Assembly: GCF_030013595.1 (NCBI RefSeq) | Contig: NZ_CP122768.1 | Strand: one strand, 5' to 3' | DNA length: 64,000 nt | Origin: Escherichia coli | GTDB taxonomy: Bacteria; Pseudomonadota; Gammaproteobacteria; Enterobacterales; Enterobacteriaceae | Part shown: piece by piece, positions 1 to 64,000 of the stretch | Layout: each line of letters starts with the position of its first letter | Numbering within the stretch: position 1 is the first letter of the stretch | The notes under the pieces: model-generated | What the model was told of the DNA's origin: nothing | The model's database searches: none | Seen by the model: the letters and a program-made list of their open reading frames with translations, nothing else | Made by a program: the position numbers and the translations under genes

Positions 1-487
1 GCTTGACGACGGGCAGGTTATCGCAATGGACAAGCCGGATGAGTTGCTACTCACTCCCGCCAGCTTGCTGCTACCCGCCCAAGCCAGCGAAGTGATCCGC
101 TTCTTCTATAAGGGACCAGCAGATGAAAAAGAGCGCTACTACCGCATTGTCTGGTTTGATCAGGCCCTCAGTGATGCGCAGCGCGATAATGCCAACCGTA
201 GCGCTGTGGCCACTGCTTCCGCCCGCATCGGCACCATTCTGGTCGTCGCCCCCCGCCAGGCGAACTACCACTTTCAGTACGCCAACGGCTCCCTGACAAA
301 TACAGGAAATGCGACGCTGCGGATCCTCGCCTACGGCCCCTGCCTGAAAGCCGCCAATGGTAAAGAGTGTAAAGAGAATTACTACCTGATGCCGGGCAAG
401 TCGCGTCGTTTTACCCGCGTGGACACGGCGGATAACAAAGGACGGGTTGCACTTTGGCAGGGTGATAAGTTCATTCCCGTGAAATAG
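1..487 (+). CDS. ecpB: EcpB (MatC) fimbrial chaperone, 3' part only; gene begins upstream of the window
   Basis: Reading frame open to window start; the encoded C-terminus is paralogous to the EcpE chaperone at 4640-5350 (KERYYRIVW vs [15 protein letters not shown] vs VVRPRQ); lies directly upstream of the usher gene; recalled match to E. coli EcpB. Confidence 0.8.
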
Positions 488-512
488 ATAGCTGTGCAGA
501 TGGATAATGACA

Positions 513-3038
513 ATGCCTTTACGACGGTTCTCCCCAGGACTGAAAGCCCAGTTTGCCTTCGGCATGGTCTTTTTGTTCGTTCAGCCCGATGCCAGCGCTG
601 CTGACATAAGTGCGCAGCAAATAGGTGGGGTGATTATTCCGCAGGCCTTCAGTCAGGCGCTTCAGGACGGCATGAGCGTCCCACTTTATATTCATCTCGC
701 CGGTAGCCAGGGGCGCCAGGACGATCAGCGAATCGGCAGCGCTTTTATCTGGCTGGATGATGGACAGCTACGCATCCGGAAAATACAGCTGGAAGAGAGT
801 GAAGATAACGCCAGTGTCAGCGAACAAACTCGACAGCAGCTGATGGCTCTGGCGAACGCCCCGTTCAATGAGGCCCTTACCATCCCCCTGACTGACAACG
901 CGCAGCTGGATCTCAGCTTGCGCCAACTGCTGCTGCAGCTAGTGGTCAAGCGCGAAGCGCTGGGCACCGTACTACGCTCACGTAGCGAAGACATCGGGCA
1001 GTCCAGTGTTAACACCCTCAGCAGTAATCTGAGCTATAACTTCGGCGTCTATAACAACCAGTTGCGTAACGGCGGGAGCAACACATCCAGCTATCTGTCG
1101 CTGAATAACGTTACTGCACTGCGCGAACATCACGTGGTGCTCGACGGCTCGCTGTACGGGATCGGTAGCGGTCAACAGGACAGTGAATTATATAAAGCGA
1201 TGTATGAACGCGATTTTGCCGGTCACCGATTTGCCGGTGGAATGCTCGATACCTGGAACTTGCAGTCCTTAGGGCCGATGACCGCCATTTCAGCAGGGAA
1301 GATTTACGGCCTTTCCTGGGGAAACCAGGCCAGCTCCACCATCTTCGACAGCAGCCAGTCAGCCACGCCAGTGATCGCCTTTTTACCGGCGGCGGGCGAA
1401 GTACATCTCACCCGTGATGGGCGGCTACTAAGCGTTCAGAACTTCACCATGGGCAATCATGAAGTGGATACCCGGGGTCTACCGTACGGTATTTACGATG
1501 TGGAAGTTGAGGTAATCGTTAACGGTCGCGTGATCAGCAAACGCACTCAACGGGTCAATAAGCTGTTTAGCCGGGGGCGCGGCGTCGGTGCACCACTGGC
1601 GTGGCAGATATGGGGCGGTAGCTTTCATATGGATCGCTGGTCGGAAAACGGGAAAAAGACGCGACCAGCTAAAGAGAGTTGGCTGGCAGGTGCCTCGACC
1701 TCCGGCTCACTGAGTACGCTTAGCTGGGCGGCAACGGGATATGGATACGATAATCAGGCGGTGGGCGAAACCCGTCTGACGCTGCCGCTTGGGGGGGCGA
1801 TCAACGTTAACCTGCAAAATATGCTGGCCAGTGACAGCTCATGGAGCAACATCGCCAGCATCAGCGCCACTCTACCGGGAGGCTTTAGTTCGCTGTGGGT
1901 TAATCAGGAAAAAACCCGCATTGGCAATCAATTGCGACGTAGCGATGCCGACAACCGTGCAATCGGCGGCACACTCAACCTGAACTCACTGTGGTCGAAG
2001 CTGGGCACATTCAGCATCAGCTACAATGATGACCGCCGTTACAACAGCCATTATTACACGGCAGATTACTATCAAAATGTCTACAGCGGTCCCTTTGGTT
2101 CGCTTGGCCTGCGGGCCGGTATTCAGCGCTATAACAACGGCGACAGCAACGCCAATACAGGGAAATATATCGCTCTCGATCTCTCGCTACCACTGGGCAA
2201 CTGGTTTAGCGCAGGGATGACCCATCAAAACGGCTACACCATGGCAAACCTGTCAGCACGCAAACAGTTTGATGAAGGAACCATTCGCACTGTTGGTGCC
2301 AATCTGTCACGAGCCATCTCCGGCGATACCGGTGATGACAAAACCCTCAGCGGTGGGGCGTATGCACAGTTCGACGCTCGTTACGCCAGCGGAACGCTGA
2401 ACGTTAATAGCGCGGCGGACGGCTACATCAATACCAATTTGACCGCCAACGGCAGCGTCGGCTGGCAGGGTAAAAACATCGCTGCCAGCGGGCGGACCGA
2501 TGGCAACGCTGGGGTGATATTCGACACTGGCCTGGAGAACGATGGTCAGATCAGCGCCAAAATCAACGGGCGGATTTTCCCGCTTAACGGCAAGCGTAAC
2601 TATCTCCCGCTCTCTCCCTATGGAAGATATGAGGTGGAGTTGCAGAACAGCAAAAACTCACTCGACAGTTACGATATCGTCAGCGGTCGCAAAAGTCATC
2701 TGACTCTCTATCCAGGCAATGTCGCTGTCATTGAGCCAGAGGTGAAGCAGATGGTTACCGTCTCCGGTCGTATCCGTGCGGAAGACGGCACACTGCTGGC
2801 TAACGCACGGATTAACAACCATATCGGCCGAACCCGAACCGATGAAAACGGCGAGTTTGTCATGGACGTGGATAAGAAATACCCCACTATCGATTTTCGC
2901 TACAGTGGCAATAAAACCTGCGAAGTGGCACTGGAACTCAACCAGGCGCGCGGTGCCGTCTGGGTCGGTGATGTGGTCTGCAGCGGCCTCTCATCGTGGG
3001 CGGCGGTGACGCAGACAGGAGAAGAGAATGAGAGTTAA
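513..3038 (+). CDS. ecpC: EcpC (MatD) outer-membrane fimbrial usher, 841 aa
   Basis: ORF 507-3038; start moved to third Met to give the 841 aa usher length; recalled N-terminus [17 protein letters not shown]; position between ecpB and ecpD. Confidence 0.9.
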
Positions 3039-4671
3039 CCTACTGATAGCGATGATAATCTTTGCGCTAATCTGGCCTGCAACCGCGCTCAGAGCGGCAG
3101 TGAGCAAAACAACCTGGGCGGATGCTCCGGCACGCGAGTTTGTGTTTGTCGAAAACAACTCAGACGACAACTTTTTCGTCACGCCTGGCGGGGCGCTGGA
3201 TCCGCGCCTGACCGGTGCCAACCGCTGGACCGGTTTAAAATACACTGGCTCAGGAACCATCTATCAGCAAAGCCTCGGCTACATTGATAACGGTTACAAC
3301 ACCGGCCTTTATACCAACTGGAAGTTTGATATGTGGCTGGAAAATTCACCAGTTTCATCTCCTTTAACTGGCTTGCGCTGCATCAACTGGTACGCAGGGT
3401 GTAATATGACCACCAGTCTTATCCTGCCGCAAACCACCGACGCCAGTGGATTTTATGGCGCGACGGTGACCAGCGGCGGCGCGAAGTGGATGCACGGCAT
3501 GTTGTCAGACGCGTTTTACCAGTATCTGCAACAAATGCCCGTCGGCAGCAGCTTTACAATGACCATCAATGCCTGCCAGACCTCTGTGAACTATGACGCC
3601 AGTAGCGGCGCACGCTGTAAGGATCAGGCCTCCGGCAACTGGTATGTTCGCAACGTCACCCATACGAAAGCAGCAAATCTGCGGTTGATAAATACCCACT
3701 CGCTGGCGGAAGTATTTATCAACAGCGACGGAGTACCGACTCTGGGCGAAGGGAACGCCGACTGCCGGACGCAAACCATCGGCAGCCGTTCAGGATTAAG
3801 TTGTAAGATGGTTAACTATACCCTGCAAACAAACGGACTCAGCAACACCTCAATCCATATCTTCCCGGCGATCGCCAACTCGTCGTTAGCCTCGGCCGTC
3901 GGGGCGTACGATATGCAGTTCAGTCTGAATGGCAGTTCATGGAAACCGGTGAGCAATACTGCCTATTACTACACCTTCAACGAGATGAAGAGCGCAGACT
4001 CGATCTATGTTTTCTTCTCGAGCAACTTCTTTAAGCAGATGGTGAACCTCGGGATCAGCGATATCAACACCAAAGATCTATTCAACTTTCGCTTTCAGAA
4101 CACCACATCACCGGAGTCTGGCTGGTATGAATTTTCTACCTCCAACACGCTGATTATCAAACCCCGTGATTTCAGCATCAGTATTATCTCCGATGAATAT
4201 ACTCAGACACCGTCGCGGGAGGGATATGTTGGCAGCGGCGAGTCGGCACTCGATTTCGGCTATATCGTAACCACCAGCGGTAAAACAGCTGCCGACGAAG
4301 TGCTGATCAAGGTGACCGGACCCGCGCAGGTGATTGGCGGGCGCTCCTATTGTGTCTTCAGCTCCGATGACGGTAAGGCGAAAGTACCGTTCCCGGCGAC
4401 ACTTTCCTTTATTACCCGCAACGGAGCTACAAAAACCTACGATGCCGGGTGCGATGATAGCTGGCGGGATATGACCGATGCGCTGTGGTTGACCACACCG
4501 TGGACTGATATCTCTGGCGAAGTGGGGCAGATGGATAAGACCACAGTCAAATTTTCGATTCCAATGGATAACGCCATTTCGCTGCGTACGGTAGATGATA
4601 ACGGCTGGTTTGGCGAAGTCAGCGCTTCAGGAGAAATTCATGTTCAGGCGACGTGGCGTAACATTAACTAA
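3028..4671 (+). CDS. ecpD: EcpD (MatE) fimbrial tip adhesin, 547 aa
   Basis: 547 aa ORF with signal peptide, overlaps ecpC stop by 11 nt; length and context match EcpD. Confidence 0.9.
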
Positions 4672-5350
4672 GGCCCTGCTGACAGCGGTCTGTATGCTGG
4701 CGGCACCTTTGACACAGGCGATTTCGGTCGGCAATCTGACATTTTCGCTGCCGTCCGAGACTGACTTTGTCAGCAAACGTGTAGTGAATAACAACAAAAG
4801 CGCACGGATATACCGTATTGCCATCAGTGCTATCGATAGCCCGGGCAGCAGTGAATTGCGCACCCGACCGGTGGATGGTGAACTGCTTTTCGCCCCCCGC
4901 CAGCTGGCGTTGCAGGCTGGTGAGAGCGAGTATTTTAAATTTTACTATCATGGTCCACGGGATAACCGCGAGCGCTACTACCGGGTCTCATTTCGCGAGG
5001 TCCCCACTCGCAACCAGACAAGACGCAGCCCAACCGGCGGCGAGGTCAGCACGGAGCCGGTGGTGGTGATGGATACCATTCTGGTAGTACGACCTCGTCA
5101 GGTTCAGTTTAAATGGTCCTTCGACAAGGTGACAGGAACGGTAAGTAACACTGGCAACACGTGGTTTAAGCTACTGATTAAGCCAGGATGTGATTCGACC
5201 GAAGAGGAAGGCGATGCCTGGTATCTACGTCCGGGAGACGTAGTTCATCAGCCTGAGTTACGTCAGCCGGGGAATCATTATCTGGTCTATAACGACAAAT
5301 TCATTAAGATTAGCGATTCCTGTCCTGCTAAGCCCCCTTCGGCGGACTAA
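4640..5350 (+). CDS. ecpE: EcpE (MatF) fimbrial chaperone, 236 aa
   Basis: ORF 4595-5350; start placed at MFRRRGVT to give 236 aa with signal peptide; paralogous to EcpB. Confidence 0.85.
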
Positions 5351-5663
5351 GACTTATCCATCGGACGAGGGAAGAACTCCACCTCAGAGACTCAAATAAT
5401 CGTTTAAATGATGTGGAAGCGATCGTCAATGTCACCTGTAATGATGGGCTTTCTCATATGTACACCATAGTGTTCAGGAGACACGGAAAGGTACCAGGCA
5501 GCCTGCTAACGAGTGGTTTATTCACGAATTAGTACGTAAAATCGGTAACGGCTGGAAATCATTCAATACTCACACTATCGAAAGTACACCAGCCAACCGC
5601 GGTACGTTCTTACATACGATGTACCGCTGTTCTCTTTACGATTTATAGCTGTACTGGTGAATT

Positions 5664-5993
5664 ATGAGCAATCTGAATCCATGCATGACGTGTGGTGCCT
5701 GTTGTGCATTTTTCCGCGTCTCTTTTTACTGGGCCGAAGCCGACGATGCTGGCGGTACCATTCCCGCCAGGCTCACTGAACAAATATCCCCTTTTCACCG
5801 ATGCATGAGCGGTACCAATCAGAAAAACCCCCGATGTATTGCCCTTGCAGGAACACCGGGCAAAAATGCCTGCTGCACGATATATAAAAATCGATCGTCC
5901 ACGTGCAGAGAATTCGCCATGTCTGGTGAGAACGGAGTCGTCAATGAGGCTTGCAATCGTGCAAGAGCTAAATACGGGCTGACACCGTTATAA
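5664..5993 (+). CDS. ykgJ: YkgJ, Cys-rich zinc/iron-chelating (UPF0153) protein, 109 aa
   Basis: 109 aa ORF with CxxCxxCC and CC motifs; conserved position between ecp operon and yagU. Confidence 0.85.
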
Positions 5994-6199
5994 ATATGCA
6001 ATAATTAATTGCACTGCCCCGCCAGCTATAATCGCGGGGCTTCGTTTTTCAGGGATAACAAAACCCGAAACTTCTTCCATCTGCCAGCAACAATGCCTCT
6101 TCCTCTATAGTGTTCTCCGGATCTACAGCATCCTGAAGTAGCGCGATGTACTCATTGGCTATCTGCATCAGAAAGTTAAAAACAATGTTTTTAACCTAT

Positions 6200-6228
6200 A
6201 AAAATGGCGCTTTATTTGCGCCATTTTT
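6200..6228. terminator. Bidirectional rho-independent terminator between convergent ykgJ and yagU
   Basis: Perfect inverted repeat aaaaatggcgc / gcgccattttt with 6 nt loop, flanked by A/T runs on both strands. Confidence 0.55.
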
Positions 6229-6241
6229 ATCATTCAATGCA

Positions 6242-6856
6242 TTATCTGTTTGAGCCTAAAGGGATCTCAGGGTCTGGCTCATGAGTAATTCTGTTTCGTA
6301 AATCTCTGCGAATAATTTCAATGGACCAGAACCAGACTAAATGTCCAAAAATTTCAGAAACATTCTCATACCAAGGGAGATCAAACAGAGGTGGCGTCAG
6401 TCCCATGAGAGGGAATGAAATCATATGAACAAAAAGTTGGGCTAAAGCACCTGCCAGTAAGCCCTGCCAGAGTTTAATTTTTGGAAATACTTCAGCGACC
6501 ACACAATAACCGACAGCAAACACTATCGAAAAGATAATGTGCGTAACACCAACCCAGTTAAAGACATGCCCGGCAAAGGTATAAACAGCCGCATTGGGAT
6601 CTGTCAGCCCCAACCAGTCTCGAAGAAAAATATACGGAGGATTGAGAAAATTACGGGAGCAATCAATTTGCCCAGCAGCCCTGATTAATGATTCCGGGCC
6701 ACACGCTGCATTAAACATATCCACCGGGCTACGTGGCGGCAATGGAACTTCAGCCCCCCACTTCACAAATGCGGAAACAACGCCAGCAATCAGCCCAATG
6801 AATGCAGCAAGACCATAACGTCTGCGGTTCGGTGGAGTTTGTTCAAATATATTCAT
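6242..6856 (-). CDS. yagU: YagU inner-membrane protein (DUF1440), 204 aa
   Basis: 204 aa hydrophobic ORF; conserved neighbour of paoA in E. coli. Confidence 0.85.
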
Positions 6857-7261
6857 ATCTACCCTGCTTGTACCATTATGTTATACACCTCTTCAGGAGT
6901 ATTCATAAAACAAGACAAATGTAAAGAACCGTATTGTTTTGTATAATGCAATGGTGCCTAATCGCCAATTAATATAAGCACCATCATTTCTCCCTATTTT
7001 TATATTAGAAGTGACAACGATTTGCAGGGTAATGCAGAGCTGACAATCACAGGTTTCCTTATCGGTTTTTGCATCGCACAACTAAAGCAATAAACTAGCT
7101 CCCGTCATCGGCGAATATGAATTAATTAGCCGGGCTCATAGCTGCATTCGCGTTTTAAGAATAATCCTCCTGCTCTCACCGACTATGCTTAACGTTTAAA
7201 AAAGCATCAGCACTCTCGCAACGCACTCTTATTTTCCCCTTTAGAATACCGGAGGCCTGGT

Positions 7262-7951
7262 ATGAGCAACCAAGGCGAATACCCCGAAGATAATCGGGTT
7301 GGGAAGCACGAGCCGCACGATTTTAGTTTGACCCGTCGCGATCTGATTAAAGTCAGCGCCGCAACGGCGGCGACCGCCGTGGTTTATCCTCATTCTACGC
7401 TTGCAGCAAGCGTTCCGGCAGCTACACCCGCGCCAGAGATAATGCCCCTGACACTTAAGGTGAGCGGCAAAACCGAGCAGCTTGAGGTGGATACCCGAAC
7501 CACGCTACTGGACGCTTTGCGTGAAAATCTGCATCTGATCGGTACCAAGAAAGGTTGCGATCACGGGCAGTGCGGAGCCTGTACCGTGCTGGTCAATGGT
7601 CGCAGGCTTAATGCCTGCCTGACGCTTGCAGTCATGCATCAGGGGGCCGAGATCACCACCATTGAAGGCCTGGGTTCACCAGATAATCTTCACCCCATGC
7701 AGGCGGCCTTTATCAAGCATGATGGCTTCCAGTGCGGCTACTGCACCTCCGGGCAAATTTGCTCATCAGTAGCGGTGCTAAAAGAGATTCAGGACGGCAT
7801 TCCCAGTCACGTCACGGTCGATTTGGTTTCCGCTCCAGAAACAACTGCCGATGAGATCCGTGAACGTATGAGCGGCAACATCTGTCGCTGTGGTGCATAC
7901 GCTAACATCCTTGCCGCCATTGAAGATGCTGCGGGGGAGATAAAATCATGA
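7262..7951 (+). CDS. paoA: PaoA, periplasmic aldehyde oxidoreductase 2Fe-2S subunit with Tat signal
   Basis: 229 aa; twin-arginine motif TRRDLIKVS; Cys clusters [10 protein letters not shown] and CGYC...CRCG typical of 2Fe-2S ferredoxin subunits. Confidence 0.9.
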
Positions 7952-8904
7952 AGGCGTTTACCTATGAACGAGTGAACACCCCGGCCGAGGCGGCACTTAG
8001 CGCTCAGCGCGTACCCGGCGCAAAATTTATCGCTGGCGGGACCAATCTGCTGGACCTGATGAAGCTGGAAATTGAAACGCCAACCCACCTTATCGATGTG
8101 AACGGGCTCGGGCTCGATAAGATTGAAGTGACCGACGCGGGTGGGCTGCGCATCGGCGCACTGGTACGGAACACCGACCTGGCAGCTCACGAGCGCGTGC
8201 GTCGTGATTATGCGGTACTCTCCCGCGCCCTGCTCGCTGGCGCGTCTGGTCAGTTACGCAATCAGGCAACCACCGCAGGTAATCTGCTCCAGCGCACGCG
8301 CTGCCCCTATTTTTACGACACCAATCAGCCCTGCAATAAGCGCCTGCCCGGAAGCGGCTGCGCGGCACTTGAAGGCTTTAGCCGTCAGCACGCGGTGGTA
8401 GGCGTAAGCGAAGCCTGCATTGCCACCCATCCGAGCGATATGGCGGTCGCAATGCGGTTGCTGGATGCGGTGGTGGAAACCATCACGCCGGAGGGAAAGA
8501 CTCGCAGTATCACACTGGCTGATTTTTATCACCCTCCGGGAAAAACGCCGCACATTGAAACCGCCCTGCTTCCCGGTGAGCTTATCGTTGCGGTGACGTT
8601 ACCTCCGCCGCTCGGCGGAAAACATATCTACCGCAAGGTGCGCGATCGCGCCTCCTACGCCTTTGCCCTTGTATCGGTCGCGGCGATTATTAAGCCTGAC
8701 GGCAGCGGGCGCGTCGCGCTGGGCGGAGTAGCACATAAGCCCTGGCGCATTGAGGCTGCGGATGCTCAGCTATCCCAGGGGGCGCAGGCCGTGTATGACG
8801 CGCTGTTCGCCAGCGCCCATCCCACCGCTGAAAATACCTTTAAACTCCTGTTGGCGAAGCGAACGCTTGCCTCCGTACTGGCTGAAGCGAGGGCACTGGC
8901 ATGA
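7948..8904 (+). CDS. paoB: PaoB, aldehyde oxidoreductase FAD-binding subunit
   Basis: 318 aa, ATGA overlap with paoA; length and operon order match YagS. Confidence 0.9.
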
Positions 8905-11099
8905 AATTTGATAAACCCGCAGGGGAAAACCCGATCGATCAGCTGAAGGTTGTCGGTCGTCCCCATGACCGCATCGACGGACCGCTGAAAACTACCGGCA
9001 CGGCACGCTACGCCTACGAATGGTATGAAGAAGCTCCCAACGCCGCCTATGGTTATATCGTCGGTTCCGCCATTGCCAAAGGATGCCTCACCGCCCTCGA
9101 TACGGACGCCGCGCAAAAAGCGCCGGGCGTACTGGCTGTCATTACCGCCAGTAACGCCGGGGCACTCGGCAAAGGCGACAAAAACACCGCCAGGCTGTTA
9201 GGCGGCCCGACTATTGAGCACTATCATCAGGCCATTGCGCTGGTAGTGGCCGAGACCTTCGAACAGGCGCGAGCGGCGGCCTCGCTGGTGCAGGCGCACT
9301 ATCGCCGTAATAAAGGAGCTTACTCCCTGGCGGACGAGAAACAGGCCGTCAGTCAGCCGCCGGAAGACACGCCCGATAAAAATGTTGGTGACTTTGACGG
9401 GGCTTTCACCTCCGCTGCGGTGAAGATTGATGCTACCTACACGACCCCGGACCAGAGCCATATGGCGATGGAGCCGCATGCCTCGATGGCCGTCTGGGAT
9501 GGGAATAAGCTTACCCTCTGGACCTCAAATCAGATGATTGACTGGTGCCGCACCGATCTGGCAAAAACGCTGAAAGTGCCCGTGGAGAATGTGCGTATTA
9601 TCTCCCCGTATATCGGTGGAGGGTTTGGCGGCAAGCTGTTCCTGAGAAGCGATGCGCTGCTGGCGGCCCTCGCCGCCCGTGCGGTGAAACGTCCGGTTAA
9701 AGTGATGCTCCCCCGCCCCACTATTCCCAATAACACAACGCACCGCCCCGCCACCCTTCAGCACCTGCGTATCGGTGCCGACCAGAGCGGGAAAATCACT
9801 GCTATCTCACATGAAAGCTGGTCCGGAAACCTGCCCGGCGGCACGCCGGAAACGGCGGTACAGCAAAGCGAATTTCTTTACGCAGGGGCGAATCGTCATA
9901 CCGGCCTGCGGCTCGCCACGCTTGATTTGCCGGAAGGGAACGCCATGCGTGCGCCCGGCGAAGCCCCCGGTCTGATGGCGCTCGAAATCGCGATCGATGA
10001 ACTGGCGGAAAAAGCAGGCATCGATCCCGTCGAGTTTCGCATCCTGAATGACACTCAGGTTGACCCCGCCGACCCGACGCGCCGCTTCTCTCGCCGTCAG
10101 CTTATTGAGTGCTTGCGCACCGGAGCGGATAAATTTGGCTGGAAGCAGCGCAACGCCACACCCGGACAGGTACGCGACGGGGAGTGGCTAGTCGGCCACG
10201 GTGTTGCGGCGGGCTTTCGCAATAATCTGCTGGAAAAATCGGGTGCTCGGGTTCACCTAGAACAAAACGGCACCGTTACCGTGGAAACGGACATGACCGA
10301 TATTGGCACCGGCAGCTACACAATTCTGGCTCAGACGGCAGCGGAAATGCTTGGCGTACCGCTGGAGCAGGTTGCGGTTCACCTCGGCGATTCCAGTTTC
10401 CCGGTTTCTGCGGGTTCTGGTGGACAATGGGGCGCGAATACCTCCACCTCCGGCGTTTACGCCGCCTGTGTGAAACTTCGCGAAATGATTGCCTCGGCAG
10501 TCGGGTTTGATCCTGGGCAGTCGCAGTTTGCCGACGGCAAGATTACCAACGGTACCCGAAGCGCCACGCTACATGAGGCCACCGCAGGCGGCAGGCTGAC
10601 AGCGGAAGAGAGCATTGAATTCGGAACACTGAGCAAGGAGTACCAGCAATCGACCTTTGCCGGGCATTTTGTGGAGGTCGGCGTGCATAGCGCGACGGGA
10701 GAAGTTCGGGTCCGGCGTATGCTCGCTGTGTGTGCTGCAGGACGCATCCTGAATCCGAAAACCGCACGCAGCCAGGTCATTGGCGCAATGACTATGGGCA
10801 TGGGCGCGGCACTGATGGAGGAGCTGGCGGTGGATGACCGTTTGGGCTACTTCGTTAATCACGATATGGCGGGGTATGAGGTGCCGGTTCATGCGGATAT
10901 CCCAAAACAGGAGGTGATTTTCCTGGATGATACCGACCCCATATCCTCCCCGATGAAGGCCAAAGGTGTCGGTGAGCTGGGCCTGTGCGGCGTGAGCGCG
11001 GCTATCGCCAACGCGGTGTATAACGCCACCGGTATTCGGGTACGGGATTATCCCATCACTCTGGATAAGCTGCTCGATAAGCTGCCGGATGTGGTTTAA
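8901..11099 (+). CDS. paoC: PaoC, aldehyde oxidoreductase molybdopterin-binding subunit
   Basis: 732 aa, ATGA overlap with paoB; length and order match YagR. Confidence 0.9.
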
Positions 11100-11108
11100 G
11101 GAGGAACA

Positions 11109-12062
11109 ATGTCATACCCACTTTTTGACAAAGACGAGCACTGGCATAAGCCAGAGCAGGCGTTTCTCACCGATGACCACCGGACCATTCTGCGCTTCGC
11201 CGTAGAGGCGCTAATGTCCGGTAAAGGAGCGGTGCTGGTGACGCTGGTGGAAATACGCGGCGGCGCGGCGCGCCCGCTCGGGGCTCAGATGGTGGTGCGC
11301 GAAGATGGTCGTTACTGCGGTTTTGTCTCTGGCGGCTGCGTGGAGGCCGCTGCCGCTTTTGAAGCGCTGGAGATGATGGGCTCAGGCCGCGATCGCGAAA
11401 TTCGCTATGGCGAAGGTTCGCCGTGGTTTGACATCGTTCTGCCCTGCGGCGGTGGGATCACGCTGACGCTCCATAAACTACGCTCGGCACAGCCTCTGCT
11501 CGCCGTGCTGAACCGCCTGGAACAGAGAAAACCGGCGGGTCTGCGCTACGATCCGCAAGCACAATCGCTGGTGTGCCTGCCCACGCAAACCCGGACAGGC
11601 TGGAATCTCAATGGCTTTGAGGTGGGGTTCAGGCCATGCGTCAGGCTGATGATTTACGGACGTTCTCTTGAGGCGCAGGCAACCGCGAGTCTTGCAGCAG
11701 CCACAGGCTATGACAGCCATATCTTCGATCTTTTTCCGGCCTCAGCCAGCGCTCAGATCGATACCGATACGGCGGTCATTTTGCTGTGCCATGATCTCAA
11801 CCGGGAGCTGCCAGTGTTGCAGGCCGCGCGAGAAGCAAAACCCTTTTATCTCGGCGCATTGGGCAGCTATCGAACCCACACTTTACGTCTGCAAAAGCTC
11901 CACGAGCTGGGATGGTCCAGGGAGGAGACAGCGCAAATCCGGGCACCCGTCGGGATATTCCCCAAAGCCCGGGATGCGCATACTCTGGCACTCTCCGTGC
12001 TGGCAGAAGTCGCCGCTGTACGTCTCCGTCAGGAGGATTCATGCCTGCCCCCATCGTCCTGA
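11109..12062 (+). CDS. paoD: PaoD, molybdenum cofactor insertion chaperone (XdhC-like)
   Basis: 317 aa directly downstream of paoC; length and order match YagQ. Confidence 0.85.
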   Translation: MSYPLFDKDEHWHKPEQAFLTDDHRTILRFAVEALMSGKGAVLVTLVEIRGGAARPLGAQMVVREDGRYCGFVSGGCVEAAAAFEALEMMGSGRDREIRYGEGSPWFDIVLPCGGGITLTLHKLRSAQPLLAVLNRLEQRKPAGLRYDPQAQSLVCLPTQTRTGWNLNGFEVGFRPCVRLMIYGRSLEAQATASLAAATGYDSHIFDLFPASASAQIDTDTAVILLCHDLNRELPVLQAAREAKPFYLGALGSYRTHTLRLQKLHELGWSREETAQIRAPVGIFPKARDAHTLALSVLAEVAAVRLRQEDSCLPPSS

Positions 12063-12173
12063 TCCTCGCGGCGGGGCGTGGGGAGCGCTTCCTCACCTCC
12101 GGGGGAAATACCCATAAATTAAGAGAAAAATCTGCAGTAGCCGTTTAAGAAAATCACCTAAATCGTTTAAAAG

Positions 12174-12197
12174 AGCGCCCAACCCATAGTGGGCGCT
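12174..12197. terminator. Stem-loop between convergent paoD and MFS transporter gene
   Basis: Inverted repeat agcgccca / tgggcgct; a T-rich run follows on the minus strand. Confidence 0.45.
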
Positions 12198-12240
12198 TAT
12201 CGCCTTGTGTAACTTATTCAGCAACGCGCGCCTCGCCGGA

Positions 12241-13434
12241 CTAAAGCGCACCGGCCTTCTGGCGTGCGGTAACAAAGGTCAGTACGCCAGCGCAAAGGAG
12301 CAGCACGCTACTCATAGCAAACGTGCTCTGCCAGCCAAGGCGGTCAAACACAATGCCTCCTGCCGTTGATCCAAGGGCGATGGCGAGCTGAATCACCGCG
12401 ACCATGAGCCCGCCTCCGGCTTCGGCGTTGTCAGGCAACGTACGCGCAATCCATGTCCACCATCCGGTTGGCGCGGCGGTGGCCAGCATGCCCCAGAGTC
12501 CTAACAGCAGCGAGACCGTCCAGACGTGATGCCCGGTAAGCATCAGACCGATGGCAATGACGGCCATCAGTCCGGGTATGGCCATCAGCGTGGGGTAGAA
12601 TTTTCTGTTGAGAAATGCCGAAACAACCAGCGTGCCAATAAAACCGGCCACGCCGATAATCAGCAAAATCGACGACAAGCCTAAGGAATTAACCCGTGTC
12701 ACCGACTCCAGAAACGGGCGCACATAGGTGAATAGCGCAAACTGCCCCATGAAAAACAGGCCACAAGCTATCATGCCGACCACAACCATGCGGCGGCTAA
12801 ATAAGCGGAATACCGCGCCACATGAAGTGTGGCTTTTATTCGCATCCATGCTTGGCAGGCTGATGCACTGCCAGATAAAGGCGACAACCGCGATGGGCAC
12901 CAGGCACAAGAAAGCGCCTCGCCATCCGACCGTAGCCCCCAGATAGCTTCCCAGCGGTGCGGCCACGACCGTCGCCAGCGCATTACCGGCGTTGAAAATT
13001 GCCAGCGCACGCGTGACCTGATGCTGCGGCACCAGACGAATCGCCGTTGCCGCTGACATCGACCAGAATCCGCCAATAGCCACACCAATCATCGCACGAC
13101 CGACCATATACATCAGATAACTGGAAGCCAGCGCAATAATAAGCCCCGATACGGCCATCAGAACCGTCATCCCCAGCAGCAGGAACTTACGATTCATCTT
13201 TCCAGCTAGCGTTGAAAGCGTCAGGCTGGTCAGAACCGCCAGCGCGCCGGAGATAGCAATCCCCTGCCCTGCCAGCCCCTCCGTCACGCCTAAATCGCGG
13301 GTAATCGGCGTGAGCAGGCTGACGGGCATAAATTCAGAAGCAATCAGCACAAACACGCACAGGGTCATGGCAAAAATACCGCCCCAGTATGCGCGCTGAT
13401 GATGAGGTGATAGTGTTTGGCTTAGTGTCGACAT
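12241..13434 (-). CDS. MFS family transporter
   Basis: 397 aa, about 12 predicted hydrophobic helices, glycine-rich MFS-like loops. Confidence 0.8.
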   Translation of the reverse strand: MSTLSQTLSPHHQRAYWGGIFAMTLCVFVLIASEFMPVSLLTPITRDLGVTEGLAGQGIAISGALAVLTSLTLSTLAGKMNRKFLLLGMTVLMAVSGLIIALASSYLMYMVGRAMIGVAIGGFWSMSAATAIRLVPQHQVTRALAIFNAGNALATVVAAPLGSYLGATVGWRGAFLCLVPIAVVAFIWQCISLPSMDANKSHTSCGAVFRLFSRRMVVVGMIACGLFFMGQFALFTYVRPFLESVTRVNSLGLSSILLIIGVAGFIGTLVVSAFLNRKFYPTLMAIPGLMAVIAIGLMLTGHHVWTVSLLLGLWGMLATAAPTGWWTWIARTLPDNAEAGGGLMVAVIQLAIALGSTAGGIVFDRLGWQSTFAMSSVLLLCAGVLTFVTARQKAGAL

Positions 13435-13509
13435 AGTGAAATTTCACAAAGATCAGGATAAAAGCCACCAGCCTATGGCCGATGGCTTTGCATCAATTCA
13501 GGAGAGGTT

Positions 13510-14646
13510 TTATTTCAGTTTGGTCTGGAAAAATTGTTCGAACTTCGCGAAAGGTATTTTTCCGGCCACGTTATCGTACAGGTCCACGTGATTTGCCCCT
13601 GGTACCACCACCAACTCTTTGTCGTTACTGCCAACCGCCTTGTAAGCATCTTCAGCAAAATAACGTGAATGCGCTTTCTCACCGGTCACAATCAGCGTCG
13701 GAATGGTGATTTCACTGGCGTAGCTCAACAGCGGCATATTCATAAATGACAGCGGCATCGTTGCCGTCCACGCCCCGGTAGAGTTAACGGAACGTTCGTG
13801 GAAGCCGCGCGGCATGCGATAGTAGTCAAAGAACTCTTTCAGTACCGGATGAGGATTTGCCGGCAGCGTTTCTGGCAGAATGCGCTCGCCCGCACTGACC
13901 TTGCCGTTGCTGTCGACATTAATATCATGACCACCGTGAGCGAACGTTCCGCTCTTCGCATCCTTCCAGCGCTGTTCATTCAGATATTGCAGAACAGCAC
14001 GACGGTCGGCGGTAGAATAACGGTCTTTGCCATCCCCCACACCATGACCCATCGCCCGGCTCATGTCATACATCACGCTGGTAGCTACCGCTTTAACGCG
14101 GGTATCCATCGCTACGTCGTTCAGCGCCATGCCGCCCCAGCCACAAATACCGAGCAGCCCGATACGGTTGCGATCTACCTCTTTTTGCAGCCCTAAGAAA
14201 TCCACCGCCGCGCTGAAATCTTCAGTGTTGATATCCGGTGAGGCGACGTTTCGCGGATAGCCGCCGCTTTCCCCGGTGTAAGAAGGATCGAACGCCAAGG
14301 TAACAAACCCTCGTTCCGCCAGCGTCTGCGCATACAGGCCGCTGGATTGCTCTTTCACCGCGCCAAATGGCCCACTGACCGCAATCGCCGCCAGCTTGCG
14401 ATCGCCACGGTCTTTAGGCAGGTAAAGATCGCCCACTAAGGTGATGCCATATCGGTTCGGGAACGAGACTTTACGGTGATCGACTTTCTGGCTCTCGGCG
14501 AACGTTTTATCCCATTTATCTGTCATGGACACAGGGGCATTAGGATTGGTTGAATCAGCATAACTCATTGTCGTGACTCCACTTAATGATGCGAAAAGCA
14601 GCATGGTCGGCATCGCGGTTTTTAGCGTGCGGGTGAAGGCTTTCAT
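13510..14646 (-). CDS. Secreted alpha/beta hydrolase (dienelactone hydrolase / S15 peptidase-like)
   Basis: About 378 aa with N-terminal signal peptide, GICGWGG nucleophile-elbow-like motif; start codon uncertain (ORF track starts at 14667). Confidence 0.7.
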   Translation of the reverse strand: MKAFTRTLKTAMPTMLLFASLSGVTTMSYADSTNPNAPVSMTDKWDKTFAESQKVDHRKVSFPNRYGITLVGDLYLPKDRGDRKLAAIAVSGPFGAVKEQSSGLYAQTLAERGFVTLAFDPSYTGESGGYPRNVASPDINTEDFSAAVDFLGLQKEVDRNRIGLLGICGWGGMALNDVAMDTRVKAVATSVMYDMSRAMGHGVGDGKDRYSTADRRAVLQYLNEQRWKDAKSGTFAHGGHDINVDSNGKVSAGERILPETLPANPHPVLKEFFDYYRMPRGFHERSVNSTGAWTATMPLSFMNMPLLSYASEITIPTLIVTGEKAHSRYFAEDAYKAVGSNDKELVVVPGANHVDLYDNVAGKIPFAKFEQFFQTKLK

Positions 14647-14832
14647 AAAAATCCCCATAAAAAACAACAGAGAGATACAGGTTTCCGACGGACAACGCTG
14701 CGGTGCTTTGCTTTGATGGGGTCATTATAGTGAGCAGAATTAGTGCTGATTAGGGGGCGATTAATGCTAAGATTAATACCATATTGTTATAAATTAATGT
14801 GGAGATTGCCGGCATGAAGGGGGGATGTTTCA

Positions 14833-15717
14833 ATGGCGAAAAGGGAGAACTACAACGAGCTGTACCTGTTTATGCAGGTGGTGCGAGAAGGCAGCTTTAC
14901 CGCAGCGGCTCAGCGGCTGGGTCTTGCTCAGTCAGGAGTCAGCCGTTCTGTTCGCGAGCTTGAAGAAAGGCTGGGCGTCCAGCTGCTAGTGCGCACCACG
15001 CGTAAACTGTCGCTGACACAAGCAGGCGAGCAGCTCTACCAGAAGACGGCATCTGGATTTGAAATGTTAGATCTTGGGCTTGCCACGCTGGCGCACTATC
15101 GAGAGACGCCCTCCGGCACGGTGCGTATCAATGCCAGCCAGCACGCGATTGATAAATGCCTGCTGCCAAAGCTGGCGGTATTTAAACAGAGATATCCTGA
15201 TATCCGGCTTGAACTGATAAATGAGAGCCGGTTCGTCGATATCATCGAGGAAAGATTCGATGCAGGTGTCCGCCTGGGGCCTGAAGTCGGCCAGGGTATG
15301 GTCGCGGTACGCATCACGCCCGATATGGAGATGGCAATTGTGGGGACTCCGGAACATTTTCGTCGCTATGGTTTTCCGCAAACCCCGGCGGATTTAAAGG
15401 CGCATCCCTGTATCGCCTATCAGTTTGCCGACGGCAGCGTATACCAGTGGGAACTCAATCAGGATGATAAAAAAATCACTCATCGCCCTGAAGGGCAATG
15501 GGCCCTATCCGACAGCTATATGGAAGCAGAAGCCGCCCGGCTGGGCCTCGGATTGGCCTATGTTCCTGTTGAACTGGTCGCGGATGATTTAGAACACGGT
15601 AAGCTTATCAGGGTGTTGCAGCGTTACAGCCTGCGAATGGAGGGATTGTTTCTCTATTACCCTCATCGCAACGTCTCCCCCGCCCTGCGGATGGTCATTG
15701 ATACATTGAAAATCTGA
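14833..15717 (+). CDS. LysR-family transcriptional regulator
   Basis: 294 aa; N-terminal HTH (FTAAAQRLGLAQSGVSRSVRELEERLGVQLL) and LysR substrate-binding region. Confidence 0.85.
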   Translation: MAKRENYNELYLFMQVVREGSFTAAAQRLGLAQSGVSRSVRELEERLGVQLLVRTTRKLSLTQAGEQLYQKTASGFEMLDLGLATLAHYRETPSGTVRINASQHAIDKCLLPKLAVFKQRYPDIRLELINESRFVDIIEERFDAGVRLGPEVGQGMVAVRITPDMEMAIVGTPEHFRRYGFPQTPADLKAHPCIAYQFADGSVYQWELNQDDKKITHRPEGQWALSDSYMEAEAARLGLGLAYVPVELVADDLEHGKLIRVLQRYSLRMEGLFLYYPHRNVSPALRMVIDTLKI

Positions 15718-16301
15718 ACGTTAACAACGACCGACTCTTCACTGTGCAAAATTGTGTCAGGTAGTCCCTCTGCGTTCAATTCCAGGGTCTGTACAGTCTG
15801 CTTTGAGCGAGAAAGAGGGGACTATCCAGCAATGGAGATCACCCAAAAGAAAAAACCACCTGGCTCCCTCGACAACCTTCATCCAGGCATTTAGCCTCAA
15901 TCAACATTTTTATATCTGTCAGGTTACTTCATGATGAAAACTGATCATTATCGTTGTTTTTGTTGCAATAGTAGAATACGCGTATTTATTCCTCCATCTC
16001 TATTAATAACGGCAATAAACTGTTCACTTCACTGATATTTAAAATATGTATCCTTTTCAAGCTGTTCAGCGGCGTAAGAAAAAGTATTAATTATGAATTC
16101 GATGATTTAACCATATCTGTCTGATTGGTAATCATCCGTGATTAATGCTGGTCTATTGATTACGCCAGCATTAACCGCTTAGGGATGTATTCTTCCTGTT
16201 CATATAGCCCTCGAAAAAGAGAGAAAATAAAACTGTGTCCAATATTAATTTACCACTCCAGACCGAAGCATCGGTGGGATTAGCAGAATGATCTGCGTCT
16301 G

Positions 16302-16517
16302 ATGTTGAGGCTGGCTCTTGCCGGCGCAGGCATAACAATTGCCACTCAGGAAACTTTCAGGCCATATATTGAAAGCGGTAAGCTTGTATCGCTGCTTGAT
16401 GACTTTCTTCCACAATTTCCGGGCTTCTATCTGTATTTCCCACAGCGTCGCAATATTGCACCAAAGCTCCGCGCCCTGATTGACCACGTCAAGGAATGGC
16501 GGCAGCAATTGGCTTAA
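16302..16517 (+). pseudogene. C-terminal fragment of a second LysR-family regulator (possibly the yagP-type remnant)
   Basis: 71 aa ORF resembles only the C-terminal end of LysR proteins; its motif FYLYFPQRRNIAPKLRALIDHV parallels LFLYYPHRNVSPALRMVIDTL at the end of the intact LysR at 14833-15717; no N-terminal HTH; abuts the island repeat. Confidence 0.5.
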
Positions 16518-16634
16518 ATGTCTGCACCTGCACTGCCTGATGTCAGAACAGTATTTTGATGAATTGCCAGGGTTACAATGGCACAAATACGGCACAGGAG
16601 GAAAATGTGGTGTAATTGAATGTGAGGTAACTAC

Positions 16635-16690
16635 TTGATTTAAATGGTGCCGATAAGAGGAGTCGAACCTCCGACCTTCGCATTACGAAT
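16635..16690 (-). repeat. Island-junction direct repeat: partial copy of the tRNA-Thr 3' end (about 47 nt) plus 9 bp of flank, not a functional tRNA
   Basis: 56 bp match to 44976-45031 with 2 mismatches; sequence diverges from thrW beyond the anticodon region. Confidence 0.85.
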
Positions 16691-16855
16691 TAGCGAGACC
16701 AGTGATTCAAGATGTTCACATCCGTTTCAGCATACAATAAAAAATATATAAAAATCAACAAAATAGACATAAATGCAGTATCAAGATGTTTCGCCTTGTT
16801 TCTGATGATATCATGTTAAATGTGTACCCCACTGTGTACCCAAAAGGCTGAAGAT

Positions 16856-18175
16856 ATGACTTTTACTATTACACAAGACAGACAATTGGCTTCATTGACC
16901 GTTACTAAAGAAGAAAAAGAAATCTTATTTGCTGTAAAATCTAAAGCTGGGGGAGGACTCTTTATACGCGTTCGTTATGGTAGCGACAATAAAAGCTGGA
17001 TTTATCGTTATCGAATAGCTCAAAAGCCAGCTAAATTAACACTAGGTAGTTACCCTGCCATGGGATTAGCTCAAGCTCGTAAAGCTCATGCGGATGCAAT
17101 TGAATTAGTAAGAAAAGGTATAGATCCTCGTCATATTAGAAAAAATGAAAAACAAAAAAATGAACAAATGATTATTTACTCTGAATTATGGAAAGATTGG
17201 ATAGAATTCAGAAAGACAAGTAAACCAATTAGCACCAGACCCCTTGCAGATTATGAAGGGACTTATCACCGCCACCTTGAAAAAGCATTAGGAAACCTTC
17301 GCATTGACGAACTTACCAAAAGCGTTATTTTTGAACATCTCAGTAATGTAAGAAAAACCAGTTCTGAAGCAGTTCGTAAAGGATTAATTATTCTAAATAT
17401 GACTCTTGATCATGCCAACTTACAGGGTATGCTTGAGCATAACCCAGCACGACTGCTCAAACCAGCAATGTTTGGTGCATCGATGAATAAACCTCGCGAG
17501 CGATGGCTTCCTGAGAATGAACTCCGGATGCTATGGAAGGCTTTGGATGATGCTACTGTTGGAGGAGGCTCCATTGCATCTGGTGGCTATGGAATTTCCT
17601 CTAGTGTGGTATTATCTCATTCTGTCGCAAATGCACTCCGTTTGATTATTTTCACAGGAGTGCGCCGCTCTGAAGCGGCACAAATGCGCTGGGATCAAAT
17701 TAATGGAGAGCGTTGGACCATACCAGCCACTAAAAATGGGAAAAGCCATATTGTTACTTTACATCCGTATATGCTTTCTTTAATAAAAACACAACGTGAA
17801 TTCACTGAAGGTGCATATGTTTTTGGTTCTACTAGCAAACCTGGCTTTCCCATCACAAATGACGCTCTGACTCGCGCGTTAGAAAGGGTTCGCTCTAAGT
17901 ATCTAGCCGAACTTACTCCATTTTCTCCTCATGATCTGCGTAGAAGTGTTGCGACTGGATGCGCTGAATACCTTGATGCTCCAGAGCGCCTAATAGAGTT
18001 ACTGTTAAATCATGTACCCAAAGACCGTTTAATACGAACATATCAAGTCGGACAACAAGCTGAAAAATTAAAAAATTTATTTATAGAATGGGGGAATTTT
18101 ATTATGAATAACGTCATTACTGTGCAGCAGAATGCTCCGGATAATGTTATTCATATAAAATTTGGGAACAGATGA
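16856..18175 (+). CDS. P4-type tyrosine integrase
   Basis: N-terminal arm-binding pattern GGGLFIRVRYGSDNKSWIYRYR...KLTLGSYP...LAQARK; C-terminal catalytic region with R...H..RR and Y; start set at second Met with weak SD (ORF track starts at 16820). Confidence 0.85.
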   Translation: MTFTITQDRQLASLTVTKEEKEILFAVKSKAGGGLFIRVRYGSDNKSWIYRYRIAQKPAKLTLGSYPAMGLAQARKAHADAIELVRKGIDPRHIRKNEKQKNEQMIIYSELWKDWIEFRKTSKPISTRPLADYEGTYHRHLEKALGNLRIDELTKSVIFEHLSNVRKTSSEAVRKGLIILNMTLDHANLQGMLEHNPARLLKPAMFGASMNKPRERWLPENELRMLWKALDDATVGGGSIASGGYGISSSVVLSHSVANALRLIIFTGVRRSEAAQMRWDQINGERWTIPATKNGKSHIVTLHPYMLSLIKTQREFTEGAYVFGSTSKPGFPITNDALTRALERVRSKYLAELTPFSPHDLRRSVATGCAEYLDAPERLIELLLNHVPKDRLIRTYQVGQQAEKLKNLFIEWGNFIMNNVITVQQNAPDNVIHIKFGNR

Positions 18176-18267
18176 TAAAAATACATGCATGGTCTGAGAT
18201 ACCCTGTCTACTCGACCATGCAGTATGGTTCAACTAAATCAGTCACAACAAGAAATGATTAGTTTTA

Positions 18268-19116
18268 TTAGATATTGTATGGGATTATTTCTGGATAATA
18301 CTTCGCAATGATGTCATTTAGCCGATCAACCAGTTCTGGTTTTCTGAACGTGATATGCGCGGAGCCCTTCTTAAAGTATCTGATGCTGAACATCTCATCT
18401 TCATAGCAGGCTTTGCCCTGAACGGAGCGGATGTGATCATCCAGCCGAATAATGATATTTTCCCGGCTGTCGGGGATCGGTTTGCCGCTGAACAGGTGCA
18501 GCATTCTTTCCAGGTCGGCAAGTCGATCTGCCTGTTGCCCGGTGATAAGATGCAATCCCCACCGGTCCCACCTCACCAGATTGTTGACGATAATTTTACT
18601 GCCAAATTTACAGGGGCAATTGGTTTTGTAATCCCAGCTCAGTCCCCTGAAGACGTTGATGCCCCCACGCTCAAACACTTCATCCTTATTCTGGTGTAGT
18701 TGCTCAAACGTACTCAGTATATTCTCTTCACTGATTTCCGGAAAATTATCGTACTCCAGTGACCGGTACCATGTATCACGGGCCTGTGCATCCATTAAGG
18801 AAAGCATCCCTGAACGTTGCATCAGGTCACGCCAGATTTCACGGTCAAGGTTGCGGGTGATGGCTTTCATTGCCGTTTCAGGTTTCTCCATCAGCCAGCA
18901 ACCGCAGCGAAAATCCTGTTTCATGGCCCAGTCCGGAGCAGTTTTACCTCCAATACTTTCTGTCATTGCTGATATTTCAGCCAGTTGCCGGATAAGTGTG
19001 TCGATTTGCAGCAGTGTGCTCTTTCGTACAGCCAAAATGTGGCGGATACTGGTTGAGCAGATAACGTCCGTATGCCCGTTGACCACTTCCGGACGGGAGA
19101 TTGTGATGTCTGACAT
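18268..19116 (-). CDS. DUF4942-like protein of CP4-type islands
   Basis: 282 aa ORF downstream of the cbtA module, a position where DUF4942 genes occur in CP4-44/CP4-57-like elements; recalled family resemblance only. Confidence 0.55.
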   Translation of the reverse strand: MSDITISRPEVVNGHTDVICSTSIRHILAVRKSTLLQIDTLIRQLAEISAMTESIGGKTAPDWAMKQDFRCGCWLMEKPETAMKAITRNLDREIWRDLMQRSGMLSLMDAQARDTWYRSLEYDNFPEISEENILSTFEQLHQNKDEVFERGGINVFRGLSWDYKTNCPCKFGSKIIVNNLVRWDRWGLHLITGQQADRLADLERMLHLFSGKPIPDSRENIIIRLDDHIRSVQGKACYEDEMFSIRYFKKGSAHITFRKPELVDRLNDIIAKYYPEIIPYNI

Positions 19117-19200
19117 TATCGGTTTCCCTTTTGGTTTATAAACGAAAACGCCAGCCCTGTTCAGGCTGACGTCAGTGGAATGAAGTATGGTGAGTGATAT

Positions 19201-19623
19201 TTACCGCTTCTGGTGCAGAAGCTGCAGATGACGAAGAGTACGGACATCCTCCCGGGCCTGTTCGATACAGGGCAACAGTGCTACCGAATCCGTTTTATCC
19301 TCATCGTTGTCAAAGATAATTCCCGATTCGCAGTCGATATTGTCCTGCAGCCACGCAATGAGGATATCCAGCGCTGTTTCAGTGGTTAATGGCATCACGC
19401 TCTGTATCACTGTATTGTCTTCCGGCAACTGATGAGGGCTGGCAGAAGTCGCCGGTGTTTCGGTAGCGTCACGTTCATTCACCACGCGGAGTGAATAACC
19501 GTTTTCAGCGACTTTGTTAATCAGTTCAGCGAGCTCAATACCATCGACGTCAACGACAATGCGCCCCATGTTCAGCGCCTGCGCATTAATGCTGTCGGCT
19601 TCCAGCGTCAGGGCCAGTTTCAT
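19201..19623 (-). CDS. YeeW-like small protein downstream of cbtA
   Basis: 140 aa ORF overlapping the cbtA stop by 4 nt; context matches yeeW. Confidence 0.5.
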   Translation of the reverse strand: MKLALTLEADSINAQALNMGRIVVDVDGIELAELINKVAENGYSLRVVNERDATETPATSASPHQLPEDNTVIQSVMPLTTETALDILIAWLQDNIDCESGIIFDNDEDKTDSVALLPCIEQAREDVRTLRHLQLLHQKR

Positions 19624-19997
19624 TGTTTCGCCCCCGGATGTTTACCCAGGGTAATGTTATTTACCGTTCTGTAGTTGTCGCGTGTCATCAGGCCGGTTGC
19701 CCGGCGTGCCCGGAGGATATCAATACTGTTTATTAACTGAGAACGGGTACAGGCGCTGAATCCCGGCTGGTCGGTACGTACCAGTGCGTATTTTTCAACG
19801 AGAAAGTTCACCGCATCGCACAGTGAAATGCCTGCCTCAATATGCTGCTCAATCACACGTTCATCAGCGAACGGTGTGTCATTCAGCGTAAGGCCGTAGT
19901 GCTGATCCAGCAGTCGGGTGAGCAGTGTCTGCCAGATTTCAACCGGAGACGGGCGTGAACTGGCCGCCTGCCCGGGTAATACAGGTAATGTTTTCAT
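19620..19997 (-). CDS. cbtA: CbtA/YeeV/YkfI-family type IV toxin (cytoskeleton-binding)
   Basis: Recalled near-identity to YeeV (MKTLPVLPG...SPVEIWQ...LLDQHYGLTLNDTPFADERVIEQHIEAGISLCDAVNFLVEKYALVR); ORF track start 20138 is an upstream extension. Confidence 0.9.
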   Translation of the reverse strand: MKTLPVLPGQAASSRPSPVEIWQTLLTRLLDQHYGLTLNDTPFADERVIEQHIEAGISLCDAVNFLVEKYALVRTDQPGFSACTRSQLINSIDILRARRATGLMTRDNYRTVNNITLGKHPGAKQ

Positions 19998-20086
19998 ACT
20001 GAAGATTTTCCTGAAATGCAGAGATGAAAAATGGAAAAGTGGCGTGGTGAAAGCACCAGGCCGGAGCAGAAGGTTATTCTGGAGAG

Positions 20087-20455
20087 TTACTTTTTCGTTT
20101 CGGGCGTCGGATAAACAGCCATATAAACGTAGCCACAACTGCCGAGGGTGTCGGCTTCGCAGGTCAGCCCTTTTGCATACAGCGTGACGGTATGCTGATG
20201 GCGGGGATTCAGTTCACCGCTGGTGAGCATGAGCTCCAGTTGTTTCATCAGCAGCGGAAAGGCCTGGTCTAGGTGGTACGAATCCGCGTCGCTGAACCGC
20301 CCTCTGATACCGGCGCGGTCGGCAAGGTAATGCAACCGGTTGCCTTCCTGTACCAGACGGGCACCAAAACAGGGCGTCACGGTGCAGGGCAGTCCCCACC
20401 AGGTGCGGTCGTTATTGTCGTCGGGAAGCGTTGTCCCGGGGAGTGTGTCTGACAC
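20087..20455 (-). CDS. cbeA: CbeA/YeeU-family type IV antitoxin
   Basis: 122 aa; recalled match to YeeU (MSDTLPGTT...WWGLPCTVTPCFGARLVQEGNRLHYLADRAGIRG); directly upstream of cbtA. Confidence 0.9.
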   Translation of the reverse strand: MSDTLPGTTLPDDNNDRTWWGLPCTVTPCFGARLVQEGNRLHYLADRAGIRGRFSDADSYHLDQAFPLLMKQLELMLTSGELNPRHQHTVTLYAKGLTCEADTLGSCGYVYMAVYPTPETKK

Positions 20456-20534
20456 GATAAAATCCTCACAGAAAATTGGTTAAGAATGGTCCGGTGGTGG
20501 CGATAATTCTGCTCTTCTGAATGCCCTTCCAGAC

Positions 20535-20756
20535 TCAGTTCAGGGTGACGCTCATCAGCCGGACATACGGACCAAAACTGTCCTTCCGGCGTTCTGCAAA
20601 CACAGCCAGCACACCGGGAATATCCTGTACTTCACGGCCGGTATATGTATCCGTGCTACCGTGCCAGCGGTATTTACCGGTACAGAACGGAAAAAGACGG
20701 GATGCAGGATGCTGACGGTGAATACGCATGGCTTCACCACGGGTGATGATTTTCAT
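20535..20756 (-). CDS. YeeT-like DUF987 protein
   Basis: 73 aa; recalled match to YeeT (MKIITRGEAMRIH...FPFCTGKYRWHGS). Confidence 0.8.
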   Translation of the reverse strand: MKIITRGEAMRIHRQHPASRLFPFCTGKYRWHGSTDTYTGREVQDIPGVLAVFAERRKDSFGPYVRLMSVTLN

Positions 20757-20842
20757 GAGAATAGTCCTCCTGAATGTGAAAGTAAGAAACAGCTGAGAAA
20801 GAGAAACTGAAGTGATATGAAGGTGATTGTGACGGTGACGGG

Positions 20843-21319
20843 TTAAAGCAGACCGTGTTCCGCAAAGGAGAAAACCTGGCTGCCACCGATTATCAGATGG
20901 TCCGGTACCCGGATATCCACCAGGGCCAGTGCCTGTACCAGACGCTCAGTGATAAGGCGGTCTGCCTTGCTGGGGGTGACTTCACCGGACGGGTGATTGT
21001 GCGCCAGCACCACGGCAGCGGCATTGTGGTACAGGGCGCGTTTAATCACCTCCCGGGGATGGACTTCTGTGCGGTTGATGGTGCCAGTGAAGAGGGTTTC
21101 ACCGGCAATCAGCTGATTCTGGTTGTTCAGATACAGCACCCGGAACTCTTCCCGCTCCAGTCCCGCCATGTTCAGTATCAGCCATTCCCGTGCCGCATGC
21201 GTGGAGGTGAAGGCCACGCCGGGTTCATGAAGATGGCGGTCCAGGGTTTTCAGGGCCCGTTGAATGAGGCTGCGCTCGCCGGGCGTCATCTCTCCGGGCA
21301 GAAAGGAAAGCTGTTGCAT
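20843..21319 (-). CDS. RadC-like JAB-domain protein (YeeS/YkfG family)
   Basis: JAMM-like motif HNHPSG; start set at MQQLSFLPGEM; ORF track start 21334. Confidence 0.85.
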   Translation of the reverse strand: MQQLSFLPGEMTPGERSLIQRALKTLDRHLHEPGVAFTSTHAAREWLILNMAGLEREEFRVLYLNNQNQLIAGETLFTGTINRTEVHPREVIKRALYHNAAAVVLAHNHPSGEVTPSKADRLITERLVQALALVDIRVPDHLIIGGSQVFSFAEHGLL

Positions 21320-21334
21320 TGTGCTTCTCTCCAT

Positions 21335-21820
21335 TCAGTCGATGATGCGCATAATGGCGCTGCATTCCGGATGCTGCAGGGCGTAATCCCGCAGCCGGTA
21401 ATAATGGACCGTCATGGCATAACACTCCGTACGACAGGCATGATGACTGTACGTCATCAGACAGGCAGCAATGCCGGCGGCTTCCGGGCTCATTTCAGCG
21501 CGGTTGCCGTTCATGACATTGAACAGTACCCATATTTCGTCATCATCGTCATCCGGTTCGGGTGCCATAAATGCCCCGCCGTTGTTCAGAGTGTACAGAT
21601 TCCAGATACCACCGCAGTAGTCTTCGCTCAGACGGTCCATCCAGCCGAAAACACGGGGCTCCAGGGTCACCCACTGTGGAATGAGACCAAAGTGCTGCGG
21701 CCAGAAGCTGATGCGCTGTTCATCAGGGACTATGGTGGCAACCAGCTGAGGCTGGTCATTCCCTGATGCAGCGGTTACGGAAACAGAAGGAGTGGTGGAA
21801 TTATGCGAGACGGTTGTCAT
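21335..21820 (-). CDS. Antirestriction protein (YfjX/YafX/KlcA-ArdB-like)
   Basis: 161 aa with acidic stretch PEPDDDDDE; conserved position upstream of radC in CP4-like islands. Confidence 0.7.
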   Translation of the reverse strand: MTTVSHNSTTPSVSVTAASGNDQPQLVATIVPDEQRISFWPQHFGLIPQWVTLEPRVFGWMDRLSEDYCGGIWNLYTLNNGGAFMAPEPDDDDDEIWVLFNVMNGNRAEMSPEAAGIAACLMTYSHHACRTECYAMTVHYYRLRDYALQHPECSAIMRIID

Positions 21821-21911
21821 GAGATTATTCCTTATAAAAAGTAAATGAATGGAAGAAACCCCGGGGGAAGGGACAAACGTGAGTCAGAACTGCGCTTTCA
21901 GGGAAAAGGCA

Positions 21912-22730
21912 TCAGCACATGCTCTCCAGCAGCGTTTCAGCCATTACCCACAATGCGCGATTGAGCTTAATGTCGGTGTCGATGCTGTGAATGGCACGGG
22001 TATGGATACGTTTCCCTCTGGCACTGCGACCGGAAATTCCGCCTTTCAGCATATTCTCCTGAATGGTCTGATAAGCACTCCACAGGTCCTTACCGTAATC
22101 CTCCCGGCGTCGTGGTGTCAGAATGTCGGCGGTGGTGACGGGCTGATGTTCGTCACCATAACGGTAAGTCAGTGCCGCCTGTGCCAGCGCCTGGCGTGCC
22201 GGTGGCGGCAGAATCAGCGACTGCATGGCATCACGCTTTTCCTCAATCCGCTCAAACACGCCCACCACCTCGTAAGCCCCTTCAATAACTTTCTCCACCA
22301 CATTTCCCCGGTGTGGAACACGCAATTCTCCCAGAGACTGACCGCAGACCAGTCCATTGGTACAAATGGCACGAAAATATCCGGGTAACATCTGGTAGCT
22401 GGATGAACCGTCATGGGAGTTGAGCAGAATAATTTCAGGGACATGCTGACCGGTTATCTGCCCGGCCCGCCGCAGACGCAGCATGTGTTTTGTGTATTCC
22501 CGGCGGCTCTGGTCGCGCACGCGGGTCTGGCAGGCAAAGAACGGCTGAAAGCCTTCCTGCTGCAGATTTTCCAGGACGGTGATAGTGGGAATGTACGCAT
22601 AGTGTTCACTTCGGGAGGTATGTCGGTTTTCCCCAAAAATACTCGGTACATGGCGCATCAGTTCTTCGTGTGTCAGCGGACGGTCACGGCGTATCTGGTT
22701 TACATGACCAAAACGACTCGCTAATCGCAT
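21912..22730 (-). CDS. DUF932 protein (YafZ/YfjQ-like)
   Basis: 272 aa; conserved position between antirestriction gene and GTPase/Ag43 block. Confidence 0.7.
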   Translation of the reverse strand: MRLASRFGHVNQIRRDRPLTHEELMRHVPSIFGENRHTSRSEHYAYIPTITVLENLQQEGFQPFFACQTRVRDQSRREYTKHMLRLRRAGQITGQHVPEIILLNSHDGSSSYQMLPGYFRAICTNGLVCGQSLGELRVPHRGNVVEKVIEGAYEVVGVFERIEEKRDAMQSLILPPPARQALAQAALTYRYGDEHQPVTTADILTPRRREDYGKDLWSAYQTIQENMLKGGISGRSARGKRIHTRAIHSIDTDIKLNRALWVMAETLLESMC

Positions 22731-22799
22731 TATTTGCTCCTTATGAATGAGTTAGCGGTATAAATGAATAAATATCCTCCGGCATAGCCGGAGGTTTTT

Positions 22800-23520
22800 C
22801 AAATGCGCCTGTAAGGCTCTGTTACCAGCCGCGCCCTAACAGGCGCATACGATCTGACATTTGCATTCAACTTCGTTACTTACGGCCCGTAAACGGGCTG
22901 CCCGGATATGGAATCGATAACTGCTCCCCCATTTTATCCTCTTCAAGCTGGTGCTTTATGTAGTCCTGTATCTTCGCCGTGTTCTTACCCACCGTATCGA
23001 CATAGTACCCTCGGCACCAGAACTCCCTGTTTCTGTATTTGAATTTCAAATCCCCAAACTGCTCGTAAAGCATCAGACTGCTTTTCCCTTTCAGATATCC
23101 CATAAAGCCGGATACGCTCATTTTGGGTGGGATTTCCACAAGCATATGGATATGATCTGCGCAGCACTCTGCTTCCAGAATCCGTACGCTTTTCCACTCA
23201 CACAGCTTTCTCAAAATACTGCCTATCGCCCTACGCTTCTCTCCGTAAAACGCCAGTCTTCGGTATTTCGGCGCAAAAACTATGTGATATTTACAGTTCC
23301 AGCGGGTGTGCGCTAAGCTCTTTTCGTCCCCCATTGGGACCCCCTTTTGATTTCTTGTTTGACACTTGCAGTTGCCAGACCGCAAGGTGTTTTAACAAAT
23401 CAAAAGGGGTTTTAATAACTGGCTCAAAGCTGAAAGCTTTCCGGAACCCCCAGCCTAGCTGGGGGTTTTCTGTGCACAAAAAGCCGCGTCTCCCGGAGAA
23501 GACGCGGCCTGATGGGTGAA
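22800..23520 (-). mobile_element. IS200-like insertion sequence (boundaries approximate)
   Basis: Contains IS200/IS605 Y1 transposase gene; upstream on the minus strand a perfect hairpin gccgcgtcttctccgggagacgcggc followed by a T-run and a second hairpin cccccagctaggctggggg, the characteristic IS200 left-end structures. Confidence 0.75.
22876..23334 (-). CDS. tnpA: IS200/IS605-family Y1 (HUH) transposase TnpA
   Basis: 152 aa from MGDEKSLAHTRWNCKYHIVFAPKYRR with HUH motif ADHIHMLVEIP and catalytic Tyr region; ORF track start 23385 is an extension. Confidence 0.85.
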   Translation of the reverse strand: MGDEKSLAHTRWNCKYHIVFAPKYRRLAFYGEKRRAIGSILRKLCEWKSVRILEAECCADHIHMLVEIPPKMSVSGFMGYLKGKSSLMLYEQFGDLKFKYRNREFWCRGYYVDTVGKNTAKIQDYIKHQLEEDKMGEQLSIPYPGSPFTGRK

Positions 23521-23530
23521 ATGAAGACGT

Positions 23531-23800
23531 TTATTGCCTGAGAATTCCCTCACTGGCGAGATACGGATTTAGCTGTTTTCCGGCATCAGGTTCAAAATTC
23601 CAGTACCGCCAGCGCAACTGACCTTCAGCATTACGGATAACCAGCCGGAAATGCGTTCCCTGGTCATCTTCAATAAGCACATTGCGGTAAGCTGTTGTGA
23701 CGGCAACCGCCTGTTCGCGTGAGAAAGGGCCTTCGGGTAATAAACGTGATGTACAACCCGGCATATCTGTTGCTCCCTGAAAGTAAAAGGCCCCGGTCAT
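23531..23800 (-). CDS. Small hypothetical protein downstream of antigen 43
   Basis: 89 aa ORF, no recognised domain; coding potential judged only by length and context. Confidence 0.4.
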
Positions 23801-23834
23801 GATGACCGGGGCCTGAAGGGGAGTGACCTGATTA

Positions 23835-26681
23835 TCAGAAAGTCACATTCAGCGTGGCCTGACCGTTATAACCTTCAGCGCTGCTGCCGCTGACGCTGTG
23901 GGCATAACCGGCCTGAACGCCCAGGGTGATATTTTCCCGGACACGGGCTTCCAGTCCGGCCTGCAGGTCCAGTGACGTGCCATTCTGGGATGGTGAGAAC
24001 GTCATGTTACTGCCGGCTGCGGCTGTACCCATGCTCATGTCACCCCGGGAGCTGAAGGTGCGGATAACAGAAGGCTGTACCCACCAGTTCACCGGCAGTT
24101 CACGCACACTGTGTTTTGCACTGTCGCGCAGGGTGTCACGGGATGAGGTGCCTTCACCAAAGGTCATATCGTTGTGGCTGCCCAGACGGAAACCGGCACG
24201 CACATGTTGTGCACTGCCATGCCCGAACTTCACATAACCGGCGTTATCCTGGCCGTCATCCAGGGAAAGTCCCTGCCAGGTATACTGCAGTTGTGGCTCC
24301 AGCATCAGGTTGTCAGTGATACTGAAGGGCAGACCGGTTTCCAGTGAGCCCAGCCAGCCCCAGCCCCGGGCGCGGAAGTCGTTATTGTCCGATGACGCTT
24401 TCATGCTGTGGCGGGTTCCCTGTGCCACAATGTCAGCCCACAGGCCGGAGGACGTGTGTGTCAGATTCAGGTATCCGCCCAGGCTGCCGGCATCATCCCG
24501 GACCGTGCCGGCACGGGAGCCGTCATCATCCTTAACATCAACGGAAGAATGGCCTGCAGCGCCATATACCCCCGTGGTCACAGACATACCGGCAACCTCT
24601 GTTCTCAGCAGGTCACCCTCCAGACGGACGAAGCCATAGCTGCCGCTGCTTTCCGGCGTGGCCCCACGGGCAATACCGCCGTTGTTATCGTGACCGAGAT
24701 GACCGCCCTGAATGCTGAGACGGACGCTGTTATTTTCACCGTTTACACCGGTCTGATGGCTGCGGGAGCCTGCCAGAATCCGGTCATAGTCCATTGCCTG
24801 TGTCAGCATGGAGGCATACAGGGGGACTTCAGCACGATAAGCATTTTCACTGCGCAGGTACCAGTCTTCATCGCTGTCACGGTTCAGGGTGTAGTTAAAG
24901 ACACCGGCCTGAAGCGGGCGACTCAGGGCAAACGCACCTTCTTCTGTGGTGGCACCATTCTGTGCATCCACAACCCGGATACCCTGTCCGGAGGTTGCCA
25001 CCCCGAGGTTACTGTTTCCGACATTTGTGAACGCAAGCCAGGTTTTGCCGGTTGCCTGACCACCATTAATCACCAGCTGGTCAGGGGCATTGCTGCCATC
25101 AAGGCGAACACGCATATTGATGGTGCCACCCTGACCGGTGAGGTTACTGGTGGTCAGTTTATGGAACGTTACCGGGGCGTCGCCTTTTGCAACAGCACGG
25201 CTCAGGACGGCATCCTGTGTCGTCTGATTATCAAAGCGAATCTCCCCTGCGTTAACAATATCGCCGGTACTGACCACATCACCATTCAGTACCATGCTGG
25301 CGCCTTTACTGAGCTGTGTTCTGCCACTCAGACTTCCCCCGGCAGCCAGCATCAGTGTCCCACGATGTCCGACAGTGGTGTTGCTGGCCTGTCCCCCGGC
25401 ATTAACCGTAAAGCTACCGCCATTTTCCAGCAGCAGGCCGCTGGCCTGACCGGATATACCATCAATACTGAACTTACCGCTGGCATTGGTCCCCTCAACA
25501 GTGGCACCACTGTCTGCAATCAGGGCACCACCGGATGTCATGGTGACACCTGTTGCCTTACCACCGGCAGACACTGCCAGGGTACCGCCGTCATCCACCC
25601 GTGTTTTCTGCGCTGAATGGCCCTCCAGTACATCCAGGCGACCGCCGGACTCCAGAACAAGGCCGTCAGCCTTACCGTTTTCCACCGTGAAATTGCCCAG
25701 ACGGTTGCTGCCGGTGACGGTTGCCGCCGTACTGGTGACCAGTGCGCCCCCCTGCTTCAGGGTGACATTCGTGGCTGTACCACCGGCGTTCACCTGCAGC
25801 TTGCCTTTCTGGTTAACGGTGGTGAAATCCGCCAGACCACCTTCCTTGATAATCTGCCAGCCGTCACTGTTTACAACAGTGCCAGACGCCGTACCGCCGT
25901 TGTGCACATACTGGTACCCCCCATTCAGCGTGGTATCCAGTGCGTGACCATGTACAGTCTGGTCGCCGCCGGCATAAACCACAGTGGTATTTACCGTTCC
26001 TTCAGCAGCCACAATCTGACGACCATTTTTATTGATGGTGGTGCGTACGGCATCTCCGTAGACGGTCTGCCCGGTATCACCATTTTCTGCATCCGGTCCC
26101 CCTTCCGCGCCGGTATTCACAACCGTGTCGGTTGCCACTGCGCCGGATTTGACGGCCTGCCAGCCCTTCTCATTAATGACAGTACCCGTTGCAATCCCGC
26201 CTTCATGTACCCACTGCTCACCGCCGTTCAGAGTGGTGTTCACTGCCTGCCCCTGAAGGCTCTGTCCGCCTCCGGCACTGATAACCGTGTCTGAAACGCT
26301 TCCTCCGGCATTCACTCTCTGAAGACCACCACCGGTGACAGTAGTGTTGTTGGCGATACCGCCATTTTGTATCCATTGTCCGCCGGTATTGGCCTCGTTA
26401 TCCGGCCCATACTCCAGACCGGTACTGATGGTCATTCCGTTGGCCGTACCGAAGACAATCTGGTTGTCATGATTTTCCAGTGTTCCGCCGCTCACGGTTT
26501 CTCCCGTCTGTACAACCGTGTCAGCAGCCAGTGCCGGGACTGATGTGACAGCAGCAAGAGACAGCGCAACCGCCACACCGGCGCGTTTTCCCCGTGAGCG
26601 GGCCAGTTCGGAGGTCACCACCAGGGTGCCCGTAATGTGATTCCATACCAGCCTGTAGCTGGTGTTCAGATGTCGTTTCAT
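23835..26681 (-). CDS. flu: Antigen 43 (Flu) self-associating autotransporter adhesin
   Basis: Extended autotransporter signal peptide [45 protein letters not shown]; repetitive beta-helix passenger; beta-barrel ending in aromatic F; 948 aa from this start (ORF track start 26756). Confidence 0.9.
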
Positions 26682-26894
26682 CAGCTTTTCCTTACAGAGG
26701 GTGAATAAAAAAGCCGGTACCCACAAATATGGGTACCGGCAGGTACAAAACAGCATGGTCAGATAAAGTGGTTTTTCCCGGACATAAATGCTTCTCCTCT
26801 CTCATCCGCCAGAGAAGTATCAGTCCGTTGTGTGCAATTCCGTTCTGCATGATGAAGAGATTCAGCTGCCTTTTCGCAGACCATTAACCACTAT

Positions 26895-26938
26895 AAACGA
26901 TCGATGGTAACGATCGATACATGTTTTATCGATCGTTT
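26895..26938 (-). promoter_or_regulatory. agn43 leader with three clustered GATC sites (Dam/OxyR phase-variation switch)
   Basis: GATC at 26899, 26912 and 26931 within about 35 bp, roughly 220-250 bp upstream of the Ag43 start codon. Confidence 0.65.
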
Positions 26939-27052
26939 TATTCTATTAACAGCAAGGCAGTCACGCAAGAGAAAGAGGTGGGTATGAGGTGTTTGTGTCA
27001 TGTTTTCAGTTGGTTAACGCAATGTAATCAGGCATTTCCCCTGGCAGAGTGT

Positions 27053-27922
27053 TCAGAAGAAAATCCAGTTCCATACAGCGCGGGCAACAGAGACCACCGT
27101 GTCACGGACGACACGCAGAACCGTACGAGCCACAGAGGCAATACAGACGCTCTCCGCCGTGTCAAATATCCGGTCCACCGCACCGGTAAACTGTTCACGG
27201 GCCTGCCCCCGGACAGATTCCGTGCACAACTCGTCCTGCAGGCGGGTCATCAGGGGACTGGCGGCATGGTCGGGAAGTGCTGTCATGAGCGCACTGACCA
27301 GCGTATCCAGTTCCCAGCCGGTGCGGGCCGATACGGCCACAACCGGATGTACGGGCCGGAACAGCCGGAATACCGCATCTGTTTTCTCACGAATGTTCTG
27401 TTCCTGTGCGGGAGAAGGCTGAATACCTGCCATATCCCATTCATGGCAGGGCTCCGTTTTGTCGGCCTGCGTCACCACAAACAGCACCTGCTGATGTCCC
27501 CGGTGCAGGATGTGTCGCCAGAAATACTCATCCACAGACAGGGCACGGTCATCGGCTTTAATCAGCCACAGTACCAGGTCAAGTTCAGGCAGAATGTCAC
27601 GGTACAGGGCTTCATACTCTGCATCCCTGTCCCGGCTCTCGCCCACCCCGGGTAGGTCAGTGATAACCATGCTGTGACCATGGCCACTCAGACGGAAGCG
27701 CTGCGCTTCCCGGGTGCCGGCGTGAACATCACTGACCGGGGTGACCTCCCCCTGAAACAGTGCATTACAGAGTGAGGATTTACCGGCCCCGCTTTTCCCC
27801 ATAATGCCAATCACGGGTTCGTGGCTGGTGAGTTTGCGCAGATGTTCCAGGATGTGACGGGAAAGTGAGTAAGGAAGAGAAGAAAGTGGTTTTTCAATTG
27901 CCTCAATGGCATCAGACGGATT
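27053..27922 (-). CDS. YfjP/YkfA/YeeP-family GTPase
   Basis: Walker A GIMGKSGAGKSS, G3 DLPG, G4 TQADK; start set at MNPSDAIEAIEK; ORF track start 27964. Confidence 0.85.
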   Translation of the reverse strand, partial: NPSDAIEAIEKPLSSLPYSLSRHILEHLRKLTSHEPVIGIMGKSGAGKSSLCNALFQGEVTPVSDVHAGTREAQRFRLSGHGHSMVITDLPGVGESRDRDAEYEALYRDILPELDLVLWLIKADDRALSVDEYFWRHILHRGHQQVLFVVTQADKTEPCHEWDMAGIQPSPAQEQNIREKTDAVFRLFRPVHPVVAVSARTGWELDTLVSALMTALPDHAASPLMTRLQDELCTESVRGQAREQFTGAVDRIFDTAESVCIASVARTVLRVVRDTVVSVARAVWNWIFF

Positions 27923-28255
27923 CATACATGTATTCCCGGTGAAAAAAGACAAAACCCCGCGCACCGGAAAGGTGGCGGGGGATTCACGGAGATAATATCT
28001 GTCTGAAATTATTTAGGATGCAGGTATCTTCAGATAATCGCACCCCCAGAATTTTATTCTTAATAGTTGAATAGTGGTATTTGGTTTCCCTGAGAGAATA
28101 TAAAGATGAATCATGCTGTATTGAGTTTGATTCTATTTGTACTGAGACAGGTATCTTCATGATTATAATCAAAAGCCGGGTGGATTGGTCTGGCGCTAAT
28201 TATTTTCTCGAATAAACTCACTAATTATTGTAACCATCCCAAAGGAGATGATTTT

Positions 28256-30400
28256 ATGTATAATTGTGGTGAATCATATTCAGAATACGACATATCATTA
28301 TCTGACGATGAAAACTATAACGATGACTATTATCGTGAGCGCCCGTGCCCGGGAGAAGTTTTCGGCTATGATAATGATGTACCACGGTTTAGTAAGATTG
28401 CACGGTCTTATTTGCTCCACGTGGGTAGCCTTGACTGGACCAAGATAAATCCGGATATCTTTGGCTCCATGATTCAGGCAATTGCCGAAGATGAAGAGCG
28501 CGGAGAGCTGGGTATGCATTACACCAGCGTACCCAACATCTTAAAAGTTTTGAATCCACTATTTCTTGACGACCTGCGTGCACAGCTGGACGAGGCTGGT
28601 GACAATCCACGTATGTTGCTGAACCTGCGCAAACGCATTTCCCACATTCGTGTGTTCGACCCAGCGTGCGGTTCTGGGAACTTTTTGGTTATCGCGTATA
28701 AGGAAATGCGTGCCATTGAGGCCGAAATCAACAAGAGGCGCAGTGAGCCGGATCGTGCCTCGGATATTCCACTTACCAACTTTCGCGGGATTGAACTACG
28801 AGATTTCCCGGCAGAAATCGCCCGCCTTGCGCTTGTTATCGCTGAGTACCAATGTGATGTGCTGTACCGTGGGCTGCGGCTGGCCTTGGCTGAGCTTCTT
28901 CCTTTACGCAACGAAAATTGGATTACTTGTGGCAATGCACTGCGGCTCGACTGGTTAAGAATTTGTCCGCCAACGGGAACCAGTGTGAAATTACATGGTG
29001 ACGACTTGTTTGGATCACCGCTTGATCAGGCAGAGATTGACTTTGAAAATGAAGGAGGAGAGACATATATTTGTGGAAATCCTCCATACAAGGGTAGCCA
29101 AACCCAAACTGATGACCAAAAAAATGATCTAAAAGCCATATTCGAGAAACGCACAACTAATTGGAAGTCATTGGATTATGTTGCAGGTTGGTTTATGAAG
29201 GCTGTCGACTACGGTAGTCAAACTAACTCGTCTGCTGCGTTCGTCTCAACTAATTCCATTTGTCAAGGTAGACAGGTCGAAACCCTTTGGTCGTTGATTT
29301 TTGCAGCCAAGCATGAAATATCCTTTGCTTATACGTCCTTCAAATGGGCAAATCTTGCTAGCCACAATGCGGGAGTGAGTGTCATTGTTGTGGGAATTTC
29401 TAATCATGTTAAGGGCCCCCGGAAAATATTTTCCACAACTGAGGATTTGGGGACCATCATAAAAGAAGTAGACAACATCAATGCGTATCTTGTCGCGGGT
29501 AAAAGCACAATTGTTGCACAGCGAAGTTTTCCTTTATCCGAAGTAAGTGTAATGGATTTTGGTTCAATGGCGAACGATGGTGGTGGCCTTCTTTTTGACA
29601 GTTCAGAATCAAGTCGTGCAGTTAATGATTATGGTGCTGATATTTGTTATTTTCGAAAGGCTTGGGGAGCTAAGGAGTTTATTTCTGGAACTCCTAGAGC
29701 TTGCCTGTGGTTAAATAAAGACAGTGCTAAAAAAGCAATTCTGAACTCTTGGATTTCAGACCGAATTGAGATCACACGTAAGGCCAGAGCAAATAGTCCT
29801 CGGGCAGCGACAAAAAAACTAGCAGATATTGCTTACAGATTTGGTGAAGTGAGGCAAGACGGCAGCGAGCGAATCATTATTGTTCCCAGTGTCAGTTCTG
29901 AACGTAGGGAGTATCTTCCATGTGGTTATCTCGATGTTGGTTCAATCGTTATCGCTCCGAATCTTGCTTTCTATGATTCCCCGCTTTGGAATATGGCGCT
30001 TATTGCTTCTAGGTTGCATTTGGTATGGGTGGCGACAGTCTGCGGGCGTATCAAAACTGACTATCGCTACTCTAATACCCTTGGCTGGAATACTTTCCCT
30101 GTCCCACCACTCACTGAGAAAAACAAGGCCGACCTTACGCGTTGCGCAGAGGATATCCTACTGGCGCGGGAACACCACTTCCCTGCGACTATTGCGGATT
30201 TGTATGATCCCGCGAACATGCCCCCTGACCTGCGTGCTGCCCATGAACGAAACGACGAAGTGCTGGAACGCATCTATATAGGGCGACGATTCAAGAACGA
30301 CACTGAGCGGCTGGAAAAGTTGTTCGACCTCTACACGAAAATGATTGCTTCGACTGCACCGGTCAAAGGTAAGAAGCGCAAAGCAGGAAATAACGAATGA
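28256..30400 (+). CDS. N6-adenine DNA methyltransferase, gamma-class, MmeI/PglX-like, without nuclease domain
   Basis: 714 aa; strong SD aaaggaga 8 nt before ATG; SAM motif I VFDPACGSGNFLV at about aa 135 and catalytic motif IV CGNPPYKG at about aa 277; upstream HYTS helical region; about 430 aa C-terminal presumed target-recognition region. Confidence 0.8.
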   Translation: MYNCGESYSEYDISLSDDENYNDDYYRERPCPGEVFGYDNDVPRFSKIARSYLLHVGSLDWTKINPDIFGSMIQAIAEDEERGELGMHYTSVPNILKVLNPLFLDDLRAQLDEAGDNPRMLLNLRKRISHIRVFDPACGSGNFLVIAYKEMRAIEAEINKRRSEPDRASDIPLTNFRGIELRDFPAEIARLALVIAEYQCDVLYRGLRLALAELLPLRNENWITCGNALRLDWLRICPPTGTSVKLHGDDLFGSPLDQAEIDFENEGGETYICGNPPYKGSQTQTDDQKNDLKAIFEKRTTNWKSLDYVAGWFMKAVDYGSQTNSSAAFVSTNSICQGRQVETLWSLIFAAKHEISFAYTSFKWANLASHNAGVSVIVVGISNHVKGPRKIFSTTEDLGTIIKEVDNINAYLVAGKSTIVAQRSFPLSEVSVMDFGSMANDGGGLLFDSSESSRAVNDYGADICYFRKAWGAKEFISGTPRACLWLNKDSAKKAILNSWISDRIEITRKARANSPRAATKKLADIAYRFGEVRQDGSERIIIVPSVSSERREYLPCGYLDVGSIVIAPNLAFYDSPLWNMALIASRLHLVWVATVCGRIKTDYRYSNTLGWNTFPVPPLTEKNKADLTRCAEDILLAREHHFPATIADLYDPANMPPDLRAAHERNDEVLERIYIGRRFKNDTERLEKLFDLYTKMIASTAPVKGKKRKAGNNE

Positions 30401-32442
30401 ACAATAAAATCAAGAATGTACCTTCCGTTTCCGTTACTTATGCACGTAATGGCGCATCAACCAAAGCTAATGTGCTTGGGATGCGTCCTATGCAGGAGAG
30501 AGCTTATGAAAAGCGCGGCGAGCAGTACTTGCTTATCAAATCACCACCGGCATCAGGTAAAAGCCGCGCACTGATGTTCATAGCACTCGACAAACTCGAA
30601 AACCAAGGGATTAAACAGGCAATCATCGTTGTGCCGGAAAAATCTATCGGCGCGAGTTTCAACGATGAACCGCTATCGCAGTTTGGATTCTGGGCTGATT
30701 GGCATGTCGAACCTAAGTGGAACCTATGCAACGCGCCCGGTAACGACAACGGGGGCAAGGTAAGATCTTTTGGCTCTTTTCTTGAAAGTAGCGACAAGGT
30801 GCTTGTTTGCACACACGCAACCTTTCGCTTCGCGGTCGATGCCTATGGCGTAGAAGCGTTTGACGATCGCCTGATCGCCGTCGATGAATTCCACCATGTG
30901 TCAGCTAACCCGGATAACAAGCTTGGTCAGCATCTGGGGCAGTTCATCGCGCGTGATAAGACACACATCGTTGCCATGACCGGCTCCTACTTCCGTGGTG
31001 ATGCGGAGGCCGTTTTGGCTCCTCAGGATGAGTCCAGGTTCGATACCGTCACCTATACCTACTACGAACAACTCAACGGTTACGAATACCTCAAGCAACT
31101 CGATATCGGCTACTTCTTTTACAGTGGCTCCTACGTCGATGACATCCTTAATGTCCTCGATCCTGACAAAAAGACCATTATCCATATACCCAACGTCAAT
31201 TCGCGCGAGAGCACGAAGGATAAAATCAAGGAAGTGGAGCATATTCTTAGCGAGCTTGGCGATTGGCAAGGTGCGGATCCTGCGACTGGTTTCCAGCTAG
31301 TCAAATGCCTCGATGGCCGAATGTTGCGTATAGCTGATCTGGTGGACCCAACTAGTCAAGGCAAGATTCAGGAAAGCCTTCGTGCTGCAGAAATGAAGAC
31401 AGACCGTGACTATGTAGACATCATTATTGCACTTGGTATGGCGAAGGAAGGTTTTGACTGGATTTGGTGCGAACATGCGCTGACCGTTGGCTACCGTGCC
31501 AGCCTGACTGAGATCGTGCAGATTATCGGTCGCGCTACTCGCGACGCGCCGGGTAAAAACCGCGCAAGGTTTACTAACCTGATCGCCGAGCCGGATGCTG
31601 TTGAGGGGGCTGTCACCGAGGCAGTCAACGATACCTTGAAAGCCATCGCGGCAAGCCTGCTGATGGAGCAAGTATTAGCTCCGCGCTTCGAGTTCAAGCC
31701 TAAGAACCCAGAAAGTGGTCCGGCCCCAGGCTTTGATTATGGTGATGGTGGATATGACCCGGATAGCTGTAATTTTGGTGTTAATGAGCAGACAGGGACG
31801 TATCAAATCGAGATTAAGGGACTTGCCGAGCCCAGGAGCAAAGAGGCGGCACGCATCTGCCAGGAAGATTTAAACGAAGTGATCGCGGCCTTTGTGCAGG
31901 ATAAGCCCGCCATCGAACGAGGCCTGTTCGATGAAGAGCTGATTCCTGAAGAGTTAACTCAGGTTCGTATGGGTAAGATCATCAAAGAAAAGTATCCTGA
32001 GCTTGATGCTGAAGATCAGGAGGCTGTACGTCAGCATGCTATCGCCGCCCTTAACCTCACGCAGCAGGCCAAGCGTCTTGCCACCGACGATAACGATGGG
32101 ACGCTCAATACTGCTCTTATTGACGGAGTGCGTCGCTTTGCGATGGATGTGCGCGATTTAGACATAGACCTTATCGACCGCATCAATCCCTTTGGTGAAG
32201 CCTACGCTATCCTTGCTAAGACGATGAGTGAAGACAGTTTGAAGCAGGTCGCGGCGGCAATCTCGGCCAAGCGTACCTCGATCACACCTGAAGATGCCAA
32301 GGTGATCGCCAAGCGTGCCGCTGAATTCAAACGTGAACGTGGCCGCCTCCCATCGTTAACTTCGCCGGATGCTTGGGAAAAACACCTTGCTGAAGGTGCA
32401 GCTGCGTTTATGCGTTTTAGGGCGGAGGGACGTTATGAATAA
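30397..32442 (+). CDS. SF2 (DEAD/DEAH, ResIII-like) helicase with about 300 aa uncharacterised C-terminal extension
   Basis: 681 aa; ATGA overlap with MTase stop; Walker A SPPASGKSRA, DExH box IAVDEFHHV, motif III MTGSYF, motif VI QIIGRATRD. Confidence 0.8.
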   Translation: MNNKIKNVPSVSVTYARNGASTKANVLGMRPMQERAYEKRGEQYLLIKSPPASGKSRALMFIALDKLENQGIKQAIIVVPEKSIGASFNDEPLSQFGFWADWHVEPKWNLCNAPGNDNGGKVRSFGSFLESSDKVLVCTHATFRFAVDAYGVEAFDDRLIAVDEFHHVSANPDNKLGQHLGQFIARDKTHIVAMTGSYFRGDAEAVLAPQDESRFDTVTYTYYEQLNGYEYLKQLDIGYFFYSGSYVDDILNVLDPDKKTIIHIPNVNSRESTKDKIKEVEHILSELGDWQGADPATGFQLVKCLDGRMLRIADLVDPTSQGKIQESLRAAEMKTDRDYVDIIIALGMAKEGFDWIWCEHALTVGYRASLTEIVQIIGRATRDAPGKNRARFTNLIAEPDAVEGAVTEAVNDTLKAIAASLLMEQVLAPRFEFKPKNPESGPAPGFDYGDGGYDPDSCNFGVNEQTGTYQIEIKGLAEPRSKEAARICQEDLNEVIAAFVQDKPAIERGLFDEELIPEELTQVRMGKIIKEKYPELDAEDQEAVRQHAIAALNLTQQAKRLATDDNDGTLNTALIDGVRRFAMDVRDLDIDLIDRINPFGEAYAILAKTMSEDSLKQVAAAISAKRTSITPEDAKVIAKRAAEFKRERGRLPSLTSPDAWEKHLAEGAAAFMRFRAEGRYE

Positions 32443-33613
32443 TTCTGATTTAGACGATTTGGCAGCAGAACTTGCCGAGTTTGCACCACCTGAGAAGAAA
32501 AAAGGACGTCCAGCCAGCGAGGAACGCATCATAGCCGGTTTTGAAGAGATCCAGCGCTTTACTGAGCAACATGGGCGTGTCCCGCAACATGGCGAAGAGC
32601 GTGATATCTTCGAGCGTCTCTATGCAGTGCGGCTCGACCGCCTACGCAGTCTCCCAGACTGCCGTGCCTTGCTAGAGCCACTGGATCATCAGGGCTTATT
32701 AGCTGGAGGGGGCGATGTAGCGGAGTCTGCGGACGAAATTATCGATATCGATAACTTGGCTGCCGAACTGGCGGATGTTTCCAGCGAGGACGATATCACG
32801 GTCTTGCGTCATGTTCGTGCTAGCACCGAAAAGCGCGTTGTACAAGGAGTTGCGGATCGCAAGCCGTGCGAGGATTTTGATGCGTTCAAACCACTATTTG
32901 AGCAGGTACGCAATGATCTAAGTTCAGGGTTAAGAGTGACCCGACCTTTTGGGCAGTATGCAACGATTGAAGTGGGTCATTGGTTTATCCTGGATGGTCA
33001 AACGGCTTATGTGTCTGAGGAAGGTGAAGAGTTCGATTCTCCACAGGGGAAGAAAGATGCTCGGCTGCGTGTCATTTATTCGAATGGTACAGAAAGCAAC
33101 CTACTTCGGCTGTCATTGGTTCGTGCTTTGTATAAAGACGAAACAGCGCGTCGAATTACCGATCCAGACATGGGGCCTTTATTCAGCGATGCTCTAGAAG
33201 AGAGCGATCTAGAAAGTGGCACTATTTATGTGTTGCGTTCGCTATCTGATAACCCTTATGTAGCTGAACATCGTGATGTCATTCACAAGATTGGAGTGAC
33301 TGGCGGCAAAGTAGAGGCGCGTATTGCCAATGCGGAACACGATTCCACCTATCTGTTAGCGAAAGTCGAGGTGGTAGCTTCATACAAGCTTGCAGGCATC
33401 AACAGCACCCGGATGGAAAACCTGTTTCACAGGTTGTTTGCACCCGCAAGGCTTAACATTACCATTAACGACCGTTTCGGCCATCCAGTGCAGCCCGAGG
33501 AATGGTTTCTCGTTCCGTTATTCGTTATCGATGAGGCTGTTGCACGTATTAAGGATGGTAGCATCATTGGGTATGTTTATGACCCCATGTCTGCGAAACT
33601 GGTGAAGGCATAG
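32435..33613 (+). CDS. Protein with C-terminal T5orf172 / GIY-YIG-superfamily domain
   Basis: 392 aa; start ATG 32435 overlaps the helicase stop by 8 nt and has GGAGGG SD; C-terminus GTIYVLRS...HKIGVTGGKVEARI...ENLFHRLF...EEWFLVP matches the T5orf172/GIY-YIG pattern; N-terminus has two acidic repeats DLDDLAAELAEF and DIDNLAAELADV. Confidence 0.7.
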   Translation: MNNSDLDDLAAELAEFAPPEKKKGRPASEERIIAGFEEIQRFTEQHGRVPQHGEERDIFERLYAVRLDRLRSLPDCRALLEPLDHQGLLAGGGDVAESADEIIDIDNLAAELADVSSEDDITVLRHVRASTEKRVVQGVADRKPCEDFDAFKPLFEQVRNDLSSGLRVTRPFGQYATIEVGHWFILDGQTAYVSEEGEEFDSPQGKKDARLRVIYSNGTESNLLRLSLVRALYKDETARRITDPDMGPLFSDALEESDLESGTIYVLRSLSDNPYVAEHRDVIHKIGVTGGKVEARIANAEHDSTYLLAKVEVVASYKLAGINSTRMENLFHRLFAPARLNITINDRFGHPVQPEEWFLVPLFVIDEAVARIKDGSIIGYVYDPMSAKLVKA

Positions 33614-33650
33614 TGAAGTGACACACTGAATTTGGCCACCTGTTCTGAGG
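33614..33650 (+). repeat. IS3-family (IS911-like) terminal inverted-repeat-like sequence abutting the stop codon of the T5orf172 gene
   Basis: TGAAGTGACACACTGAATTTGGCCACC starts one base after the TAG stop; shares TGAAGTG...GGCCACC termini with the IR at 33838-33864. Confidence 0.5.
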
Positions 33651-33837
33651 TGAGTATATCACCTCAGAACAGCACAGGAATAAAAGATACTGATTTGAAT
33701 GTGCCTATACTTTGTGATGTGAGGATCAATGAATAGTAACCTGATCAAGATATGTTACCGTGGTGAGACTGGTGAAAGTGGTGAAAGTGATCTAAGAACA
33801 TTGATACTTGGTGAGATTCTATATATCTCACTATGAA

Positions 33838-34262
<425 letters not shown>

Positions 34263-34426
34263 TAAGCGTCGTCTGAGTACCGTCTGGTCCCGAATCCAGG
34301 ATCCTGTAACTTAAGCACCCACTTATTTTGCAGGTGGACACCTCATGCGCACCAAAGAACGACTCCCCCGGAAACGCTATTCTCCTGAATTTAAAATGGA
34401 ACTGGTCAGGCTGGCCCTTGAACAAG

Positions 34427-36191
34427 ATATCACGAACGGTGCAATAGTGGTTCTTCCGCAACTTGGGTGGAAGAAAATGGATGAAACTTTCTGGTGAACA
34501 AGGATCTAAGCTGTTTTAAGTTATGGGCAACGCAATGCACTCTCTTAAGACACTTCTACAGTTACCTTGCGGATGGCGATGCAGTCGACAAATTATTAGC
34601 TCTGACGGTATCACCCTCCATCTCCACGGAAAACGCAAAACAGCACAATGTCCTGAATGCTCTAAGCGTAGCGACTCTGTTCATAGTTCTCGTCGGCGCC
34701 GGATACAGCATCTACCCTGCTCCGGGCAGACGCTATGGCTTGTATTTTCCGTCCGCCACTGGTACTGCCGTAACCCGGCTTGTTCACGTAAAATTTTTGC
34801 CGAGTCGCTTGCTCCCTTCGCCGGTTCACACCAGCAGTCTTCACAGGCGTTACAAAATTTACAACGTCAACTGGGATTAATAGCTGGAGGTGAGGCTGGA
34901 AAACGGGCTGCAACGGCAGCGGGTCTCCGTTGCAGTGCTGATACTCTTCTTCGCAGGGTTATCAATACCCCGGAGACGAAACAGTCAGGCGCGCCTCATG
35001 TCGGTATTGATGAGTGGGCGTGGCATCGGGGCCACTGCTGCGGTATGTTAATAGTCAATCTTGATACTCACCGTCCCCTCGTCCTGCTTCCCGGCCGTGA
35101 TCAGCGTACGCTGGCGACCTGGTTCAGAAAATATCCGGAAATACAGGTTGTCTCGCGTGATCGCAGTGGAGTCTATGCGACAGCAGCACGTGAAGGTGCA
35201 CCTCAGGCCAGACAGGTGGCCGATCGATGGCACCTGCTAAAAAATATTGGTGATGAGCCTGAACGAATGATGTACAGACATATACCTCTGATACGTCTTG
35301 TTGCCAGTGAGTTGTCACCAAAGAAATCACCTGAGCCAGAACTGTCTGTGCCTGCAGCATCGCTCCGTCGTCCGGAACGCCTTAAACAGCAAACCCGCAA
35401 AAAACGGCATCAGCGTTGGACAGAGGTTATGGCCCTGCATAACAAGGGATGTAGTTTCAGGGAAATATCCCGTATTACAGGCCTGTCGCGTGTGACAGTC
35501 AGTCGCTGAGTACGTTCAGGAACATTCCCTGAAATGTCAACCCGACCTCCAAAGCGAGGGCTTTTGGACCCATGGAGGGAGTGGTTAAAAGAGCAACGAG
35601 AAAGTGGGAATTATAACGCCAGCCGGATAATGGCGGGAAATGGTGGTCCGGGGGTTTACAGGCAGTGAAACCATTGTCAGGGATACTGTTGCCAAATGGC
35701 GTAAAGGCTGGATCCCACCGGTTACTACTGCCGTCAGACTTCCTTCAGTGTCCCGGGTAAGGCGCTGGTTGATGCCCTGGAGAATAATCAGGGATGAAGA
35801 AAATTATGCTTCCCGATTTATTAGTCTGATGTGTGAAAAAGAACCGGAGCTGAAAATAGCGCAGCAACTGGTACTCGAGTTCTACCGTATTCTGAAAACC
35901 CAAAATAAATCACAGCTTAGCAGCTGGTTCACTCGAGTCCACGAAAGCGGTTCAGCAGAACTTCGGCGCGTGGCTGCGGGGATGGAAGCTGATGCTGCGG
36001 CTATATGTGAGGCAATCAGCAGTCGCTGGAGTAATGGTGTTGTCGAAGGTCATGTAAATCGCCTGAAGATGTTGAAACGCCAGATGTATGGTCGAGCCGG
36101 ATTTGAACTGCTCAGGCAGAGGGTCATGAGTCCACTGGCATGAAAATCTCCACCCAAGTTGCGGAAGAACCACTTTTCATCCGTCGTTGAC
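34427..36191 (+). mobile_element. ISL3-family insertion sequence nested in IS66 tnpA
   Basis: Perfect 23 bp terminal inverted repeats ggttcttccgcaacttgggtgga (34449-34471) and tccacccaagttgcggaagaacc (36149-36171), extending imperfectly outward; removing 34427-36196 restores the IS66 tnpA frame. Confidence 0.75.
34523..36143 (+). pseudogene. ISL3-family transposase, disrupted by an in-frame stop and a frameshift
   Basis: Two ORFs (34523-35509 and 35640-36143); N-terminal zinc-finger-like HLHGKRKTAQCPECS and C-terminal WSNGVVEGHVNRLKMLKRQMYGRAGFELLRQRV typical of ISL3 transposases; TGA at 35507-35509 followed by a frame change. Confidence 0.75.
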
Positions 36192-36498
36192 ACAAGAGGG
36201 CAGTATCGCTGCTCTGGCCCGTCAACATGACGTCAACGATAATCTGCTCTTTAAATGGATAAGGCTCTAGCAACGTGAAGGGCGGGCGGGTCTGTCGACC
36301 CCGAAAAAATGCATCGTCGCTTCCTGCCCTGATACCCGTGCAACTTCAGGCGGAGCCTTCTCTCCCGGCATTCGAACCACCATCCTGTTCACCTACCACT
36401 GCCTGCCACATAAAATGTCGGGGCGGAGAAATAACACTGACCTCTCCCTCAGTTGAGCTTATGAGCACTGTCCTGCGCGAACTGATGCGGGGGTCTGT

Positions 36499-36840
36499 AT
36501 GATAAATCTTCCCGCAGGCACAAAAATCTGGCTGGTTGCCGGTATCACCGATATGCGCAACGGCTTCAATGGTCTCGCCGCAAAGGTGCAGACAGCGTTG
36601 AAAGATGACCCGATGTCCGGCCACGTCTTCATCTTCCGGGGCCGCAGCGGCAGTCAGGTCAAACTGCTGTGGTCCACCGGCGACGGACTGTGCCTGCTGA
36701 CCAAAAGGCTGGAGCGTGGCCGCTTCGCCTGGCCGTCGACCCGCGATGGCAAAGTGTTCCTGACGCCGGCGCAGCTGGCGATGCTGATGGAAGGTATCGA
36801 CTGGCGACAGCCAAAGCGGTTACTGACGTCCCTGACATGT
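36499..36840 (+). CDS. tnpB: IS66-family TnpB (orf2)
   Basis: MINLPAGTKIWLVAGITDMRNGFNGLAAKVQTALKDDPMSGHVFIFRGRSGSQVKLLW...GIDWRQPKR matches IS66 orf2; ATGA overlap with preceding tnpA frame; 3' end merges into the truncation junction. Confidence 0.7.
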
Positions 36841-37684
36841 TGTAGCCCAGGTCTTCTTCGTTGATAAAGTTCACATCCAGAGGATGGATACTTCCTGTAG
36901 CCCGTAATATCGTCGGTTCAATATCCTGCACATTCATCGGGATCACCGATGCAAGAAAAGCCCATTGATCAGAATAAGGCTGGAAATTAATATCAACAAA
37001 AACGCTTCCCCCCGATGCACGCGGTCTTTTTTGCAGAGGTAACGCGATAAGATTACCAAATCCTCCTTTTGGCATAGTATCCTGATTAGGAAATAATCGG
37101 TCATAAGAACTCAATTGCAGCTGTCGGGTCCGGCTGCACGTATAGCTAATAATAGCAGTCCCCAGACGGCGAGCTTCGCGGGCCGAAACTCGTGAAGCAA
37201 AAAATATCCAGACATGCGCTCCCTGACGTGAGCGGGATATTTCCAGCGCAGCAGGTACACTCAGCTCATCACAGGCTCGCATGAACGCGGATGCATCCTT
37301 CTGCCATTCAGCTTTATCAAAATCAACAGCCAGAAAATAACAGGAATCATCTTCCAGCAACGGATATAACCCGGCAGTATGCGTGCCTGCCAGATGCTGG
37401 TAGATGACAAGATCAGATACAGGGAGTAACTGACGGTGCGTACAGTCCCCGCATTTTATCCGGGGTTTACCGCATATTCTCGCCTGCCATTCGTTAGCGC
37501 AGGCAGGAGAGTACCCTGATTTGCCGCTGGTTTTACTTTCCCAACGAAGGGCCCATATATCATCACGCCCACGAAACAACCGACGAAATAATGCAACCTT
37601 CTCGTCGGTGGATAATACGGAAACGCGCTGCACAGGGCTCGGCGGTTTACGTCGCCATTCCAAGTAATGAGACCAGACGGGCAT
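36841..37684 (-). pseudogene. Archaeo-eukaryotic primase (AEP / Prim-Pol)-like gene, 3'-truncated by the IS66 remnant
   Basis: N-terminal LFRRLFRGRDDIWALRWE, DxD motif FLAVDFDK, GAHVWIFF and GGFGNLIALP motifs; the last third of the listed 341 aa ORF is antisense IS66 tnpB sequence. Confidence 0.6.
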
Positions 37685-37887
37685 TTTCTGCCCTCAATGC
37701 AGCTAATTCATCGCTGTCAGATTTATGAACCATATTCGTTACCTGTATCCGATCCACTGAGGCACCACGGCAGAAATTCGGGTCCCCTACACTGATGACA
37801 AAGCGCCCCGCCCTCTTCTGCCTATTAACTCAAGCACCTCCCAACAACTTACAGAAACTTAATTCTAATACCTAATACAGCTGTAAT

Positions 37888-38451
37888 TCAGTTGTGTCGT
37901 GGTCGGCCCCGGTTACTTTTTTCGGGAAGCCTGCTACGGCCCAGAATAATACCGTGTTCTTTCTGATCCTGTTTAGCCAGGTAGCTGAGGGCGTAACGTA
38001 AGTCGTCTACCGCGGACTTATCACTATAGTGAATCACGTGATCGATACGCACCGGGTATTTATCTTTAGCCCGGCACAGATGAAAATAACCATCCCCTTC
38101 CGTGATCCGCCTCCAGATATCTCCCAGTTGCCTGGATATCTGATAAGAGTTCTTGTGACGTTGTCCATCCAGGTAGCCGATAAAATGAATATGAAGCCCT
38201 TTGTCTGGTGTATATTCCATAACCCAGTAATATCCTGCCAACATCGTTTGGTTTTCGCTAAGTAAACGGTATATTTCCATACACATACTGTGCTTACAGG
38301 AATGCCCGAAACTGGGCGTGTATTTCCTGTAGGCAAAATCAATTCTGAAAGGTAACAGTTTAGAAAAACGTTGAAACAGACCTTCCATGTGTTCATTCAC
38401 ATCTTTCAGAATCGCGAAATTCATTTCGTAATTGGGATTGGCATTATACAT
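37888..38451 (-). CDS. YagK/YfjJ-family (inovirus Gp2-like) protein
   Basis: 187 aa; recalled family resemblance and conserved position next to DUF3987/alpA in CP4-like islands. Confidence 0.65.
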   Translation of the reverse strand: MYNANPNYEMNFAILKDVNEHMEGLFQRFSKLLPFRIDFAYRKYTPSFGHSCKHSMCMEIYRLLSENQTMLAGYYWVMEYTPDKGLHIHFIGYLDGQRHKNSYQISRQLGDIWRRITEGDGYFHLCRAKDKYPVRIDHVIHYSDKSAVDDLRYALSYLAKQDQKEHGIILGRSRLPEKSNRGRPRHN

Positions 38452-38581
38452 TTTATAGTCCTTACTTTATAAAATTCACAGGAAGAGGGAATTACGTAAA
38501 TACTGAGAGTACATAAACGCCGTACCACGGCATTAATAAACGAGGTAACCAGCAGTACAGACAACCTGATAAAACTGTTTG

Positions 38582-38609
38582 GTATTACCTCATTACAATG
38601 AGGTAATAC
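38582..38609. promoter_or_regulatory. Perfect 13 bp palindrome (gtattacctcatt ac aatgaggtaatac) upstream of the YagK-like gene
   Basis: Exact inverted repeat with 2 bp spacer, about 130 bp upstream of the start codon inside a roughly 970 bp AT-rich non-coding region. Confidence 0.35.
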
Positions 38610-39423
38610 TTCAGAATACAGTGAGGCTCTCTTAAACAGAGGACTAGTAAGAATTACAATGGCAAAAACACACCTCATAGAATTAAGTTTAAGGAAGTAC
38701 CATTCAATCACTTACAGGAAGTAATCTGATCTTCACAAAAGTCAGCTATCGAATAGCCACAGGCAACATCGCTATTAATATTGCCGTACCATTAAGTAAA
38801 AACAGGGACTCTGCAGAGAGAGCCTACAGATATTTAACCTCACAATAAGAAGATTATTTTATACAGAAAATATTATATTTACCCATACTTATAAACTGTA
38901 ATGGAGCTATAACATACGAACTAAAGACAATATACTCTAATAGTGTTCTGGTACGTAACTAGTGTTAAATACAAACCAGACATACATTCAGTGGATTAAC
39001 TATCTCAATATTACGCTATGAGCGTAGTAACATAATTTACACATAACTAAACCCCATACACCTCCACACTGTAGTATATGGGATAGACGCATTACGCACA
39101 TACAGAATACTCAGCATAACATAAAGAGGAGTGACATTACGATAAAAAGAGACAACATAACAGATAACATAACTCCCATTAATAATACTAATTAACCTAA
39201 ATTATTTATTGAATACGAAAACAATGAAGGCCCCACCTCACCTCAGACTAAAGCCGACAATATCCTGAGCAACAGGATATCCAATAGTAAATAGTGGTTA
39301 CACCAGTTATATTTACTGACTGACCTGTACCAGAGTTTTCTAATACAACGCTGACATGGTAAAGGCATTAGTCTCCTCCGCAAGTAGCAGAGGAGACTAT
39401 ATGTTAGTCAACGATTAAGTTGT

Positions 39424-40874
39424 TCAGAGGTCAAAGTTAGGTGCGACACACAACGTTTTTCCCTCAATAACCGGTACAACTCTGTTTTGTTCATACAGTA
39501 AATCCAGTAACCAGTTGATTTTATCCTTTTTCCGGAAACGGTTCGGACCACGCTGTAAAATGTCATTTTTTTTCATACAGAGGATCCCCTTCTCAATGCA
39601 ATAGCTTTTTATCCAGTTGAAAAGTTCAAGCTCCTCTGGAATGAGTCGCACAGGTACGGTCAGGGCAGGGTTGTCAAAAGTTAACGGATTAGACAACCGC
39701 ACATACTCATTACCGTACCATATTGCTAATTCTCTCGCCATTTCTGCAATGTAAGGGGAAATCTCCCCCTCCTCACCGCTCGAATGGTAAATAAGTCCTG
39801 CCAGTCTTGCCATATACTCTGCATTTTTAGCAGCATATTCCCGGCAATGTCTTAAAGGCCCCAATCCCCCCAGCTTCGATTCCACATCATTGTAATAATC
39901 CGTCCAGATTCTGGCAGCCTGAGGAGAAAAGTGAAGGCAACGTCGTTCACCACTCATCGCCAGACTTTCATCAATAAGCTCATTGATCCTCTGTTCAAAC
40001 AAATCCTGATACTGTGATGAATAATTATCTCCGGTTATTATCCTTGTCCCCTGCGTTGATGTTGGTTGACACATCAAAAACCTTGCATGATGTCCTGACG
40101 TTTTCACAAGTTCTTTTTTTCGCGTACAAAAACCTTTGTGGTAAACATCAGGCTGAATCATCGCCGACATCGTCAGTCTTGGCTCCTTCAAATTAATTCC
40201 GGGAGATGATTTCCTGTCGATGAAAAGAGAACCTCCATCCCACAAAGTGTTAATAATTCCCAGTTTACTCATGGCCCGGCTGTCAAAAATTCCCCCCCTT
40301 CACTGGATACAAGAGCAAAAGAACGATTGCTATCGGAGTAATATTTTAACATTCCCTCTATCGTTGTCTCATTAAAAATTGTTCGACGTATCTGCGGCGG
40401 AACAGGAGACTTATTCAGATGCGTTTCAAGCTCTGATTCTGTTGCCTTGTAATCTTTACCGGCACGAATCTCTTTATGAAATTTTGATTCCAGCGCTTTT
40501 TGTTTTTGCTCCCATATTTCCTTTTCTGTGCTGTAATTCTCAACCAGTTTCGCGTATTCTTCCGCCAGGGCTTCATCCCTGAGATAAAATGCTTTCATAA
40601 ACACTTTATCCACGGTCGTTTTCCTTTCACCAGAATCAGCCAGAATCAGAGAGTAAAGATTAACAGGCCCACGTAAATTTCCAGGTCTGCACACGTCAAT
40701 CTGATTCTGACAGGCAATTGAGATCGCTGTTAATGCGGATGTCGCCACCATAGCCAAAGGTGCCTGTGTATTTTTTTGAGTTTCAATTATTGCATTTCTC
40801 ACCAGCGGTGGTAGTGCATATATCGGATAAGGATTTTCTGGTGCAAGTAAGCACATAAAAGCCTCTCTTTTCAT
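39424..40874 (-). pseudogene. YfjI-like DUF3987 protein gene split by a frameshift in a C7/G7 homopolymer
   Basis: Two ORFs (40874-40269, 201 aa; 40272-39424, 282 aa) in adjacent frames; both frames are open across the C7 run at 40292-40298 and one extra C would fuse them into about 483 aa. Confidence 0.6.
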
Positions 40875-41104
40875 TAATGGGTTAGTAAAGTAGCAGCAAC
40901 TCCCGCTATAATAGCGAAATAGCTGCTGTTCAGACCTAATGTTCTGAGAAATACAGAATATCTGTAGATCTGATGTTTAATAAACCGATAAGGTTAATTC
41001 AGTTCATACTGTGTTATTTACCACGAAATATCATTCATGTTTCTCATTCTTAACACCTCCTAAAATTATTTCACTAACACCTTCCCCCCGGTCTTTTTCC
41101 TTTC

Positions 41105-41332
41105 TCAGGAATCAGCCAGAACCATAGTGTAAATATTAACGGGCCCACGTAAATTTCCGGGGTTGCACACGTCAATCTGATTCTGACAGGCAATTGATAT
41201 CGCTGTTAATAATGATGTTGTAGTCATAGCCAGAGATGCTTTTTCATTGTGTTGAGTTTCAATTATTGCATTTCCAGTCATTGATGGTTGCGCATATACT
41301 GGATACGGAGTATCCGGTTTGATGTAAGACAT
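41105..41332 (-). pseudogene. Duplicated 5' fragment of the DUF3987 gene
   Basis: 75 aa ORF with an LAM..TS.LTAISIACQNQIDVC.PGNLRGPVN.Y core shared with the N-terminus of the ORF at 40874; flanking DNA 41100-41410 repeats 40620-40930 at roughly 80 percent identity. Confidence 0.55.
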
Positions 41333-41437
41333 AAATATTTCCTTTTTTCGTAATAACTTTCGGTTATAGCAGCTATTTCCGCTACAATAGCAACAATAGC
41401 TGCTATACAGACTGGATATACTGAAAATACAGACAGT

Positions 41438-41686
41438 TCATCTGGTCTGTATCCAGCAGAGAAGGTCACTTAACAACCATCCGCAAGATTTCTTTCCGAT
41501 AGACTTACGTGGTGGAAATGTTCCCTCCCGTTCAAGTTTCCACGCTTGTGTACGAGAAATTGACGTGATCTCATATCGTTCCTTTTCACGTACCAGTCTG
41601 TCGCATTCAATCCCATAAGCTTTCAAAATGACCAGACGCTGTTCATCTGTTAATGGAAGCCACATACTACCCTCCTGATATATCAA
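41438..41686 (-). CDS. alpA: AlpA-family phage/island transcriptional regulator (HTH)
   Basis: C-terminal YEITSISRTQAWKLEREGTFPPRKSIGKKSCGWLLSDLLCWI matches the AlpA HTH pattern; true start may be an internal Met. Confidence 0.7.
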   Translation of the reverse strand: MIYQEGSMWLPLTDEQRLVILKAYGIECDRLVREKERYEITSISRTQAWKLEREGTFPPRKSIGKKSCGWLLSDLLCWIQTR

Positions 41687-42355
41687 TACTTTTTATTTCC
41701 GGCATGAGCATGAAATGACTAAGTTTCCCGGATAAACAATGAGTGAAAGTCACTATCATTCATCCAGTCAACACCTTACAAATAAAATGTAATACTATGA
41801 TTTTTATAGGTCAAAATACTGAATTGAAATGTTAAAATGGCTTTTAATAGAAAAAATAAAGACATATAGAACCAAATAAAAACAAGCCGCGACCAATAAA
41901 AACAAAAATTAATATTAAAAATCCATTATGACGATTTTTGTTGACTAAAATTAGGTTGGGATATATAAATAAATCCATGTAAAATTCAAACAAAGCATGG
42001 AGGAGTCGCAGGAAGGTGAAATATTTCCATCTAATTTGTGATAATCATCACAAAAATAAGCTACAACAAGCGGAGGAAAAGACAATCTGTTGCTGAACAG
42101 ACAGAAGCAGGCTACGAATGATCGGAAAATGAAGCAAATACGCTTATACAGAAGACGCAGAGGTAACTGACGGAGACAATCACAATCAGGAGAAAATTAT
42201 CGTAAATAATGTATAAAATCTCAGGATATAAACAAATGTACACAAGCTATCCACGTAATCAGCGGCTGGCTCAGGATTAACGTTTCATTTCAGTGGACAA
42301 CATCGATTCTGTCTGACAGCGGACCAATATGTAGCAAGCAGAAACTTCTGACATC

Positions 42356-43954
42356 ATGGTAACTCGGACAATGCAACAAAAGTATCAGTATGATCGTGTT
42401 TTATCCGGCGAACTCCACCCATTCCCTGGCATATACGAGGCGGTTTCCGAACAAATCCTTTTGCTCATTTTTAAAGCACGTCAACTATATCAGGATCCAG
42501 AATATCGCCCCTGGTTTGAAGAACAGCACAGAGTACTCTCTGCATTACGTGCCAATACAGAGCTCCTGAGAATCTTTAGAGAACAAAGAAGCGCTGAAGA
42601 ACCAAAGCTTACTATTGAAGAGTCTACCTCCCCCCAACCCACTCCTTCTGCTCTTACAGATGCGCTTAATGTGATGTGCCATTTATACAATGGTTTTGAT
42701 GAAGGAAATATCAGTCTGAAAACTTGGGGGGCGATGCAAGAGGTACAGACAACATCAACCTTTATCAGCCCAGGACCGAGAACCTGGAAAACACCTGAAC
42801 TGGCAAAGTTTGTAGGAGATGATTTATTTAATATTCTGACTGAATGTAAGGCCTGGAGTTCACCAATTCCAGCAGAAACCCGACAGGGGTATTGCCATCA
42901 GGATCTGTCTGTTGCACACTCCTGCACCTCAGAGTTACTGGCACACCTGAATCAATATCATGAAATTGATGAATCAGCAATACTTGCCAGAGTTATTGGT
43001 ATAACAGTTAACGGATTCTACAAGAAAAATAATACAGACCTTCCAGAATGGCTATCCCCCTTTAAAGAGGAACATAAAATATTCAGAGATTGTCCGGAGC
43101 AAAATACCGGGGATGTAATCAGACGGAAAGAACAACTGTTGAAAACAGGACGTACAGAATTCGTGAATAATTTGTGTCGGGTCGCCAACTGGTATGAAAT
43201 TGAGTCAATATACGATGAATACGTCCGTCTTTATGCCAATGAAATCATTGACTGGTTCAACAAAACCATGAAGTATTTTAAACCAACAGATTTTATCCGA
43301 TATACATGGAAATTCGCAACAGTTACTCCGGATAAAGATACAGAAACCGGGCATACAACTGCATGGGAAAAGGATTATTGCCAGATAACCATACAACGTG
43401 ATGAACTTCTGAGGTTGATTCACACCAATACCCTTCAGGATGCAGTAATTTATCTTTGTCATTGTCTACAGAAGGAATACAAGAAATCATCCCAAAATGA
43501 GATAGAGTTCCCAGGAATAAAACCTCCGACATCAGAGAGTAAAATTAATATAACAAATAATATTAAATTTCATTCTCTCCTGGAGCTCAGTAAAGATAAT
43601 GAGAAGCGTCTGGAAACATTTCAAAAATGGTATGAAAAAAATAAAGTTTTGTTAGAAAGTCATAAACAAAAACGAACAGAGAAGATTGACGTTGCCGTAC
43701 GACTTGTAGGGCTGAAAGCCTATGATCTGCATGAAGGGATTCCGGATAGTCCAAAACGAAAAGTTAAAGATGGCATAAATGAAGACATCAAAGCCGATAC
43801 CAGTTTACGCCTGTCAAAGACAAATATAAGTGATACGTCGCTAAACCGTTATCGCCGCACTGTTAAGGAGATTATCAATAACGAAATTGACGCATTCCTG
43901 TTGGAACAGAAGAAAAAAATAAAAGATTTCCCTACAGTGAAGATAGAGATGTGA
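42356..43954 (+). CDS. Hypothetical protein, 532 aa, no recognisable domain
   Basis: Long uninterrupted ORF in an AT-rich segment; no Walker, nuclease or HTH motif found by eye; start codon uncertain, no clear SD. Confidence 0.55.
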   Translation: MVTRTMQQKYQYDRVLSGELHPFPGIYEAVSEQILLLIFKARQLYQDPEYRPWFEEQHRVLSALRANTELLRIFREQRSAEEPKLTIEESTSPQPTPSALTDALNVMCHLYNGFDEGNISLKTWGAMQEVQTTSTFISPGPRTWKTPELAKFVGDDLFNILTECKAWSSPIPAETRQGYCHQDLSVAHSCTSELLAHLNQYHEIDESAILARVIGITVNGFYKKNNTDLPEWLSPFKEEHKIFRDCPEQNTGDVIRRKEQLLKTGRTEFVNNLCRVANWYEIESIYDEYVRLYANEIIDWFNKTMKYFKPTDFIRYTWKFATVTPDKDTETGHTTAWEKDYCQITIQRDELLRLIHTNTLQDAVIYLCHCLQKEYKKSSQNEIEFPGIKPPTSESKINITNNIKFHSLLELSKDNEKRLETFQKWYEKNKVLLESHKQKRTEKIDVAVRLVGLKAYDLHEGIPDSPKRKVKDGINEDIKADTSLRLSKTNISDTSLNRYRRTVKEIINNEIDAFLLEQKKKIKDFPTVKIEM

Positions 43955-44078
43955 TTCGACCTTTATGGGGAAAATGCCTGACCGGGCAGTAGATCACAGA
44001 TGGGATAACATCCCGGTTATCCCCTGTTTGTTCTGCTTCAGGTTGCCAGAGCTCCAGGAACACGAGGCAATCGGCAAA

Positions 44079-44675
44079 TTATGCGGCTTTTCCATTAACA
44101 GATTCGGCCACAAGAACAACACCGTGTTTGTTTCGATCAGGATGTTCACTCCAGATTTCTGATTCAGGAATACTTTCCCCATCATAGCAGATCCGATCAC
44201 CATCAAACGGATAATACCGTGCGGAATCTGTATCTAAGATAAACACCTTAAGATTCGTTGAACGACGCGCTATATGCTGCCAGAGGGCTTTACCTCCTTC
44301 ATATTGCTCGTTATCACTTAATAGTATAACGCCTGCTTTTGTGGCTATTGTTTCATAAACAAACGTAGCAAGGCTAACATCACGTACAGCACCATCGACA
44401 ACAATCCCTTCAATCTGAGCAACGTCCTGTTCTTCCCAGAATTTCCGGACAAACACCCCTTCAAGCTGTGAACGACGCTGAAGCTCCAGAGTGGCAACAA
44501 CCTTATGGCGAATATCACCATCAATAACAGAAGGTGCAGCTTCGATTACCGCAGCGAACGGAGTCTTTGGATCCCAGATGATCTGGTAAAGCACACCCTG
44601 AATAGTTACTCCATCCAGTATCGAAAAACGACGAGCTACAGTAGCAGGGGAGTAAGACATTGGAATGACAGCCAT
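44079..44675 (-). CDS. Hypothetical protein, 198 aa
   Basis: ORF adjacent to thrW inside the island; no recognised motif. Confidence 0.5.
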   Translation of the reverse strand: MAVIPMSYSPATVARRFSILDGVTIQGVLYQIIWDPKTPFAAVIEAAPSVIDGDIRHKVVATLELQRRSQLEGVFVRKFWEEQDVAQIEGIVVDGAVRDVSLATFVYETIATKAGVILLSDNEQYEGGKALWQHIARRSTNLKVFILDTDSARYYPFDGDRICYDGESIPESEIWSEHPDRNKHGVVLVAESVNGKAA

Positions 44676-44975
44676 TTTATGGCCTAAAATTTGAAAACAT
44701 CAGTATCAATACTGACCTCATCAGTCTGAGCATATATTGATAAAGTTTTTATGTTTACACTCAATAAATACCTTACCAAACAACTAATAGCGATGTCTAC
44801 ATTGCCATTCGACATGCTTACAATTTTTGTCAACAAGAAAGTGAATTTATATCAACGGTAAGAAGTAAACACGAGGACACCAAAACCAAATGTACACACT
44901 TTTGTGCTTTGTGTCCCCTGTGTGTACCCAAATGACAAACTGCAAGAAAATCTAGGCACACACTTATCTAACTTA

Positions 44976-45031
44976 TTGATTTAAATGGTGCCGATAATAG
45001 GAGTCGAACCTACGACCTTCGCATTACGAAT
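44976..45031 (-). repeat. Island-junction direct repeat overlapping the 3' part of thrW
   Basis: 56 bp match to 16635-16690 with 2 mismatches. Confidence 0.85.
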
Positions 45032-45061
45032 GCGCTGCTCTACCAACTGAGCTATATCGGC
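44986..45061 (-). tRNA. thrW: tRNA-Thr (anticodon CGT)
   Basis: Reverse complement reads GCCGATATAGCTCAGTTGGTAGAGCAGCGCATTCGTAATGCGAAGGTCGTAGGTTCGACTCCTATTATCGGCACCA; 76 nt with CCA end, located next to proA. Confidence 0.95.
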
Positions 45062-45175
45062 CCTGAAAGGACATGTTCACGAACGTGAATCACGGTGGAC
45101 AAGGTTAAAACTAACCGGGCGATGCGTCAATGGCCTTGTGAATCAAATGGCTACTTTTGCATCACCCGGTTTTAT

Positions 45176-46429
45176 TTACGCACGAATGGTGTAATCACCA
45201 ATGCCGATCCACTTGTAAGTGGTCAGTGCTTCCAGCCCCATTGGGCCACGCGCGTGGAGTTTTTGTGTGCTTACCGCCACTTCCGCACCCAGACCAAACT
45301 GGCCGCCATCGGTAAAACGCGTAGAGGCGTTAACGTAAACAGCGGACGAATCCACTTCGTTAACAAAACGCTGGGCGTTGCGCATATCGCGGGTCAGGAT
45401 CGCATCGGAGTGTTGTGTGCCGTGTTCACGAATATGGGCGATGGCATCGTCAAGATCGCTGACGATTTTAACGTTCAAATCTAATGACAGAAACTCATCG
45501 TCATACTCTTCGGCTTTAACAGCCACCACCTTCGCGGGGCCTGCCTGCAACTGCGCCAGCGCAGCTACATCTGCGTGTAATGCCACGCTGCTTTCCGCCA
45601 TTTGCTTGCTTAATGCGGGCAGGAAGCTATCGGCGATGTTTTTATTTACCAGCAACGTTTCTACCGTATTACATGTGCTCGGACGCTGAGTTTTTGCGTT
45701 GACGATTACTTTCAGGGCTTCAGCGATCTCTGCACTTTCATCAACGTAAATATGGCATACGCCTATACCGCCTGTGATCACTGGGATTGTCGACTGTTCG
45801 CGGCACAGCTTATGCAGGCCAGCGCCTCCACGCGGGATCAGCATGTCGATGTATTTATCCATACGCAGCATTTCACTGACCAGCGCACGGTCAGGATTAT
45901 CAATCGCCTGCACGGCACCCGCCGGTAAGCCGCAGGATTTCAGGGCGTCCTGAATCACCGCTACCGTTGCAGCGTTAGTGCGACAGGTTTCTTTGCCACC
46001 ACGCAGGATCACCGCGTTACCGGTTTTCAGGCACAGCGAAGCGACATCAACCGTCACGTTCGGGCGCGCTTCATAAATCACGCCAATAACCCCCAGCGGT
46101 ACGCGACGACGCTCAAGACGCAGGCCGCTGTCCAGTACGCCGCCATCGATTACCTGCCCCACCGGATCGGCGAGATTACACACCTGACGCACATCGTCGG
46201 CGATGCCTTTCAGCCGTGCGGGCGTCAGTGCCAGACGGTCAAGCATCGCTTCGCTAAGGCCATTGGCACGCGCGTCAGCAACATCCTGGGCGTTAGCGTT
46301 GAGGATGATTTCGCTTTGTGCTTCCAGTTCATCGGCGATTTTTTCCAGCACGCGATTTTTTTCGCGGCTGGAGAGTTGCGCTAATTTATACGAGGCTTGC
46401 TTCGCGGCAATGCCCATTTGTTCCAGCAT
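45176..46429 (-). CDS. proA: Gamma-glutamyl phosphate reductase
   Basis: 417 aa; recalled match to ProA; conserved proBA operon. Confidence 0.95.
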
Positions 46430-46440
46430 CGGCCAGCTCC

Positions 46441-47544
46441 TTAACGGGTAATCATGTCATCACGGTGAACGGCAACCGGGCCATATTCATATCCCAGTAT
46501 TGCATCAATTTCTTGCGAGTGGTGTCCGGCAATGCGGCGTAACGAATCGCTGTTGTAACGACTGACGCCGTGAGCGATATCGCGACCTTCGAGGTTGCAA
46601 ATGCGGATGACTTCACCACGCGAGAAATTGCCAGTCACGCTTTTAATGCCTTTCGGCAACAGGGAGCTGCCGCGTTCAAGAATGGCGGCAGTTGCGCCTT
46701 CATCTACCGTGATTTCACCCGCCGGCGGCGCACCGAAAATCCAGCGTTTGCGGTTTTCAAGCGGAGTCGCCTGGGCATGGAACAACGTACCGACGGAGAT
46801 GCCTTCCATCACATCACCAATAACGCCCGGCTTGCTGCCCGCGGCAATAATGGTGTCGATACCCGCACGGCAAGCCACGTCCGCGGCCTGCAATTTGGTA
46901 CTCATGCCGCCAGTTCCGAGGCCTGAAACGCTGTCGCCAGCAATCGCTCGCAGTGCGTCATCAATGCCGTAAACATCTTTAATCAGTTCTGCCTGCGGAT
47001 TGCTGCGCGGGTCAGCGGTATACAAACCTTTTTGATCGGTCAGCAGCAACAGTTTATCGGCACCCGCCAGAATCGCCGCCAGCGCAGAAAGGTTATCGTT
47101 ATCGCCGACCTTAATCTCTGCAGTCGCGACAGCATCGTTCTCATTGATTACCGGAACGATATTGTTATCGAGCAACGCACGCAGGGTGTCGCGGGCGTTC
47201 AGGAAGCGTTCACGGTCTTCCATATCAGCACGGGTCAGCAGCATTTGCCCGACGTGAATGCCATAAATCGAAAACAGCTGTTCCCACAGTTGAATCAGTC
47301 GACTCTGCCCTACCGCCGCCAGCAGTTGTTTCGAGGCGATAGTCGCTGGCAGTTCTGGGTAACCCAGGTGCTCACGTCCGGCGGCAATCGCGCCCGACGT
47401 CACAATAACAATCCGATGCCCGGCGGCATGTAACTGCGCGCACTGGCGAACGAGTTCAACAATATGGGCACGGTTCAGGCGGCGCGATCCGCCTGTTAGC
47501 ACACTGGTGCCGAGTTTTACCACCAGCGTCTGGCTGTCACTCAT
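46441..47544 (-). CDS. proB: Glutamate 5-kinase
   Basis: 367 aa from [16 protein letters not shown] with C-terminal PUA domain; ORF track start 47631 is an extension. Confidence 0.95.
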
Positions 47545-47831
47545 GATTCTCTGCCATTCAATTTTAGGAAAAATGATATCAAACGAACGTTTTAGCAGGA
47601 CTGTCGTCGGTTGCCAACCATCTGCGAGCAAAGCATGGCGTTTTGTTGCGCGGGATCAGCAAGCGTAGCGGCAGTTGTTTACGCTTTTATTACAGATTTA
47701 ATAAATTACCACATTTTAAGAATATTATTAATCTGTAATATATCTTTAACAATCTCAGGTTAAAAACTTTCCTGTTTTCAACGGGACTCTCCCGCTGAAT
47801 ATTCGCGCGTTAATTAAAATCAGGAATGAAA

Positions 47832-48887
47832 ATGAAAAAGAGCACTCTGGCATTAGTGGTGATGGGCATTGTGGCATCTGCATCCGTACAGGCCGCAGAA
47901 ATATATAACAAAGACGGTAATAAACTGGATGTCTATGGCAAAGTTAAAGCCATGCATTATATGAGTGATAACGACAGTAAAGATGGCGACCAGAGTTATA
48001 TCCGTTTTGGTTTTAAAGGCGAAACACAAATTAACGATCAACTGACGGGTTATGGTCGTTGGGAAGCAGAGTTTGCCGGTAATAAAGCGGAGAGTGATAC
48101 TGCACAGCAAAAAACGCGTCTCGCTTTTGCCGGGTTGAAATATAAAGATTTGGGTTCTTTCGATTATGGTCGTAACCTGGGCGCGCTGTATGACGTGGAA
48201 GCCTGGACCGATATGTTCCCGGAATTTGGTGGCGACTCCTCGGCGCAGACCGACAACTTTATGACCAAACGCGCCAGCGGTCTGGCCACTTACCGTAACA
48301 CTGACTTCTTCGGCGTTATCGATGGCCTGAACTTAACCCTGCAATATCAAGGGAAAAACGAAAACCGCGACGTTAAAAAGCAAAACGGCGATGGCTTCGG
48401 TACGTCATTGACATATGACTTTGGTGGCAGCGATTTCGCCATCAGTGGGGCCTATACCAACTCCGATCGCACTAACGAGCAGAACCTGCAAAGCCGTGGC
48501 ACAGGCAAGCGTGCAGAAGCATGGGCAACAGGTCTGAAATACGATGCCAATAATATTTATCTGGCAACTTTCTATTCTGAAACACGCAAAATGACGCCAA
48601 TAACTGGCGGCTTTGCCAATAAGACACAGAACTTTGAAGCGGTCGCCCAATACCAGTTTGACTTTGGTCTGCGTCCGTCGCTGGGTTATGTCTTATCGAA
48701 AGGGAAAGATATTGAAGGCATCGGTGATGAAGATCTGGTCAACTATATCGATGTTGGTGCTACGTATTATTTCAACAAAAATATGTCGGCATTTGTTGAT
48801 TATAAAATAAACCAACTGGATAGCGATAATAAGCTGAACATCAATAATGATGATATTGTCGCGGTTGGCATGACCTATCAGTTTTAA
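47832..48887 (+). CDS. phoE: Outer membrane phosphoporin PhoE
   Basis: 351 aa porin with signal peptide [21 protein letters not shown] and C-terminal aromatic F. Confidence 0.9.
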
Positions 48888-48894
48888 TGGATAT

Positions 48895-48917
48895 TGCCGG
48901 ATGTGATGCATCCGGCA
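48895..48917. terminator. REP-like palindrome / bidirectional terminator between phoE and crl
   Basis: Inverted repeat tgccggatg / catccggca. Confidence 0.5.
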
Positions 48918-48925
48918 CATTTCAC

Positions 48926-49384
<459 letters not shown>

Positions 49385-50629
49385 TTAACACAATCGTTTT
49401 TCGATCCAGTCGGTGATTTCCTGAAGACCTTTGTCAAAATTCCGATACACCGGGTTAAATGGGATCTCTAATAATTTACCGTCAGCAGATGATGAGGTGA
49501 TTAAGCGTGAGTCCTCTTCCGGGCTGAACGGATCGTTCTTCCAGTAGCCTGATAACATTGGCGTTGGGCAGCGACGTCCCAGCAATCCTTGCACTTTTAA
49601 TGAATAGCGATTCAGCTCCACGCGCAACGCTTCGTCGGAAGCATCATGCATCCCCAAACGGCTCGCCAGAACGTCAAGATACATTTCCGGCACCTGTTGC
49701 TGGCACTTAAAATCACTCAACAGGGTATGAACTACCGGACCAAGACAGGCAACCGCTTTCAGACGCGGCGATTCAAGGTATGCCAGACGTACGGCAACGT
49801 TAGCGCCGAAACGGAAACCAAAGGCCGCGACACGAGTGTGATCTACCCACGGAACGTTAGGCAGCGCCTTTAAAACGTGCTGATGCAACAGGCTGGAGTC
49901 CTGGGTGAGCTTCCATTTTGAAGAAAAGCCCACCGACGGCATATCAATAGTCAGCATCGCAATGCCGCGCGGCGCAAAATAACGTTCATACAGGCTGTAA
50001 TAGTCCGTCTGCATCGCATCCAGACCACCACACATTAATACTGTCGGGAACGGGCCATCACCTTTCGGCATATGCAAAAAGCCGGTGATGGGCGCACCGC
50101 CGGGTACGGTAAACTCCATCTGCCGCATCGTGCCCGGCAGACGCTGAGCGGCCTCTTCATAGGCGCGGTTTGACAAAGCTTGCGCTTGCTCGGCCAGGTC
50201 ATCTCCTTTCAGATGAGGATAGGCGGCAATGTTGTACAACGTAGCCGCATGCAGCCAGTGTCGACCACTGAGTTGCGGATCTTCTTCCGCACAGGCTTTT
50301 TGTTGCCACACCATCGCCTGGGTGGCCCACTCATAAATCCAGTTGCCGCCGCGGTAGCCAATCACCGTATCGTATAAATCATCGTCGGTACGTTCGGCAT
50401 CGCTCATCACAATACGCGCCTGGACGTCGAGGATTTCACGTGGGTCAATGCCGCGCCAGATCCACATCAAACGGTTAATCATGCGATACCAGTGAGGGAT
50501 GGTTTTACCATCAAGGGCCGACTGCACAGGCGGTTGTGCGCCGTGATTAAAGCGGCGAACTAGCGTCGAGGTTTCAGGATGTTTAAAGCGGGGTTTGAAC
50601 AGGGTTTCGCTCAGGTTTGCCTGTGTCAT
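49385..50629 (-). CDS. frsA: Esterase FrsA
   Basis: 414 aa alpha/beta hydrolase; recalled match and conserved position. Confidence 0.9.
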
Positions 50630-50720
50630 GGATGCAGCCTCCAGAATACTTACTGGAAACTATTGTAACCTGCCTGAAGTTAAAAAGAACAACGCCCGGC
50701 AGTGCCAGGCGTTGAAAAGA

Positions 50721-51179
50721 TTAGCGACCGGAGATTGGCGGGACGAATACGACGCCCATATCCCACGGTTGTTCGATCCAGGTATCTTGCGGGATATCAA
50801 CAACATAATCATCAACCAGCGGACGACCGGCCGGTTTTGCGAAGATGGTGACAAAGTGCGCTTTTGGATACATTTCACGAATCGCAACCGCAGTACCACC
50901 GGTATCCACCAGGTCATCAATTACGATGAAGCCTTCGCCATCGCCTTCTGCGCGTTTCAGCACTTTAAGCTCGCGCTGGTTGTCGTGATCGTAGCTGGAA
51001 ATACAAACGGTATCGACATGACGAATACCCAGTTCACGCGCCAGTAACGCACCCGGTACCAGACCGCCACGGCTTACGGCAATAATGCCTTTCCATTGTT
51101 CAGAAGGCATCAGTCGGCTTGCGAGTTTACGTGCATGGATCTGCAACATGTCCCAGGTGACGATGTATTTTTCGCTCAT
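50721..51179 (-). CDS. gpt: Xanthine-guanine phosphoribosyltransferase
   Basis: 152 aa with PRPP-binding motif [11 protein letters not shown]. Confidence 0.9.
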
Positions 51180-51439
51180 GTGAAGTGTCCCAGCCTGTTT
51201 ATCTACGGCTTAAAAAGTGTTCGAGGGGAAAATAGGTTGCGCGAGATTATAGAGATCTGGCGCACTAAAAACCAGTATTTCACATGAGTCCGCGTCTTTT
51301 TACGCACTGCCTCTCCCTGACGCGGGATAAAGTGGTATTCTCAAACATATCTCGCAAGCCTGTCTTGTGTTGACAACATTTTCTGCTAACCCTGTGACCT
51401 GCAATACTGTTTTGCGGGTGATCGACAAGGAGACTTAAC

Positions 51440-52897
51440 GTGTCTGAACTGTCTCAATTATCTCCACAGCCGCTGTGGGATATTTTTGCCAAAATCTGTT
51501 CTATTCCTCACCCGTCCTATCATGAAGAGCAACTCGCTGAATACATTGTTGGTTGGGCAAAAGAGAAAGGTTTCCATGTCGAACGCGATCAGGTAGGTAA
51601 TATCCTGATTCGTAAACCTGCTACCGCAGGTATGGAAAATCGTAAACCGGTCGTCTTACAGGCCCACCTCGATATGGTGCCGCAGAAAAATAACGACACC
51701 GTGCATGACTTCACGAAAGATCCTATCCAGCCTTATATTGATGGTGAATGGGTTAAAGCGCGCGGCACCACGCTGGGTGCGGATAACGGCATTGGTATGG
51801 CCTCTGCACTGGCGGTTCTGGCTGACGAAAACGTGGTTCACGGCCCGCTGGAAGTGCTGCTGACCATGACCGAAGAAGCCGGTATGGACGGTGCGTTCGG
51901 CTTACAGAGCAACTGGTTGCAGGCTGATATTCTGATTAACACCGACTCCGAAGAAGAAGGTGAAATCTACATGGGTTGCGCGGGGGGTATCGACTTCACC
52001 TCCAACCTGCATTTAGATCGTGAAGCAGTTCCAGCTGGTTTTGAAACCTTCAAGTTAACCTTAAAAGGTCTGAAAGGCGGTCACTCCGGCGGTGAAATCC
52101 ACGTTGGCCTGGGTAATGCCAACAAACTGCTGGTGCGCTTCCTGGCGGGTCATGCAGAAGAACTGGACCTGCGCCTTATCGATTTCAACGGCGGCACACT
52201 GCGTAACGCCATCCCGCGTGAAGCCTTTGCGACCATTGCTGTCGCAGCTGATAAAGTCGACGCACTGAAATCTCTGGTGAATACCTATCAGGAGATCCTG
52301 AAAAACGAGCTGGCAGAGAAAGAGAAAAATCTGGCCTTGTTGCTGGACTCTGTTGCGAACGATAAAGCTGCCCTGATTGCGAAATCTCGCGATACCTTTA
52401 TTCGTCTGCTGAACGCCACCCCGAACGGTGTGATCCGCAACTCCGACGTGGCAAAAGGTGTGGTCGAAACCTCCCTGAACGTCGGTGTGGTGACCATGAC
52501 TGACAATAACGTAGAAATTCACTGCCTGATCCGTTCTCTGATCGACAGCGGTAAAGACTACGTGGTGAGCATGCTGGATTCGCTGGGTAAACTGGCTGGC
52601 GCGAAAACCGAAGCGAAAGGCGCATATCCTGGCTGGAAGCCGGACGCTAATTCTCCGGTGATGCATCTGGTACGTGAAACTTATCAGCGTCTGTTCAACA
52701 AGACGCCGAACATCCAGATTATCCACGCGGGCCTGGAATGTGGTCTGTTCAAAAAACCGTATCCGGAAATGGACATGGTTTCTATCGGGCCAACAATCAC
52801 CGGTCCACACTCTCCGGATGAGCAAGTTCATATCGAAAGCGTTGGTCATTACTGGACACTGCTGACTGAACTGCTGAAAGAAATTCCGACGAAGTAA
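51440..52897 (+). CDS. pepD: Cytosol non-specific dipeptidase PepD (aminoacyl-histidine dipeptidase)
   Basis: 485 aa with GTG start; M20-family metal-binding motifs. Confidence 0.9.
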   Translation: MSELSQLSPQPLWDIFAKICSIPHPSYHEEQLAEYIVGWAKEKGFHVERDQVGNILIRKPATAGMENRKPVVLQAHLDMVPQKNNDTVHDFTKDPIQPYIDGEWVKARGTTLGADNGIGMASALAVLADENVVHGPLEVLLTMTEEAGMDGAFGLQSNWLQADILINTDSEEEGEIYMGCAGGIDFTSNLHLDREAVPAGFETFKLTLKGLKGGHSGGEIHVGLGNANKLLVRFLAGHAEELDLRLIDFNGGTLRNAIPREAFATIAVAADKVDALKSLVNTYQEILKNELAEKEKNLALLLDSVANDKAALIAKSRDTFIRLLNATPNGVIRNSDVAKGVVETSLNVGVVTMTDNNVEIHCLIRSLIDSGKDYVVSMLDSLGKLAGAKTEAKGAYPGWKPDANSPVMHLVRETYQRLFNKTPNIQIIHAGLECGLFKKPYPEMDMVSIGPTITGPHSPDEQVHIESVGHYWTLLTELLKEIPTK

Positions 52898-52953
52898 TTA
52901 TTTGATTTGCTGCCGGATGGCGTTTAATCGTCTTCCGGCAGTTTCATCCTTCA

Positions 52954-53342
52954 TTATCCTTCGATAAAAGCCATCCCTGTAAATGTCCGTCTCGGGTTGC
53001 CACGTTCAATCTGGTGATGGAACATTCGCCGCTGCGATTTCAGCACCGCGCTATTTTCCTGTTGCTGTTGTTCCAGCTTCCAGGCAATCAGCAATCGCGC
53101 CAGCAGCTTGTTAGCATGCCCAGAAACCAGTTTTTGCGCCCATGATGAGGCCGATACGGACTCGGACAAATCCACTGAATAGTGCCGCACCAACTTTCGC
53201 TTAATGCCCATGCGTTATCGCCATCCAGAGAAATCAGCGCCGAACGCAGCGTGTCAGAGTAGCGGCCCGTTTCTGTTTCCAGCACCGTTACCGCGACGTC
53301 TTGCCGGGTAAAAACGACCAACAGAGAATAACGCTGCGCCAA
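52954..53342 (-). pseudogene. prfH: prfH-type peptide chain release factor homolog, fragmented
   Basis: Two overlapping partial ORFs carry recalled PrfH segments ([27 protein letters not shown] and [21 protein letters not shown]...[12 protein letters not shown]); middle part lost or frameshifted. Confidence 0.7.
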
Positions 53343-53508
53343 TCGGGTAGCCGCGTCCGGGGTGTAAATCTGGCATCCCTACTACGCGCTGCATGTTGGG
53401 TAAATTTGCCGTGGTGTGTAATTGTTGAATCGCTAAACTCTCGATCCGCAGGTCATCAGATGCGATGGTAAATACCGCATCGGATAAGGGACGAATATAT
53501 TTGCCCAT
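53254..53508 (-). pseudogene. ykfJ: ykfJ, N-terminal remnant of an RtcB-like RNA ligase gene
   Basis: About 66 aa of RtcB-like N-terminus (MGKYIRPLSDAVFTIASDDL...[16 protein letters not shown]) then unrelated sequence. Confidence 0.6.
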
Positions 53509-53752
53509 GTATCATTCCATTTATACTCGTCATACTTCAAGTTGCATGTACTGCGACTCGAATTATTTAGAGTATATAAATATAAAAATCAGGAAATGGC
53601 AGACGAATCCAGGGCAAGAAAAAAGAATTAATCCTGGAAAGGTCTGCAAAGAGTCATTGATAAAGGATTTGTCATGATTTACCTCCTTGCAGTTTGTGGA
53701 ATAAGAAAACGCGCACATACCAGGCGGGTGTTATTTTCATTGCAAGCTGGAT

Positions 53753-54205
53753 TTAATGTTGCGGTTTATATCGCATAGAAAAATTAGTAAACCACGCTCC
53801 CCTGCATTCAACGCGCTGCTGCTTAACTGTCTGAAAACCATAACGTTCAAAAAAGGGTTTTGCGGTTATGCTGGCGTCCACCGTAAGTTCGGATTCAGAC
53901 TTAATCAAAGGTTTTAACAAAGCGCTGGCAACCCCACGGCGGGTGTATTCAGGGTCAACAAATAACATATCGATATAATGTTCAATGCGGGAAATAAAAC
54001 CAACCGGTTGTGCATTAATGATCGCAACCCACACTTGTGATTTCGCGAGTTTCTCCTTCCAGCGAGATTCGTCAATCTGCGCCCAGGCGGCAATTTGTTG
54101 TGGTGAATAATGCTGACTGGCGGTCATCGTAACCGCTCTAATGAAAATAGCGCATAGTTGCTGAAAATCGCCAGGCTGATAATCTCTTATTTGTATGTTA
54201 TTCAT
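53753..54205 (-). CDS. yafP: GNAT-family acetyltransferase YafP
   Basis: 150 aa; recalled match, conserved dinB-yafN-yafO-yafP order. Confidence 0.85.
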   Translation of the reverse strand: MNNIQIRDYQPGDFQQLCAIFIRAVTMTASQHYSPQQIAAWAQIDESRWKEKLAKSQVWVAIINAQPVGFISRIEHYIDMLFVDPEYTRRGVASALLKPLIKSESELTVDASITAKPFFERYGFQTVKQQRVECRGAWFTNFSMRYKPQH

Positions 54206-54214
54206 AATATAAAT

Positions 54215-54613
54215 TCAAAAACGCATGCGAAACGCTTCTGCCATTTTTCCAATTTTATGCATTTGGTTGTTATCTCGAGCCAGTTTATGAGGTTCAGGCT
54301 TCAGAATGGCAATGAGCAACCATGCTTGCTCATCAAACGCACCCTGACAATATACCAAATGCGCTTCGTCATTCGTTCTGCTGAATTGGCGCAACTGTGG
54401 CGGAAATGGATTATTCACATTTGCCAGATGAATATGAGCAACTCGCTCAAATTTGATTAATGGCCAGGTAAACGAGTCGTCGTAGAGTGCATCGCGACCA
54501 AATATATCTGGCAAAATACCGTCACGCTTATAGGAAATAAAATCCGCCGTTAACGCATCAAGTTCCTCTGCTGTAAGTTGCAGGCGAATAAGTTTTGTTT
54601 TGAATACCCGCAT
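54215..54613 (-). CDS. yafO: YafO ribosome-dependent mRNA interferase toxin
   Basis: 132 aa; recalled match and context. Confidence 0.85.
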   Translation of the reverse strand: MRVFKTKLIRLQLTAEELDALTADFISYKRDGILPDIFGRDALYDDSFTWPLIKFERVAHIHLANVNNPFPPQLRQFSRTNDEAHLVYCQGAFDEQAWLLIAILKPEPHKLARDNNQMHKIGKMAEAFRMRF

Positions 54614-54615
54614 CC

Positions 54616-54909
54616 TTATTCCTTAAAGTCATTGAAATCATCATCCGTCATATCATTAAGATATTGTTCAGCGCGGCGTGTAATTTCCTCTAATCTTGCG
54701 GCACTCGGACGGAAGCGCGCCTTCACCAGTTTTTTCTCCTCTTGTTCTGCAAGCATGTCCATTAACGCTTCGAATGCGCTGGCACTTAAGAGATATCCTG
54801 CGGGGCGATTATTAGAAAGAACCGCAACCGGTTGATCAATAAAGTATTTTGCTGGATTTTTACGTAACTCAGTGATATTGACCGATTTTTCAGCGAGAAT
54901 TCGATGCAT
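54616..54909 (-). CDS. yafN: YafN antitoxin (Phd/YefM-like)
   Basis: 97 aa; recalled match and context. Confidence 0.85.
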   Translation of the reverse strand: MHRILAEKSVNITELRKNPAKYFIDQPVAVLSNNRPAGYLLSASAFEALMDMLAEQEEKKLVKARFRPSAARLEEITRRAEQYLNDMTDDDFNDFKE

Positions 54910-54960
54910 ACAGTGATACCCTCATAATAATGCACACCAGAATATACATAATAGTATACA

Positions 54961-56016
54961 TCATAATCCCAGCACCAGTTGTCTTTCCATTTGCGGGTCA
55001 AGCAACGTCACATGCAGCCCCACCAGCCGCACACCGCGCCCGCCGCGACGTTCATCCCAGGTTTTACGCGCGGTGGCAATTAAGTCAGCTTTATTCAGCC
55101 GCGGCCAGACGTGCTCCTGAGTGGTTTGCTGAAAATCGTCGAACTTTAATTTCACCCCCTGGCGAGCAATCAGTAAATCAGGTTTCACCTTTGCCAGACG
55201 GCGTTCAAGTTCCGGATACAGCCGCTCGATAATCGCTTCACATTCAGACCAGTGATGAATATCTTCCGCCATCGTGCGTTCCACGCCGACGGATTTTCGT
55301 AACCGTTCGCTGTTAACGTCGCGCTCGTCAATCCCCTGACTACGCTCCCACAAAATGCGGCCAAATTTGCCAAAACGTTTGAGCAGAGTCACCAGATCAC
55401 ACTTTTGCACATCACCGCAGGTCCGCAGCCCCATCGCTTCCAGTTTTGCCGCCGAGACTTTGCCGACGCCGGGAATTTTTGCCAGCGGTAAGGTTTGCAG
55501 AAATGCCGGAACTTCTGCCGGCGTAATCACAAACTGGCCGTTGGGTTTATTCATGTCGGAGGCGATTTTAGCGAGAAACTTTACTGGTGCCACGCCCGCA
55601 GACGCCGTCAGTTGCAGCTCGTTGAAGATTGTCTGGCGGATTTCCTGGGCGATGAGGGTCGCAGAACCGTGGCAATGGACGCTATCAGTAACATCGAGAT
55701 AGGCTTCATCCAGTGACAACGGTTCAATACGCGAGGTGTAGCGCGAGAAGATTTCACGGATATGATTTGAGGCTTCTTTGTAGGCGTCAAAGCGCCCCGG
55801 AAGCAAGGTGAGATGTGGGCATAATTTGAGCGCCATCCCAGTAGGCATAGCGCTACGTACGCCAAATTTACGCGCGGGATAATTGGCGGTGCTGATCACC
55901 CCCCGACGTTCGCGGCTGCCGCCAATAGCAATAGGGATATCGCGCAGGGCGGGATTGTCGCGCATCTCCACTGCGGCGAAAAAGCAGTCCATATCCACAT
56001 GAATGATTTTACGCAT
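54961..56016 (-). CDS. dinB: DNA polymerase IV (translesion synthesis)
   Basis: 351 aa; N-terminal [22 protein letters not shown] typical of Y-family polymerases. Confidence 0.95.
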
Positions 56017-56086
56017 TGCTCACCTCTCAACACTGGTAAAGTATACAGTGATTTCAGGGTTTGAGAAATGCGTAAAGATTCAGCAT

Positions 56087-57010
56087 CTAGCGCGTTCGCT
56101 GCGAAAGCACCTGCTGCTTATCCAGCTTTTGCACCAGCGGCTGCACCACTTTATCCCCATGCTGACCAAAGTATTGATACAGCGTATCGGACGCACTTTT
56201 GGTCAGCACCATAATCTCAATGCGTCGGTTGCCCGCGCTTTGCGGATTTTTCGCGTCCAGCAGCATCTGGTCCGCCATCGCGCTTACCTGCATCACTTTA
56301 TCTTCCGGCATTCCGGCCTCTTCCAGCACCCGACGGGCCGAAAGCGCGCGATCGCCCGAAAGGTTCCAGTTGTTGTAGATATTGTTTTTGTAGGCCATCG
56401 CATCGGTATGCCCGGTAATAATAATTTTGTTATCGAGCGAGTCGAACACTGGCGCGAGCTCCACCAGCAAAGTTTTAAAGAACGGCATAATCTGCGCGCT
56501 GCCGCGTTCAAACATATTGCGGTTCTGGTCATCTTTAATCAGCACGCGTAATCCCTGCGGGACAATCTCCATCTCCAGATTCGCTTCCATATGTGCATCA
56601 CGGGCAATGGTGTTGATACTGGTTGCCAACTCGCCAAGCTCGGTGGCGGATTTCTTCTTCAGCAGCGCCGGTTTCTCATTCACATCACGCGCTTTTTTCT
56701 CCGTCTCTTCCGGCACCGCTACGGTGGCAGGTTTTGGCGGATGAGACGGGCTGATTTTATTTAACGGCGACAGCCCACCACCGTTAAAAATCGACTGCCC
56801 GTGCAGCGCGGCGATAATGCTTTCACGCTCGGATTTACTGACGCTGTTGACAATCCACAGCGTCATAAACAGCGCCATCATTGCCAAAGTAAAGTCGGCG
56901 AACGTCACCTTCCGCGCCCCGCCGTGGTGCCCGGCATGATTCTTTTTGATCTGCCGCCGGACGATGGTGGTTTTTGCCCCACGCTCGCGGCGGTTGCCCG
57001 TCTTTCTCAT
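56087..57010 (-). CDS. lafU: Lateral flagellar motor protein LafU (MotB-like)
   Basis: TM segment FADFTLAMMALFMTLWIV and C-terminal OmpA-like region; apparently intact here; ORF track start 57043. Confidence 0.8.
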   Translation of the reverse strand: MRKTGNRRERGAKTTIVRRQIKKNHAGHHGGARKVTFADFTLAMMALFMTLWIVNSVSKSERESIIAALHGQSIFNGGGLSPLNKISPSHPPKPATVAVPEETEKKARDVNEKPALLKKKSATELGELATSINTIARDAHMEANLEMEIVPQGLRVLIKDDQNRNMFERGSAQIMPFFKTLLVELAPVFDSLDNKIIITGHTDAMAYKNNIYNNWNLSGDRALSARRVLEEAGMPEDKVMQVSAMADQMLLDAKNPQSAGNRRIEIMVLTKSASDTLYQYFGQHGDKVVQPLVQKLDKQQVLSQRTR

Positions 57011-57012
57011 GC

Positions 57013-57876
57013 TTATTCTTGCTCCAGCATCGCATTCACCCACGCGTCGAGGTTGGCGAAGGTCGGTTTAGATGCCAGATGCAGCAGCTTACGCCCGGCG
57101 TCCACCGCCAGCAGGGTCGGTTTGCCGCCTGCCTGCGCCACCAGCACGGTGCGCACGCATTCCAGCAAAGAATGTTCCGCCCGTGCCTGTTGTTCCATGG
57201 CGTTGGCAAGCGGGTCCATCAGGCAGTAGCAGATAAAGACGCCTAAAAACGTCCCCACCAGAGCCGCCGCCACTTTCAGGCCAATCAGGGCGATAGATCC
57301 ATCAATCGACTGCATGGTGATGATGATGCCCAGCACCGCCGCGCAAATACCAAATCCCGGCATCGCTTCGGCAGTACGTTGCAGCGAGCGCGACGGCGTT
57401 AACAGGGACTCTTCCGCGGTGTCCAGTTCCTGATCGAGAATGCCTTCCAGTTCGTGGGCGTCGATTTTGCCCATCGCCATCAGGCGAAAGTTATCGGCAA
57501 TAAAGGTCACCAGCCGCTTCTGGGTTAATACCAACGGGTATTTCTGGAAAACGGTGCTATCTTCCGGTTGCTCAATATGCTGATCCAGCATGCGCAGGCC
57601 GCCGTTTTGTACCATTTCAAGCAACTCATACAGGCACATTAATAGCTGACGCTGAAACTCCGGCCCGAGCTGTTTTTTACTGATCACGCCTTTAATTTGA
57701 TGGGCAATCTCTTTCAGCACATGTTTCGGGTTACCAATAATCATCGCCCCAAAACCGGCACCCAAAATAATGATCATCTCCGCCGGTTGCCAGATAGCCA
57801 CTAATTGCCCGCCCGCTTCAAAATAACCGCCAAATACGCAGCCGAGCACCACCAGTAAACCTAATATTTTTTGCAT
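57013..57876 (-). CDS. lafT: Lateral flagellar motor protein LafT (MotA-like)
   Basis: 287 aa four-TM protein, N-terminus MotA-like. Confidence 0.8.
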   Translation of the reverse strand: MQKILGLLVVLGCVFGGYFEAGGQLVAIWQPAEMIIILGAGFGAMIIGNPKHVLKEIAHQIKGVISKKQLGPEFQRQLLMCLYELLEMVQNGGLRMLDQHIEQPEDSTVFQKYPLVLTQKRLVTFIADNFRLMAMGKIDAHELEGILDQELDTAEESLLTPSRSLQRTAEAMPGFGICAAVLGIIITMQSIDGSIALIGLKVAAALVGTFLGVFICYCLMDPLANAMEQQARAEHSLLECVRTVLVAQAGGKPTLLAVDAGRKLLHLASKPTFANLDAWVNAMLEQE

Positions 57877-57888
57877 GATTTCTTCACT

Positions 57889-58605
57889 TTAATTCGGATA
57901 GACAAAATCACGAATTTTCTGCGCGATCTGTTTATTCAGTTGACAAATTCGGGCCTCGGTTAGCCCTAATACCAGCGCAATTTCTTTGAGATTCATCTCA
58001 TGCTGGTAATACATGGAGAGGATCAGTTGCTCTTTTTCGCTTAATTGTGAAAGCGCCTGTTGCAACATTTGCTGGGTGACAAACTGATCTTCCAGTTCCC
58101 GGCCAGCAAGCGGAATGCCAGGCCCTTCGCCGTTCAGCAGTTCGTCAAGGCTGGCGAGCGTTTCCGCCCCTTCCAGTTGCTGATATTCGAGATAATCTTC
58201 ATGCGAGATCCCTTCCACGGCCAGTTCTGGCCACTCCGGTTCGTGCCCCAGTTTTTTACGCGTTTCGCGAATCAGGTCTTTCATCTGATGATATTTCTGT
58301 CGCAGCTGGCGCGGTCGCCAGTCGAGAGCGCGCAGCTCATCAAGGATCGCGCCGCGAATACGGTGCACGGCATAGCCGGCAAAACCTTCGTCCGGCAGCC
58401 CGTAGCGGCGAATGGCGTTAAGCAGCCCCATTAACGCCGTTTGTTCCATATCCTGACGGTCAATAATGCAATTACACTGCGGGGCAAGTTGCCGCACCAC
58501 TTTACGCACCAGTGGTAAATAGGCCTGCAAGTAGTGGCTCTCCTGCTGCGGGGTTAATACCGGCGCGGCAGCAAATTCTTCTGACTCGAATACGTCCTGT
58601 AGCAT
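57889..58605 (-). CDS. lafS: Lateral flagellar sigma-28-like factor LafS
   Basis: 238 aa sigma-70-family protein with region 4 HTH (LKEIALVLGLTEARICQL). Confidence 0.75.
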   Translation of the reverse strand: MLQDVFESEEFAAAPVLTPQQESHYLQAYLPLVRKVVRQLAPQCNCIIDRQDMEQTALMGLLNAIRRYGLPDEGFAGYAVHRIRGAILDELRALDWRPRQLRQKYHQMKDLIRETRKKLGHEPEWPELAVEGISHEDYLEYQQLEGAETLASLDELLNGEGPGIPLAGRELEDQFVTQQMLQQALSQLSEKEQLILSMYYQHEMNLKEIALVLGLTEARICQLNKQIAQKIRDFVYPN

Positions 58606-58624
58606 GTTTATATCCGCCTGGTGA

Positions 58625-59092
58625 TTACTGGAAGACCACTTTTTTCACCAGCAAATCCTTATACGGTGCGCTCATTTTGCGACGTTGAAGATCTTTCTTT
58701 AACGCATCCGAAATCAGTTTGCGGATGGCAGATATTTTCATGCCGCGCAAATCTTCAAATTTCATTTCCGTCAGGCATTCAACCGCAATACTTTGATACA
58801 GCGGCTCCTGATGTTTTATTTTTTCCGCTTCTTTGTCACTGGCAACCACCATCACTAATTCCGCCGACAAATAATGGTCCGCGCCGTTGTTGTCATGCAG
58901 CGTGACAATGGTTTCCGGCAACGTCACAAACACGCTTTTGCTTTCATCCAGGGTTTCCACCGTTTCCGTCTGCGCGGCGGCAGTCGGTTTTCCTTTTCCG
59001 GCATAATGATGCCAGACACCCCATCCAGCTCCGACCCCCACCACCAACGCCAGAACGGCGCTGACCACGCCCGCCACCACGATTTTCTTCAT
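58625..59092 (-). CDS. lafF: FliL-like lateral flagellar protein LafF
   Basis: 155 aa, single N-terminal TM helix; position in laf operon. Confidence 0.6.
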   Translation of the reverse strand: MKKIVVAGVVSAVLALVVGVGAGWGVWHHYAGKGKPTAAAQTETVETLDESKSVFVTLPETIVTLHDNNGADHYLSAELVMVVASDKEAEKIKHQEPLYQSIAVECLTEMKFEDLRGMKISAIRKLISDALKKDLQRRKMSAPYKDLLVKKVVFQ

Positions 59093-59099
59093 ATTGCCT

Positions 59100-60161
59100 T
59101 TACACTTTGATCAAAACGGATTCGTTCTGTTGAAATTGAGGCGCATCATCAAGCTGTAAGGCGGCACTCACCTCTTCCTGCTGATGGCCCGACTGTTGTT
59201 GTTGCTGCGACTGCCCTTCGGAGGAAACCTGTACGTTCACCTCCATAAAATTTTGCGCCGTCAGATGCTGGCGGAGATCGTCGCTAAACTGTTGTAACGC
59301 GCGGCAAACTTCACTTTGGTTCGCGCCGATATGCACCATCAGTTTGCCGTTATCGAGTTGTACGGCGATCTCAAGCTTGCCAAGCGACGGTGGATCGAGA
59401 CGGATGGTGGAGATCTGCTGTTGTTTGTTGAGCTGAAAGTGGATCTGATCTTTCAAAAGCGTCGTCAGTTTTTCGCCCAGTTCGTCCATCGAAAGCGTGG
59501 CTGGTTTGGCGACAATCTCCTGATGTTCGCTGACCAGATCCGGCGTCTTAACCTGCAACACCGCACGCGCAATAACCGGTTCGCTGTCCGGCACTTTTTC
59601 CGTTTTACGCTCGACCTGCGGGCGCGCGTTCACACGGGTTAGTTCAGGTTTCGGGCGAGCTGGCTGTGTTGAGACGCGCGGCTGCGTCGGCGCAATGGCA
59701 TGTAAATATTCACTGGCGTAAGTCGCCAGTCTGGCCTGCTGTTCGGGTTTCGCCTGCGGCAACTGACTGATCAGTTCCTGCAACTGCGGCGGCAACGGCG
59801 TGAGTTCCTGCTGCTGCGTCGGGCGTTGCGGCGCGTTTTGCACCACCGCTTTCGTCAATTGCTGGATAACCGGCGATGTTGCGACGTTTCGCGGCTGCGG
59901 CGTGTCCTGATGCGGCGCGGCAGGTTGCGGAAGTAACAGCGCCATTAGCGCCTGCATCGCCACCAGATCGTTCTCCTGCGGGCGCGTCGCCTGTTGCTGA
60001 CTGGTTTTAGCGCTATGAACGCGCTCCGCCACCGCCGCGACCGCCATTTTCGGCAGGGTAAACGCGGGCGCGTTTTCACCGCTCACCGGCGGTAAAATAT
60101 CCGCCTTCAACGAAGCGGTTTCCGCAAGCGTTCCGAGCGTGGCAAGCAATGCCGGATTCAT
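59100..60161 (-). CDS. lafE: FliK-like hook-length control protein LafE
   Basis: 353 aa, Pro/Gln-rich central region, Gln-rich C-terminal domain. Confidence 0.6.
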   Translation of the reverse strand: MNPALLATLGTLAETASLKADILPPVSGENAPAFTLPKMAVAAVAERVHSAKTSQQQATRPQENDLVAMQALMALLLPQPAAPHQDTPQPRNVATSPVIQQLTKAVVQNAPQRPTQQQELTPLPPQLQELISQLPQAKPEQQARLATYASEYLHAIAPTQPRVSTQPARPKPELTRVNARPQVERKTEKVPDSEPVIARAVLQVKTPDLVSEHQEIVAKPATLSMDELGEKLTTLLKDQIHFQLNKQQQISTIRLDPPSLGKLEIAVQLDNGKLMVHIGANQSEVCRALQQFSDDLRQHLTAQNFMEVNVQVSSEGQSQQQQQSGHQQEEVSAALQLDDAPQFQQNESVLIKV

Positions 60162-60469
60162 GACTTCTCCGAAAGTAAATTAACAATTGAGTAGGCCAGT
60201 ACGCCTTCCTGATGCCGCTGATGCTGTTCCATACGCGCTTTCAACACTTCTGCGCGCTGCTCGCGCCGTTTAATCAGGGCGTTAAACGCGTCATACAGTC
60301 GCGCTTTCACTGCATCCAACTGCGCCGCATCGGTTTCCGCCGCCGCGTAATCGTGAAACTGGCGTATCAACTGCTGATGCAGTGCCGGAAGGCGTCGCCA
60401 GCGTTGCTTGTCGAGGGCTTCATTCATCGCCTCGACCAGTGCGAAAAGTTGCCTGCGTTGTTTTTCCAT
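60158..60469 (-). CDS. lafD: FliT-like flagellar chaperone LafD
   Basis: 103 aa helical protein between fliS-like and fliK-like genes. Confidence 0.5.
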   Translation of the reverse strand: MEKQRRQLFALVEAMNEALDKQRWRRLPALHQQLIRQFHDYAAAETDAAQLDAVKARLYDAFNALIKRREQRAEVLKARMEQHQRHQEGVLAYSIVNLLSEKS

Positions 60470-60473
60470 CGTC

Positions 60474-60866
60474 TTAACCCAGCTTGCCCGAAAGCCCTTC
60501 CCAGCCTTCGCGCAGGTTGCTTAAGATCAGCATCACTTCATCGATTTTCTCTGCCGACAGTTCGCCGCTGGCCTCATACAATCGGTAAACGCAGTGGTCA
60601 TAGAGTCGCGAAAGGTTGACCACCAGCTCGCCGCCAGTTTCAAACTCCAGCGAACTGGTGAGCGCATTGAGAATGTCGATGCATTTATTGATGCTCTGGG
60701 CTTTCTTCTCGAAACGCCGCCCTTCAATATGGCTTTTGGCGCGTTCCAGCTCGTCCATCAGGCCAGAAAACAGCACCAGCACCAGTTCCAGAGGCGATGC
60801 CGCCGCAGTACGCGCCGCGAGATCGATCTCTTTATATTGCGAATAGCCGTCCTGTACTTGGTACAT
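60474..60866 (-). CDS. lafC: FliS-like flagellin chaperone LafC
   Basis: 130 aa; size and order after the fliD-like gene. Confidence 0.7.
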   Translation of the reverse strand: MYQVQDGYSQYKEIDLAARTAAASPLELVLVLFSGLMDELERAKSHIEGRRFEKKAQSINKCIDILNALTSSLEFETGGELVVNLSRLYDHCVYRLYEASGELSAEKIDEVMLILSNLREGWEGLSGKLG

Positions 60867-60888
60867 CTTTAGGGATATTCCTTCTGAG

Positions 60889-62205
60889 TTACGCGAATGC
60901 CGCCATGCTGGCTTTCATGGTGTACACCTCGACCAGCGTGTTGGTGTACTCCTCGAGATAACGGTCGTAGTTGGCGTTATAGGTATCAGTAAGCTGATCG
61001 CCTTCGTCCTGAATTTTGCTCATCTGATCGTCAATGTTCTGCTGGCGCAGGGTGATGATGCCGTTGCTGGAGTCCGTGTAGGTGTTAATCAGGTCGTCCA
61101 TCTGCGCTACCATGCTGTTGTCGCCAACGAAAATAGAGGTCAGACCGTCAGGATTTTTCGCCATTTCGTCGTTGAACTGGTCGGAGTCAATCTGTAAGTG
61201 GCCGTGAGAATCGAGGGTGATGCCATAGTCAACAATCGACACGCCGTTGTAGCTGGCATGGGCGATGTCATCGAGCTGGTTCGCCAGTGAACTGAGTCCG
61301 GCGTCGCCTGCAAATACCCCGGCGCTGGTACTGTCATCACCGTGAGTGGTTAGCGAATCAACCGTATCGATCAGGGTGTTATAGGCATCGACAAAGGTCT
61401 GCACTTTCTCCTGGCTGGCGCTGGAATCTTCGCTAATGTTAAAGGTAGTGAGGTCGCTGTCAGAATCGCTGACTTCGGTGAAAGTCATGGTGACGCCGGG
61501 GATCACATCATCAAACGTATTGCTGCTGTTGGTGATCTCAGGCCCCGTGGCGCTGCCAAGATGAATAATCGCGTCCTGAGCGGAGGAAACATCCGTGGCA
61601 ACGGGCGCGCTGGTGCTATCGTTGCTGCCGTCATGCCCCGTTACGCTCACCGAAAATGCGCTCTGCGCCCCGGTGCTATCGGAGGTGAGCATAATCGTGG
61701 TGGTGCCGTCGGTTTTTACCAGTGCCGCCGACACGCCCGGATTGTCATCAGAGTCGTTAATCGCATTCACCAGCTCGCTGGCGTCGATAAAACCGTCGCC
61801 GTCACCGTTCTGATCTGCCGCCGACAGATCAATATCCATGGTGCTGTCGCCCATCGTCAGTTCAAAAGTGCCGGTGGCGGAAAAGGTGTCGTCGCCCATA
61901 CTGAACGTGGTTTGCTGCCCCTGCGCCAGTTGCTCAACGAAAAACGAGTAGCTTCCCGCCTGTGCCTGCGAGTTAGCAGAAACGGTCGCCGAGTCATTAT
62001 TGCTGGTGGCGGCAAAAGTCACCGGGCCGTCGGTATCGCTGTTCAGCGCGTCAACGGCGCTCTGAAAATCGCTTAACGCCGAGCTGAGCGAGTCCAGGCC
62101 GCTGCTTTCAGCGTCCAGCTCGGTCTGCTTCTCCTGCAAATTTGCCGCCTGGGTGGCGACATCCGCATAAGCAATTTCTTGCGCAATGGTTCTTGGGTTA
62201 ATCAT
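60889..62205 (-). CDS. lafB: FliD-like filament cap protein LafB
   Basis: 438 aa with N- and C-terminal coiled-coil regions; downstream of flagellin. Confidence 0.75.
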   Translation of the reverse strand: MINPRTIAQEIAYADVATQAANLQEKQTELDAESSGLDSLSSALSDFQSAVDALNSDTDGPVTFAATSNNDSATVSANSQAQAGSYSFFVEQLAQGQQTTFSMGDDTFSATGTFELTMGDSTMDIDLSAADQNGDGDGFIDASELVNAINDSDDNPGVSAALVKTDGTTTIMLTSDSTGAQSAFSVSVTGHDGSNDSTSAPVATDVSSAQDAIIHLGSATGPEITNSSNTFDDVIPGVTMTFTEVSDSDSDLTTFNISEDSSASQEKVQTFVDAYNTLIDTVDSLTTHGDDSTSAGVFAGDAGLSSLANQLDDIAHASYNGVSIVDYGITLDSHGHLQIDSDQFNDEMAKNPDGLTSIFVGDNSMVAQMDDLINTYTDSSNGIITLRQQNIDDQMSKIQDEGDQLTDTYNANYDRYLEEYTNTLVEVYTMKASMAAFA

Positions 62206-62379
62206 TGATGACTCCGGGTAACGATGTCAGGTTAATGGCAAAAGGCGTGCCAATATTTTTTATGTGAATAATCAATAGATTGAAAAACAGGCGGAAATGG
62301 TGTTTCCGGTCTGGCGGAAAAAAGCCTGCCGCTGAAAGCACAACACCGCCTGCAGGCGGTGTTGAGACTGATGACAAAC

Positions 62380-62495
<116 letters not shown>

Positions 62496-62500
<5 letters not shown>

Positions 62501-63410
62501 GCAGCAGGCTGGAAACCATGCTGGACATGCTGTTGGACTGTTTCAGCATGGTGATGCCGGTCTGCATCAGCACCTGCTGTTTGGTCATGTTGGACGCTTC
62601 CGTCGCGTAGTCGGTATCCATGATGTTACCGATAGCAACTTCGGTGTTGTCCTGCATGCTGGTCAGGTTATTAGCCGTGTCGTTCAGACGGTTGATAGAC
62701 GCACCCAGTTTGGACTGGATCTGAGACACGTCATCCATCGCGGTAGAGATGCTGGTGATCATCTGGTTAGCCGAGCCAGACGCAGTCAGCTCAGTACCGC
62801 CAGAAACGCCTGCGGTGCCCGTGGTGTCAGCCTGATCCGCACTAAAGGAGTTGCTGATAGCAGAAAGATCAGTCACCAGGGTATTCAGCTGGCTTGAAAT
62901 ATTCACGGTCATGGTGTCGGAAGATTCCGCGCCCACCTGGAAAGTTACCGCGCTCTGGAACAGACCGTCAGTACCGGTGTTGCTGGTGCCGGAAACACCG
63001 AACAGGTTGGTGCCGCCGTAAGTGGTGTTTTGCAGCATGTCAGACATCTGCTGGCCCAGTTCGTCGTATTCGTCCTGCATCGCCTGCAGGTCGTCGTCGC
63101 TGTAGGTGCCGTTCGCTGCCTGAGTTGACAGGTCTTTCATACGACCCAGCACGTCAGACATTTCGTCGAACATGCTGTCAGCGGTTTGCAGCATCGCGGT
63201 GGCATCATTGATGTTGCTCAGCGCAACACCCATACCGCTGGACTGTGCTGTCAGACGGTTAGCAATTTGTTTGCCTGCGGCGTCATCGGCAGAAGAGTTA
63301 ATCCGGTTACCCGTTGCCAGGCGTTCCATAGATGTAGACAGAGAAGAGCTGCTTTTGCTGATTGCATTAACGGCGGCCATTGAGGCGTTATTGGTGTTAA
63401 TAGATAACAT
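62496..63410 (-). CDS. lafA: Lateral flagellin LafA
   Basis: 304 aa from MLSINTNNASMAAVNAISK with conserved flagellin N- and C-terminal helices (LQ end) and AGGAG SD; ORF track start 63476. Confidence 0.85.
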
Positions 63411-63894
63411 GATACTGCTCCTTGGGATTAATCGTTTTCGTTTCGATACCCTGTAAAAACGACACCTCGGGAGCAAACTTAAAACCGCTATGAAAAAAAT
63501 TCGCTACGTATTATCCGATGCCACTTTTAGCTAAAAAAAGCAGAGTTTAAATTCAGATAAAAAGATTATTAGCAATATCTGCCACATGGCCAGGTATCAA
63601 AATATGTCTTAATCAAACGCTTGATATAGTTAAGATTGTCATCAATTATCGCGTTTTGTTCTCAATGTACTGATGCCAAAATTTACATTGCGTTGCAAAT
63701 AGCACACATTTGGCTATTGTACCTGTCCTGTCATTTCGTTACATTTCCACGCCATATAGTGATTAAGAATAATCCTATTACCGTAAAATATTAATTATCA
63801 CGCAGAAAAATCATCTTCTCAGGGACGTATAAGACTGTGCTTTATGCAAAGCACTATCAGGAAACATTTATCCCTTGCTAAGGTAAACTCAACT

Positions 63895-64000
63895 ATGAGT
63901 ATTATTATCAACAACTGGCGGATGGACCCGTCGCTTAATGCCTTAATACATTGCGAAACGGGTGAAACACGTCGTCTCGGCGAATACCATTTTATTTTGC
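63895..64000 (+). CDS. Possible start of a winged-helix (ToxR/CadC-like) regulator, perhaps lafZ; continues past window end
   Basis: ATG at 63895 opens a frame reading MSIIINNWRMDPSLNALIHCETGETRRLGEYHFIL, reminiscent of OmpR/ToxR-type N-termini; only 35 codons visible. Confidence 0.3.
   Translation, partial: MSIIINNWRMDPSLNALIHCETGETRRLGEYHFIL

Follow-up and report, generated by a model that had tools for sequence, protein, structure and literature searches.

The three overlapping ORFs at positions 28256 to 33613 of a 64 000-nucleotide stretch of Escherichia coli contig NZ_CP122768.1 (the window) raise the question of whether they form an intact restriction-modification system of an undescribed kind, as the original prediction held, or a copy of something already known. 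The first ORF encodes a YeeA/DnmA-like fusion protein (28256-30400, plus strand, 714 aa), the second a YeeB-like helicase (30397-32442, plus strand, 681 aa) and the third a YeeC-like protein (32369 or 32435 to 33613, plus strand; 414 aa, or 392 aa from the ATG used in the RefSeq annotation). The first and second ORFs overlap by ATGA (30397-30400) and the second and third by ATGAATAA (32435-32442). There is an SD-like sequence in front of each: AAGGAG 7 nt upstream of the ATG at 28256, AGGAA 9 nt upstream of the ATG at 30397 and GGAGGG 5 nt upstream of the ATG at 32435. The trio lies between a YagK/YfjJ gene and a GTPase-family (YfjP/YeeP-like) gene (27053..27964, minus strand), the latter identified from the ORF list and from its annotated homologue in the related loci L001 and L084 and considered to be outside the system. 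All are within a CP4-like island that also carries cbtA/cbeA, radC, an antirestriction gene and Ag43. IS debris is abundant in this island. An Rfam scan of 27000-35000 gave no matches. The arrangement of the ORFs had been predicted correctly, as both coordinates and SD-like sites were recovered, and the position in the island is borne out by annotation.

Pfam searches confirmed the predicted domains, namely an MmeI-like methyltransferase (MTase), an SF2 helicase and a T5orf172 protein. The first product matches MmeI_Mtase (7.7e-116), MmeI_TRD (4.7e-73) and MmeI_C (8e-18) and retains the gamma-class N6-adenine MTase motifs FDPACGSGNF and NPPY. The second is an SF2 DEAD/DEAH helicase (Pfam DEAD/ResIII) with motifs I (PPASGKS), II (DEFHH), III (TGS) and VI (QIIGRATR) and a C-terminal extension of ~250 aa. 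The third (Pfam T5orf172/MUG113) is helical in its N-terminal region, has a small beta-barrel domain in the middle and ends in a T5orf172/GIY-YIG-like domain. In scans of PADLOC, NCBIfam and PHROGs the helicase gave only weak matches to PbeA and dnd_restrict_1 and a match to a generic phage helicase, and the T5orf172 protein gave none; phmmer found no match to the helicase among PDB sequences. Three open, overlapping ORFs with SD sequences, two of whose products match no PADLOC or NCBIfam family significantly, are what would be expected of an intact and undescribed three-gene system with an MTase that is nuclease-less by design. The two partner proteins have no models in the tools, and the locus therefore appears to be a new system when it is read without them.

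The trio and a mechanism for it were, however, published in 2009. Morgan et al. reported that MmeI homologues without PD-ExK are 'invariably' flanked by a YeeB-like DEAD helicase and a YeeC-like protein with a GIY-YIG motif, and proposed a restriction mechanism for the YeeA-YeeB-YeeC set (PMC2731913). The same authors found no endonuclease activity in two members of the YeeA set, and no consistent flanking genes for the MmeI family proper (PMC2731913). All three genes can thus be placed in a described system, and the restriction logic that had been predicted from the sequence (a modification enzyme, a helicase motor and a separate GIY-YIG nuclease) is the one published for this family. The locus is best explained as a YeeA(DnmA)-YeeB-YeeC module in E. 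coli, its helicase and T5orf172 protein being identified with YeeB and YeeC from published descriptions. Later work has covered dnmA-yeeB-yeeC of B. subtilis, where the cluster neither protected against three phages nor restricted transformation (PMC7261158, PMC9973331) and where deletion of dnmA caused no growth defect (PMC7261158). The B. subtilis YeeB and YeeC proteins are without C-terminal stretches that are present in the Vibrio proteins (PMC9973331), and inactivation of yeeAB sensitises Vibrio crassostreae (7F1_18) to some phages (bioRxiv 10.1101/2021.05.05.442762). In vitro restriction activity has been reported for no YeeABC system. We found no newer named system in the literature that combines an MmeI-like MTase, a helicase and a T5orf172 protein; ARMADA was rejected as a match, as its "YeeA-related" ArmB is part of another system, one of four genes.

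The three genes form one conserved module. The order MTase-helicase-T5orf172 is kept in all 80 loci from other species and also in a relative (L091) whose YeeC is only 35% identical. In 80 of 82 loci the T5orf172 gene comes directly after the helicase gene, and the other two sequences end within the helicase gene or at its end. Helicase identity is 75% or more across 80 loci from several phyla, and the genomes of at least 552 species encode the protein. Of 79 loci, 46 have variable defence genes inside the operon; outside the window, PADLOC defence candidates lie between the genes for the MTase and the helicase, and on a Nitrobacter plasmid the family loci adjoin CBASS and McrBC. These neighbours, like the phage sensitivity of V. 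crassostreae without yeeAB, speak for a defence role of the family.

The copy in the window is not intact. The first ORF is a chimera created by a 2291 bp deletion that removed MTase codons 1-254. By blastn, window positions 24001-28375 correspond to L001 2102-6476 and window positions 28372-34261 to L001 8768-14664; these breakpoints and the sequences on either side place the junction at 28372..28375, in a 4 nt TAAT microhomology. The lost DNA (L001 6477-8767) held the end of a small acidic ORF, IS66-family remnants, the native upstream region of the MTase gene and its first 254 codons. What remains of the small ORF is its first 40 codons (28256..28375, plus strand), identical to L001 6357-6476 and belonging to a protein of 60 aa in intact islands (WP_000282126.1). 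This leader, with 11 D/E and 2 K/R among its 40 residues, supplies the SD sequence and ATG of the fusion protein and is joined in frame to MTase codon 255. Codons 255-928 of the yeeA/dnmA-like gene (28376..30400, plus strand) follow, encoding the last part of a helical spacer, the MTase domain, the TRD and a C-terminal helical domain. These 674 residues are identical to those of the full-length protein of strain 2022H047, whose intact island is 99.8% identical to that of the window. The junction is in none of 5426 complete E. coli genomes, and the exact 714 aa product is encoded in 17-19 draft E. coli contigs. These contigs are independent, and we therefore rejected the idea that the deletion is an error of assembly.

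Elsewhere the gene is longer. At the same locus in other E. coli genomes (99.5-100% identity) it has 2787 nt and encodes 928 aa, including MmeI_N and MmeI_hel domains, which indicates that the missing N-terminus is a lineage-specific lesion and not the architecture of the system. The MTase is present in 90 of the 5426 complete E. coli genomes; 68 have this allele, 66 with an undisrupted 2787 nt gene and two with an IS insertion (IS100 in strain EC15 and ISKpn26 in DSM 103246). Intact MTases of the family in other species have 909-951 aa (68 of 68 loci). The PADLOC model REase_MTase_IIG (PDLC03598), labelled "type IIG", matches the intact 928 aa MTase end to end and covers the window MTase at profile positions 260-910 of 912 only. 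These results contradict the original prediction on two points: the operon is not intact, and the nuclease-less form of its MTase arose by deletion and not by design. Given also the 2009 description, it is very improbable that the locus is a complete system of an undescribed type.

The 928 aa allele shows what has been lost. It has MmeI_N (2.2e-33) and MmeI_hel domains in addition to those of the window copy and is homologous to MmeI (PDB 5HR4) over residues ~88-928 (phmmer, 4e-132). Its first ~87 residues, where PD-ExK lies in MmeI, do not align; the alignment starts at residue 88 (MmeI 108) with the single sequence and at position 83 (MmeI 103) with a profile of 69 sequences. There is no conserved D...ExK among the invariant columns 1-82 of the family alignment. 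The 928 aa allele therefore has the N-terminal MmeI-like domain without PD-ExK. The window copy has 40 unrelated codons in place of codons 1-254 and is a degraded member of the family. The deletion takes all of the N-domain and roughly three quarters of the helical spacer, as the retained part begins at the equivalent of MmeI residue ~267, within the spacer at 156-300.

It is possible to suppose that the truncated system still defends the cell, the MTase-TRD-C core recruiting or licensing the helicase and nuclease and the N-domain being dispensable. The fusion keeps the reading frame and is preceded by a strong SD sequence, although an in-frame join is expected by chance one time in three. Several assemblies have the allele, on 17-19 contigs in all, and the ORFs for the helicase and YeeC are intact there. 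The C-terminal domain, which could be the recruiter, is 87-88% conserved across TRD alleles. However, when the E. coli and Klebsiella alleles are compared, conservation within YeeA is highest in the N-domain (97% identity, against 88% for the C-domain and only 40% for the TRD), and no locus that has an intact MTase gene is without this domain. Wherever tblastn detected the N-domain (73 loci), it adjoined the MTase without a break; among the nine loci without a tblastn match to it, eight end too early upstream and one (L061) has lost nearly all of the MTase gene. A change in the candidate nuclease also fits relaxed selection. Codon 324 of the yeeC-like gene (33404..33406, plus strand) stands for Ser in the window, whereas all other members examined have Arg there, and this is the sole difference between the YeeC-like proteins of the window and strain 2022H047. 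Of 76 family members, 75 have R in this column and only the window departs from it; the invariant E328 follows four residues later. R324S arose after the deletion, in a sub-lineage: R324 is kept in all five other deletion-allele contigs examined, and the exact S324 protein is found in three contigs. To judge from the conservation of this residue, the substitution may affect the candidate nuclease. Continued defence by the truncated system is thus quite unlikely.

At the other extreme, the whole locus may be inert, the fusion protein being unexpressed or unfolded so that there is neither methylation nor restriction. The native upstream region has been deleted. A promoter-like site (CTGAGA-16-TATAAT, 28142..28169, plus strand) that agrees with the consensus at 10 of 12 positions lies ahead of the small acidic ORF. 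It is the sole remaining candidate promoter for the fused operon and is weakly supported, the number of promoter-like sites in the region being no higher than expected from shuffled sequence. The retained part starts inside the helical spacer, and misfolding could be expected because about three quarters of this spacer, which packs on the MTase domain, is lost. The island is also full of IS debris. Against this, the MTase motifs and TRD are intact and identical to those of a functional-looking allele, there is no frameshift or stop in any of the three ORFs, and the gamma-class MTase-TRD core of M.TaqI is active without an N-domain or spacer (PMC4833311). We regard an entirely inert locus as unlikely.

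The reading that we favour, and think probable, is that the locus is a degraded YeeABC-type module, a type I-like and helicase-coupled relative of MmeI, in which restriction has probably been lost and the MTase is possibly an orphan. The mechanism of the intact form is modelled on Morgan et al. (2009), and the coupling by the N-domain was a hypothesis of that study. The TRD of an intact YeeA-like subunit of ~920 aa would recognise an asymmetric DNA site, at which adenine would be methylated. The YeeA N-domain, a homologue of the MmeI nuclease domain without PD-ExK, would couple this subunit to two partners, an SF2 helicase/translocase and a GIY-YIG/T5orf172 nuclease, and these would cut unmethylated DNA. 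In the window copy, the 2291 bp deletion fused the start of the small acidic ORF to YeeA codon 255, and R324S followed later. To judge from its sequence, this copy most likely restricts DNA no longer. Its MTase may persist as an orphan N6-adenine methyltransferase, because the MTase-TRD core keeps all the catalytic motifs and has borrowed translation signals. Some residual function is possible, given that at least 17 contigs have an uninterrupted fusion ORF and that neither the helicase nor YeeC is shortened. In addition, the helicase and nuclease ORFs are intact beside all three independent E. coli disruptions of the MTase gene (the deletion, IS100 and ISKpn26), which lends population-level support to a type I-like dependence of cutting on YeeA. 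The normal growth of B. subtilis after deletion of dnmA points the same way.

In summary, there is no novelty here as a system; this is probably a degraded copy of a module described in 2009. The result corrects the annotation, in which the intact gene is named "RM type IIG" by defence-finding tools on the strength of the MTase alone. The family is widespread and its mechanism is still a proposal 17 years on, and a natural N-domain deletion allele with near-isogenic intact alleles provides material for testing the role of the N-domain in coupling. More tentatively, and with the balance of probability against it, YeeABC modules could be a distinct, unclassified class of ATP-dependent restriction-modification systems in which a dead MmeI nuclease domain has taken on a docking or signalling role, with the window and 2022H047 alleles as a separation-of-function pair. 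If so, the window allele and the 2022H047 island would be a natural pair (methylation kept, restriction lost) for establishing the mechanism.

PADLOC and NCBIfam scans ruled out type I, type III, BREX and DISARM, confirming that the locus fits none of these. Homology of the MTase core to BREX PglX (21-29 bits) and DISARM DrmMI (75 bits) is distant; the PglX scores are far under the cut-offs of 400-900 bits (for example 29 against 500), and no PglZ, BrxC/L or DrmA/B/C genes were found in the neighbourhood or island. With the MmeI family (type IIL/IIG) the intact protein shares the same five-domain Pfam layout. In contrast with that family, the PD-ExK region of MmeI is unaligned in the intact allele, the corresponding domain is gone from the window copy, and the YeeA-like gene is always followed by genes for the helicase and the GIY-YIG-like protein whereas MmeI genes stand alone. 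Type I models in NCBIfam and PADLOC gave no significant match, and the helicase matches neither a nuclease domain nor an HsdR family. There is no HsdS or HsdR here, the TRD is fused to the MTase, and the nuclease is a separate GIY-YIG/T5orf172 protein and not, as in type I and type ISP systems (EcoKI/EcoR124I; LlaGI/LlaBIII), PD-ExK or Mrr fused to the motor. Like those systems, however, the module combines an ATP-dependent SF2 motor with a gamma-class m6A MTase and a TRD, and restriction probably depends on the modification/specificity subunit. The embedding of defence genes in the operon may also resemble that in hsd loci. The closest likeness in gene order and domains is to the YeeABC cluster itself (an MmeI-homologous MTase-TRD protein without PD-ExK, an SF2 helicase and a T5orf172/GIY-YIG-like protein), for which a type I-like logic with restriction dependent on the MTase subunit has been proposed, and from which the window copy differs in its loss of 254 N-terminal YeeA residues and in the R324S substitution in YeeC.

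The three genes are ORF1, a methyltransferase (28256-30400, + strand, 714 aa), ORF2, a helicase (30397-32442, + strand, 681 aa), and ORF3, a T5orf172 protein (32435-33613, + strand, 392 aa from the ATG used by the RefSeq annotation; the longest ORF starts at 32369). These coordinates are as in the original prediction, and its other sequence features are real. ORF1 and ORF2 overlap by ATGA at 30397-30400, ORF2 and ORF3 overlap by ATGAATAA at 32435-32442, and there is an SD-like sequence 5' of every start; the genes are operon-coupled. Pfam agrees with the predicted domains, finding MmeI_Mtase, MmeI_TRD and MmeI_C in ORF1, DEAD/ResIII in ORF2 and T5orf172/MUG113 at the C-terminus of ORF3. MmeI_N and MmeI_hel were not found by Pfam in the window ORF1.

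The neighbouring genes bear out the CP4-like island position: cbtA/cbeA, yeeT, radC, antirestriction, DUF932, Ag43 and GTPase genes on one side and YagK/YfjJ and YfjI on the other, with a tRNA-Thr at 44986-45061. Compared with the near-identical intact island of strain 2022H047, the window has a 705-bp insertion (22773-23477) with a putative transposase ORF (22876-23385, - strand) that is IS200/IS605-type TnpA-like on reading the translation. In homologues of the region 3' of the trio (approximately 34500-38500), the annotation gives an ISL3 transposase, IS66 TnpB, a YagK/YfjJ gene and a pseudogene, disrupted by a frameshift, named 'TOTE conflict system archaeo-eukaryotic primase domain'. Judged by these annotations, the region is probably further decayed conflict-system material in the island.

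The trio had been predicted to be intact, but ORF1 is a deletion fusion that lacks a 2291-bp segment present in complete genomes. A megablast search of 5,426 complete E. coli genomes with 27900-33800 as the query found the locus at about 99.5-100% identity in 67, and in all 67 the match is broken into two pieces that span 8.2 kb, compared with 5.9 kb in the window. The methyltransferase gene in these genomes is 2787 nt long (928 aa, WP_001385107.1), with MmeI_N (2.2e-33) and MmeI_hel (7.7e-25) ahead of the domains retained in the window (Pfam). Window 24001-28375 corresponds to 2102-6476 of L001, an intact E. coli island, and window 28372-34261 to L001 8768-14664; the segment is therefore gone from the window, and a 4-nt microhomology, TAAT, marks the junction. 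Lost with it are the 3' end of a 60-aa acidic hypothetical ORF (WP_000282126.1), IS66-family remnants, the upstream region of the methyltransferase gene and its codons 1-254. The fusion is in frame, joining 40 codons of the small ORF to YeeA-like residues 255-928; over this stretch of 674 residues there is no difference from the full-length protein. MmeI is divided into nuclease (1-155), helical spacer (156-300), methyltransferase (301-620), TRD (621-825) and C-terminal (826-919) domains (PMC4833311). The retained part of ORF1 aligns from about MmeI residue 267; the entire N-domain is missing, as are approximately three quarters of the spacer.

This is a genuine, clonal deletion. An identical 714-aa protein is encoded on 17-19 draft E. 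coli contigs. None of the complete RefSeq genomes has the junction, and the nearest complete island, that of strain 2022H047, is 99.8% identical with the gene intact. The small acidic ORF (L001 6357-6539; first 40 codons at window 28256-28375) has 18 D/E and 3 K/R in its 60 aa and a strong SD, and adjoins the GTPase gene. Many complete E. coli genomes carry DNA that matches 28256-28375, first 40 codons included. A role for this ORF as a DNA mimic or anti-restriction factor is pure speculation.

The helicase is identical in the window and strain 2022H047, and the T5orf172 protein has one difference, R324S (codon at 33404-33406). Position 324 is Arg in 75 of 76 aligned family members, the window being the sole exception, and it lies in the GIY-YIG-like domain four residues N-terminal of the invariant E328 and before the invariant H332. 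S324 defines a sub-lineage of three contigs. All five other deletion-allele contigs examined have R324, so the deletion predates R324S, which the sub-lineage acquired afterwards. The window copy is decayed and, with its N-domain gone and R324S, is most likely unable to restrict. The fusion protein may still methylate: its catalytic motifs and TRD are all preserved and a strong SD precedes it, but most of the spacer and the native upstream region are gone and the sole promoter-like site matches the consensus weakly.

The prediction also took the system to be a candidate undescribed one, yet its kind was described in 2009, and the restriction logic proposed for it is that of Morgan et al. (2009; PMC2731913); as a system it is not novel. 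Those authors divided MmeI homologues into a set with a PD-ExK motif (the true MmeI family) and a set without, which diverges from MmeI over the first ~100 residues and "invariably" adjoins a DEAD-family helicase (YeeB-like) and a conserved GIY-YIG-motif protein (YeeC-like). They proposed that the MmeI-like subunit provides specificity and modification and that its N-terminal domain contacts helicase and nuclease; two PD-ExK-less members alone had no endonuclease activity. They locate PD-ExK in MmeI no more closely than the amino-terminal domain (PMC2731913). The window trio is a member of this still poorly characterised kind, and its helicase and T5orf172 protein are putative counterparts of Bacillus subtilis YeeB and YeeC, matched by published description. 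Alignment of the full-length E. coli protein with MmeI begins only at residue 88 (residue 108 in MmeI), and that of a profile of 69 N-domains only at position 83. No conserved D...ExK pattern was found in positions 1-82 of the family N-domain alignment. We take the catalytic residues of MmeI to be D70, E80 and K82.

In B. subtilis, dnmA(yeeA)-yeeB-yeeC methylates GACGAG, but the cluster did not restrict transformation or block three phages, and growth of a dnmA deletion is normal (PMC7261158, PMC9973331). In Vibrio crassostreae, inactivation of yeeAB leads to sensitivity to one phage group (bioRxiv 10.1101/2021.05.05.442762).

A survey of one genome per GTDB species, in which 600 stretches were examined, gave helicase relatives in at least 552. 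Among the best 80, amino-acid identity is 74-90%; their sources are Proteobacteria, Verrucomicrobia, Cyanobacteria, Deinococcota and other MAGs. Helicase conservation is unusually high (mean column identity 80%) and extends over the full length, down to the C-terminal ~250 residues, which have no assigned fold. This points to strong constraint, to a wide horizontal spread in recent times, or to both. Helicase motifs I, II (DEFHH), III and VI are invariant, as are the GIY-YIG-like residues of YeeC-like proteins, whose full-length members form 581 clusters (50% identity, E ≤ 1e-30). The YeeC-like protein is modelled (pLDDT 77, pTM 0.40) with a putative helical N-region, small beta-barrel and C-terminal alpha/beta domain; Foldseek gave no significant match to this model in the PDB.

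Gene order was compared in these 80 loci plus one Klebsiella and one Nitrobacter plasmid locus. Wherever the sequence reaches, the YeeA-like gene is 5' and the YeeC-like gene directly 3' of the helicase. The N-domain is contiguous with the methyltransferase in all 73 loci with a tblastn N-domain match; of the nine with no match, eight stop too early upstream and one (L061) is nearly without the methyltransferase gene. Intact methyltransferases (n=68) are 909-951 aa. A locus with a YeeC-like member at only 35% identity has MmeI_N to MmeI_C (914 aa), then helicase (645 aa), then T5orf172 (390 aa). Identity between the E. coli and Klebsiella alleles is 97% for N, 80% for spacer, 68% for methyltransferase, 40% for TRD and 88% for C. 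Specificity varies and the N and C modules stay constant, which fits a role for these modules in contacts with the conserved partners. In Nitrobacter hamburgensis plasmid 2 (L003, 1-14171) a CBASS operon (cyclase, AAA ATPase, SAVED) lies upstream of the trio and an AAA ATPase gene with mcrC (McrBC-like) downstream, a defence-island context.

The family methyltransferase is present in 90 of 5426 complete E. coli genomes, as the window-type allele in 68 and as alleles sharing only the 5' half in about 21. The gene has been disrupted three times independently: by the window deletion, by an IS100 copy near nt 470 in strain EC15 (L093 1072-5818) and by ISKpn26 in the 3' part in DSM 103246 (L094 1501-5486). 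EC15 retains intact ORFs for the helicase and the T5orf172 protein; the DSM 103246 stretch examined ends inside the helicase gene, annotated as the same helicase protein. Because these disruptions leave helicase and nuclease ORFs intact, we infer that cutting depends on YeeA. Under type II logic, losing the methyltransferase while keeping the nuclease would be fatal to the cell; under type I-like logic it does no harm. The viable B. subtilis dnmA deletion agrees with this (PMC7261158). The interest left in the window copy is as a natural N-domain deletion allele, together with this population evidence for type I-like logic.

The intact protein is covered over its full length by PADLOC REase_MTase_IIG (PDLC03598; 925 bits), and in the window protein the match starts at profile position 260; a single gene would therefore lead current tools to label intact loci "RM type IIG". 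There is no family for the helicase or YeeC-like protein in PADLOC, NCBIfam or PHROG. The trio differs from BREX, whose PglX models give 21-29 bits against cut-offs of 400-900, and from MmeI, whose PD-ExK region is unaligned in the E. coli 928-aa protein. Variable same-strand cargo of 0.4-3.2 kb lies between the methyltransferase and helicase genes in 46 of 79 other-species loci (for example L008:3913-4977, L030:3971-4978 and L028:3274-4986), and some of its genes match the PADLOC defence candidates PDC-S02 (PD-DExK), PDC-S05 and HEC-05/PDC-M55C; spacing is tight in the other 33, as in the window. This cargo is reminiscent of the accessory genes found inside type I hsd operons.

Follow-up and report, generated by a model that had tools for sequence, protein, structure and literature searches.

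The 714-aa ORF located at positions 28256-30400 of the analysed DNA (the window; a stretch of 64,000 nucleotides of the Escherichia coli contig NZ_CP122768.1) is very probably a chimeric remnant that arose by one deletion within a known three-gene E. coli system. It is an ordinary decayed gene, with no new enzyme architecture, and its N-terminal part was lost recently, by a deletion restricted to a single E. coli lineage and not by evolution of a shorter layout.

Domains and motifs of the fusion ORF

The frame (+ strand) is open throughout all 714 codons. A Pfam search of the encoded protein identified (i) an MmeI-type gamma-class N6-adenine methyltransferase domain (MmeI_Mtase, PF20473; aa 111-392, positions 28586..29431, + strand; E 7.7e-116), (ii) an MmeI-type target recognition domain (TRD; MmeI_TRD, PF20466; aa 415-619, 29498..30112, + strand; E 4.7e-73), also recognized by its fold match to MmeI (PDB 5HR4), and (iii) the MmeI C-terminal helical bundle (MmeI_C, PF20467; aa 621-697, 30116..30346, + strand; E 8e-18). 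Neither MmeI_N nor MmeI_hel was found by Pfam in this ORF, and the PADLOC type IIG model PDLC03598 is matched only over its profile positions 260-910 of 912. The absence of approx. 255 N-terminal residues of the family architecture is confirmed, and is far beyond chance.

A first-pass annotation, made from the nucleotide sequence, had noted that motif I (FDPACGSGNFL) lies only about 135 aa from the N-terminus, preceded by the HYTS region, and had described the protein as an MmeI/PglX-type enzyme. The positions are correct: motif I occupies aa 134-144 (28655-28687) and HYTS aa 88-91. The long region following NPPY (aa 275-278, 29078-29089), previously proposed to be the target-recognition module, indeed contains MmeI_TRD. 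In an alignment of 32 sequences, the motif I and NPPY residues of the methyltransferase domain are invariant. The MmeI part of the assignment is also well founded, since 5HR4 is both the top sequence match of the 928-aa parental protein described below (phmmer, E 4e-132) and the best fold match of the AF2 model of the fusion (Foldseek E 2e-53, 32% identity); CamA and M.BseCI, two stand-alone methyltransferases, come next by fold.

The AF2 model is confident from approx. aa 90 onwards, including the methyltransferase, TRD and C-terminal domains. The pLDDT is 30-40 in aa 1-40 and stays below 55 up to approx. aa 90. Modelling of aa 1-60, which had been recommended as a search for a residual nuclease fold, met a segment in which aa 1-59 are not confidently modelled and aa 1-40 originate from another gene.

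The deletion and the chimeric 5′ end

Comparison (blastn) with the corresponding locus of E. coli H8 (L001) revealed that the window is colinear with it up to L001 position 7376, after which 2,291 bp are missing. L001 7373-7376 and 9668-9671 coincide at the tetranucleotide TAAT; this 4-bp overlap, visible in the overlapping blastn segments and in the breakpoint sequences read directly, places the junction, with its TAAT microhomology, at 28372..28375 of the window. The part of the fusion located 5′ to the junction (28256..28375, + strand) consists of 40 codons from the beginning of a small conserved ORF, as demonstrated by blastn and by translation: aa 1-40 are those of WP_000282126.1, a protein of 60 aa in other E. 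coli, and the translation of L001 7257-7439 is identical in this part. The remaining residues (aa 41-714) match residues 255-928 of WP_001385107.1 at 100% identity.

The segment directly following the junction (28376..28585, + strand; fusion aa 41-110, i.e. parent residues 255-324) is a remnant of the region between Pfam MmeI_hel and MmeI_Mtase, delimited with the phmmer alignment to 5HR4, and it holds the conserved LDW..INPDIFGSMIQ and HYTS motifs. The breakpoint corresponds approximately to MmeI residue 267, which is within the structural helical spacer (MmeI 156-300; limits from PMC4833311). The fusion ORF has a strong AGGAG ribosome-binding site and an ATG, both belonging to the small ORF, and a promoter scan of the region 5′ to it yielded a single site (28142-28169), no better than chance.

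Neither the missing 254 aa (tblastn) nor the deleted 2,291 bp (blastn) gave a significant match anywhere in the window. These searches rule out an N-terminus encoded separately in the window, in line with the earlier remark that no upstream frame could account for it. Of the two possibilities left by the first-pass annotation, i.e. that the N-terminus was lost or had never been present, the former is borne out by the 2,291-bp deletion and the latter is excluded. That the event was a deletion in this strain, as opposed to an insertion in the others, is deduced from parsimony; strong, albeit indirect, evidence for it is the conservation of the full-length domain set across phyla.

The course of events is as follows. 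The lineage of the window has lost the 2,291 bp lying between two copies of the tetranucleotide TAAT. With them went the 3′ end of the small ORF located upstream, some IS66 debris, and, from the methyltransferase gene, its native promoter, its start and codons 1-254. These codons correspond to the whole of Pfam MmeI_N and MmeI_hel; of the helical spacer as defined by structure, about three quarters is gone. By chance the two breakpoints are in frame, and the ribosome-binding site, ATG and 40 codons of the small ORF now run into methyltransferase codon 255. If transcribed and folded, the fusion could bind an asymmetric site via its TRD and methylate one adenine; at best, the window copy is predicted to be an orphan methyltransferase. 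Since it is devoid of the N-terminal module proposed to recruit the helicase and the GIY-YIG nuclease encoded downstream, the restriction/defence activity of the triad has most likely been lost or uncoupled here, leaving an r- m+ or r- m- remnant.

Parental allele and its distribution

In other E. coli strains, e.g. H8 of assembly GCF_001900835.1, the parental gene encodes a protein of 928 aa, in which Pfam finds the complete set of five MmeI domains: MmeI_N (residues 1-159), MmeI_hel (170-250), methyltransferase (325-606), TRD (629-833) and C-terminal domain (835-911). The parental locus lies in a CP4-6-like island at thrW, in approx. 68 complete E. coli genomes, this number referring to genomes with at least 80% of the full-length gene. 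The fusion junction is present in none of 5,426 complete E. coli genomes. The 714-aa protein occurs, without any change, on 19 contigs; these belong to draft or other assemblies, which differ elsewhere (one isolate with the fusion allele is GCA_900448395.1), and four fusion loci from four NCBI assemblies (one on a 3.4-Mb contig) are 99.2-99.99% identical to the window.

Among the 120 closest homologue clusters, 115 comprise proteins of at least 900 aa, all with the five MmeI Pfam domains. The other five are shorter than 900 aa and none of them is the 714-aa form, and the idea that the short form is a common natural variant was rejected on these counts. Pseudomonas aeruginosa has this triad as well, and its genes overlap by 4 nt and 8 nt as they do here. 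In other strains, the same methyltransferase gene has been broken separately by IS3 and ISKpn26, with the helicase and nuclease genes intact.

Downstream partner genes

The stop codon of the fusion ORF (at 30400) overlaps by 4 nt the start of an intact gene (30397..32442, + strand) encoding a YeeB-like SF2 DEAD/DEAH helicase of 681 aa. Its translation, which matches Pfam DEAD and ResIII, shows GKS, DEFH and QxxGRxxR motifs and is identical to WP_001060305.1 of strain H8 (RefSeq name DEAD/DEAH box helicase). The third gene (32435..33613, + strand), whose first 8 nt lie within the helicase gene, is also intact and encodes a YeeC-like GIY-YIG/T5orf172 nuclease-family protein of 392 aa, so classified by Pfam and by its RefSeq name. 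The Pfam matches lie in aa 262-372 (T5orf172, 3.9e-11; MUG113, 5.8e-13), and the protein differs from that of H8 by 1 aa. PADLOC and NCBIfam contain no model for the helicase and the GIY-YIG protein, the sole match being a faint one to PbeA (E 5e-5); with PHROGs, the helicase is assigned only to the generic 'DNA helicase' and the nuclease gave no match.

The N-terminal domain lacks the PD-ExK motif

The part lost from the window copy had been taken for an endonuclease domain, an interpretation that has to be corrected. In a MAFFT alignment of the 928-aa parent and nine full-length relatives with MmeI, the columns of the catalytic residues D70, E80 and K82 of MmeI are not conserved; they contain mostly G/A, hydrophobic and S/V/A/T residues, with a single D (in the D70 column of one relative) in eleven sequences. 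MmeI residues 1-107 in this alignment were checked against the numbering of PMC2731913 and against position 108 of the program-made alignment. The phmmer alignment of the parent to MmeI begins only at residue 88, and a PDB search with just its first 153 aa gave no match to MmeI, only chance matches to serpins (E ~0.7). Judging from these comparisons, the lost domain is not an active PD-ExK endonuclease, which agrees with Morgan et al. 2009 (PMC2731913). In the same paper the N-terminal domain of the YeeA group is proposed, as a speculation, to be an interaction module. The truncation takes away the very domain proposed to couple the methyltransferase with the helicase and the nuclease.

Alternative explanations

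The idea that cleavage has been delegated to the downstream genes, which the first-pass annotation had derived from the short N-terminus, is already known: it dates from 2009, when it was put forward for the family in its full-length form, N-terminal domain included (PMC2731913). As a published hypothesis on this family it stands, and the partner genes are intact; as a deduction from the truncation it fails, because the truncation gives no evidence for it. The stronger version, that the ORF is a naturally evolved MmeI/PglX-type methyltransferase without a nuclease domain, with the helicase and the GIY-YIG protein as its cleavage module, could draw on the translational coupling of the two intact genes to the methyltransferase ORF, on the published proposal, and on the yeeAB homologues of Vibrio crassostreae, which give resistance to some phages that is lost in the mutants. 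We consider it very improbable, however, since the short form is found only in one E. coli lineage, with a 2,291-bp deletion and a chimeric 5′ end, members with helicase and nuclease partners keep the N-terminal region of approx. 255 aa, and the truncation removes the candidate coupling domain. An assembly or sequencing artefact, with no deletion in the organism, can be practically dismissed: its sole point is that the junction is absent from the complete RefSeq E. coli genomes, against which stand the identical junction and protein on 19 contigs and the near identity of the four independently assembled loci to the window.

A chimeric remnant formed by deletion is therefore the reading retained, and there is a substantial chance, slightly short of even, that this remnant is a dead pseudogene, unexpressed, or misfolded without the three quarters of the helical spacer that pack on the methyltransferase domain, and that it performs no methylation. 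Such an outcome departs from the best explanation only in function. The deletion of the native promoter and start, the lack of an above-chance promoter signal upstream, the first ~90 residues modelled without confidence and the decay of the locus in other strains all speak for it. On the other hand, the frame is open in all 714 codons behind a strong AGGAG site, an identical protein has been kept in assemblies that differ elsewhere, the AF2 model is confident in the methyltransferase, TRD and C-terminal domains, and enzymes of this layout are known that act as stand-alone methyltransferases (PMC4833311). That the fusion works as an m6A methyltransferase orphaned only lately, with expression driven by the signals of the small ORF, appears rather unlikely.

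In E. coli, at least three independent events (the deletion and the insertions of IS3 and ISKpn26) have disrupted the methyltransferase gene of the triad, with the helicase and GIY-YIG genes left intact. This repeated breakage could mean that inactivation of the specificity subunit is a safe, selected off-switch, or that YeeB-YeeC has a function independent of the methyltransferase.

Significance

The result is mostly a correction: what looks like a novel architecture when one genome is viewed by itself is a deletion, at the level of strains, in a system already described in 2009. Annotation would be misled by the chimeric 5′ end, and a RefSeq-style name such as "class I SAM-dependent DNA methyltransferase" hides the truncation. 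Natural alleles lacking exactly MmeI_N and MmeI_hel can be compared with isogenic full-length alleles of other E. coli strains. This comparison bears on a possible role of the N-terminal module of the YeeA-YeeB-YeeC group in linking recognition of the site with the helicase and nuclease. If the ORF does act as an orphan methyltransferase, the allele would constitute a natural domain-deletion experiment on the non-catalytic MmeI_N.

Comparison with known systems

The closest known system is YeeA (DnmA)-YeeB-YeeC of Bacillus subtilis. The YeeA group, which forms the 'second set' of MmeI homologues in Morgan et al. 2009 (PMC2731913), comprises proteins without PD-ExK, flanked by a helicase and a GIY-YIG gene. 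The H8 parent has the same organization in one operon of an acquired island: a PD-ExK-less MmeI-like methyltransferase with TRD, then a DEAD-type helicase, then a GIY-YIG/T5orf172 protein. Membership is assigned here by the defining features given in PMC2731913. The features of an MmeI homologue minus PD-ExK, with the helicase gene next and the GIY-YIG/T5orf172 gene after it, are all present at the locus, although for the first of them the window copy keeps only the rest of the protein beyond the N-terminal part. The ~900-950 aa with a non-catalytic N-terminal domain and helical spacer, typical of the group, are found in the parent and not in the window copy, in which the first 254 residues (MmeI_N and MmeI_hel) are gone and 40 foreign residues stand in their place. 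Because of this loss of residues 1-254, the window copy is a truncated derivative of a YeeA/DnmA-YeeB-YeeC member. In B. subtilis, DnmA alone is an active m6A methyltransferase, and cells survive the deletion of dnmA (PMC7261158). YeeA-YeeB-YeeC of this species shows no phenotype in restriction or with phages.

MmeI-family enzymes cut DNA approx. 20/18 nt from their site and modify one strand. The type IIL enzyme MmeI (5HR4) is homologous to the parent over the whole length of the methyltransferase, TRD and C-terminal bundle, and shares the Pfam MmeI_* set. It differs in that a single bifunctional chain, encoded without partner genes, includes a nuclease domain with the catalytic residues D70/E80/K82. 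The parent is devoid of the nuclease motif and the window copy of the whole domain, and at this locus as well as in P. aeruginosa overlapping genes for a helicase and a GIY-YIG protein come next.

BREX PglX (BrxX) is likewise a gamma-class N6-adenine methyltransferase with an MmeI-like TRD, which modifies one strand of an asymmetric site. The PglX-type half of the initial description did not hold: the NCBIfam BREX-1, BREX-2 and BREX-6 PglX models gave 21-29 bits vs curated cut-offs of 400-900, and PglX/BREX membership was rejected on these scores. The PglX likeness is confined to ~70 residues around motif I (PADLOC), the fold match has an E of 1e-12 vs 2e-53 for MmeI, and no brx, pglZ or other BREX genes were found among the neighbours.

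Type ISP enzymes (LlaGI and LlaBIII, which are among the distant fold matches of the fusion) and type I R-M systems resemble the parental triad in combining a nuclease, an SF2 helicase/translocase, a gamma-class methyltransferase and a TRD; the type I analogy for the YeeA group was drawn by Morgan et al. (PMC2731913). Type ISP enzymes differ in having all these activities in one chain with an Mrr-like nuclease, whereas the parental triad consists of three genes with a GIY-YIG nuclease. A further group of similar proteins, CamA, M.BseCI and M.TaqI, contains a methyltransferase core and TRD, which is the remaining content of the fusion (for the comparison with M.TaqI, see PMC4833311). These are evolved solitary enzymes, in contrast to the fusion, an accidental truncation in which the C-terminal bundle of MmeI is kept, together with a short piece of the helical spacer. 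As for the complete YeeABC group, we know of no demonstration of ATP-dependent cleavage; the parental triad shares with the type I and type ISP systems its set of components, and the window copy shares with the solitary enzymes what the deletion has left.

Origin of the short methyltransferase gene

The 714-aa methyltransferase encoded by the ORF 28256-30400 (+ strand) is a fusion protein. Blastn comparison of the window with locus L001 of E. coli H8, whose methyltransferase gene (2,787 nt) encodes a 928-aa protein (WP_001385107.1; the parent), revealed colinearity broken by a single gap: window sequence ending at 28375 corresponds to L001 sequence ending at 7376, and window sequence starting at 28372 to L001 sequence starting at 9668. 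These segments share 4 bp, and direct reading of the three sequences identified TAAT at both H8 breakpoints and a single TAAT at the window junction. The 2,291 bases present in H8 and missing from the window consist of four parts: one third (the 3′ end) of a 60-codon ORF (WP_000282126.1), fragments of IS66, the intergenic DNA preceding the methyltransferase gene and the first 254 codons of this gene. The junction is in frame; residues 1-40 of the fusion are those of the small ORF, and residues 41-714 are 100% identical to residues 255-928 of the parent. The deleted DNA and the missing 254 aa are not encoded elsewhere in the 64-kb window.

A megablast search with window positions 27000-34500 (7.5 kb) against 5,426 complete E. 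coli genomes showed that this query is covered in 64 of them. Among the 25 matches listed, each is in at least two pieces and spans at least 9.8 kb, compared with 7.5 kb in the query. The junction is found in none of the 5,426 genomes. The full-length methyltransferase gene is present in 68 complete genomes. The small acidic ORF (60 aa; L001 7257-7439, with its first 40 codons at window 28256-28375), which has a strong ribosome-binding site and adjoins a YkfA-like GTPase gene, lies in the part of the junction query contributing to matches in 855 complete genomes.

An assembly artefact was considered and rejected, because the exact 714-aa protein occurs on 19 contigs, and the four copies read in as many NCBI assemblies, one of them on a 3.4-Mb contig, show 99.2-99.99% identity with the window. 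The short form thus exists as a real allele in one lineage. The first-pass annotation left undecided whether the N-terminus had been lost or had never existed. It has been lost, and the deletion is the derived state: among the 120 nearest clusters of homologues, which share at least 68% identity and come from many phyla, 115 have all five MmeI domains and a length of 900 aa or more.

Domain structure of the fusion protein

The parent contains the Pfam domains MmeI_N (aa 1-159; E 2e-33), MmeI_hel (aa 170-250; E 8e-25), MmeI_Mtase (aa 325-606), MmeI_TRD (aa 629-833) and MmeI_C (aa 835-911), of which the first two were cleanly removed by the deletion. No N-terminal MmeI domain was detected by Pfam in the fusion, which contains MmeI_Mtase (aa 111-392; E 8e-116), MmeI_TRD (aa 415-619; E 5e-73) and MmeI_C (aa 621-697; E 8e-18), with the motifs HYTS (aa 88-91), FDPACGSGNFL (motif I; aa 134-144) and NPPY (aa 275-278). 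The best match in PADLOC, to a type IIG enzyme profile of 912 positions, starts only at profile position 260. The initial description of an MmeI-type enzyme without its N-terminal region was thus accurate, approximately 255 residues being missing.

In the crystal structure of MmeI, the domains are the nuclease (residues 1-155), helical spacer (156-300), methyltransferase (301-620), TRD (621-825) and C-terminal bundle (826-919) (PMC4833311). A phmmer alignment of the parent to MmeI places the breakpoint at approximately residue 267, so that about 34 residues at the end of the structural spacer are left. An AlphaFold2 model computed for the fusion from 32 sequences gave a mean pLDDT of 78 and a pTM of 0.76. 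A residual nuclease fold, for which structural modelling had been proposed, is absent, since the model is of high confidence only from about residue 90 on and aa 1-59 are below pLDDT 50.

Genetic context

The methyltransferase, helicase and nuclease genes are located in a CP4-6-like island adjoining thrW (tRNA-Thr; 44986-45061), which also carries CbtA/YeeU toxin-antitoxin genes, an antirestriction gene, DUF932, Ag43, a YkfA-like GTPase gene and, throughout, many IS fragments. Between IS debris and thrW lies a gene (36659-37684, - strand) for a 341-aa PrimPol-like protein (PADLOC PDLC01465, E 2e-128; NCBIfam PrimPol type A1, E 4e-25). Two adjacent overlapping ORFs (39424-40272 and 40269-40874, - strand), in an AT-rich stretch adjoining thrW, match positions 245-423 (C-terminal part) and 56-228 (N-terminal part), respectively, of the phage-type DNA helicase family phrog_2373; judging from these matches, they look like one helicase gene split by a frameshift.

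An 8.4-kb stretch (12118-20491) is missing from E. coli H8 at the corresponding position. It encodes a NepI-like MFS transporter, a lactonase-like protein, a YafC-like LysR regulator, a tyrosine-integrase-like protein (16820-18175, in a 40% GC segment) and a 281-aa protein (18268-19116, - strand) resembling phage DNA methyltransferases (phrog_6263, E 9e-18). This region may be a second small integrated element.

Decay and variation of the locus in E. coli

The locus is in repeated decay in E. coli. The methyltransferase gene has been independently broken by an IS3-family element near codon 605 in CDE2901-yvys and by ISKpn26 near codon 704 in DSM 103246; in both disrupted loci, L002 (NZ_CP170179, 8910-13009) and L010 (NZ_CP019944, 3410-7395), the helicase and GIY-YIG genes are intact. 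Annotation names the 3′ fragments 'type IIL restriction-modification enzyme MmeI'. Disruption of the methyltransferase/specificity gene is evidently tolerated, as expected if cleavage depends on that subunit. EC15 and OW967003 match over only part of this gene. Other E. coli alleles (hits H101-H114) show 78-90% identity only over its first ~1,340-1,500 nt, the TRD half being unmatched, which is the pattern expected of allelic variants with different recognition specificities.

Comparison with known systems

MmeI homologues fall into two sets: true type IIL enzymes with catalytic D70, E80 and K82, and a second set, typified by B. subtilis YeeA, which is without the PD-ExK motif, diverges over its first ~100 residues and shows no endonuclease activity (Morgan et al. 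2009, PMC2731913). Members of the second set "invariably" have a DEAD-type helicase (YeeB) and a GIY-YIG protein (YeeC) as neighbours; according to a speculation by the authors, both dock onto the altered N-terminal domain in a type I-like manner (PMC2731913).

By these features, the E. coli parent fits this second set. It aligns to MmeI (phmmer) only from residue 88, and in the parent and nine full-length relatives the D70/E80/K82 columns are mostly G/A, hydrophobic and S/V/A/T, respectively, with D at the D70 column in one relative. MmeI residues 1-107 in this alignment were entered by hand and then checked against published numbering (E25, E51, D70, E80, K82; PMC2731913) and position 108 of the tool alignment. 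The catalytic residues not being kept, the lost part was not an active nuclease domain.

The methyltransferase gene is followed by genes for a 681-aa helicase (30397-32442; DEAD/ResIII) and a 392-aa GIY-YIG protein (32435-33613; T5orf172/MUG113), which overlap their upstream neighbours by 4 and 8 nt, respectively. P. aeruginosa has the same arrangement. One relative of 916 aa (L009 of GCA_003280135.1, 6001-8751) has all five MmeI domains and 46% identity in the N-terminal region, with no helicase or T5orf172 gene within 6 kb; going by the alignment for its PD-ExK status, the flanking rule may have exceptions.

DnmA (YeeA) alone methylates GACGAG to m6A, and deletion of dnmA, yeeB or yeeC in B. 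subtilis produced no growth, transformation or phage phenotype (PMC7261158, PMC9973331); Vibrio crassostreae lost its resistance to one subset of phages when yeeAB was inactivated (bioRxiv 10.1101/2021.05.05.442762). The fusion retains the complete methyltransferase core, TRD and C-terminal bundle with no change from the parental sequence. Its partner genes encode the same helicase as in H8 and a nuclease with a 1-aa difference. Ahead of the fusion ORF is a good ribosome-binding site (AGGAG); the window no longer has the native promoter, and the sole promoter-like site upstream is within chance expectation. Any coupled restriction has most likely been lost, and methylation would be either kept as an orphan activity or likewise lost.

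The best PDB match of the fusion model is MmeI (5HR4, E 2e-53), followed by the stand-alone methyltransferases CamA and M.BseCI, whereas PglX/BrxX is matched only at E ~1e-12. The first-pass reading stands as regards an MmeI-type enzyme that lost its N-terminus, but not as regards an active nuclease or the view that truncation implies cleavage delegated to the downstream genes. Such delegation is an existing hypothesis for the full-length family and, if anything, is undermined for the fusion allele. The nuclease-less architecture arose by accident, through a recent deletion in an already known system; the delegation idea has likewise been published before (PMC2731913).

What the first reader, a model, noticed from the sequence alone, without database searches (positions are those of the whole stretch)
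30397..32442. Helicase has a roughly 300 aa C-terminal extension with no assignable domain, sharing a short motif with the downstream protein
Helicase motifs end near aa 380 (QIIGRATRD). The remaining region has no PD-ExK signature that I can confirm. Its end, FKRERGRLPSLTSPDAWEKHLAEG, parallels FTEQHGRVPQHGEERDIFERLYAV in the N-terminus of the third protein (F-x4-GR-[LV]-P ... [DE]-x-[WF]-E-[KR]-x-L). A shared module could mediate docking between helicase and nuclease.
Basis: seen in the sequence. Interest (0 to 1): 0.5.

Follow-up and report, generated by a model that had tools for sequence, protein, structure and literature searches.

The report
Matching end-modules on helicase and nuclease
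The helicase of a known but poorly understood three-gene restriction-like system in E. coli has a conserved 290-residue tail of unknown fold, and the last 65 residues of that tail are a small helical module also found at the start of the neighbouring nuclease, which may hold the two enzymes together.

Summary

The shared motif is real. It is not significant pairwise (BLASTP E 5.9). AlphaFold gives the same helix, G-R-x-P loop, helix layout for both.

The locus is not new. It is the MmeI-like methyltransferase + YeeB-type helicase + YeeC-type T5orf172/GIY-YIG cluster described in 2009. The gene order was the same in 92 of 92 other loci examined. The closest Pfam signatures for the module are weak (PMBR, HA).

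Docking is untested. Terminal position, a conserved mildly basic helicase copy facing an acidic nuclease copy, and an acidic linker favour a tether over DNA binding. In this window a 2.3-kb deletion has removed the methyltransferase N-terminus, so this copy is probably defective.

Interest is modest.

The parts
28256..30400 (+). Remnant of the MmeI-family DNA methyltransferase (714-aa fusion ORF). It lacks the first 253 residues of the intact 928-aa protein.
   Evidence: Pfam finds MmeI_Mtase, MmeI_TRD and MmeI_C only, with no MmeI_N or MmeI_hel. The PADLOC model PDLC03598 is matched from profile position 260 onward. ORF residue 40 equals intact residue 254.
28372..28375 (.). Junction of a 2,291-bp deletion, with 4 bp shared by both flanks. 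The deletion removed IS66 remnants and the 5' end of the methyltransferase gene.
   Evidence: blastn of the window against L001 (NZ_CP053211): window 27001-28375 = L001 5002-6376, and window 28372-34261 = L001 8668-14564. The junction is contiguous in none of 5,426 complete E. coli genomes.
30397..31578 (+). Helicase motor core, aa 1-394 (SF2, DEAD/ResIII type). The start codon overlaps the methyltransferase stop by 4 nt.
   Evidence: Pfam DEAD/ResIII at aa 29-196 and weak Helicase_C at aa 333-382.
31579..32442 (+). Family-specific C-terminal extension of the helicase, aa 395-681 plus the stop codon.
   Evidence: 826 cluster representatives match this region alone at E <= 1e-3; alignment A1. 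AlphaFold mean pLDDT 73.8. No specific PDB fold.
31687..31929 (+). Small alpha/beta subdomain of the extension (aa 431-511): three strands and two helices, confidently predicted.
   Evidence: Model residues 37-117, block pLDDT 82-95 apart from one block at 68.
31945..32085 (+). Helical pair of the extension (aa 517-563). It holds the invariant E and R of EAVRQH.
   Evidence: Helices at model residues 123-138 and 144-169; block pLDDT 81-97 over residues 121-160, falling to 63 at the end. Invariant columns E148 and R151 of A1.
32086..32283 (+). Segment with strongly conserved sequence (DLDIDLIDRINPFGEAYAILAK) that is predicted with low confidence on its own (aa 564-629). It is probably ordered only against a partner or the motor core.
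   Evidence: pLDDT 43-67 for model residues 170-235. Conservation is shown in A1 and in the H2 alignment.
32233..32424 (+). Helicase terminal module, aa 613-676: short helix, helix (aa 631-648), loop with G-R-L-P (aa 649-658), helix (aa 659-676).
   Evidence: hhalign query range 47-110 of the 115-aa tail. Helices H218-230, H237-254 and H265-282, with block pLDDT 80-94 over model residues 241-287. Pfam PMBR E 4.4e-4 when the segment is scanned alone.
32435..33613 (+). YeeC-type nuclease gene (392 aa; RefSeq 'GIY-YIG nuclease family protein'). Its start overlaps the end of the helicase gene by 8 nt.
   Evidence: RefSeq annotation in L001. 391/392 identical to WP_001065545.1.
32471..32704 (+). 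Nuclease N-terminal module, aa 13-90: helix (aa 27-46), loop with G-R-V-P (aa 47-57), helix (aa 58-72), short helix (aa 74-80), and the conserved LDHQGLL.
   Evidence: hhalign template range 13-76 (profile columns). AlphaFold pLDDT about 90 for aa 31-90. Foldseek against AFDB finds the same N-terminus in T5orf172, GIY-YIG and 'YeeC-like' proteins.
32705..32809 (+). Very acidic, low-confidence linker of the nuclease (aa 91-125). It contains a second copy of the acidic motif (IDNLAAEL; the first copy, DLDDLAAEL, is at aa 5-13).
   Evidence: pLDDT 46-49 for aa 91-112, where the model ends. Net charge -10 in the window and a mean of -6.4 across 18 homologues.
33218..33550 (+). T5orf172/MUG113 (GIY-YIG superfamily) catalytic domain, aa 262-372.
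   Evidence: Pfam T5orf172 4.3e-11 and MUG113 6.4e-13 (positions shifted by 22 aa to the RefSeq start).

Best explanation
SHOWN. The three genes form one cluster of the type described for B. subtilis yeeA(dnmA)-yeeB-yeeC. They encode an MmeI-family methyltransferase/target-recognition protein, an SF2 helicase and a T5orf172 (GIY-YIG) nuclease. The genes are always in this order and overlap. The helicase carries a family-wide C-terminal extension of about 290 residues. The extension consists of a small alpha/beta subdomain, a helical pair, a conserved segment that does not fold confidently alone, and a terminal helical module. None of these resembles a solved fold. The terminal module (aa 613-676) is homologous to the N-terminal module of the nuclease (aa 13-75, structured to aa 90). 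The two copies lie on either side of the gene junction, about 75-80 residues apart in a notional read-through, like a tandem pair of one small domain divided between two genes.

INFERRED. The two paralogous modules pack against each other, or bind side by side on the methyltransferase. This would tether the nuclease to the C-terminal end of the motor through the nuclease's roughly 35-residue-plus acidic flexible linker. The three subunits would then act like a Type I / Type ISP restriction enzyme: the MmeI-like subunit reads the site and its methylation, the helicase translocates, and the leashed GIY-YIG domain cuts. I put the tether step at roughly 40%.

In this window the methyltransferase has lost its N-terminal 253 residues, which is the region proposed in the literature to contact the other two subunits. 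This copy is therefore probably not a working system.
For: System identity:
- Pfam MmeI_Mtase/TRD/C on the upstream ORF, DEAD/ResIII on the helicase, and T5orf172/MUG113 on the third protein.
- The same gene order in 80 of 80 genome loci, 6 of 6 distant metagenome loci and 6 of 6 plasmid loci including Bacillota and Actinomycetota.
- AFDB relatives of the nuclease N-terminus are named 'YeeC-like protein'.
- The cluster type is described in PMC2731913, PMC7261158 and PMC9973331.

Module homology:
- 0 of 200 shuffles reach the score.
- Distant helicases carry near-nuclease versions of the motif, for example FIEQHGRKP.
- Predicted secondary structure matches: an 18-20 residue helix, a 10-11 residue loop starting G-R-x-P, then a 15-18 residue helix.
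- There is only one copy per protein.

Tether:
- Both copies are terminal and face the junction.
- The genes overlap by 8 nt.
- The helicase copy has mean net charge +2.3 (window +5). The nuclease copy has -2.6 (window -3) and sits between segments of -3.6 and -6.4 (window -10).
- The linker after the nuclease module is disordered.
- The second helix of the helicase copy has a conserved small-residue face, A-E-G-x-A-A, typical of tight helix packing.
Against: There is no direct test of any contact: no multimer model, no coordinates, no experiment. Because the modules are homologous, both could equally bind a third thing, such as DNA or the methyltransferase. The weak Pfam links point to repeat families that bind polymers: HA, reported to bind DNA, and PMBR, which binds pseudomurein. 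Net charge varies widely among homologues (helicase copy -7 to +6). No full-length helicase-nuclease fusion was found that would act as a Rosetta stone; the only read-through products are short, singleton and mostly frameshifted ORFs. In B. subtilis the homologous cluster showed no restriction or phage defence (PMC9973331), so even the overall function is established only for Vibrio homologues.
Confidence: 0.42

Rival explanations
1. The two modules are independent copies of a small nucleic-acid-binding accessory domain of the HA / homing-endonuclease-repeat kind. Each helps its own enzyme hold DNA. They do not touch each other.
For: One of 13 nuclease modules hits Pfam HA (PF03457) at 1.9e-3, and the window's own copy hits HNH_repeat at 0.13. 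The HA domain sits at helicase C-termini and is reported to bind DNA (title of Mills et al. 2013, reference 64 of PMC12191111). The signature F-x4-G-R-x-P followed by a helix carrying L-G/R-L also recurs in these families (recalled from memory for HA; seen for PMBR repeats in PDB 8z4f). The helicase copy is mildly basic.
Confidence: 0.28
2. Both modules dock on the same third partner, the N-terminal region of the MmeI-like methyltransferase that replaced the nuclease domain of true MmeI enzymes. That subunit would then recruit motor and nuclease separately.
For: Morgan et al. proposed that the N-terminal domain of these MmeI homologues interacts with the separate helicase and endonuclease subunits (PMC2731913). 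Intact methyltransferases of the family keep MmeI_N and MmeI_hel domains. Homologous modules could recognise similar surfaces.
Against: This needs two equivalent binding sites on one subunit, or a dimer. There is no evidence for contact. No related module or motif was found in the methyltransferase ORFs.
Confidence: 0.15
3. The resemblance is convergent or due to chance: two unrelated amphipathic helix-turn-helix stretches that happen to share G-R-x-P.
For: Pairwise BLASTP is not significant. HMM-to-sequence scores are 5-9 bits, E 1-10. The segment is short and helical. Foldseek with the nuclease module returns no clear helicase C-terminus.
Against: The profile-profile score rises as diversity is added, up to P 3e-7. 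It exceeds all 200 column and block shuffles and the reversed control. The register, helix lengths and loop length agree. Both copies are conserved from Proteobacteria to Bacillota and Actinomycetota.
Confidence: 0.08

Closest known systems
B. subtilis DnmA(YeeA)-YeeB-YeeC cluster, i.e. MmeI homologues that lack the nuclease motif and are flanked by a helicase and a GIY-YIG protein (Morgan 2009, PMC2731913; Nye 2020, PMC7261158; PMC9973331)
   Same: The three gene types are in the same order: an MmeI-family methyltransferase with TRD and C domains, then a DEAD-type helicase, then a T5orf172/GIY-YIG protein. AFDB relatives of the third protein are named 'YeeC-like'. Both are horizontally mobile and sit in islands or on plasmids.
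   Different: I did not compare directly with the B. subtilis sequences. The literature says that B. subtilis YeeB and YeeC lack stretches in their C-terminal parts (PMC9973331). The papers read here do not describe the helicase tail or the shared module. The window's copy has a truncated methyltransferase.
Type ISP restriction enzymes LlaGI/LlaBIII and classical Type I enzymes (HsdR-HsdM-HsdS)
   Same: They use the same set of activities: site-reading methyltransferase/TRD, an SF2 motor and a nuclease. In Type I enzymes the motor subunit is a separate protein that must dock on the methyltransferase, and from my own knowledge the C-terminal region of HsdR does this.
   Different: Type ISP enzymes are one polypeptide with an Mrr nuclease at the N-terminus of the motor (PMC3553950). 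Type I enzymes carry a PD-ExK nuclease inside HsdR. Here the nuclease is a separate GIY-YIG protein downstream of the motor. No sequence or fold match to HsdR accessory domains was seen.
Pfam PMBR (PF09373, pseudomurein-binding repeat)
   Same: The first helix plus the G-R-x-P turn of the helicase module matches the PMBR model: E 4.4e-4 for the isolated segment, and 4 of 10 homologues at <= 0.1. Many homologous fragments carry PF09373 in precomputed tables. RefSeq names one homologue 'pseudomurein-binding repeat-containing protein'. The repeats of PDB 8z4f show the same F-x4-G-R-E-P.
   Different: PMBR is a 33-residue unit that occurs in tandem arrays in archaeal virus/prophage cell-wall enzymes. 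Here a single copy sits in a cytoplasmic DNA enzyme of bacteria that have no pseudomurein. The match covers only half of the module, and the E-value in the full protein is 0.019.
Pfam HA (PF03457, helicase-associated domain) and HNH_repeat (PF18780)
   Same: Both are small helical accessory modules found on helicases and homing endonucleases. The nuclease copy has three predicted helices and an H-G-R-x-P turn. There is one sub-threshold HA hit (1.9e-3) and one HNH_repeat hit (0.13).
   Different: No hit reaches significance. The helicase copy never hits HA. No structural match to a solved HA domain appeared. HA usually occurs in several tandem copies within one protein.
MmeI (Type IIL restriction-modification enzyme)
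   Same: The methyltransferase, TRD and C-terminal domains are homologous.
   Different: MmeI carries its own PD-ExK nuclease and needs no helicase (PMC2731913).

Membership tests
YeeA(DnmA)-YeeB-YeeC type cluster (MmeI homologue + helicase + GIY-YIG) | An MmeI-family methyltransferase with TRD, encoded immediately upstream | tested here: met
   Pfam MmeI_Mtase 7.7e-116, MmeI_TRD 4.7e-73, MmeI_C 8e-18. The intact allele in L001 is 928 aa.
YeeA(DnmA)-YeeB-YeeC type cluster (MmeI homologue + helicase + GIY-YIG) | The methyltransferase lacks the PD-ExK nuclease motif of true MmeI enzymes | tested here: inconclusive
   In the window the N-terminus is deleted. In the intact allele I saw no D...ExK by eye in the first 130 residues. 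No alignment to MmeI was made.
YeeA(DnmA)-YeeB-YeeC type cluster (MmeI homologue + helicase + GIY-YIG) | A DEAD-type helicase gene directly downstream, followed by a GIY-YIG/T5orf172 gene | tested here: met
   The same order holds in 92 of 92 other loci.
YeeA(DnmA)-YeeB-YeeC type cluster (MmeI homologue + helicase + GIY-YIG) | Sequence homology to B. subtilis YeeB and YeeC themselves | not tested
   The B. subtilis sequences were not obtained with the searches run here. The only indirect evidence is UniProt names 'YeeC-like protein' on relatives at 56-67% identity and a Bacillaceae plasmid homologue at 45% identity.
YeeA(DnmA)-YeeB-YeeC type cluster (MmeI homologue + helicase + GIY-YIG) | Restriction or phage-defence activity | not testable with these tools
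   The literature is mixed: no activity in B. subtilis, and defence in Vibrio crassostreae (PMC9973331 and its reference 35).
SF2 helicase | Walker A, DExH, motif III and motif VI present in order | tested here: met
   PPASGKS aa 50-56, DEFHH aa 163-167, TGS aa 195, QIIGRATRD aa 375-383. Pfam DEAD/ResIII.
PD-(D/E)xK or other nuclease fold in the helicase tail | Sequence or fold match to a nuclease domain | tested here: not met
Pfam PMBR (PF09373) | Match to the family HMM | tested here: inconclusive
   Helicase aa 628-653: E 0.019 in the whole protein and 4.4e-4 as an isolated segment; 4 of 10 homologues at <= 0.1. PF09373 is listed for many homologous fragments.
Pfam PMBR (PF09373) | Tandem array of repeats within one protein | tested here: not met
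   There is no second copy in the rest of the extension (hhalign P 0.23 and 0.44). The second copy is on the neighbouring protein.
Pfam HA (PF03457) | Match to the family HMM | tested here: not met
   The best result is 1.9e-3, in 1 of 13 nuclease modules. There is no hit for the window's copy or for any helicase copy.
Pfam HA (PF03457) | Three-helix fold like the solved HA domain | tested here: inconclusive
T5orf172 / GIY-YIG nuclease | Match to the T5orf172/MUG113 HMMs with the GIY and YIG-like strands and a conserved Glu | tested here: met
   Pfam 4.3e-11 and 6.4e-13. GTIYVL aa 262-267, HKIGVT aa 284-289, EWF aa 356-358.

The most novel reading that the evidence does not exclude
The helicase C-terminal module and the nuclease N-terminal module are a paralogous pair that forms a specific heterodimeric latch. 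This latch would be the assembly principle of a very widespread three-subunit, MmeI-derived restriction/defence machine that has never been characterised mechanistically. It would be a split version of what Type ISP enzymes do in one chain. The conserved but unstructured DLDIDLIDRINPF segment and the acidic LDDL motifs would be further docking elements.
Probability: 0.3. Interest if true: 0.5.

Novelty: new member of a known kind. Interest (0 to 1): 0.3.

Why it matters
The YeeA/B/C-type cluster is common. More than 8,000 protein clusters at 90% identity match the helicase. It occurs across Proteobacteria, Bacillota and Actinomycetota, and 266 plasmid records carry it. Even so, how its three subunits assemble and cut DNA is unknown, and experiments disagree on whether it defends against phage.

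PADLOC recognises only the methyltransferase and labels it a Type IIG restriction-methyltransferase, so such loci may be miscounted. A defined pair of homologous terminal modules gives a concrete construct to delete, swap or co-purify. The finding itself is a domain-level refinement of a known system, not a new kind of system.

Tried and rejected
2. Further copies of the module inside the extension. None found.
3. A copy of the module in the methyltransferase or in other neighbours. Only noise-level hits.
5. Structural cross-match. Foldseek of the nuclease module against AFDB50 returned its own family and no clear helicase C-terminus in the top 50.
6. Natural helicase-nuclease fusions as a Rosetta stone. 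A chimeric query found only short singleton ORFs, mostly with frameshifted stretches between the two modules. The word-based search also favours short proteins, so absence is not proven.
7. The first attempt at search for related loci with the diverse alignment failed for lack of a conserved stretch. A closer subset worked but returned only relatives with at least 76% identity in the matched tail, so distant pairs had to come from metagenome contigs and plasmids.
8. Co-variation between the two modules was not attempted. The pairs are too few and too closely related to separate contact from shared descent.

Full report
WHAT IS AT THE COORDINATES

The window is E. coli DNA from an island beside an Ag43-type autotransporter and a YeeP-like GTPase. 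Three overlapping genes lie on the + strand:
- 28256-30400, an MmeI-family DNA methyltransferase;
- 30397-32442, a 681-aa helicase;
- 32435-33613, a 392-aa 'GIY-YIG nuclease family protein'. This is the RefSeq start; the mechanical ORF begins at 32369.

The helicase is identical to WP_001060305.1, and the nuclease differs from WP_001065545.1 at one residue. The stop and start codons overlap by 4 nt and by 8 nt.

CHECKING THE OBSERVATION

The helicase motifs are Walker A at aa 50-56, DEFHH at aa 163-167, TGS at aa 195 and QIIGRATRD at aa 375-383. Pfam sees DEAD/ResIII at aa 29-196 and a weak Helicase_C at aa 333-382. After that there is only a sub-threshold PMBR hit at aa 628-653. NCBIfam, PADLOC, PHROGs and a sequence search of the PDB give nothing for the tail.

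The tail is not a local oddity. Used alone as a query, aa 395-681 finds 826 cluster representatives at E <= 1e-3, down to about 35% identity, and it is present in every full-length relative.

AlphaFold on a 36-sequence alignment (mean pLDDT 73.8) predicts four parts:
- a small alpha/beta subdomain, aa 431-511;
- a helical pair, aa 517-563;
- a stretch, aa 564-629, whose sequence is among the most conserved in the protein (DLDIDLIDRINPFGEAYAILAK) but which is predicted with low confidence;
- a confident terminal helix-loop-helix, aa 631-676.

THE SHARED MOTIF

F-x4-G-R-[LV]-P is at helicase aa 644-652 and at nuclease aa 42-50. As two single sequences the similarity is not significant (BLASTP E 5.9). 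A helicase-module HMM scores the nuclease ORFs at only 5-9 bits. Both segments are, however, strongly conserved within their own families.

Distant helicases carry versions of the motif that are almost the nuclease's, for example FIEQHGRKP against FTEQHGRVP.

Profile-profile comparison gets stronger as diversity is added:
- P 8.8e-4 with about 80 close loci;
- P 4.7e-6, probability 86%, with 10 and 7 diverse sequences;
- P 3.1e-7, probability 93%, over 64 columns with 18 pairs that include Bacillota and Actinomycetota.

The observed score of 44.3 exceeds all 120 column shuffles (maximum 25.2), all 80 shuffles of 7-column blocks (maximum 28.3) and the reversed profile (11.9).

AlphaFold of nuclease aa 1-112 predicts helix 27-46, loop 47-57 starting G-R-V-P, helix 58-72 and a short helix 74-80, at pLDDT about 90. 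This is the same layout as helicase helix 631-648, loop 649-658 and helix 659-676. The rest of the helicase tail holds no further copy.

I conclude that the two segments are homologous modules of about 65 residues, one per protein. They face each other across the gene junction and would be about 75-80 residues apart in a notional read-through, like a tandem pair split between two genes.

WHAT THE LOCUS IS

The upstream ORF has the MmeI_Mtase, MmeI_TRD and MmeI_C domains, and the third protein has T5orf172/MUG113. The order methyltransferase, helicase, T5orf172 nuclease was found in:
- all 80 loci recovered from one-genome-per-species contigs;
- six distant metagenome contigs;
- six plasmids from Klebsiella, Ligilactobacillus, Niallia, Arthrobacter, Acinetobacter and Alteromonas.

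Both modules were present in every pair examined. AFDB relatives of the nuclease N-terminus are named 'YeeC-like protein'.

This is the cluster type that Morgan et al. described in 2009: MmeI homologues without the nuclease motif, 'invariably' next to a DEAD-type helicase (YeeB) and a GIY-YIG protein (YeeC). They speculated that it is a Type I-like system in which the methyltransferase N-terminal domain contacts the other two subunits (PMC2731913). In B. subtilis the methyltransferase DnmA is active, but no restriction or phage defence was seen (PMC7261158, PMC9973331). Deletion of the Vibrio crassostreae homologues increased phage sensitivity (reported in PMC9973331, reference 35). I did not compare directly with the B. 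subtilis proteins.

NEAREST KNOWN FAMILIES FOR THE MODULE

The helicase copy, scanned as an isolated segment, hits Pfam PMBR (pseudomurein-binding repeat) at 4.4e-4, and 4 of 10 homologues hit it at <= 0.1. Many homologous fragments carry PF09373 in precomputed tables. RefSeq even names one homologue 'pseudomurein-binding repeat-containing protein'. The PMBR repeats of PDB 8z4f show the same F-x4-G-R-E-P.

HOW IT MOST LIKELY WORKS

Three things are shown: a known three-gene system, a conserved tail of unknown fold, and a homologous terminal module on two adjacent subunits.

My preferred inference, at about 40%, is that the pair serves assembly. The modules would pack against each other, or sit side by side on the methyltransferase, so that the GIY-YIG domain is leashed to the C-terminal end of the motor. 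The reasons are these:
- Both copies are at the termini that face each other.
- The helicase copy is on average mildly basic (+2.3; window +5). The nuclease copy is acidic (-2.6; window -3) and lies between very acidic segments (-3.6 and -6.4; window -10). This speaks against DNA binding by the nuclease copy and fits charge-complementary pairing.
- The segment after the nuclease module is disordered and acidic, like a flexible leash.
- The second helix of the helicase copy has a conserved A-E-G-x-A-A face typical of tight helix packing.

The main rival, at about 28%, is that these are independent HA-like DNA-binding modules. The HA domain is reported to bind DNA (title cited in PMC12191111, reference 64). 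A third possibility, at about 15%, is separate docking of each module on the methyltransferase N-terminus, as Morgan et al. proposed. Chance or convergence is now unlikely (about 8%). None of this could be tested directly, because no multimer prediction or coordinates were available.

STATE OF THIS PARTICULAR COPY

Compared with 67 complete E. coli genomes that carry the whole cluster, the window lacks 2,291 bp (L001 6377-8667). The junction is at window 28372-28375. The deletion removed IS66 remnants and the first 253 codons of the methyltransferase. It fused the remainder to the first 39-40 codons of a small upstream ORF. The MmeI_N and MmeI_hel domains are gone.

This junction is not present in any of 5,426 complete E. 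coli genomes. If the N-terminal region is the platform for the other subunits, this copy is probably inactive. The helicase and nuclease genes themselves are intact.

NOVELTY AND VERDICT

The genes and the cluster type are known and annotated. The helicase tail and the matched modules are, as far as the papers I could read show, undescribed. They give a practical handle on how this widespread system assembles. This is a domain-level refinement and not a new kind of system, so interest is modest (0.3).

Noticed in passing
window 28256-30400; junction at 28372-28375: The methyltransferase gene is 5'-truncated by a 2,291-bp deletion and fused in frame to the first 39-40 codons of a small upstream ORF. 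The MmeI_N and MmeI_hel domains are lost. The junction occurs in none of 5,426 complete E. coli genomes.
   Followed up: yes
window 28256-33613: PADLOC recognises only the methyltransferase, as a 'Type IIG restriction enzyme-methyltransferase' (E 9e-226). It has no model for the helicase or the T5orf172 nuclease, so defence-system finders may mislabel or miss this three-gene system.
   Followed up: partly
window 32447-32473 and 32747-32770 (nuclease aa 5-13 and 105-112): A short acidic amphipathic motif (DLDDLAAEL / IDNLAAEL; LDDIL-x-DD in distant relatives) occurs twice, once before and once after the helical module. It is conserved across the family. It may be a short docking motif.
   Followed up: partly
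window 32086-32283 (helicase aa 564-629): The best-conserved sequence of the tail (DLDIDLIDRINPFGEAYAILAK) is predicted with pLDDT below 50-67 in isolation. This suggests that it folds only against the motor core or a partner.
   Followed up: partly
L092 6424-6711 and 6716-7630 (Acinetobacter lwoffii plasmid pAL_065-2): Here the nuclease N-terminal module is a separate 95-aa ORF, followed by a 304-aa GIY-YIG ORF that starts at the second acidic motif. The methyltransferase in this locus is also fragmented, so the locus is probably decaying.
   Followed up: partly
hit H26, Sulfitobacter pontiacus plasmid NZ_CP139705.1 11906-13945: A 76% identical helicase homologue is annotated in RefSeq as 'pseudomurein-binding repeat-containing protein'. 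This name comes from the terminal module and is misleading for a bacterial DNA enzyme.
   Followed up: no
L084 4631-7446: A distant homologous helicase-nuclease pair lies next to a CBASS operon (SMODS, E2-CBASS, SAVED), which is a defence-island context.
   Followed up: no
window 34523-36143 (+), 36499-36864 (+), 36659-37684 (-): Downstream of the cluster there is an ISL3-family transposase split into two ORFs, an ORF that from its sequence I take to be an IS66 TnpB (not tested), and a 341-aa fragment with a primase-polymerase (PrimPol) domain apparently cut by the insertion.
   Followed up: partly
P0437 (NCBI, 214 aa) and P0391, P0392, P0466, P0438: A few short, singleton ORFs read from the helicase terminal module straight into the nuclease N-terminal module. 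P0437 is clean across the junction but is frameshifted further on. No full-length fusion protein was seen.
   Followed up: partly

Follow-up and report, generated by a model that had tools for sequence, protein, structure and literature searches.

What a gene for a T5orf172/GIY-YIG-like protein is doing directly behind those for an MmeI-like methyltransferase and a helicase is the question raised by positions 30,401 to 33,613 of the window (the whole 64,000-nucleotide stretch of the Escherichia coli contig NZ_CP122768.1 that was analyzed), as an earlier note, made from the letters and open reading frames, regarded such a pairing as unfamiliar. The pairing is, in fact, a known one: judged by their sequences, the window genes are orthologues of Bacillus subtilis dnmA(yeeA)-yeeB-yeeC, a triad described by Morgan et al. 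2009 (PMC2731913), with the third gene shown to be its third component, the E. coli orthologue of YeeC, and the window YeeC itself is best regarded as an ordinary member of an already described system. The state of its methyltransferase partner in this particular genome is a separate matter that is taken up further below.

Gene calls and layout of the locus

The operon consists of an MmeI-like methyltransferase gene, an SF2 helicase gene and a YeeC-type gene, and the following features were delineated within and around it:

28256..30400, + strand: truncated MmeI-like (YeeA/DnmA-type) N6-adenine methyltransferase (PADLOC, BLASTN against EC416)
28372..28375, no strand: deletion junction with TAAT microhomology (BLASTN against E. 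coli EC416)
30397..32442, + strand: YeeB-type SF2 (DEAD/ResIII) helicase, 681 aa (Pfam, BLASTP)
32435..33613, + strand: YeeC-type protein, 392 aa (ORF, Pfam, BLASTP), its gene translationally coupled to the helicase gene
33640..33672, + strand: perfect 14-bp inverted repeat with a 5-nt loop (read from the sequence)

The yeeC-type gene starts at the ATG at 32435, 7 nt 3' of a GGAGG, where it overlaps the helicase stop (ATGAATAA), and ends with the stop codon at 33611-33613; the helicase start, in turn, overlaps the methyltransferase stop. RefSeq holds the same 392-aa CDS for other E. coli genomes as a “GIY-YIG nuclease family protein” (WP_001065545.1), from which the window protein differs solely by R324S. 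The helicase matches Pfam DEAD (9.6e-6) and ResIII (2e-5), shows no Pfam match to a nuclease domain and carries a family-specific C-terminal extension of ~250 aa, and BLASTP detected no significant similarity between it and YeeC (E > 10) that would point to a common helicase-associated-like module. Its Walker A motif is the GKS in PPASGKSRA. The inverted repeat, which lies 27 nt past the YeeC stop codon and has no T-run behind it, might possibly form a hairpin at the operon end; a promoter/terminator scan of the window locus gave scores no better than shuffles, the only promoter-like site 5' of the truncated methyltransferase being likewise no better than chance.

Identity and distribution of the triad

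In BLASTP comparisons, the YeeC-type protein is 36% identical to B. subtilis YeeC over 357 aa (E 2e-53) and 32% identical to its Vibrio crassostreae homologue over 410 aa (E 1e-48). For the helicase, the corresponding identities are 48% (B. subtilis YeeB, E 0) and 43% (V. crassostreae homologue). The reference YeeC/YeeB sequences of the two species were rebuilt from the machine-read Fig S5 of PMC9973331, with 374/382 and 411/415 residues recovered for B. subtilis and V. crassostreae YeeC, respectively. A helicase homologue was found directly upstream of the YeeC homologue in 78 of the 80 species-level loci, a full-length MmeI-like methylase was present upstream wherever the flank of these loci allowed it to be seen, and relatives only 35-37% identical also show the triad with overlapping genes. 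The full-length YeeC family (about 380-420 aa) comprises 2390 clusters (50% identity, E < 1e-3), 581 of which fall at E < 1e-30, and the triad is carried by more than 590 GTDB species representatives, 228 plasmids and 67 complete E. coli genomes. Widespread as it is, the triad is nevertheless seen by defence-annotation tools as a “Type IIG” methylase only, because PADLOC has no YeeC model and returns only weak unrelated helicase matches; the YeeC-type protein matched no family in either PADLOC or NCBIfam, which leaves it without a named defence system.

According to Morgan et al. 2009, MmeI homologues without the PD-ExK motif “invariably” have a DEAD helicase and a GIY-YIG protein as their neighbours; they noted GIY-YIG motifs in the third gene of the triad and proposed that the nuclease-less N-terminal domain of the MmeI homologue docks both the helicase and the nuclease (PMC2731913). 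Later B. subtilis work on the triad (Nye et al. 2020, PMC7261158; 2023, PMC9973331) found that deletion of yeeB or yeeC left both phage sensitivity and plasmid uptake unchanged, that phage genomes show no avoidance of the DnmA site, and that DnmA acts as an orphan methyltransferase influencing gene expression, with no restriction phenotype (PMC9973331, PMC7261158); deletion of dnmA caused no growth defect (PMC7261158). In V. crassostreae, in contrast, strains with inactivated yeeAB were no longer resistant to one group of phages (Piel et al., bioRxiv 10.1101/2021.05.05.442762). The phenotypes thus conflict, with defence in Vibrio and none in Bacillus, and, 17 years after the triad was first noticed, no newer name or mechanism for it was found in the literature beyond the sources cited here.

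The B. subtilis DnmA(YeeA)-YeeB-YeeC cluster, taken together with the “second set” of MmeI homologues, resembles the E. coli triad in its proteins, their order and orientation, the ExK-less N-terminus of the methyltransferase and the GIY-YIG/T5orf172 C-terminus of the third gene product. Both the helicase and YeeC of E. coli are, however, longer than those of Bacillus, having C-terminal stretches that are kept in E. coli and Vibrio and missing in B. subtilis, and the window methyltransferase, unlike the B. subtilis one, is truncated by a deletion. The yeeAB(C) element of V. crassostreae 7F1_18 is a homologous triad whose YeeC, too, carries a pair of acidic motifs within the N-terminal half, and it is the only triad member with a demonstrated anti-phage phenotype; it resides, however, in a different host and genomic island, and, as the window copy is without the methyltransferase N-terminus, the Vibrio phenotype may not carry over.

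Domain architecture of YeeC

YeeC has an architecture of four modules, with its flexible tail and linker carrying one acidic amphipathic helix motif each. Along the protein, the following segments were distinguished:

32447..32482, + strand: acidic amphipathic repeat 1, residues 5-16, DLDDLAAELAEF (within the flexible N-terminal tail, with a short helix predicted at 6-14)
32510..32710, + strand: small helical domain, residues 26-92 (AF2 model and conservation)
32744..32779, + strand: acidic amphipathic repeat 2, residues 104-115, DIDNLAAELADV (within a linker of low model confidence, with a helix predicted at 105-113)
32855..33169, + strand: middle domain, residues 141-245 (one helix and a small SH3/Tudor/KOW-like beta barrel)
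33209..33610, + strand: T5orf172/GIY-YIG-type nuclease domain, residues 259-392 (invariant Y265, K285, G287, R296, E328, E356 and W357)

The T5orf172 pattern that the earlier note had seen in the C-terminus (GTIYVL, KIGVT and EEWF, all present) was borne out by the profile searches it had called for, as Pfam T5orf172 (PF10544) matches residues 262-372 (i-E 3.9e-11) and Pfam MUG113 (PF13455) matches residues 284-372 (5.8e-13). T5orf172 and MUG113 are both members of the GIY-YIG clan. For T5orf172, this placement is also found in PMC8263062. In an alignment of 87 family sequences, Y265, K285, G287, R296, E328 and E356 are invariant, and these include the very tyrosine (in IYV) and arginine (in EARI) that had been singled out for mutagenesis. 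The second “YIG” tyrosine is replaced in YeeC, the corresponding positions reading H284-K285 (His/Lys). Loss of this tyrosine is common in T5orf172, the motif of which can be written as Gx(I/V)Y...YK(I/V)G. A match to SLX1 may point to a GIY-YIG fold; a Foldseek search of the YeeC model against the PDB gave nothing at E <= 0.001, and a phmmer search of the PDB sequences gave only a chance-level match to the E1 four-helix bundle (E about 1). By its residues, then, the C-terminus of YeeC is a T5orf172/GIY-YIG-type domain with the catalytic-type constellation intact, and YeeC is the presumed DNA-cutting subunit of the triad.

Within the N-terminal half, the small helical domain is conserved at F36, F42, HGR-P50, E60, R66, L67, D84 and L89 (pLDDT in the AF2 model of 77 at residues 21-30 and 91-95 at residues 31-90), and the middle domain has an invariant F148 and a conserved RLRVIF-NGTE motif. 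Both acidic repeats reported in the earlier note exist, although they are spaced 99 residues start to start rather than about 120. They are identical, ungapped, at 8 of 12 positions, a level reached in 1 of 200 protein shuffles, and one half of YeeC finds the other by BLASTP at E 2e-4. As a degenerate motif (acidic residues, then L-L-x-E-L-G) occurs at both repeat positions throughout the 87-sequence family alignment, the twin motif is not a chance feature of a single sequence. To see whether the repeats dock on the two partners, residues 1-255 of the methyltransferase, 425-681 of the helicase and 1-148 of YeeC were fused into one AF2 construct (11 paired sequences); the model was poor (mean pLDDT 60, pTM 0.32), the pLDDT of repeat 1 being about unchanged (59-74 versus 62-66) and that of repeat 2 lower (37 versus 55-58), with repeat 2 not becoming ordered.

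The methyltransferase and its deletion

The residues of the MmeI PD-ExK motif, which we take to be D70, E80 and K82, lie upstream of the point at which the full-length E. coli methyltransferase orthologue begins to align with MmeI. That phmmer alignment (PDB 5HR4, E 4.1e-132) starts at orthologue residue 88, equivalent to MmeI residue 108, and no ExK was found by eye in the orthologue N-terminus, the stretch corresponding to the MmeI motif reading NNIHILASK. Such an ExK-less N-terminus, diverging in its first ~100 residues, fits the “second set” of Morgan et al., and the methyltransferase polypeptide is without the PD-ExK endonuclease domain of MmeI-type Type IIL/IIG enzymes, even though the PADLOC label for the window gene would still be REase_MTase_IIG. 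MmeI itself (a Type IIL/IIG single-chain restriction-modification enzyme, PDB 5HR4) is like the triad in its methyltransferase, TRD and C-terminal domains, but cleaves DNA by itself, with a PD-ExK domain at its N-terminus and independently of a helicase, whereas in the triad cleavage is predicted to fall to separate helicase and GIY-YIG proteins. The single-strand modification logic probably applies to the triad methylase, as inferred by Morgan et al. 2009.

The earlier note was right in taking the partner for an MmeI homologue, but overlooked that the gene is not the native one. The ORF at 28256..30400 joins 39 codons from a small hypothetical upstream ORF in frame to residues 254-928 of the native 928-aa protein, which makes a 714-aa fusion, and the junction lacks 2291 bp present in other E. 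coli, namely IS66 remnants and the first 253 codons of the methyltransferase; the native region 5' of the methyltransferase is taken out by the deletion as well. Whereas the full-length E. coli orthologue shows MmeI_N, MmeI_hel, MmeI_Mtase, MmeI_TRD and MmeI_C, the window protein has lost MmeI_N and MmeI_hel and kept the methyltransferase, TRD and C-terminal domains, so its PADLOC match (REase_MTase_IIG, PDLC03598, 9.1e-226) covers only profile positions 260-910 of 912. The retained part shows 0 nt differences from EC416, which, like strain 2022H047, has the intact operon, and the helicase and YeeC have 0 and 1 amino-acid changes, respectively. Among 5426 complete E. coli genomes, none covered a junction-spanning 401-bp query to at least 80%. 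The window YeeC is intact, but probably stranded, it and the likewise intact helicase being probably uncoupled from site recognition, and the locus would represent a recently disabled, R-minus system.

Proposed mechanism and alternative explanations

The best explanation, which we hold to be rather probable, is that the triad is a Type I-like split restriction-modification machine and that the window locus has been recently disabled. The MmeI-like protein would recognize an asymmetric site by means of the TRD fused to it, its m6A methylation protecting the host, ATP-driven translocation would fall to the YeeB SF2 motor, and YeeC would cleave DNA through its GIY-YIG domain while being tethered to the helicase and/or the nuclease-less methyltransferase N-terminal domain by its N-terminal modules, the twin acidic helices included; the 2291-bp deletion would have removed from the window copy exactly the methyltransferase N-terminal region (MmeI_N and the helical spacer) to which YeeC may be tethered. 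As a further and distinctly speculative step, the twin acidic helices might act as a bivalent docking device, by which a single GIY-YIG nuclease engages a pair of motor/methyltransferase units, or else the helicase together with the nuclease-less N-domain of the MmeI-like protein; the triad might hence constitute a distinct restriction-modification class (single-strand-modifying, helicase-driven, GIY-YIG-cutting), with the window deletion as a natural separation-of-function allele uncoupling recognition from cleavage. The details that are new here are the family-wide degenerate twin motif, the invariant residues, the four modules and the private 2291-bp deletion; of these, the docking-like twin motif, the catalytic residues and the E. 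coli allele with its naturally deleted N-terminus provide handles on nuclease recruitment.

It is unlikely, by comparison, that restriction still works fully at the window locus, with the fusion methyltransferase retaining all that is needed and YeeC and YeeB docking on its methyltransferase, TRD or C-terminal domains. The fusion is, admittedly, in frame, still contains the motif X region and NPPY as well as the TRD and the C-terminal domain, and has no further mutations, but the N-terminal region is full in all loci with enough flank and hence under selection, the deletion is private to the window genome among the 5426 complete E. coli genomes, and the native upstream region is gone too.

Somewhat less plausible still is that YeeC is a non-catalytic, “domesticated” T5orf172 protein that binds DNA or regulates the methyltransferase/helicase, the triad being mainly an epigenetic/regulatory module, as the orphan, expression-affecting B. 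subtilis DnmA without a restriction phenotype might suggest. T5orf172 was, according to PMC9973331, where the proposal is cited, first put forward as a DNA-binding domain, and the title of PMC8096241 speaks of a phage satellite that tunes gene expression with a “domesticated endonuclease”. The invariance of the catalytic-type Tyr, Arg and Glu in 87 diverse sequences would, however, be difficult to account for in a protein that does not cut, phage resistance is conferred by the V. crassostreae system, and the YeeC gene is strictly coupled to that of an ATP-dependent motor.

About equally improbable is a helicase-nuclease pair acting as an abortive-infection/toxic effector that the methyltransferase merely licenses or restrains, and that, once triggered, degrades DNA indiscriminately, that of the host included. 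Toxicity without the methyltransferase had been suggested in the earlier note, phage genomes show no depletion of the DnmA motif (PMC9973331), and the Vibrio defence is specific to one phage subgroup; the B. subtilis dnmA deletion, on the other hand, shows no growth defect, and in the window the helicase and YeeC persist nearly unchanged beside a truncated methyltransferase, which, provided that the fusion no longer methylates, speaks against the pair being strongly toxic.

That YeeC could be a free-standing T5orf172 homing endonuclease and a chance neighbour of the other two genes, such domains being common in phage homing endonuclease genes (PMC10448857), is barely credible and effectively refuted by the synteny in 78/80 loci and in 35%-identical relatives, alongside the conservation of the full-length architecture, 250-aa N-terminal half included, the translational coupling to the helicase gene and a context with no phage or intron.

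Comparison with other systems

ICP1 Gp88/Odn, a T5orf172 protein described as an origin-directed nuclease (PMC8263062), resembles YeeC in having the T5orf172 domain fused to an N-terminal targeting module; Odn, however, finds its DNA target by a RepA-like DNA-binding domain and acts alone, whereas the N-terminal modules of YeeC are unrelated to it and YeeC itself is tied to a helicase/methyltransferase operon. The Type I-like split machine favoured above shares with Type I and Type ISP systems (HsdR of EcoKI/EcoR124I; LlaGI/LlaBIII) the combination of an m6A methyltransferase/TRD, an SF2 translocase and a nuclease, but its nuclease is a GIY-YIG one on a separate polypeptide, rather than PD-(D/E)xK or Mrr, and it is neither equipped with HsdS, as Type I, nor a single chain, as Type ISP. 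Where Type I systems have a separate HsdS and an HsdR with the nuclease fused to the motor, the TRD is here fused to the methyltransferase, and no HsdS-like ORF was found in the operon. Variable cargo genes embedded inside the operon were also observed in related triad loci, and Type I loci likewise have embedded cargo genes.

Identity of the gene and its operon

Gene 3, which encodes a YeeC-type protein, is the third and last of three overlapping plus-strand genes:

28256-30400, +, MmeI-like methyltransferase (MTase; PADLOC REase_MTase_IIG, 9.1e-226)
30397-32442, +, SF2 DEAD/ResIII helicase
32435-33613, +, gene 3, an uninterrupted ORF of 392 codons

Its ATG, with a GGAGG 7 nt 5' of the start, overlaps the helicase stop (ATGAATAA), and R324S is the sole difference between its product and WP_001065545.1, the "GIY-YIG nuclease family protein" of RefSeq for this CDS in other E. 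coli genomes. The earlier note had read the C-terminal part as a T5orf172-type domain and proposed a search against PF10544; the assignment is correct, this Pfam profile matching at residues 262-372 (3.9e-11) and MUG113 (PF13455) at residues 284-372 (5.8e-13). A perfect 14-bp inverted repeat (CTGTTCTGAGGTGA / TCACCTCAGAACAG, 5-nt loop) lies at 33640-33672, 27 nt past the gene 3 stop, and is not followed by a T-run.

The pairing with an MmeI-like methyltransferase and a helicase, which had been thought unfamiliar, is already described as the YeeABC triad: Morgan et al. 2009 (PMC2731913) divided MmeI homologues into two sets, one with a PD-ExK motif and one without. Next to members of the latter set there are "invariably" a DEAD-type helicase (YeeB-like) and a conserved GIY-YIG-motif protein (YeeC-like). 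These authors put forward a Type I-like system that modifies one DNA strand, where the altered N-terminal domain of the MmeI homologue docks the helicase and the nuclease. YeeA of B. subtilis is the m6A methyltransferase DnmA, and the cluster there has no restricting effect on plasmid uptake or on three phages (PMC7261158, PMC9973331); V. crassostreae 7F1_18 was no longer resistant to one group of phages once yeeAB had been inactivated (bioRxiv 10.1101/2021.05.05.442762). The triad is, in other words, a documented system with a mechanism that is still a proposal: we infer that YeeA would recognise an asymmetric site and then methylate it, YeeB would translocate, and YeeC would cut DNA via its GIY-YIG domain (the T5orf172 protein ICP1 Gp88/Odn has been described as an origin-directed nuclease; PMC8263062).

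By every criterion that could be tested, the window operon is a member of the YeeABC family. Against YeeB and YeeC references rebuilt from the machine-read Fig S5 of PMC9973331, gene 3 showed 36% identity over 357 aa to the B. subtilis YeeC (E 2e-53) and 32% over 410 aa to that of V. crassostreae (E 1e-48). The corresponding values for the window helicase and YeeB were 48% (E 0) and 43% (E 1e-180). The alignment of the full-length E. coli MTase with MmeI (PDB 5HR4) begins only at MTase residue 88 (MmeI residue 108). At the place of the MmeI residues E80-x-K82, the E. coli protein has no ExK. Judged by these two features of its sequence, it therefore belongs to Morgan's second, PD-ExK-less set.

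Conservation and synteny of the family

The gene 3 family is large and conserved at full length (about 380-420 aa), with >8000 matches in 90% clusters, many of them at 80-96% identity (Pseudomonas, Alcaligenes, Stenotrophomonas, Enterobacter and others), and 2390 clusters with E < 1e-3 at 50% clustering (581 of these with E < 1e-30); relatives are found on 228 plasmids, of both Gram-negative and Gram-positive hosts, and in at least 590 GTDB species representatives. Conserved synteny of the cluster was already shown by the authors of PMC9973331; in our set, a helicase homologue lies directly upstream of the gene 3 homologue in 78 of the 80 best loci, with a full-length MmeI-like gene upstream of the helicase wherever the flank permits, and the overlapping-gene triad extends to relatives at just 35-37% identity. 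Two of the related loci are exceptions to strict triad synteny: L063 has a gene 3 homologue (7001-8158) with no helicase or MmeI-like gene detected within 7 kb, and L086 has a second, short T5orf172 gene (219 aa; 9623-10282, -) adjoining the triad.

Across 80 loci (window vs L003-L082), identity is 66-98% for the helicase, the best conserved of the three proteins, 59-94% for gene 3 and 54-75% for the methyltransferase, a ranking that fits a variable specificity subunit and a constrained motor. F148, Y265, K285, G287, R296, L307, E328, E356 and W357 are invariant in an alignment of 87 sequences, which therefore shows no variation at the GIY Tyr, the catalytic Arg or the EWF Glu; this invariant residue set of the YeeC family is a new detail.

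In many related loci (including L005, L009, L013, L018, L029, L038, L046 and L053; e.g., 3127-4925 in L018), the gap that separates the MTase stop from the helicase start contains one or two unrelated genes, such as one for a PADLOC PDC-S05 (RhuM-like) protein (1.3e-150) or for a protein of 556 aa whose CARF/Csa3-type and Argonaute-associated matches are weak. The E. coli copies of the operon, that of the window included, are without an insert. In the related loci this gap, not previously described as such, looks like a cargo-gene hotspot inside the operon; cargo inserts within operons are also seen in Type I R-M loci.

Predicted architecture and the twin acidic repeats

An AF2 model of gene 3 built from the 87-sequence alignment combined a mean pLDDT of 84.8 with a pTM of only 0.42, which indicates well-folded modules with an undefined mutual arrangement. 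The predicted four-module architecture is likewise new:

Predicted segments of gene 3 (residues, description, pLDDT)
1-25, tail; repeat 1 is helix 6-14; about 62-77
26-92, helical domain; about 91-95, lower at the first residues
94-140, linker; repeat 2 is helix 105-113; about 48-58
141-245, helix and small beta barrel; 84-97
259-392, GIY-YIG-type domain; about 88-97

The two acidic repeats noticed earlier in the N-terminal half are indeed present, DLDDLAAELAEF at residues 5-16 and DIDNLAAELADV at residues 104-115 (8 of 12 positions identical, a score attained by 1 of 200 shuffles), their start-to-start distance being 99 residues rather than the about 120 aa first given. Both sites share a degenerate motif in the 87-sequence alignment (acidic residues, then L-L-x-E-L-G), and the Vibrio homologue carries this motif as well, the family-wide occurrence of the twin motif being a further addition to what was known. 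Most plausibly, the N-terminal modules of YeeC, including the twin acidic amphipathic helices, tether it to the helicase, to the nuclease-less YeeA N-domain or to both; a fused AF2 construct (MTase residues 1-255, helicase residues 425-681 and YeeC residues 1-148; 11 paired sequences) gave a poor model (mean pLDDT 60, pTM 0.32), in which the repeats were not ordered.

A private deletion in the window methyltransferase

A search of complete E. coli genomes showed this operon in 67 of them, there with a 928-aa methyltransferase (MmeI_N, MmeI_hel, MmeI_Mtase, MmeI_TRD and MmeI_C domains); compared with these genomes, the window is short of 2291 bp:

28372-28375, deletion junction with TAAT microhomology

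The missing segment consists of IS66 remnants and methyltransferase codons 1-253. Its loss removes the MmeI_N and MmeI_hel domains and places MTase codon 254 in frame behind codons 1-39 of WP_000282126.1, a hypothetical ORF of 60 aa; the window MTase spans only positions 260-910 of the 912 in the REase_MTase_IIG profile. A search of 5426 complete E. coli genomes found this junction in none of them, and the private allele is a new detail. The deletion looks recent, because what is left of the MTase matches that of E. coli EC416 without a difference, as does the helicase. Every related locus with sufficient flank retains the N-terminal region of YeeA, and without these 253 residues recognition and cleavage are probably uncoupled in the window; as the helicase and nuclease are intact there, we argue that either this pair is non-toxic alone or the fusion MTase still methylates.

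Genomic island

The tRNA-Thr/proA island of E. coli in the window (about 20000-45000, beside proA/proB) is a degenerate CP4-type integrative element that also bears IS fragments, a YfjI gene and YagK/YfjJ-type genes:

23835-26756, -, Ag43
27053-27964, -, YeeP-like GTPase

The YeeABC operon is cargo of this island, with the GTPase gene on one side and IS debris on the other; in related strains the island flank has antirestriction, RadC and CbtA/YeeU genes. An ISL3-family transposase gene is split into two ORFs (34523-36143; 328 and 167 aa) in the window and is intact (539 aa) at the same site in the closest genome, E. coli 2022H047. Another decayed conflict-system gene of the same island is the fragment at 36659-37684 (-), coding for a "TOTE conflict system archaeo-eukaryotic primase domain" protein; annotation of the closest genomes gives this gene as a pseudogene with a frameshift.

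Follow-up and report, generated by a model that had tools for sequence, protein, structure and literature searches.

A decayed ISEc38-like element nested in an IS66 remnant in the thrW island of Escherichia coli

Nested insertion sequence (IS) graveyards, such as that at the thrW/CP4-6 site, are loci in which stacked insertions record the order of events and in which decay and IS-mediated deletion come later. Among the families met here, ISL3 has been reported to make 8-bp direct target repeats (PMC3469429). ISEc38, an ISL3-family IS of E. coli, is named in RefSeq/NCBIfam annotation and in MobileElementFinder surveys; our literature search found it only in survey lists, with no description of its length, repeats or duplication. 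Its ISfinder entry may give 1722 bp, a figure that plays no part as evidence here. We analyzed a 64-kb stretch of E. coli DNA (NZ_CP122768.1; hereafter the window), which was the search space for all repeat, second-copy and donor searches. The locus described below is an ordinary one, with one known IS inside another and the module already annotated in sister genomes, with no essential difference from other graveyards beyond a junction specific to a minority of genomes.

The inner element shares with ISEc38 the 539-codon layout, the inverted repeats and a 5-bp duplication, and over its full length its DNA matches, at 96–97% identity, plasmid copies that carry the annotation “ISL3-like element ISEc38 family transposase”. 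Unlike those plasmid copies, it carries a pseudogene (an in-frame TGA, an extra A and five missense changes, apparently brought in with one patch) and a G>A change in its left tip. The outer element shares its left end (GTAAGCG...), tnpA and tnpB with IS66 copies, at 98.2% identity to that of strain 1105 (NZ_CP023388; locus L009) and 90.4% to that of strain GE3 (NZ_CP012376; L010), and, as in GE3, it lies within an IS3-family remnant. In contrast to the full tnpA–tnpB–tnpC element of GE3, the window has a split tnpA with a TAG stop and a 4-bp duplication, a tnpB with a 1-bp deletion, and neither tnpC nor a right end. Taken as a whole, we consider it very probable that this is a three-layer IS pile in the thrW island, in which ISEc38 sits in the IS66 tnpA and was knocked out by gene conversion. 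Coordinates are collected in Table 1.

Table 1. Positions in the window of the nested elements, their ends and their neighbors
Feature	Coordinates	Strand	Basis or remarks
ISEc38-like ISL3-family insertion sequence	34428..36192	+	1765 bp; 15-copy alignment and DNA identity
Left terminal inverted repeat (IRL)	34428..34471	+	TATCACGAACGGTGCAATAGT + GGTTCTTCCGCAACTTGGGTGGA
Right terminal inverted repeat (IRR)	36149..36192	-	Reverse complement = TGTCAACGACGGATGAAAAGT + GGTTCTTCCGCAACTTGGGTGGA
Left target-site duplication CAAGA	34423..34427	.	Single CAAGA in uninterrupted IS66 copies
Right target-site duplication CAAGA	36193..36197	.	Single CAAGA in uninterrupted IS66 copies
ISEc38 transposase pseudogene	34523..36145	+	539-codon ORF broken by TGA 35507-35509 and +1 A near 35629
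Putative gene-conversion patch with both transposase lesions	35509..35795	+	287 bp; 14 differences from closest genome
IS66-family remnant, left part: IRL (starts GTAAGCG) and tnpA codons 1-27	34262..34427	+	Alignment to L009 and L010
IS66-family remnant, right part: rest of tnpA and tnpB	36198..36846	+	Homology to full IS66 copies
IS3-family transposase remnant, host of the IS66 insertion	33881..34261	-	Pfam rve_3; DDE transposase pseudogene in sister genome
Truncated TOTE-system archaeo-eukaryotic primase gene	36847..37732	-	Pfam AEP-TOTE, 333.7 bits; pseudogene in sister genomes

Identity and ends of the ISL3-family element

Three ORF pieces lie between the repeat arms and carry Pfam Zn_ribbon_ISL3 and both halves of DDE_Tnp_ISL3, the latter matching both transposase ORF pieces (E = 2e-16 and 2e-13). 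The intact ORF of E. coli 2022H047 (L001), whose chromosome is 99.2% identical over the element and its flanks, scored 360.9 bits on the NCBIfam model transpos_ISL3 (NF033550; cut-off 180 bits). Together with the identity to ISEc38, these matches bear out the ISL3 assignment that a previous, sequence-only reading of this DNA had made. In the intact 2022H047 ORF (L001:6124-7743), DDE_Tnp_ISL3 is split into amino acids 160–294 and about 425–535, and the insert within the DDE domain of the 539-aa transposase contains HTH motifs, with a 59.8-bit match to an IS21 transposase N-terminal model at amino acids 303–394.

The same reading had reported perfect 23-bp inverted repeats at 34449-34471 and 36149-36171. 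Both are exact: GGTTCTTCCGCAACTTGGGTGGA (23 nt) occurs exactly twice in the 64-kb window, once on each strand (+ and -, respectively), and had no match in 100 dinucleotide-preserving shuffles with up to three mismatches permitted. The perfect repeat is actually 26 bp long (34446-34471 and 36149-36174), and a repeat finder lengthened each arm to 36 nt, with 89% complementarity. We set the element ends from 15 ISEc38 copies in different contexts, aligned on their conserved core. Homology among these copies always continues for 21 bp past either edge of the GG...CC core and ends at TGTCA...TGACA tips, with TGTCACGAACGGTGCAATAGT on the left and ACTTTTCATCCGTCGTTGACA on the right; a Klebsiella relative, 74% identical, retains the same extension. 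The terminal inverted repeats are 44 bp long and imperfect, with IRL and IRR agreeing at 36 of 44 positions and the inner 26 bp perfect. Comparison with the independent copies also moved the boundaries, originally given as 34427-36191, to 34428-36192, yielding an element of 1765 bp versus 1764 bp in intact copies. Position 2 of IRL (34429) is A in the window and G in other copies; this G>A change is common to the window, 2022H047 and DSM 103246 (NZ_CP019944; L012), and is absent from SMS-3-5 (L008) and the plasmid copies. The 21-bp tips outside the “GG” repeat, at 34428-34448 and 36172-36192 in the window, were also seen at loci L002, L003, L014 and L017. We had considered the two tip variants to be alleles shuffling among copies and rejected this, as the variants are IRL and IRR.

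Matching 5-bp flanks accompany all copies in the IRL...IRR arrangement. Four independent insertions, all with TGTCA...TGACA tips, show such duplications, namely CAAGA (the window, 2022H047 and SMS-3-5), ACAAC (L002), CCATG (L003) and CAAAC (L014), whereas copies with swapped or doubled tips show none and are read as probable products of recombination between copies. The earlier suggestion that acaag is repeated on both flanks thus held as to the presence of a duplication, but was one base out of register; the correct sequence is CAAGA. The 8-bp target repeat of the ISL3 family was not found here, the four insertions of this type each having 5 bp. This deviates mildly from what is usual in the family, in a secondary trait and not in the transposase.

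We considered a different delimitation of the mobile unit: only the 1722-bp core (GGTTCTTCC...GGAAGAACC, with “GG” tips) would have moved, into a palindromic IS66 target of ~42 bp. Eleven of the 15 copies share a core-to-core spacing of exactly 1722 bp, decayed ones having 1723–1725 bp, the core tips resemble standard ISL3 inverted repeats, and the family has been described with 8-bp rather than 5-bp duplications (PMC3469429). However, none of the 42 bp is present in the empty site of uninterrupted IS66 copies, the core lacks a flanking direct repeat, and the 21-bp tips remain attached to the element at unrelated plasmid locations and persist in the Klebsiella relative. We therefore rejected the core-only unit, which is extremely improbable, and retained the 1765-bp element. 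The 5-bp duplication and extended repeats help correct the boundary annotation of ISEc38. A broader generalization is offered tentatively, as a possibility we rate well below even chances: elements of the ISEc38 type may constitute a subgroup of ISL3 in which the true ends lie 21 bp outside the “GG” tips, with TGTCA...TGACA ends, 44-bp repeats, 5-bp duplications and a DDE domain split by a ~130-aa HTH insert resembling the IS21 transposase N-terminus. If so, any database entries that delimit ISEc38 at the 1722-bp core would fall 42 bp short.

The IS66 host and the order of insertions

In silico removal of 34428-36197, that is, the element plus one CAAGA, yields ...cccttgaaCAAGAgggcagtatcgct... 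across the junction. A 98% identical IS66 copy in another chromosomal context, that of strain 1105, reads cccttgaaCAAGAgggcagtatcgc, the exact excision product, and equals the reconstruction base for base across the junction. Searching with the 931-nt reconstructed IS66 sequence, we counted 491 E. coli records in which one place covers ≥80% of the query, among them copies from unrelated chromosomal settings that bridge the junction unbroken with 98.2% identity. The join of the flanks at 34426/36197 proposed by the sequence-only reading, LALEQEGSIAALARQHDV, is found as such in uninterrupted IS66 copies.

Excision also restores the helix-turn-helix of TnpA, as had been predicted. The interrupted 50-aa ORF fell short of the Pfam HTH_Tnp_1 cut-off (19.4 versus 24.1 bits) but scored 53.6 bits after excision, and the reconstructed 51-aa N-terminus has 92% protein identity to the intact TnpA of GE3. 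With two further lesions repaired, TnpA (127 aa) reached 79.4 bits on the NCBIfam IS66 TnpA model (NF047595; cut-off 74 bits). The reconstructed tnpA thus aligns to IS66 TnpA at both the DNA junction and the protein level. The empty site, the target duplication and the restored domain together establish that IS66 came first and ISEc38 later, the order originally proposed.

This order presupposes that the two IS66 halves were once one gene. Alternatively, two different IS66::ISEc38 or ISEc38-bearing loci may have been joined by homologous recombination through their ISEc38 copies, producing a chimera in which the halves never belonged together. Such products do exist in relatives, for example in DSM 103246, and several plasmid copies have swapped or doubled tips and no duplication. 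In the window, by contrast, the tips stand in the canonical IRL...IRR order, the 5-bp duplication is intact, and the joined flanks match one uninterrupted IS66 copy exactly, leaving a chimeric origin highly improbable and insertion into an existing IS66 as our reading.

The IS66 remnant bears further lesions. In tnpA, TGG is changed to TAG at 36268-36270, and a frame-shifting 4-bp duplication at about 36280-36290 gives gggcgggcgggt in the window versus gggcgggt in other copies. Directly downstream and overlapping lies tnpB (36499-36864; Pfam TnpB_IS66, 130.7 bits; NCBIfam IS66_TnpB, 118.8 bits), with its 1-bp deletion near the end. Full IS66 copies can be aligned only as far as 36846; tnpC and the right terminal repeat are gone, leaving a truncated remnant, and the TOTE primase fragment abuts the truncation point. 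The primase ORF (36659-37684) continues antisense through tnpB as a chimeric tail. No second similar IS66 copy was found in the 64-kb window. In strain GE3, an intact IS66 has IS3/IS911 fragments on both sides. The left junction between the IS66 and IS3-type sequences (34262) lacks 21 bp found in GE3 (L010:3000-3100), which points to a minor deletion or else to a separate insertion event 21 bp away.

The nesting provides a relative chronology for this part of the thrW island, from IS3-type to IS66 to ISEc38 to deletion and decay. In the history that we propose, an IS66-family element entered an IS3-family element first. An ISEc38-like ISL3 element then transposed into codon 27 of the IS66 tnpA, splitting the helix-turn-helix and duplicating CAAGA. 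A deletion, before or after the ISEc38 insertion, removed tnpC and cut the neighboring TOTE primase gene, and tnpA acquired its TAG stop and 4-bp duplication. Finally, one gene-conversion event from an already decayed ISEc38 paralogue would have brought in the TGA and the +1 frameshift.

Transposase lesions and a probable gene-conversion patch

The transposase gene now consists of an ORF at 34523-35509, a piece in the same frame past the TGA (35534-35668) and a piece in a shifted frame (35640-36143). The stop arises from TGG>TGA at 35507-35509, the change that creates it being G>A at 35509. The in-frame TGA and the frameshift noticed in the sequence alone are both real: eight other copies, all encoding or aligning with a 539-aa ORF, have neither the stop nor the extra A. 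With the extra A removed, the window protein differs from the intact 2022H047 protein, an unbroken 539-aa ORF, only by W329* and five substitutions. The earlier judgment that the element is probably immobile holds for autonomous movement, given the broken ORF, but does not extend further, the ends being nearly intact. The window copy cannot make transposase and thus appears to be a dead member that has lost autonomous mobility; because its ends are nearly intact, an intact ISEc38 copy elsewhere could still supply transposase in trans.

Programmed frameshifting is used by some IS families, such as IS1 and IS3, which raises the possibility that the TGA and frameshift are recoding signals and that the window copy still makes transposase. 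Against this, the translated copies L001, L008, L004 and L005 each contain one unbroken 539-aa ORF with TGG and no extra A, further copies are annotated in RefSeq/PLSDB with intact 1620-nt genes, and genomes that bear the patch described below are annotated “frameshifted; internal stop”. Recoding is therefore extremely improbable, and we treat the gene as a pseudogene.

Both lesions fall within a short divergent tract. The window and 2022H047 differ at 26 positions over 13.8 kb, and all 14 differences inside the element lie within 35509-35795, the stop-creating G>A at 35509 and the inserted A among them. Nine of the patch changes were found in none of the first eight comparison copies. A 321-bp patch probe matched seven other genomes at 100% identity. 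The copy in one of these, strain 95-3322, sits in another setting, a Tn3-type (DUF4158) remnant, and its annotation reads “frameshifted; internal stop”. That copy equals the window at 14 of 14 patch sites and has many differences outside the patch. The tract, delimited by donor-specific sites at 35441 and 35848, is at least 287 bp and at most about 406 bp long. The window element is therefore a mosaic of a 2022H047-like backbone and a tract of at least 287 bp from a decayed paralogue. The patch covers the DDE insert of the transposase (window 35400-35800).

Since both lesions sit in a patch 100% identical to a decayed copy elsewhere, the comparison indicates that they probably entered together by one gene-conversion event rather than as separate mutations. 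As to direction, 2022H047 and the more distant SMS-3-5 carry the same nested insertion with intact alleles. Parsimony over these two sister lineages points to conversion into the window lineage. The nested copies of 2022H047 and SMS-3-5 could instead have been repaired from intact copies, but this opposite direction requires two events, or an older one. On the favored direction, the donor was presumably at another genomic location or in an ancestor, because the window contains a single ISEc38 copy, with no second one found as a donor in its 64 kb. The locus would then exemplify an IS copy inactivated through gene conversion from a dead paralogue and not by mutation in place. What this analysis adds is the precise boundaries, the 5-bp duplication, the further IS66 lesions and the probable inactivation by gene conversion.

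Distribution and genomic context

A 160-bp probe across the left junction was covered in 72 of 5426 complete E. coli genomes. The junction is thus lineage-specific and could act as a clonal marker. Querying with the whole element returned 2784 genomes; this figure includes any ISEc38-like copy, and we rejected it as a count of the nested arrangement. Synteny with 2022H047 places the module in an island beside tRNA-Thr (thrW) and proA, flanked by a methyltransferase, DEAD-box helicase and GIY-YIG nuclease trio on one side and YagK/YfjJ- and YfjI-type genes on the other. The trio, a block that looks like a defense module, occupies about 27600-33613 (+) of the window, directly upstream of the IS pile; its methyltransferase is a SAM-dependent DNA methyltransferase, its DEAD/DEAH helicase spans 30397-32442 and its GIY-YIG nuclease about 32435-33613. 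Compared with the closest genome (L019), the window lacks a 2.3-kb segment at about 28372, which has a second, divergent IS66 remnant, and has ~700 bp extra at 22772-23478.

Chimeric ISEc38 copies, in which flanks or tips are exchanged and the duplication is absent, were seen at L012, L016 (CP061244), L004, L006 and L007. Such copies suggest that ISEc38 copies serve as recombination substrates that rearrange islands and plasmids. At L012, the IS66 left junction of the window is joined to the right junction of another copy, beside ggt.
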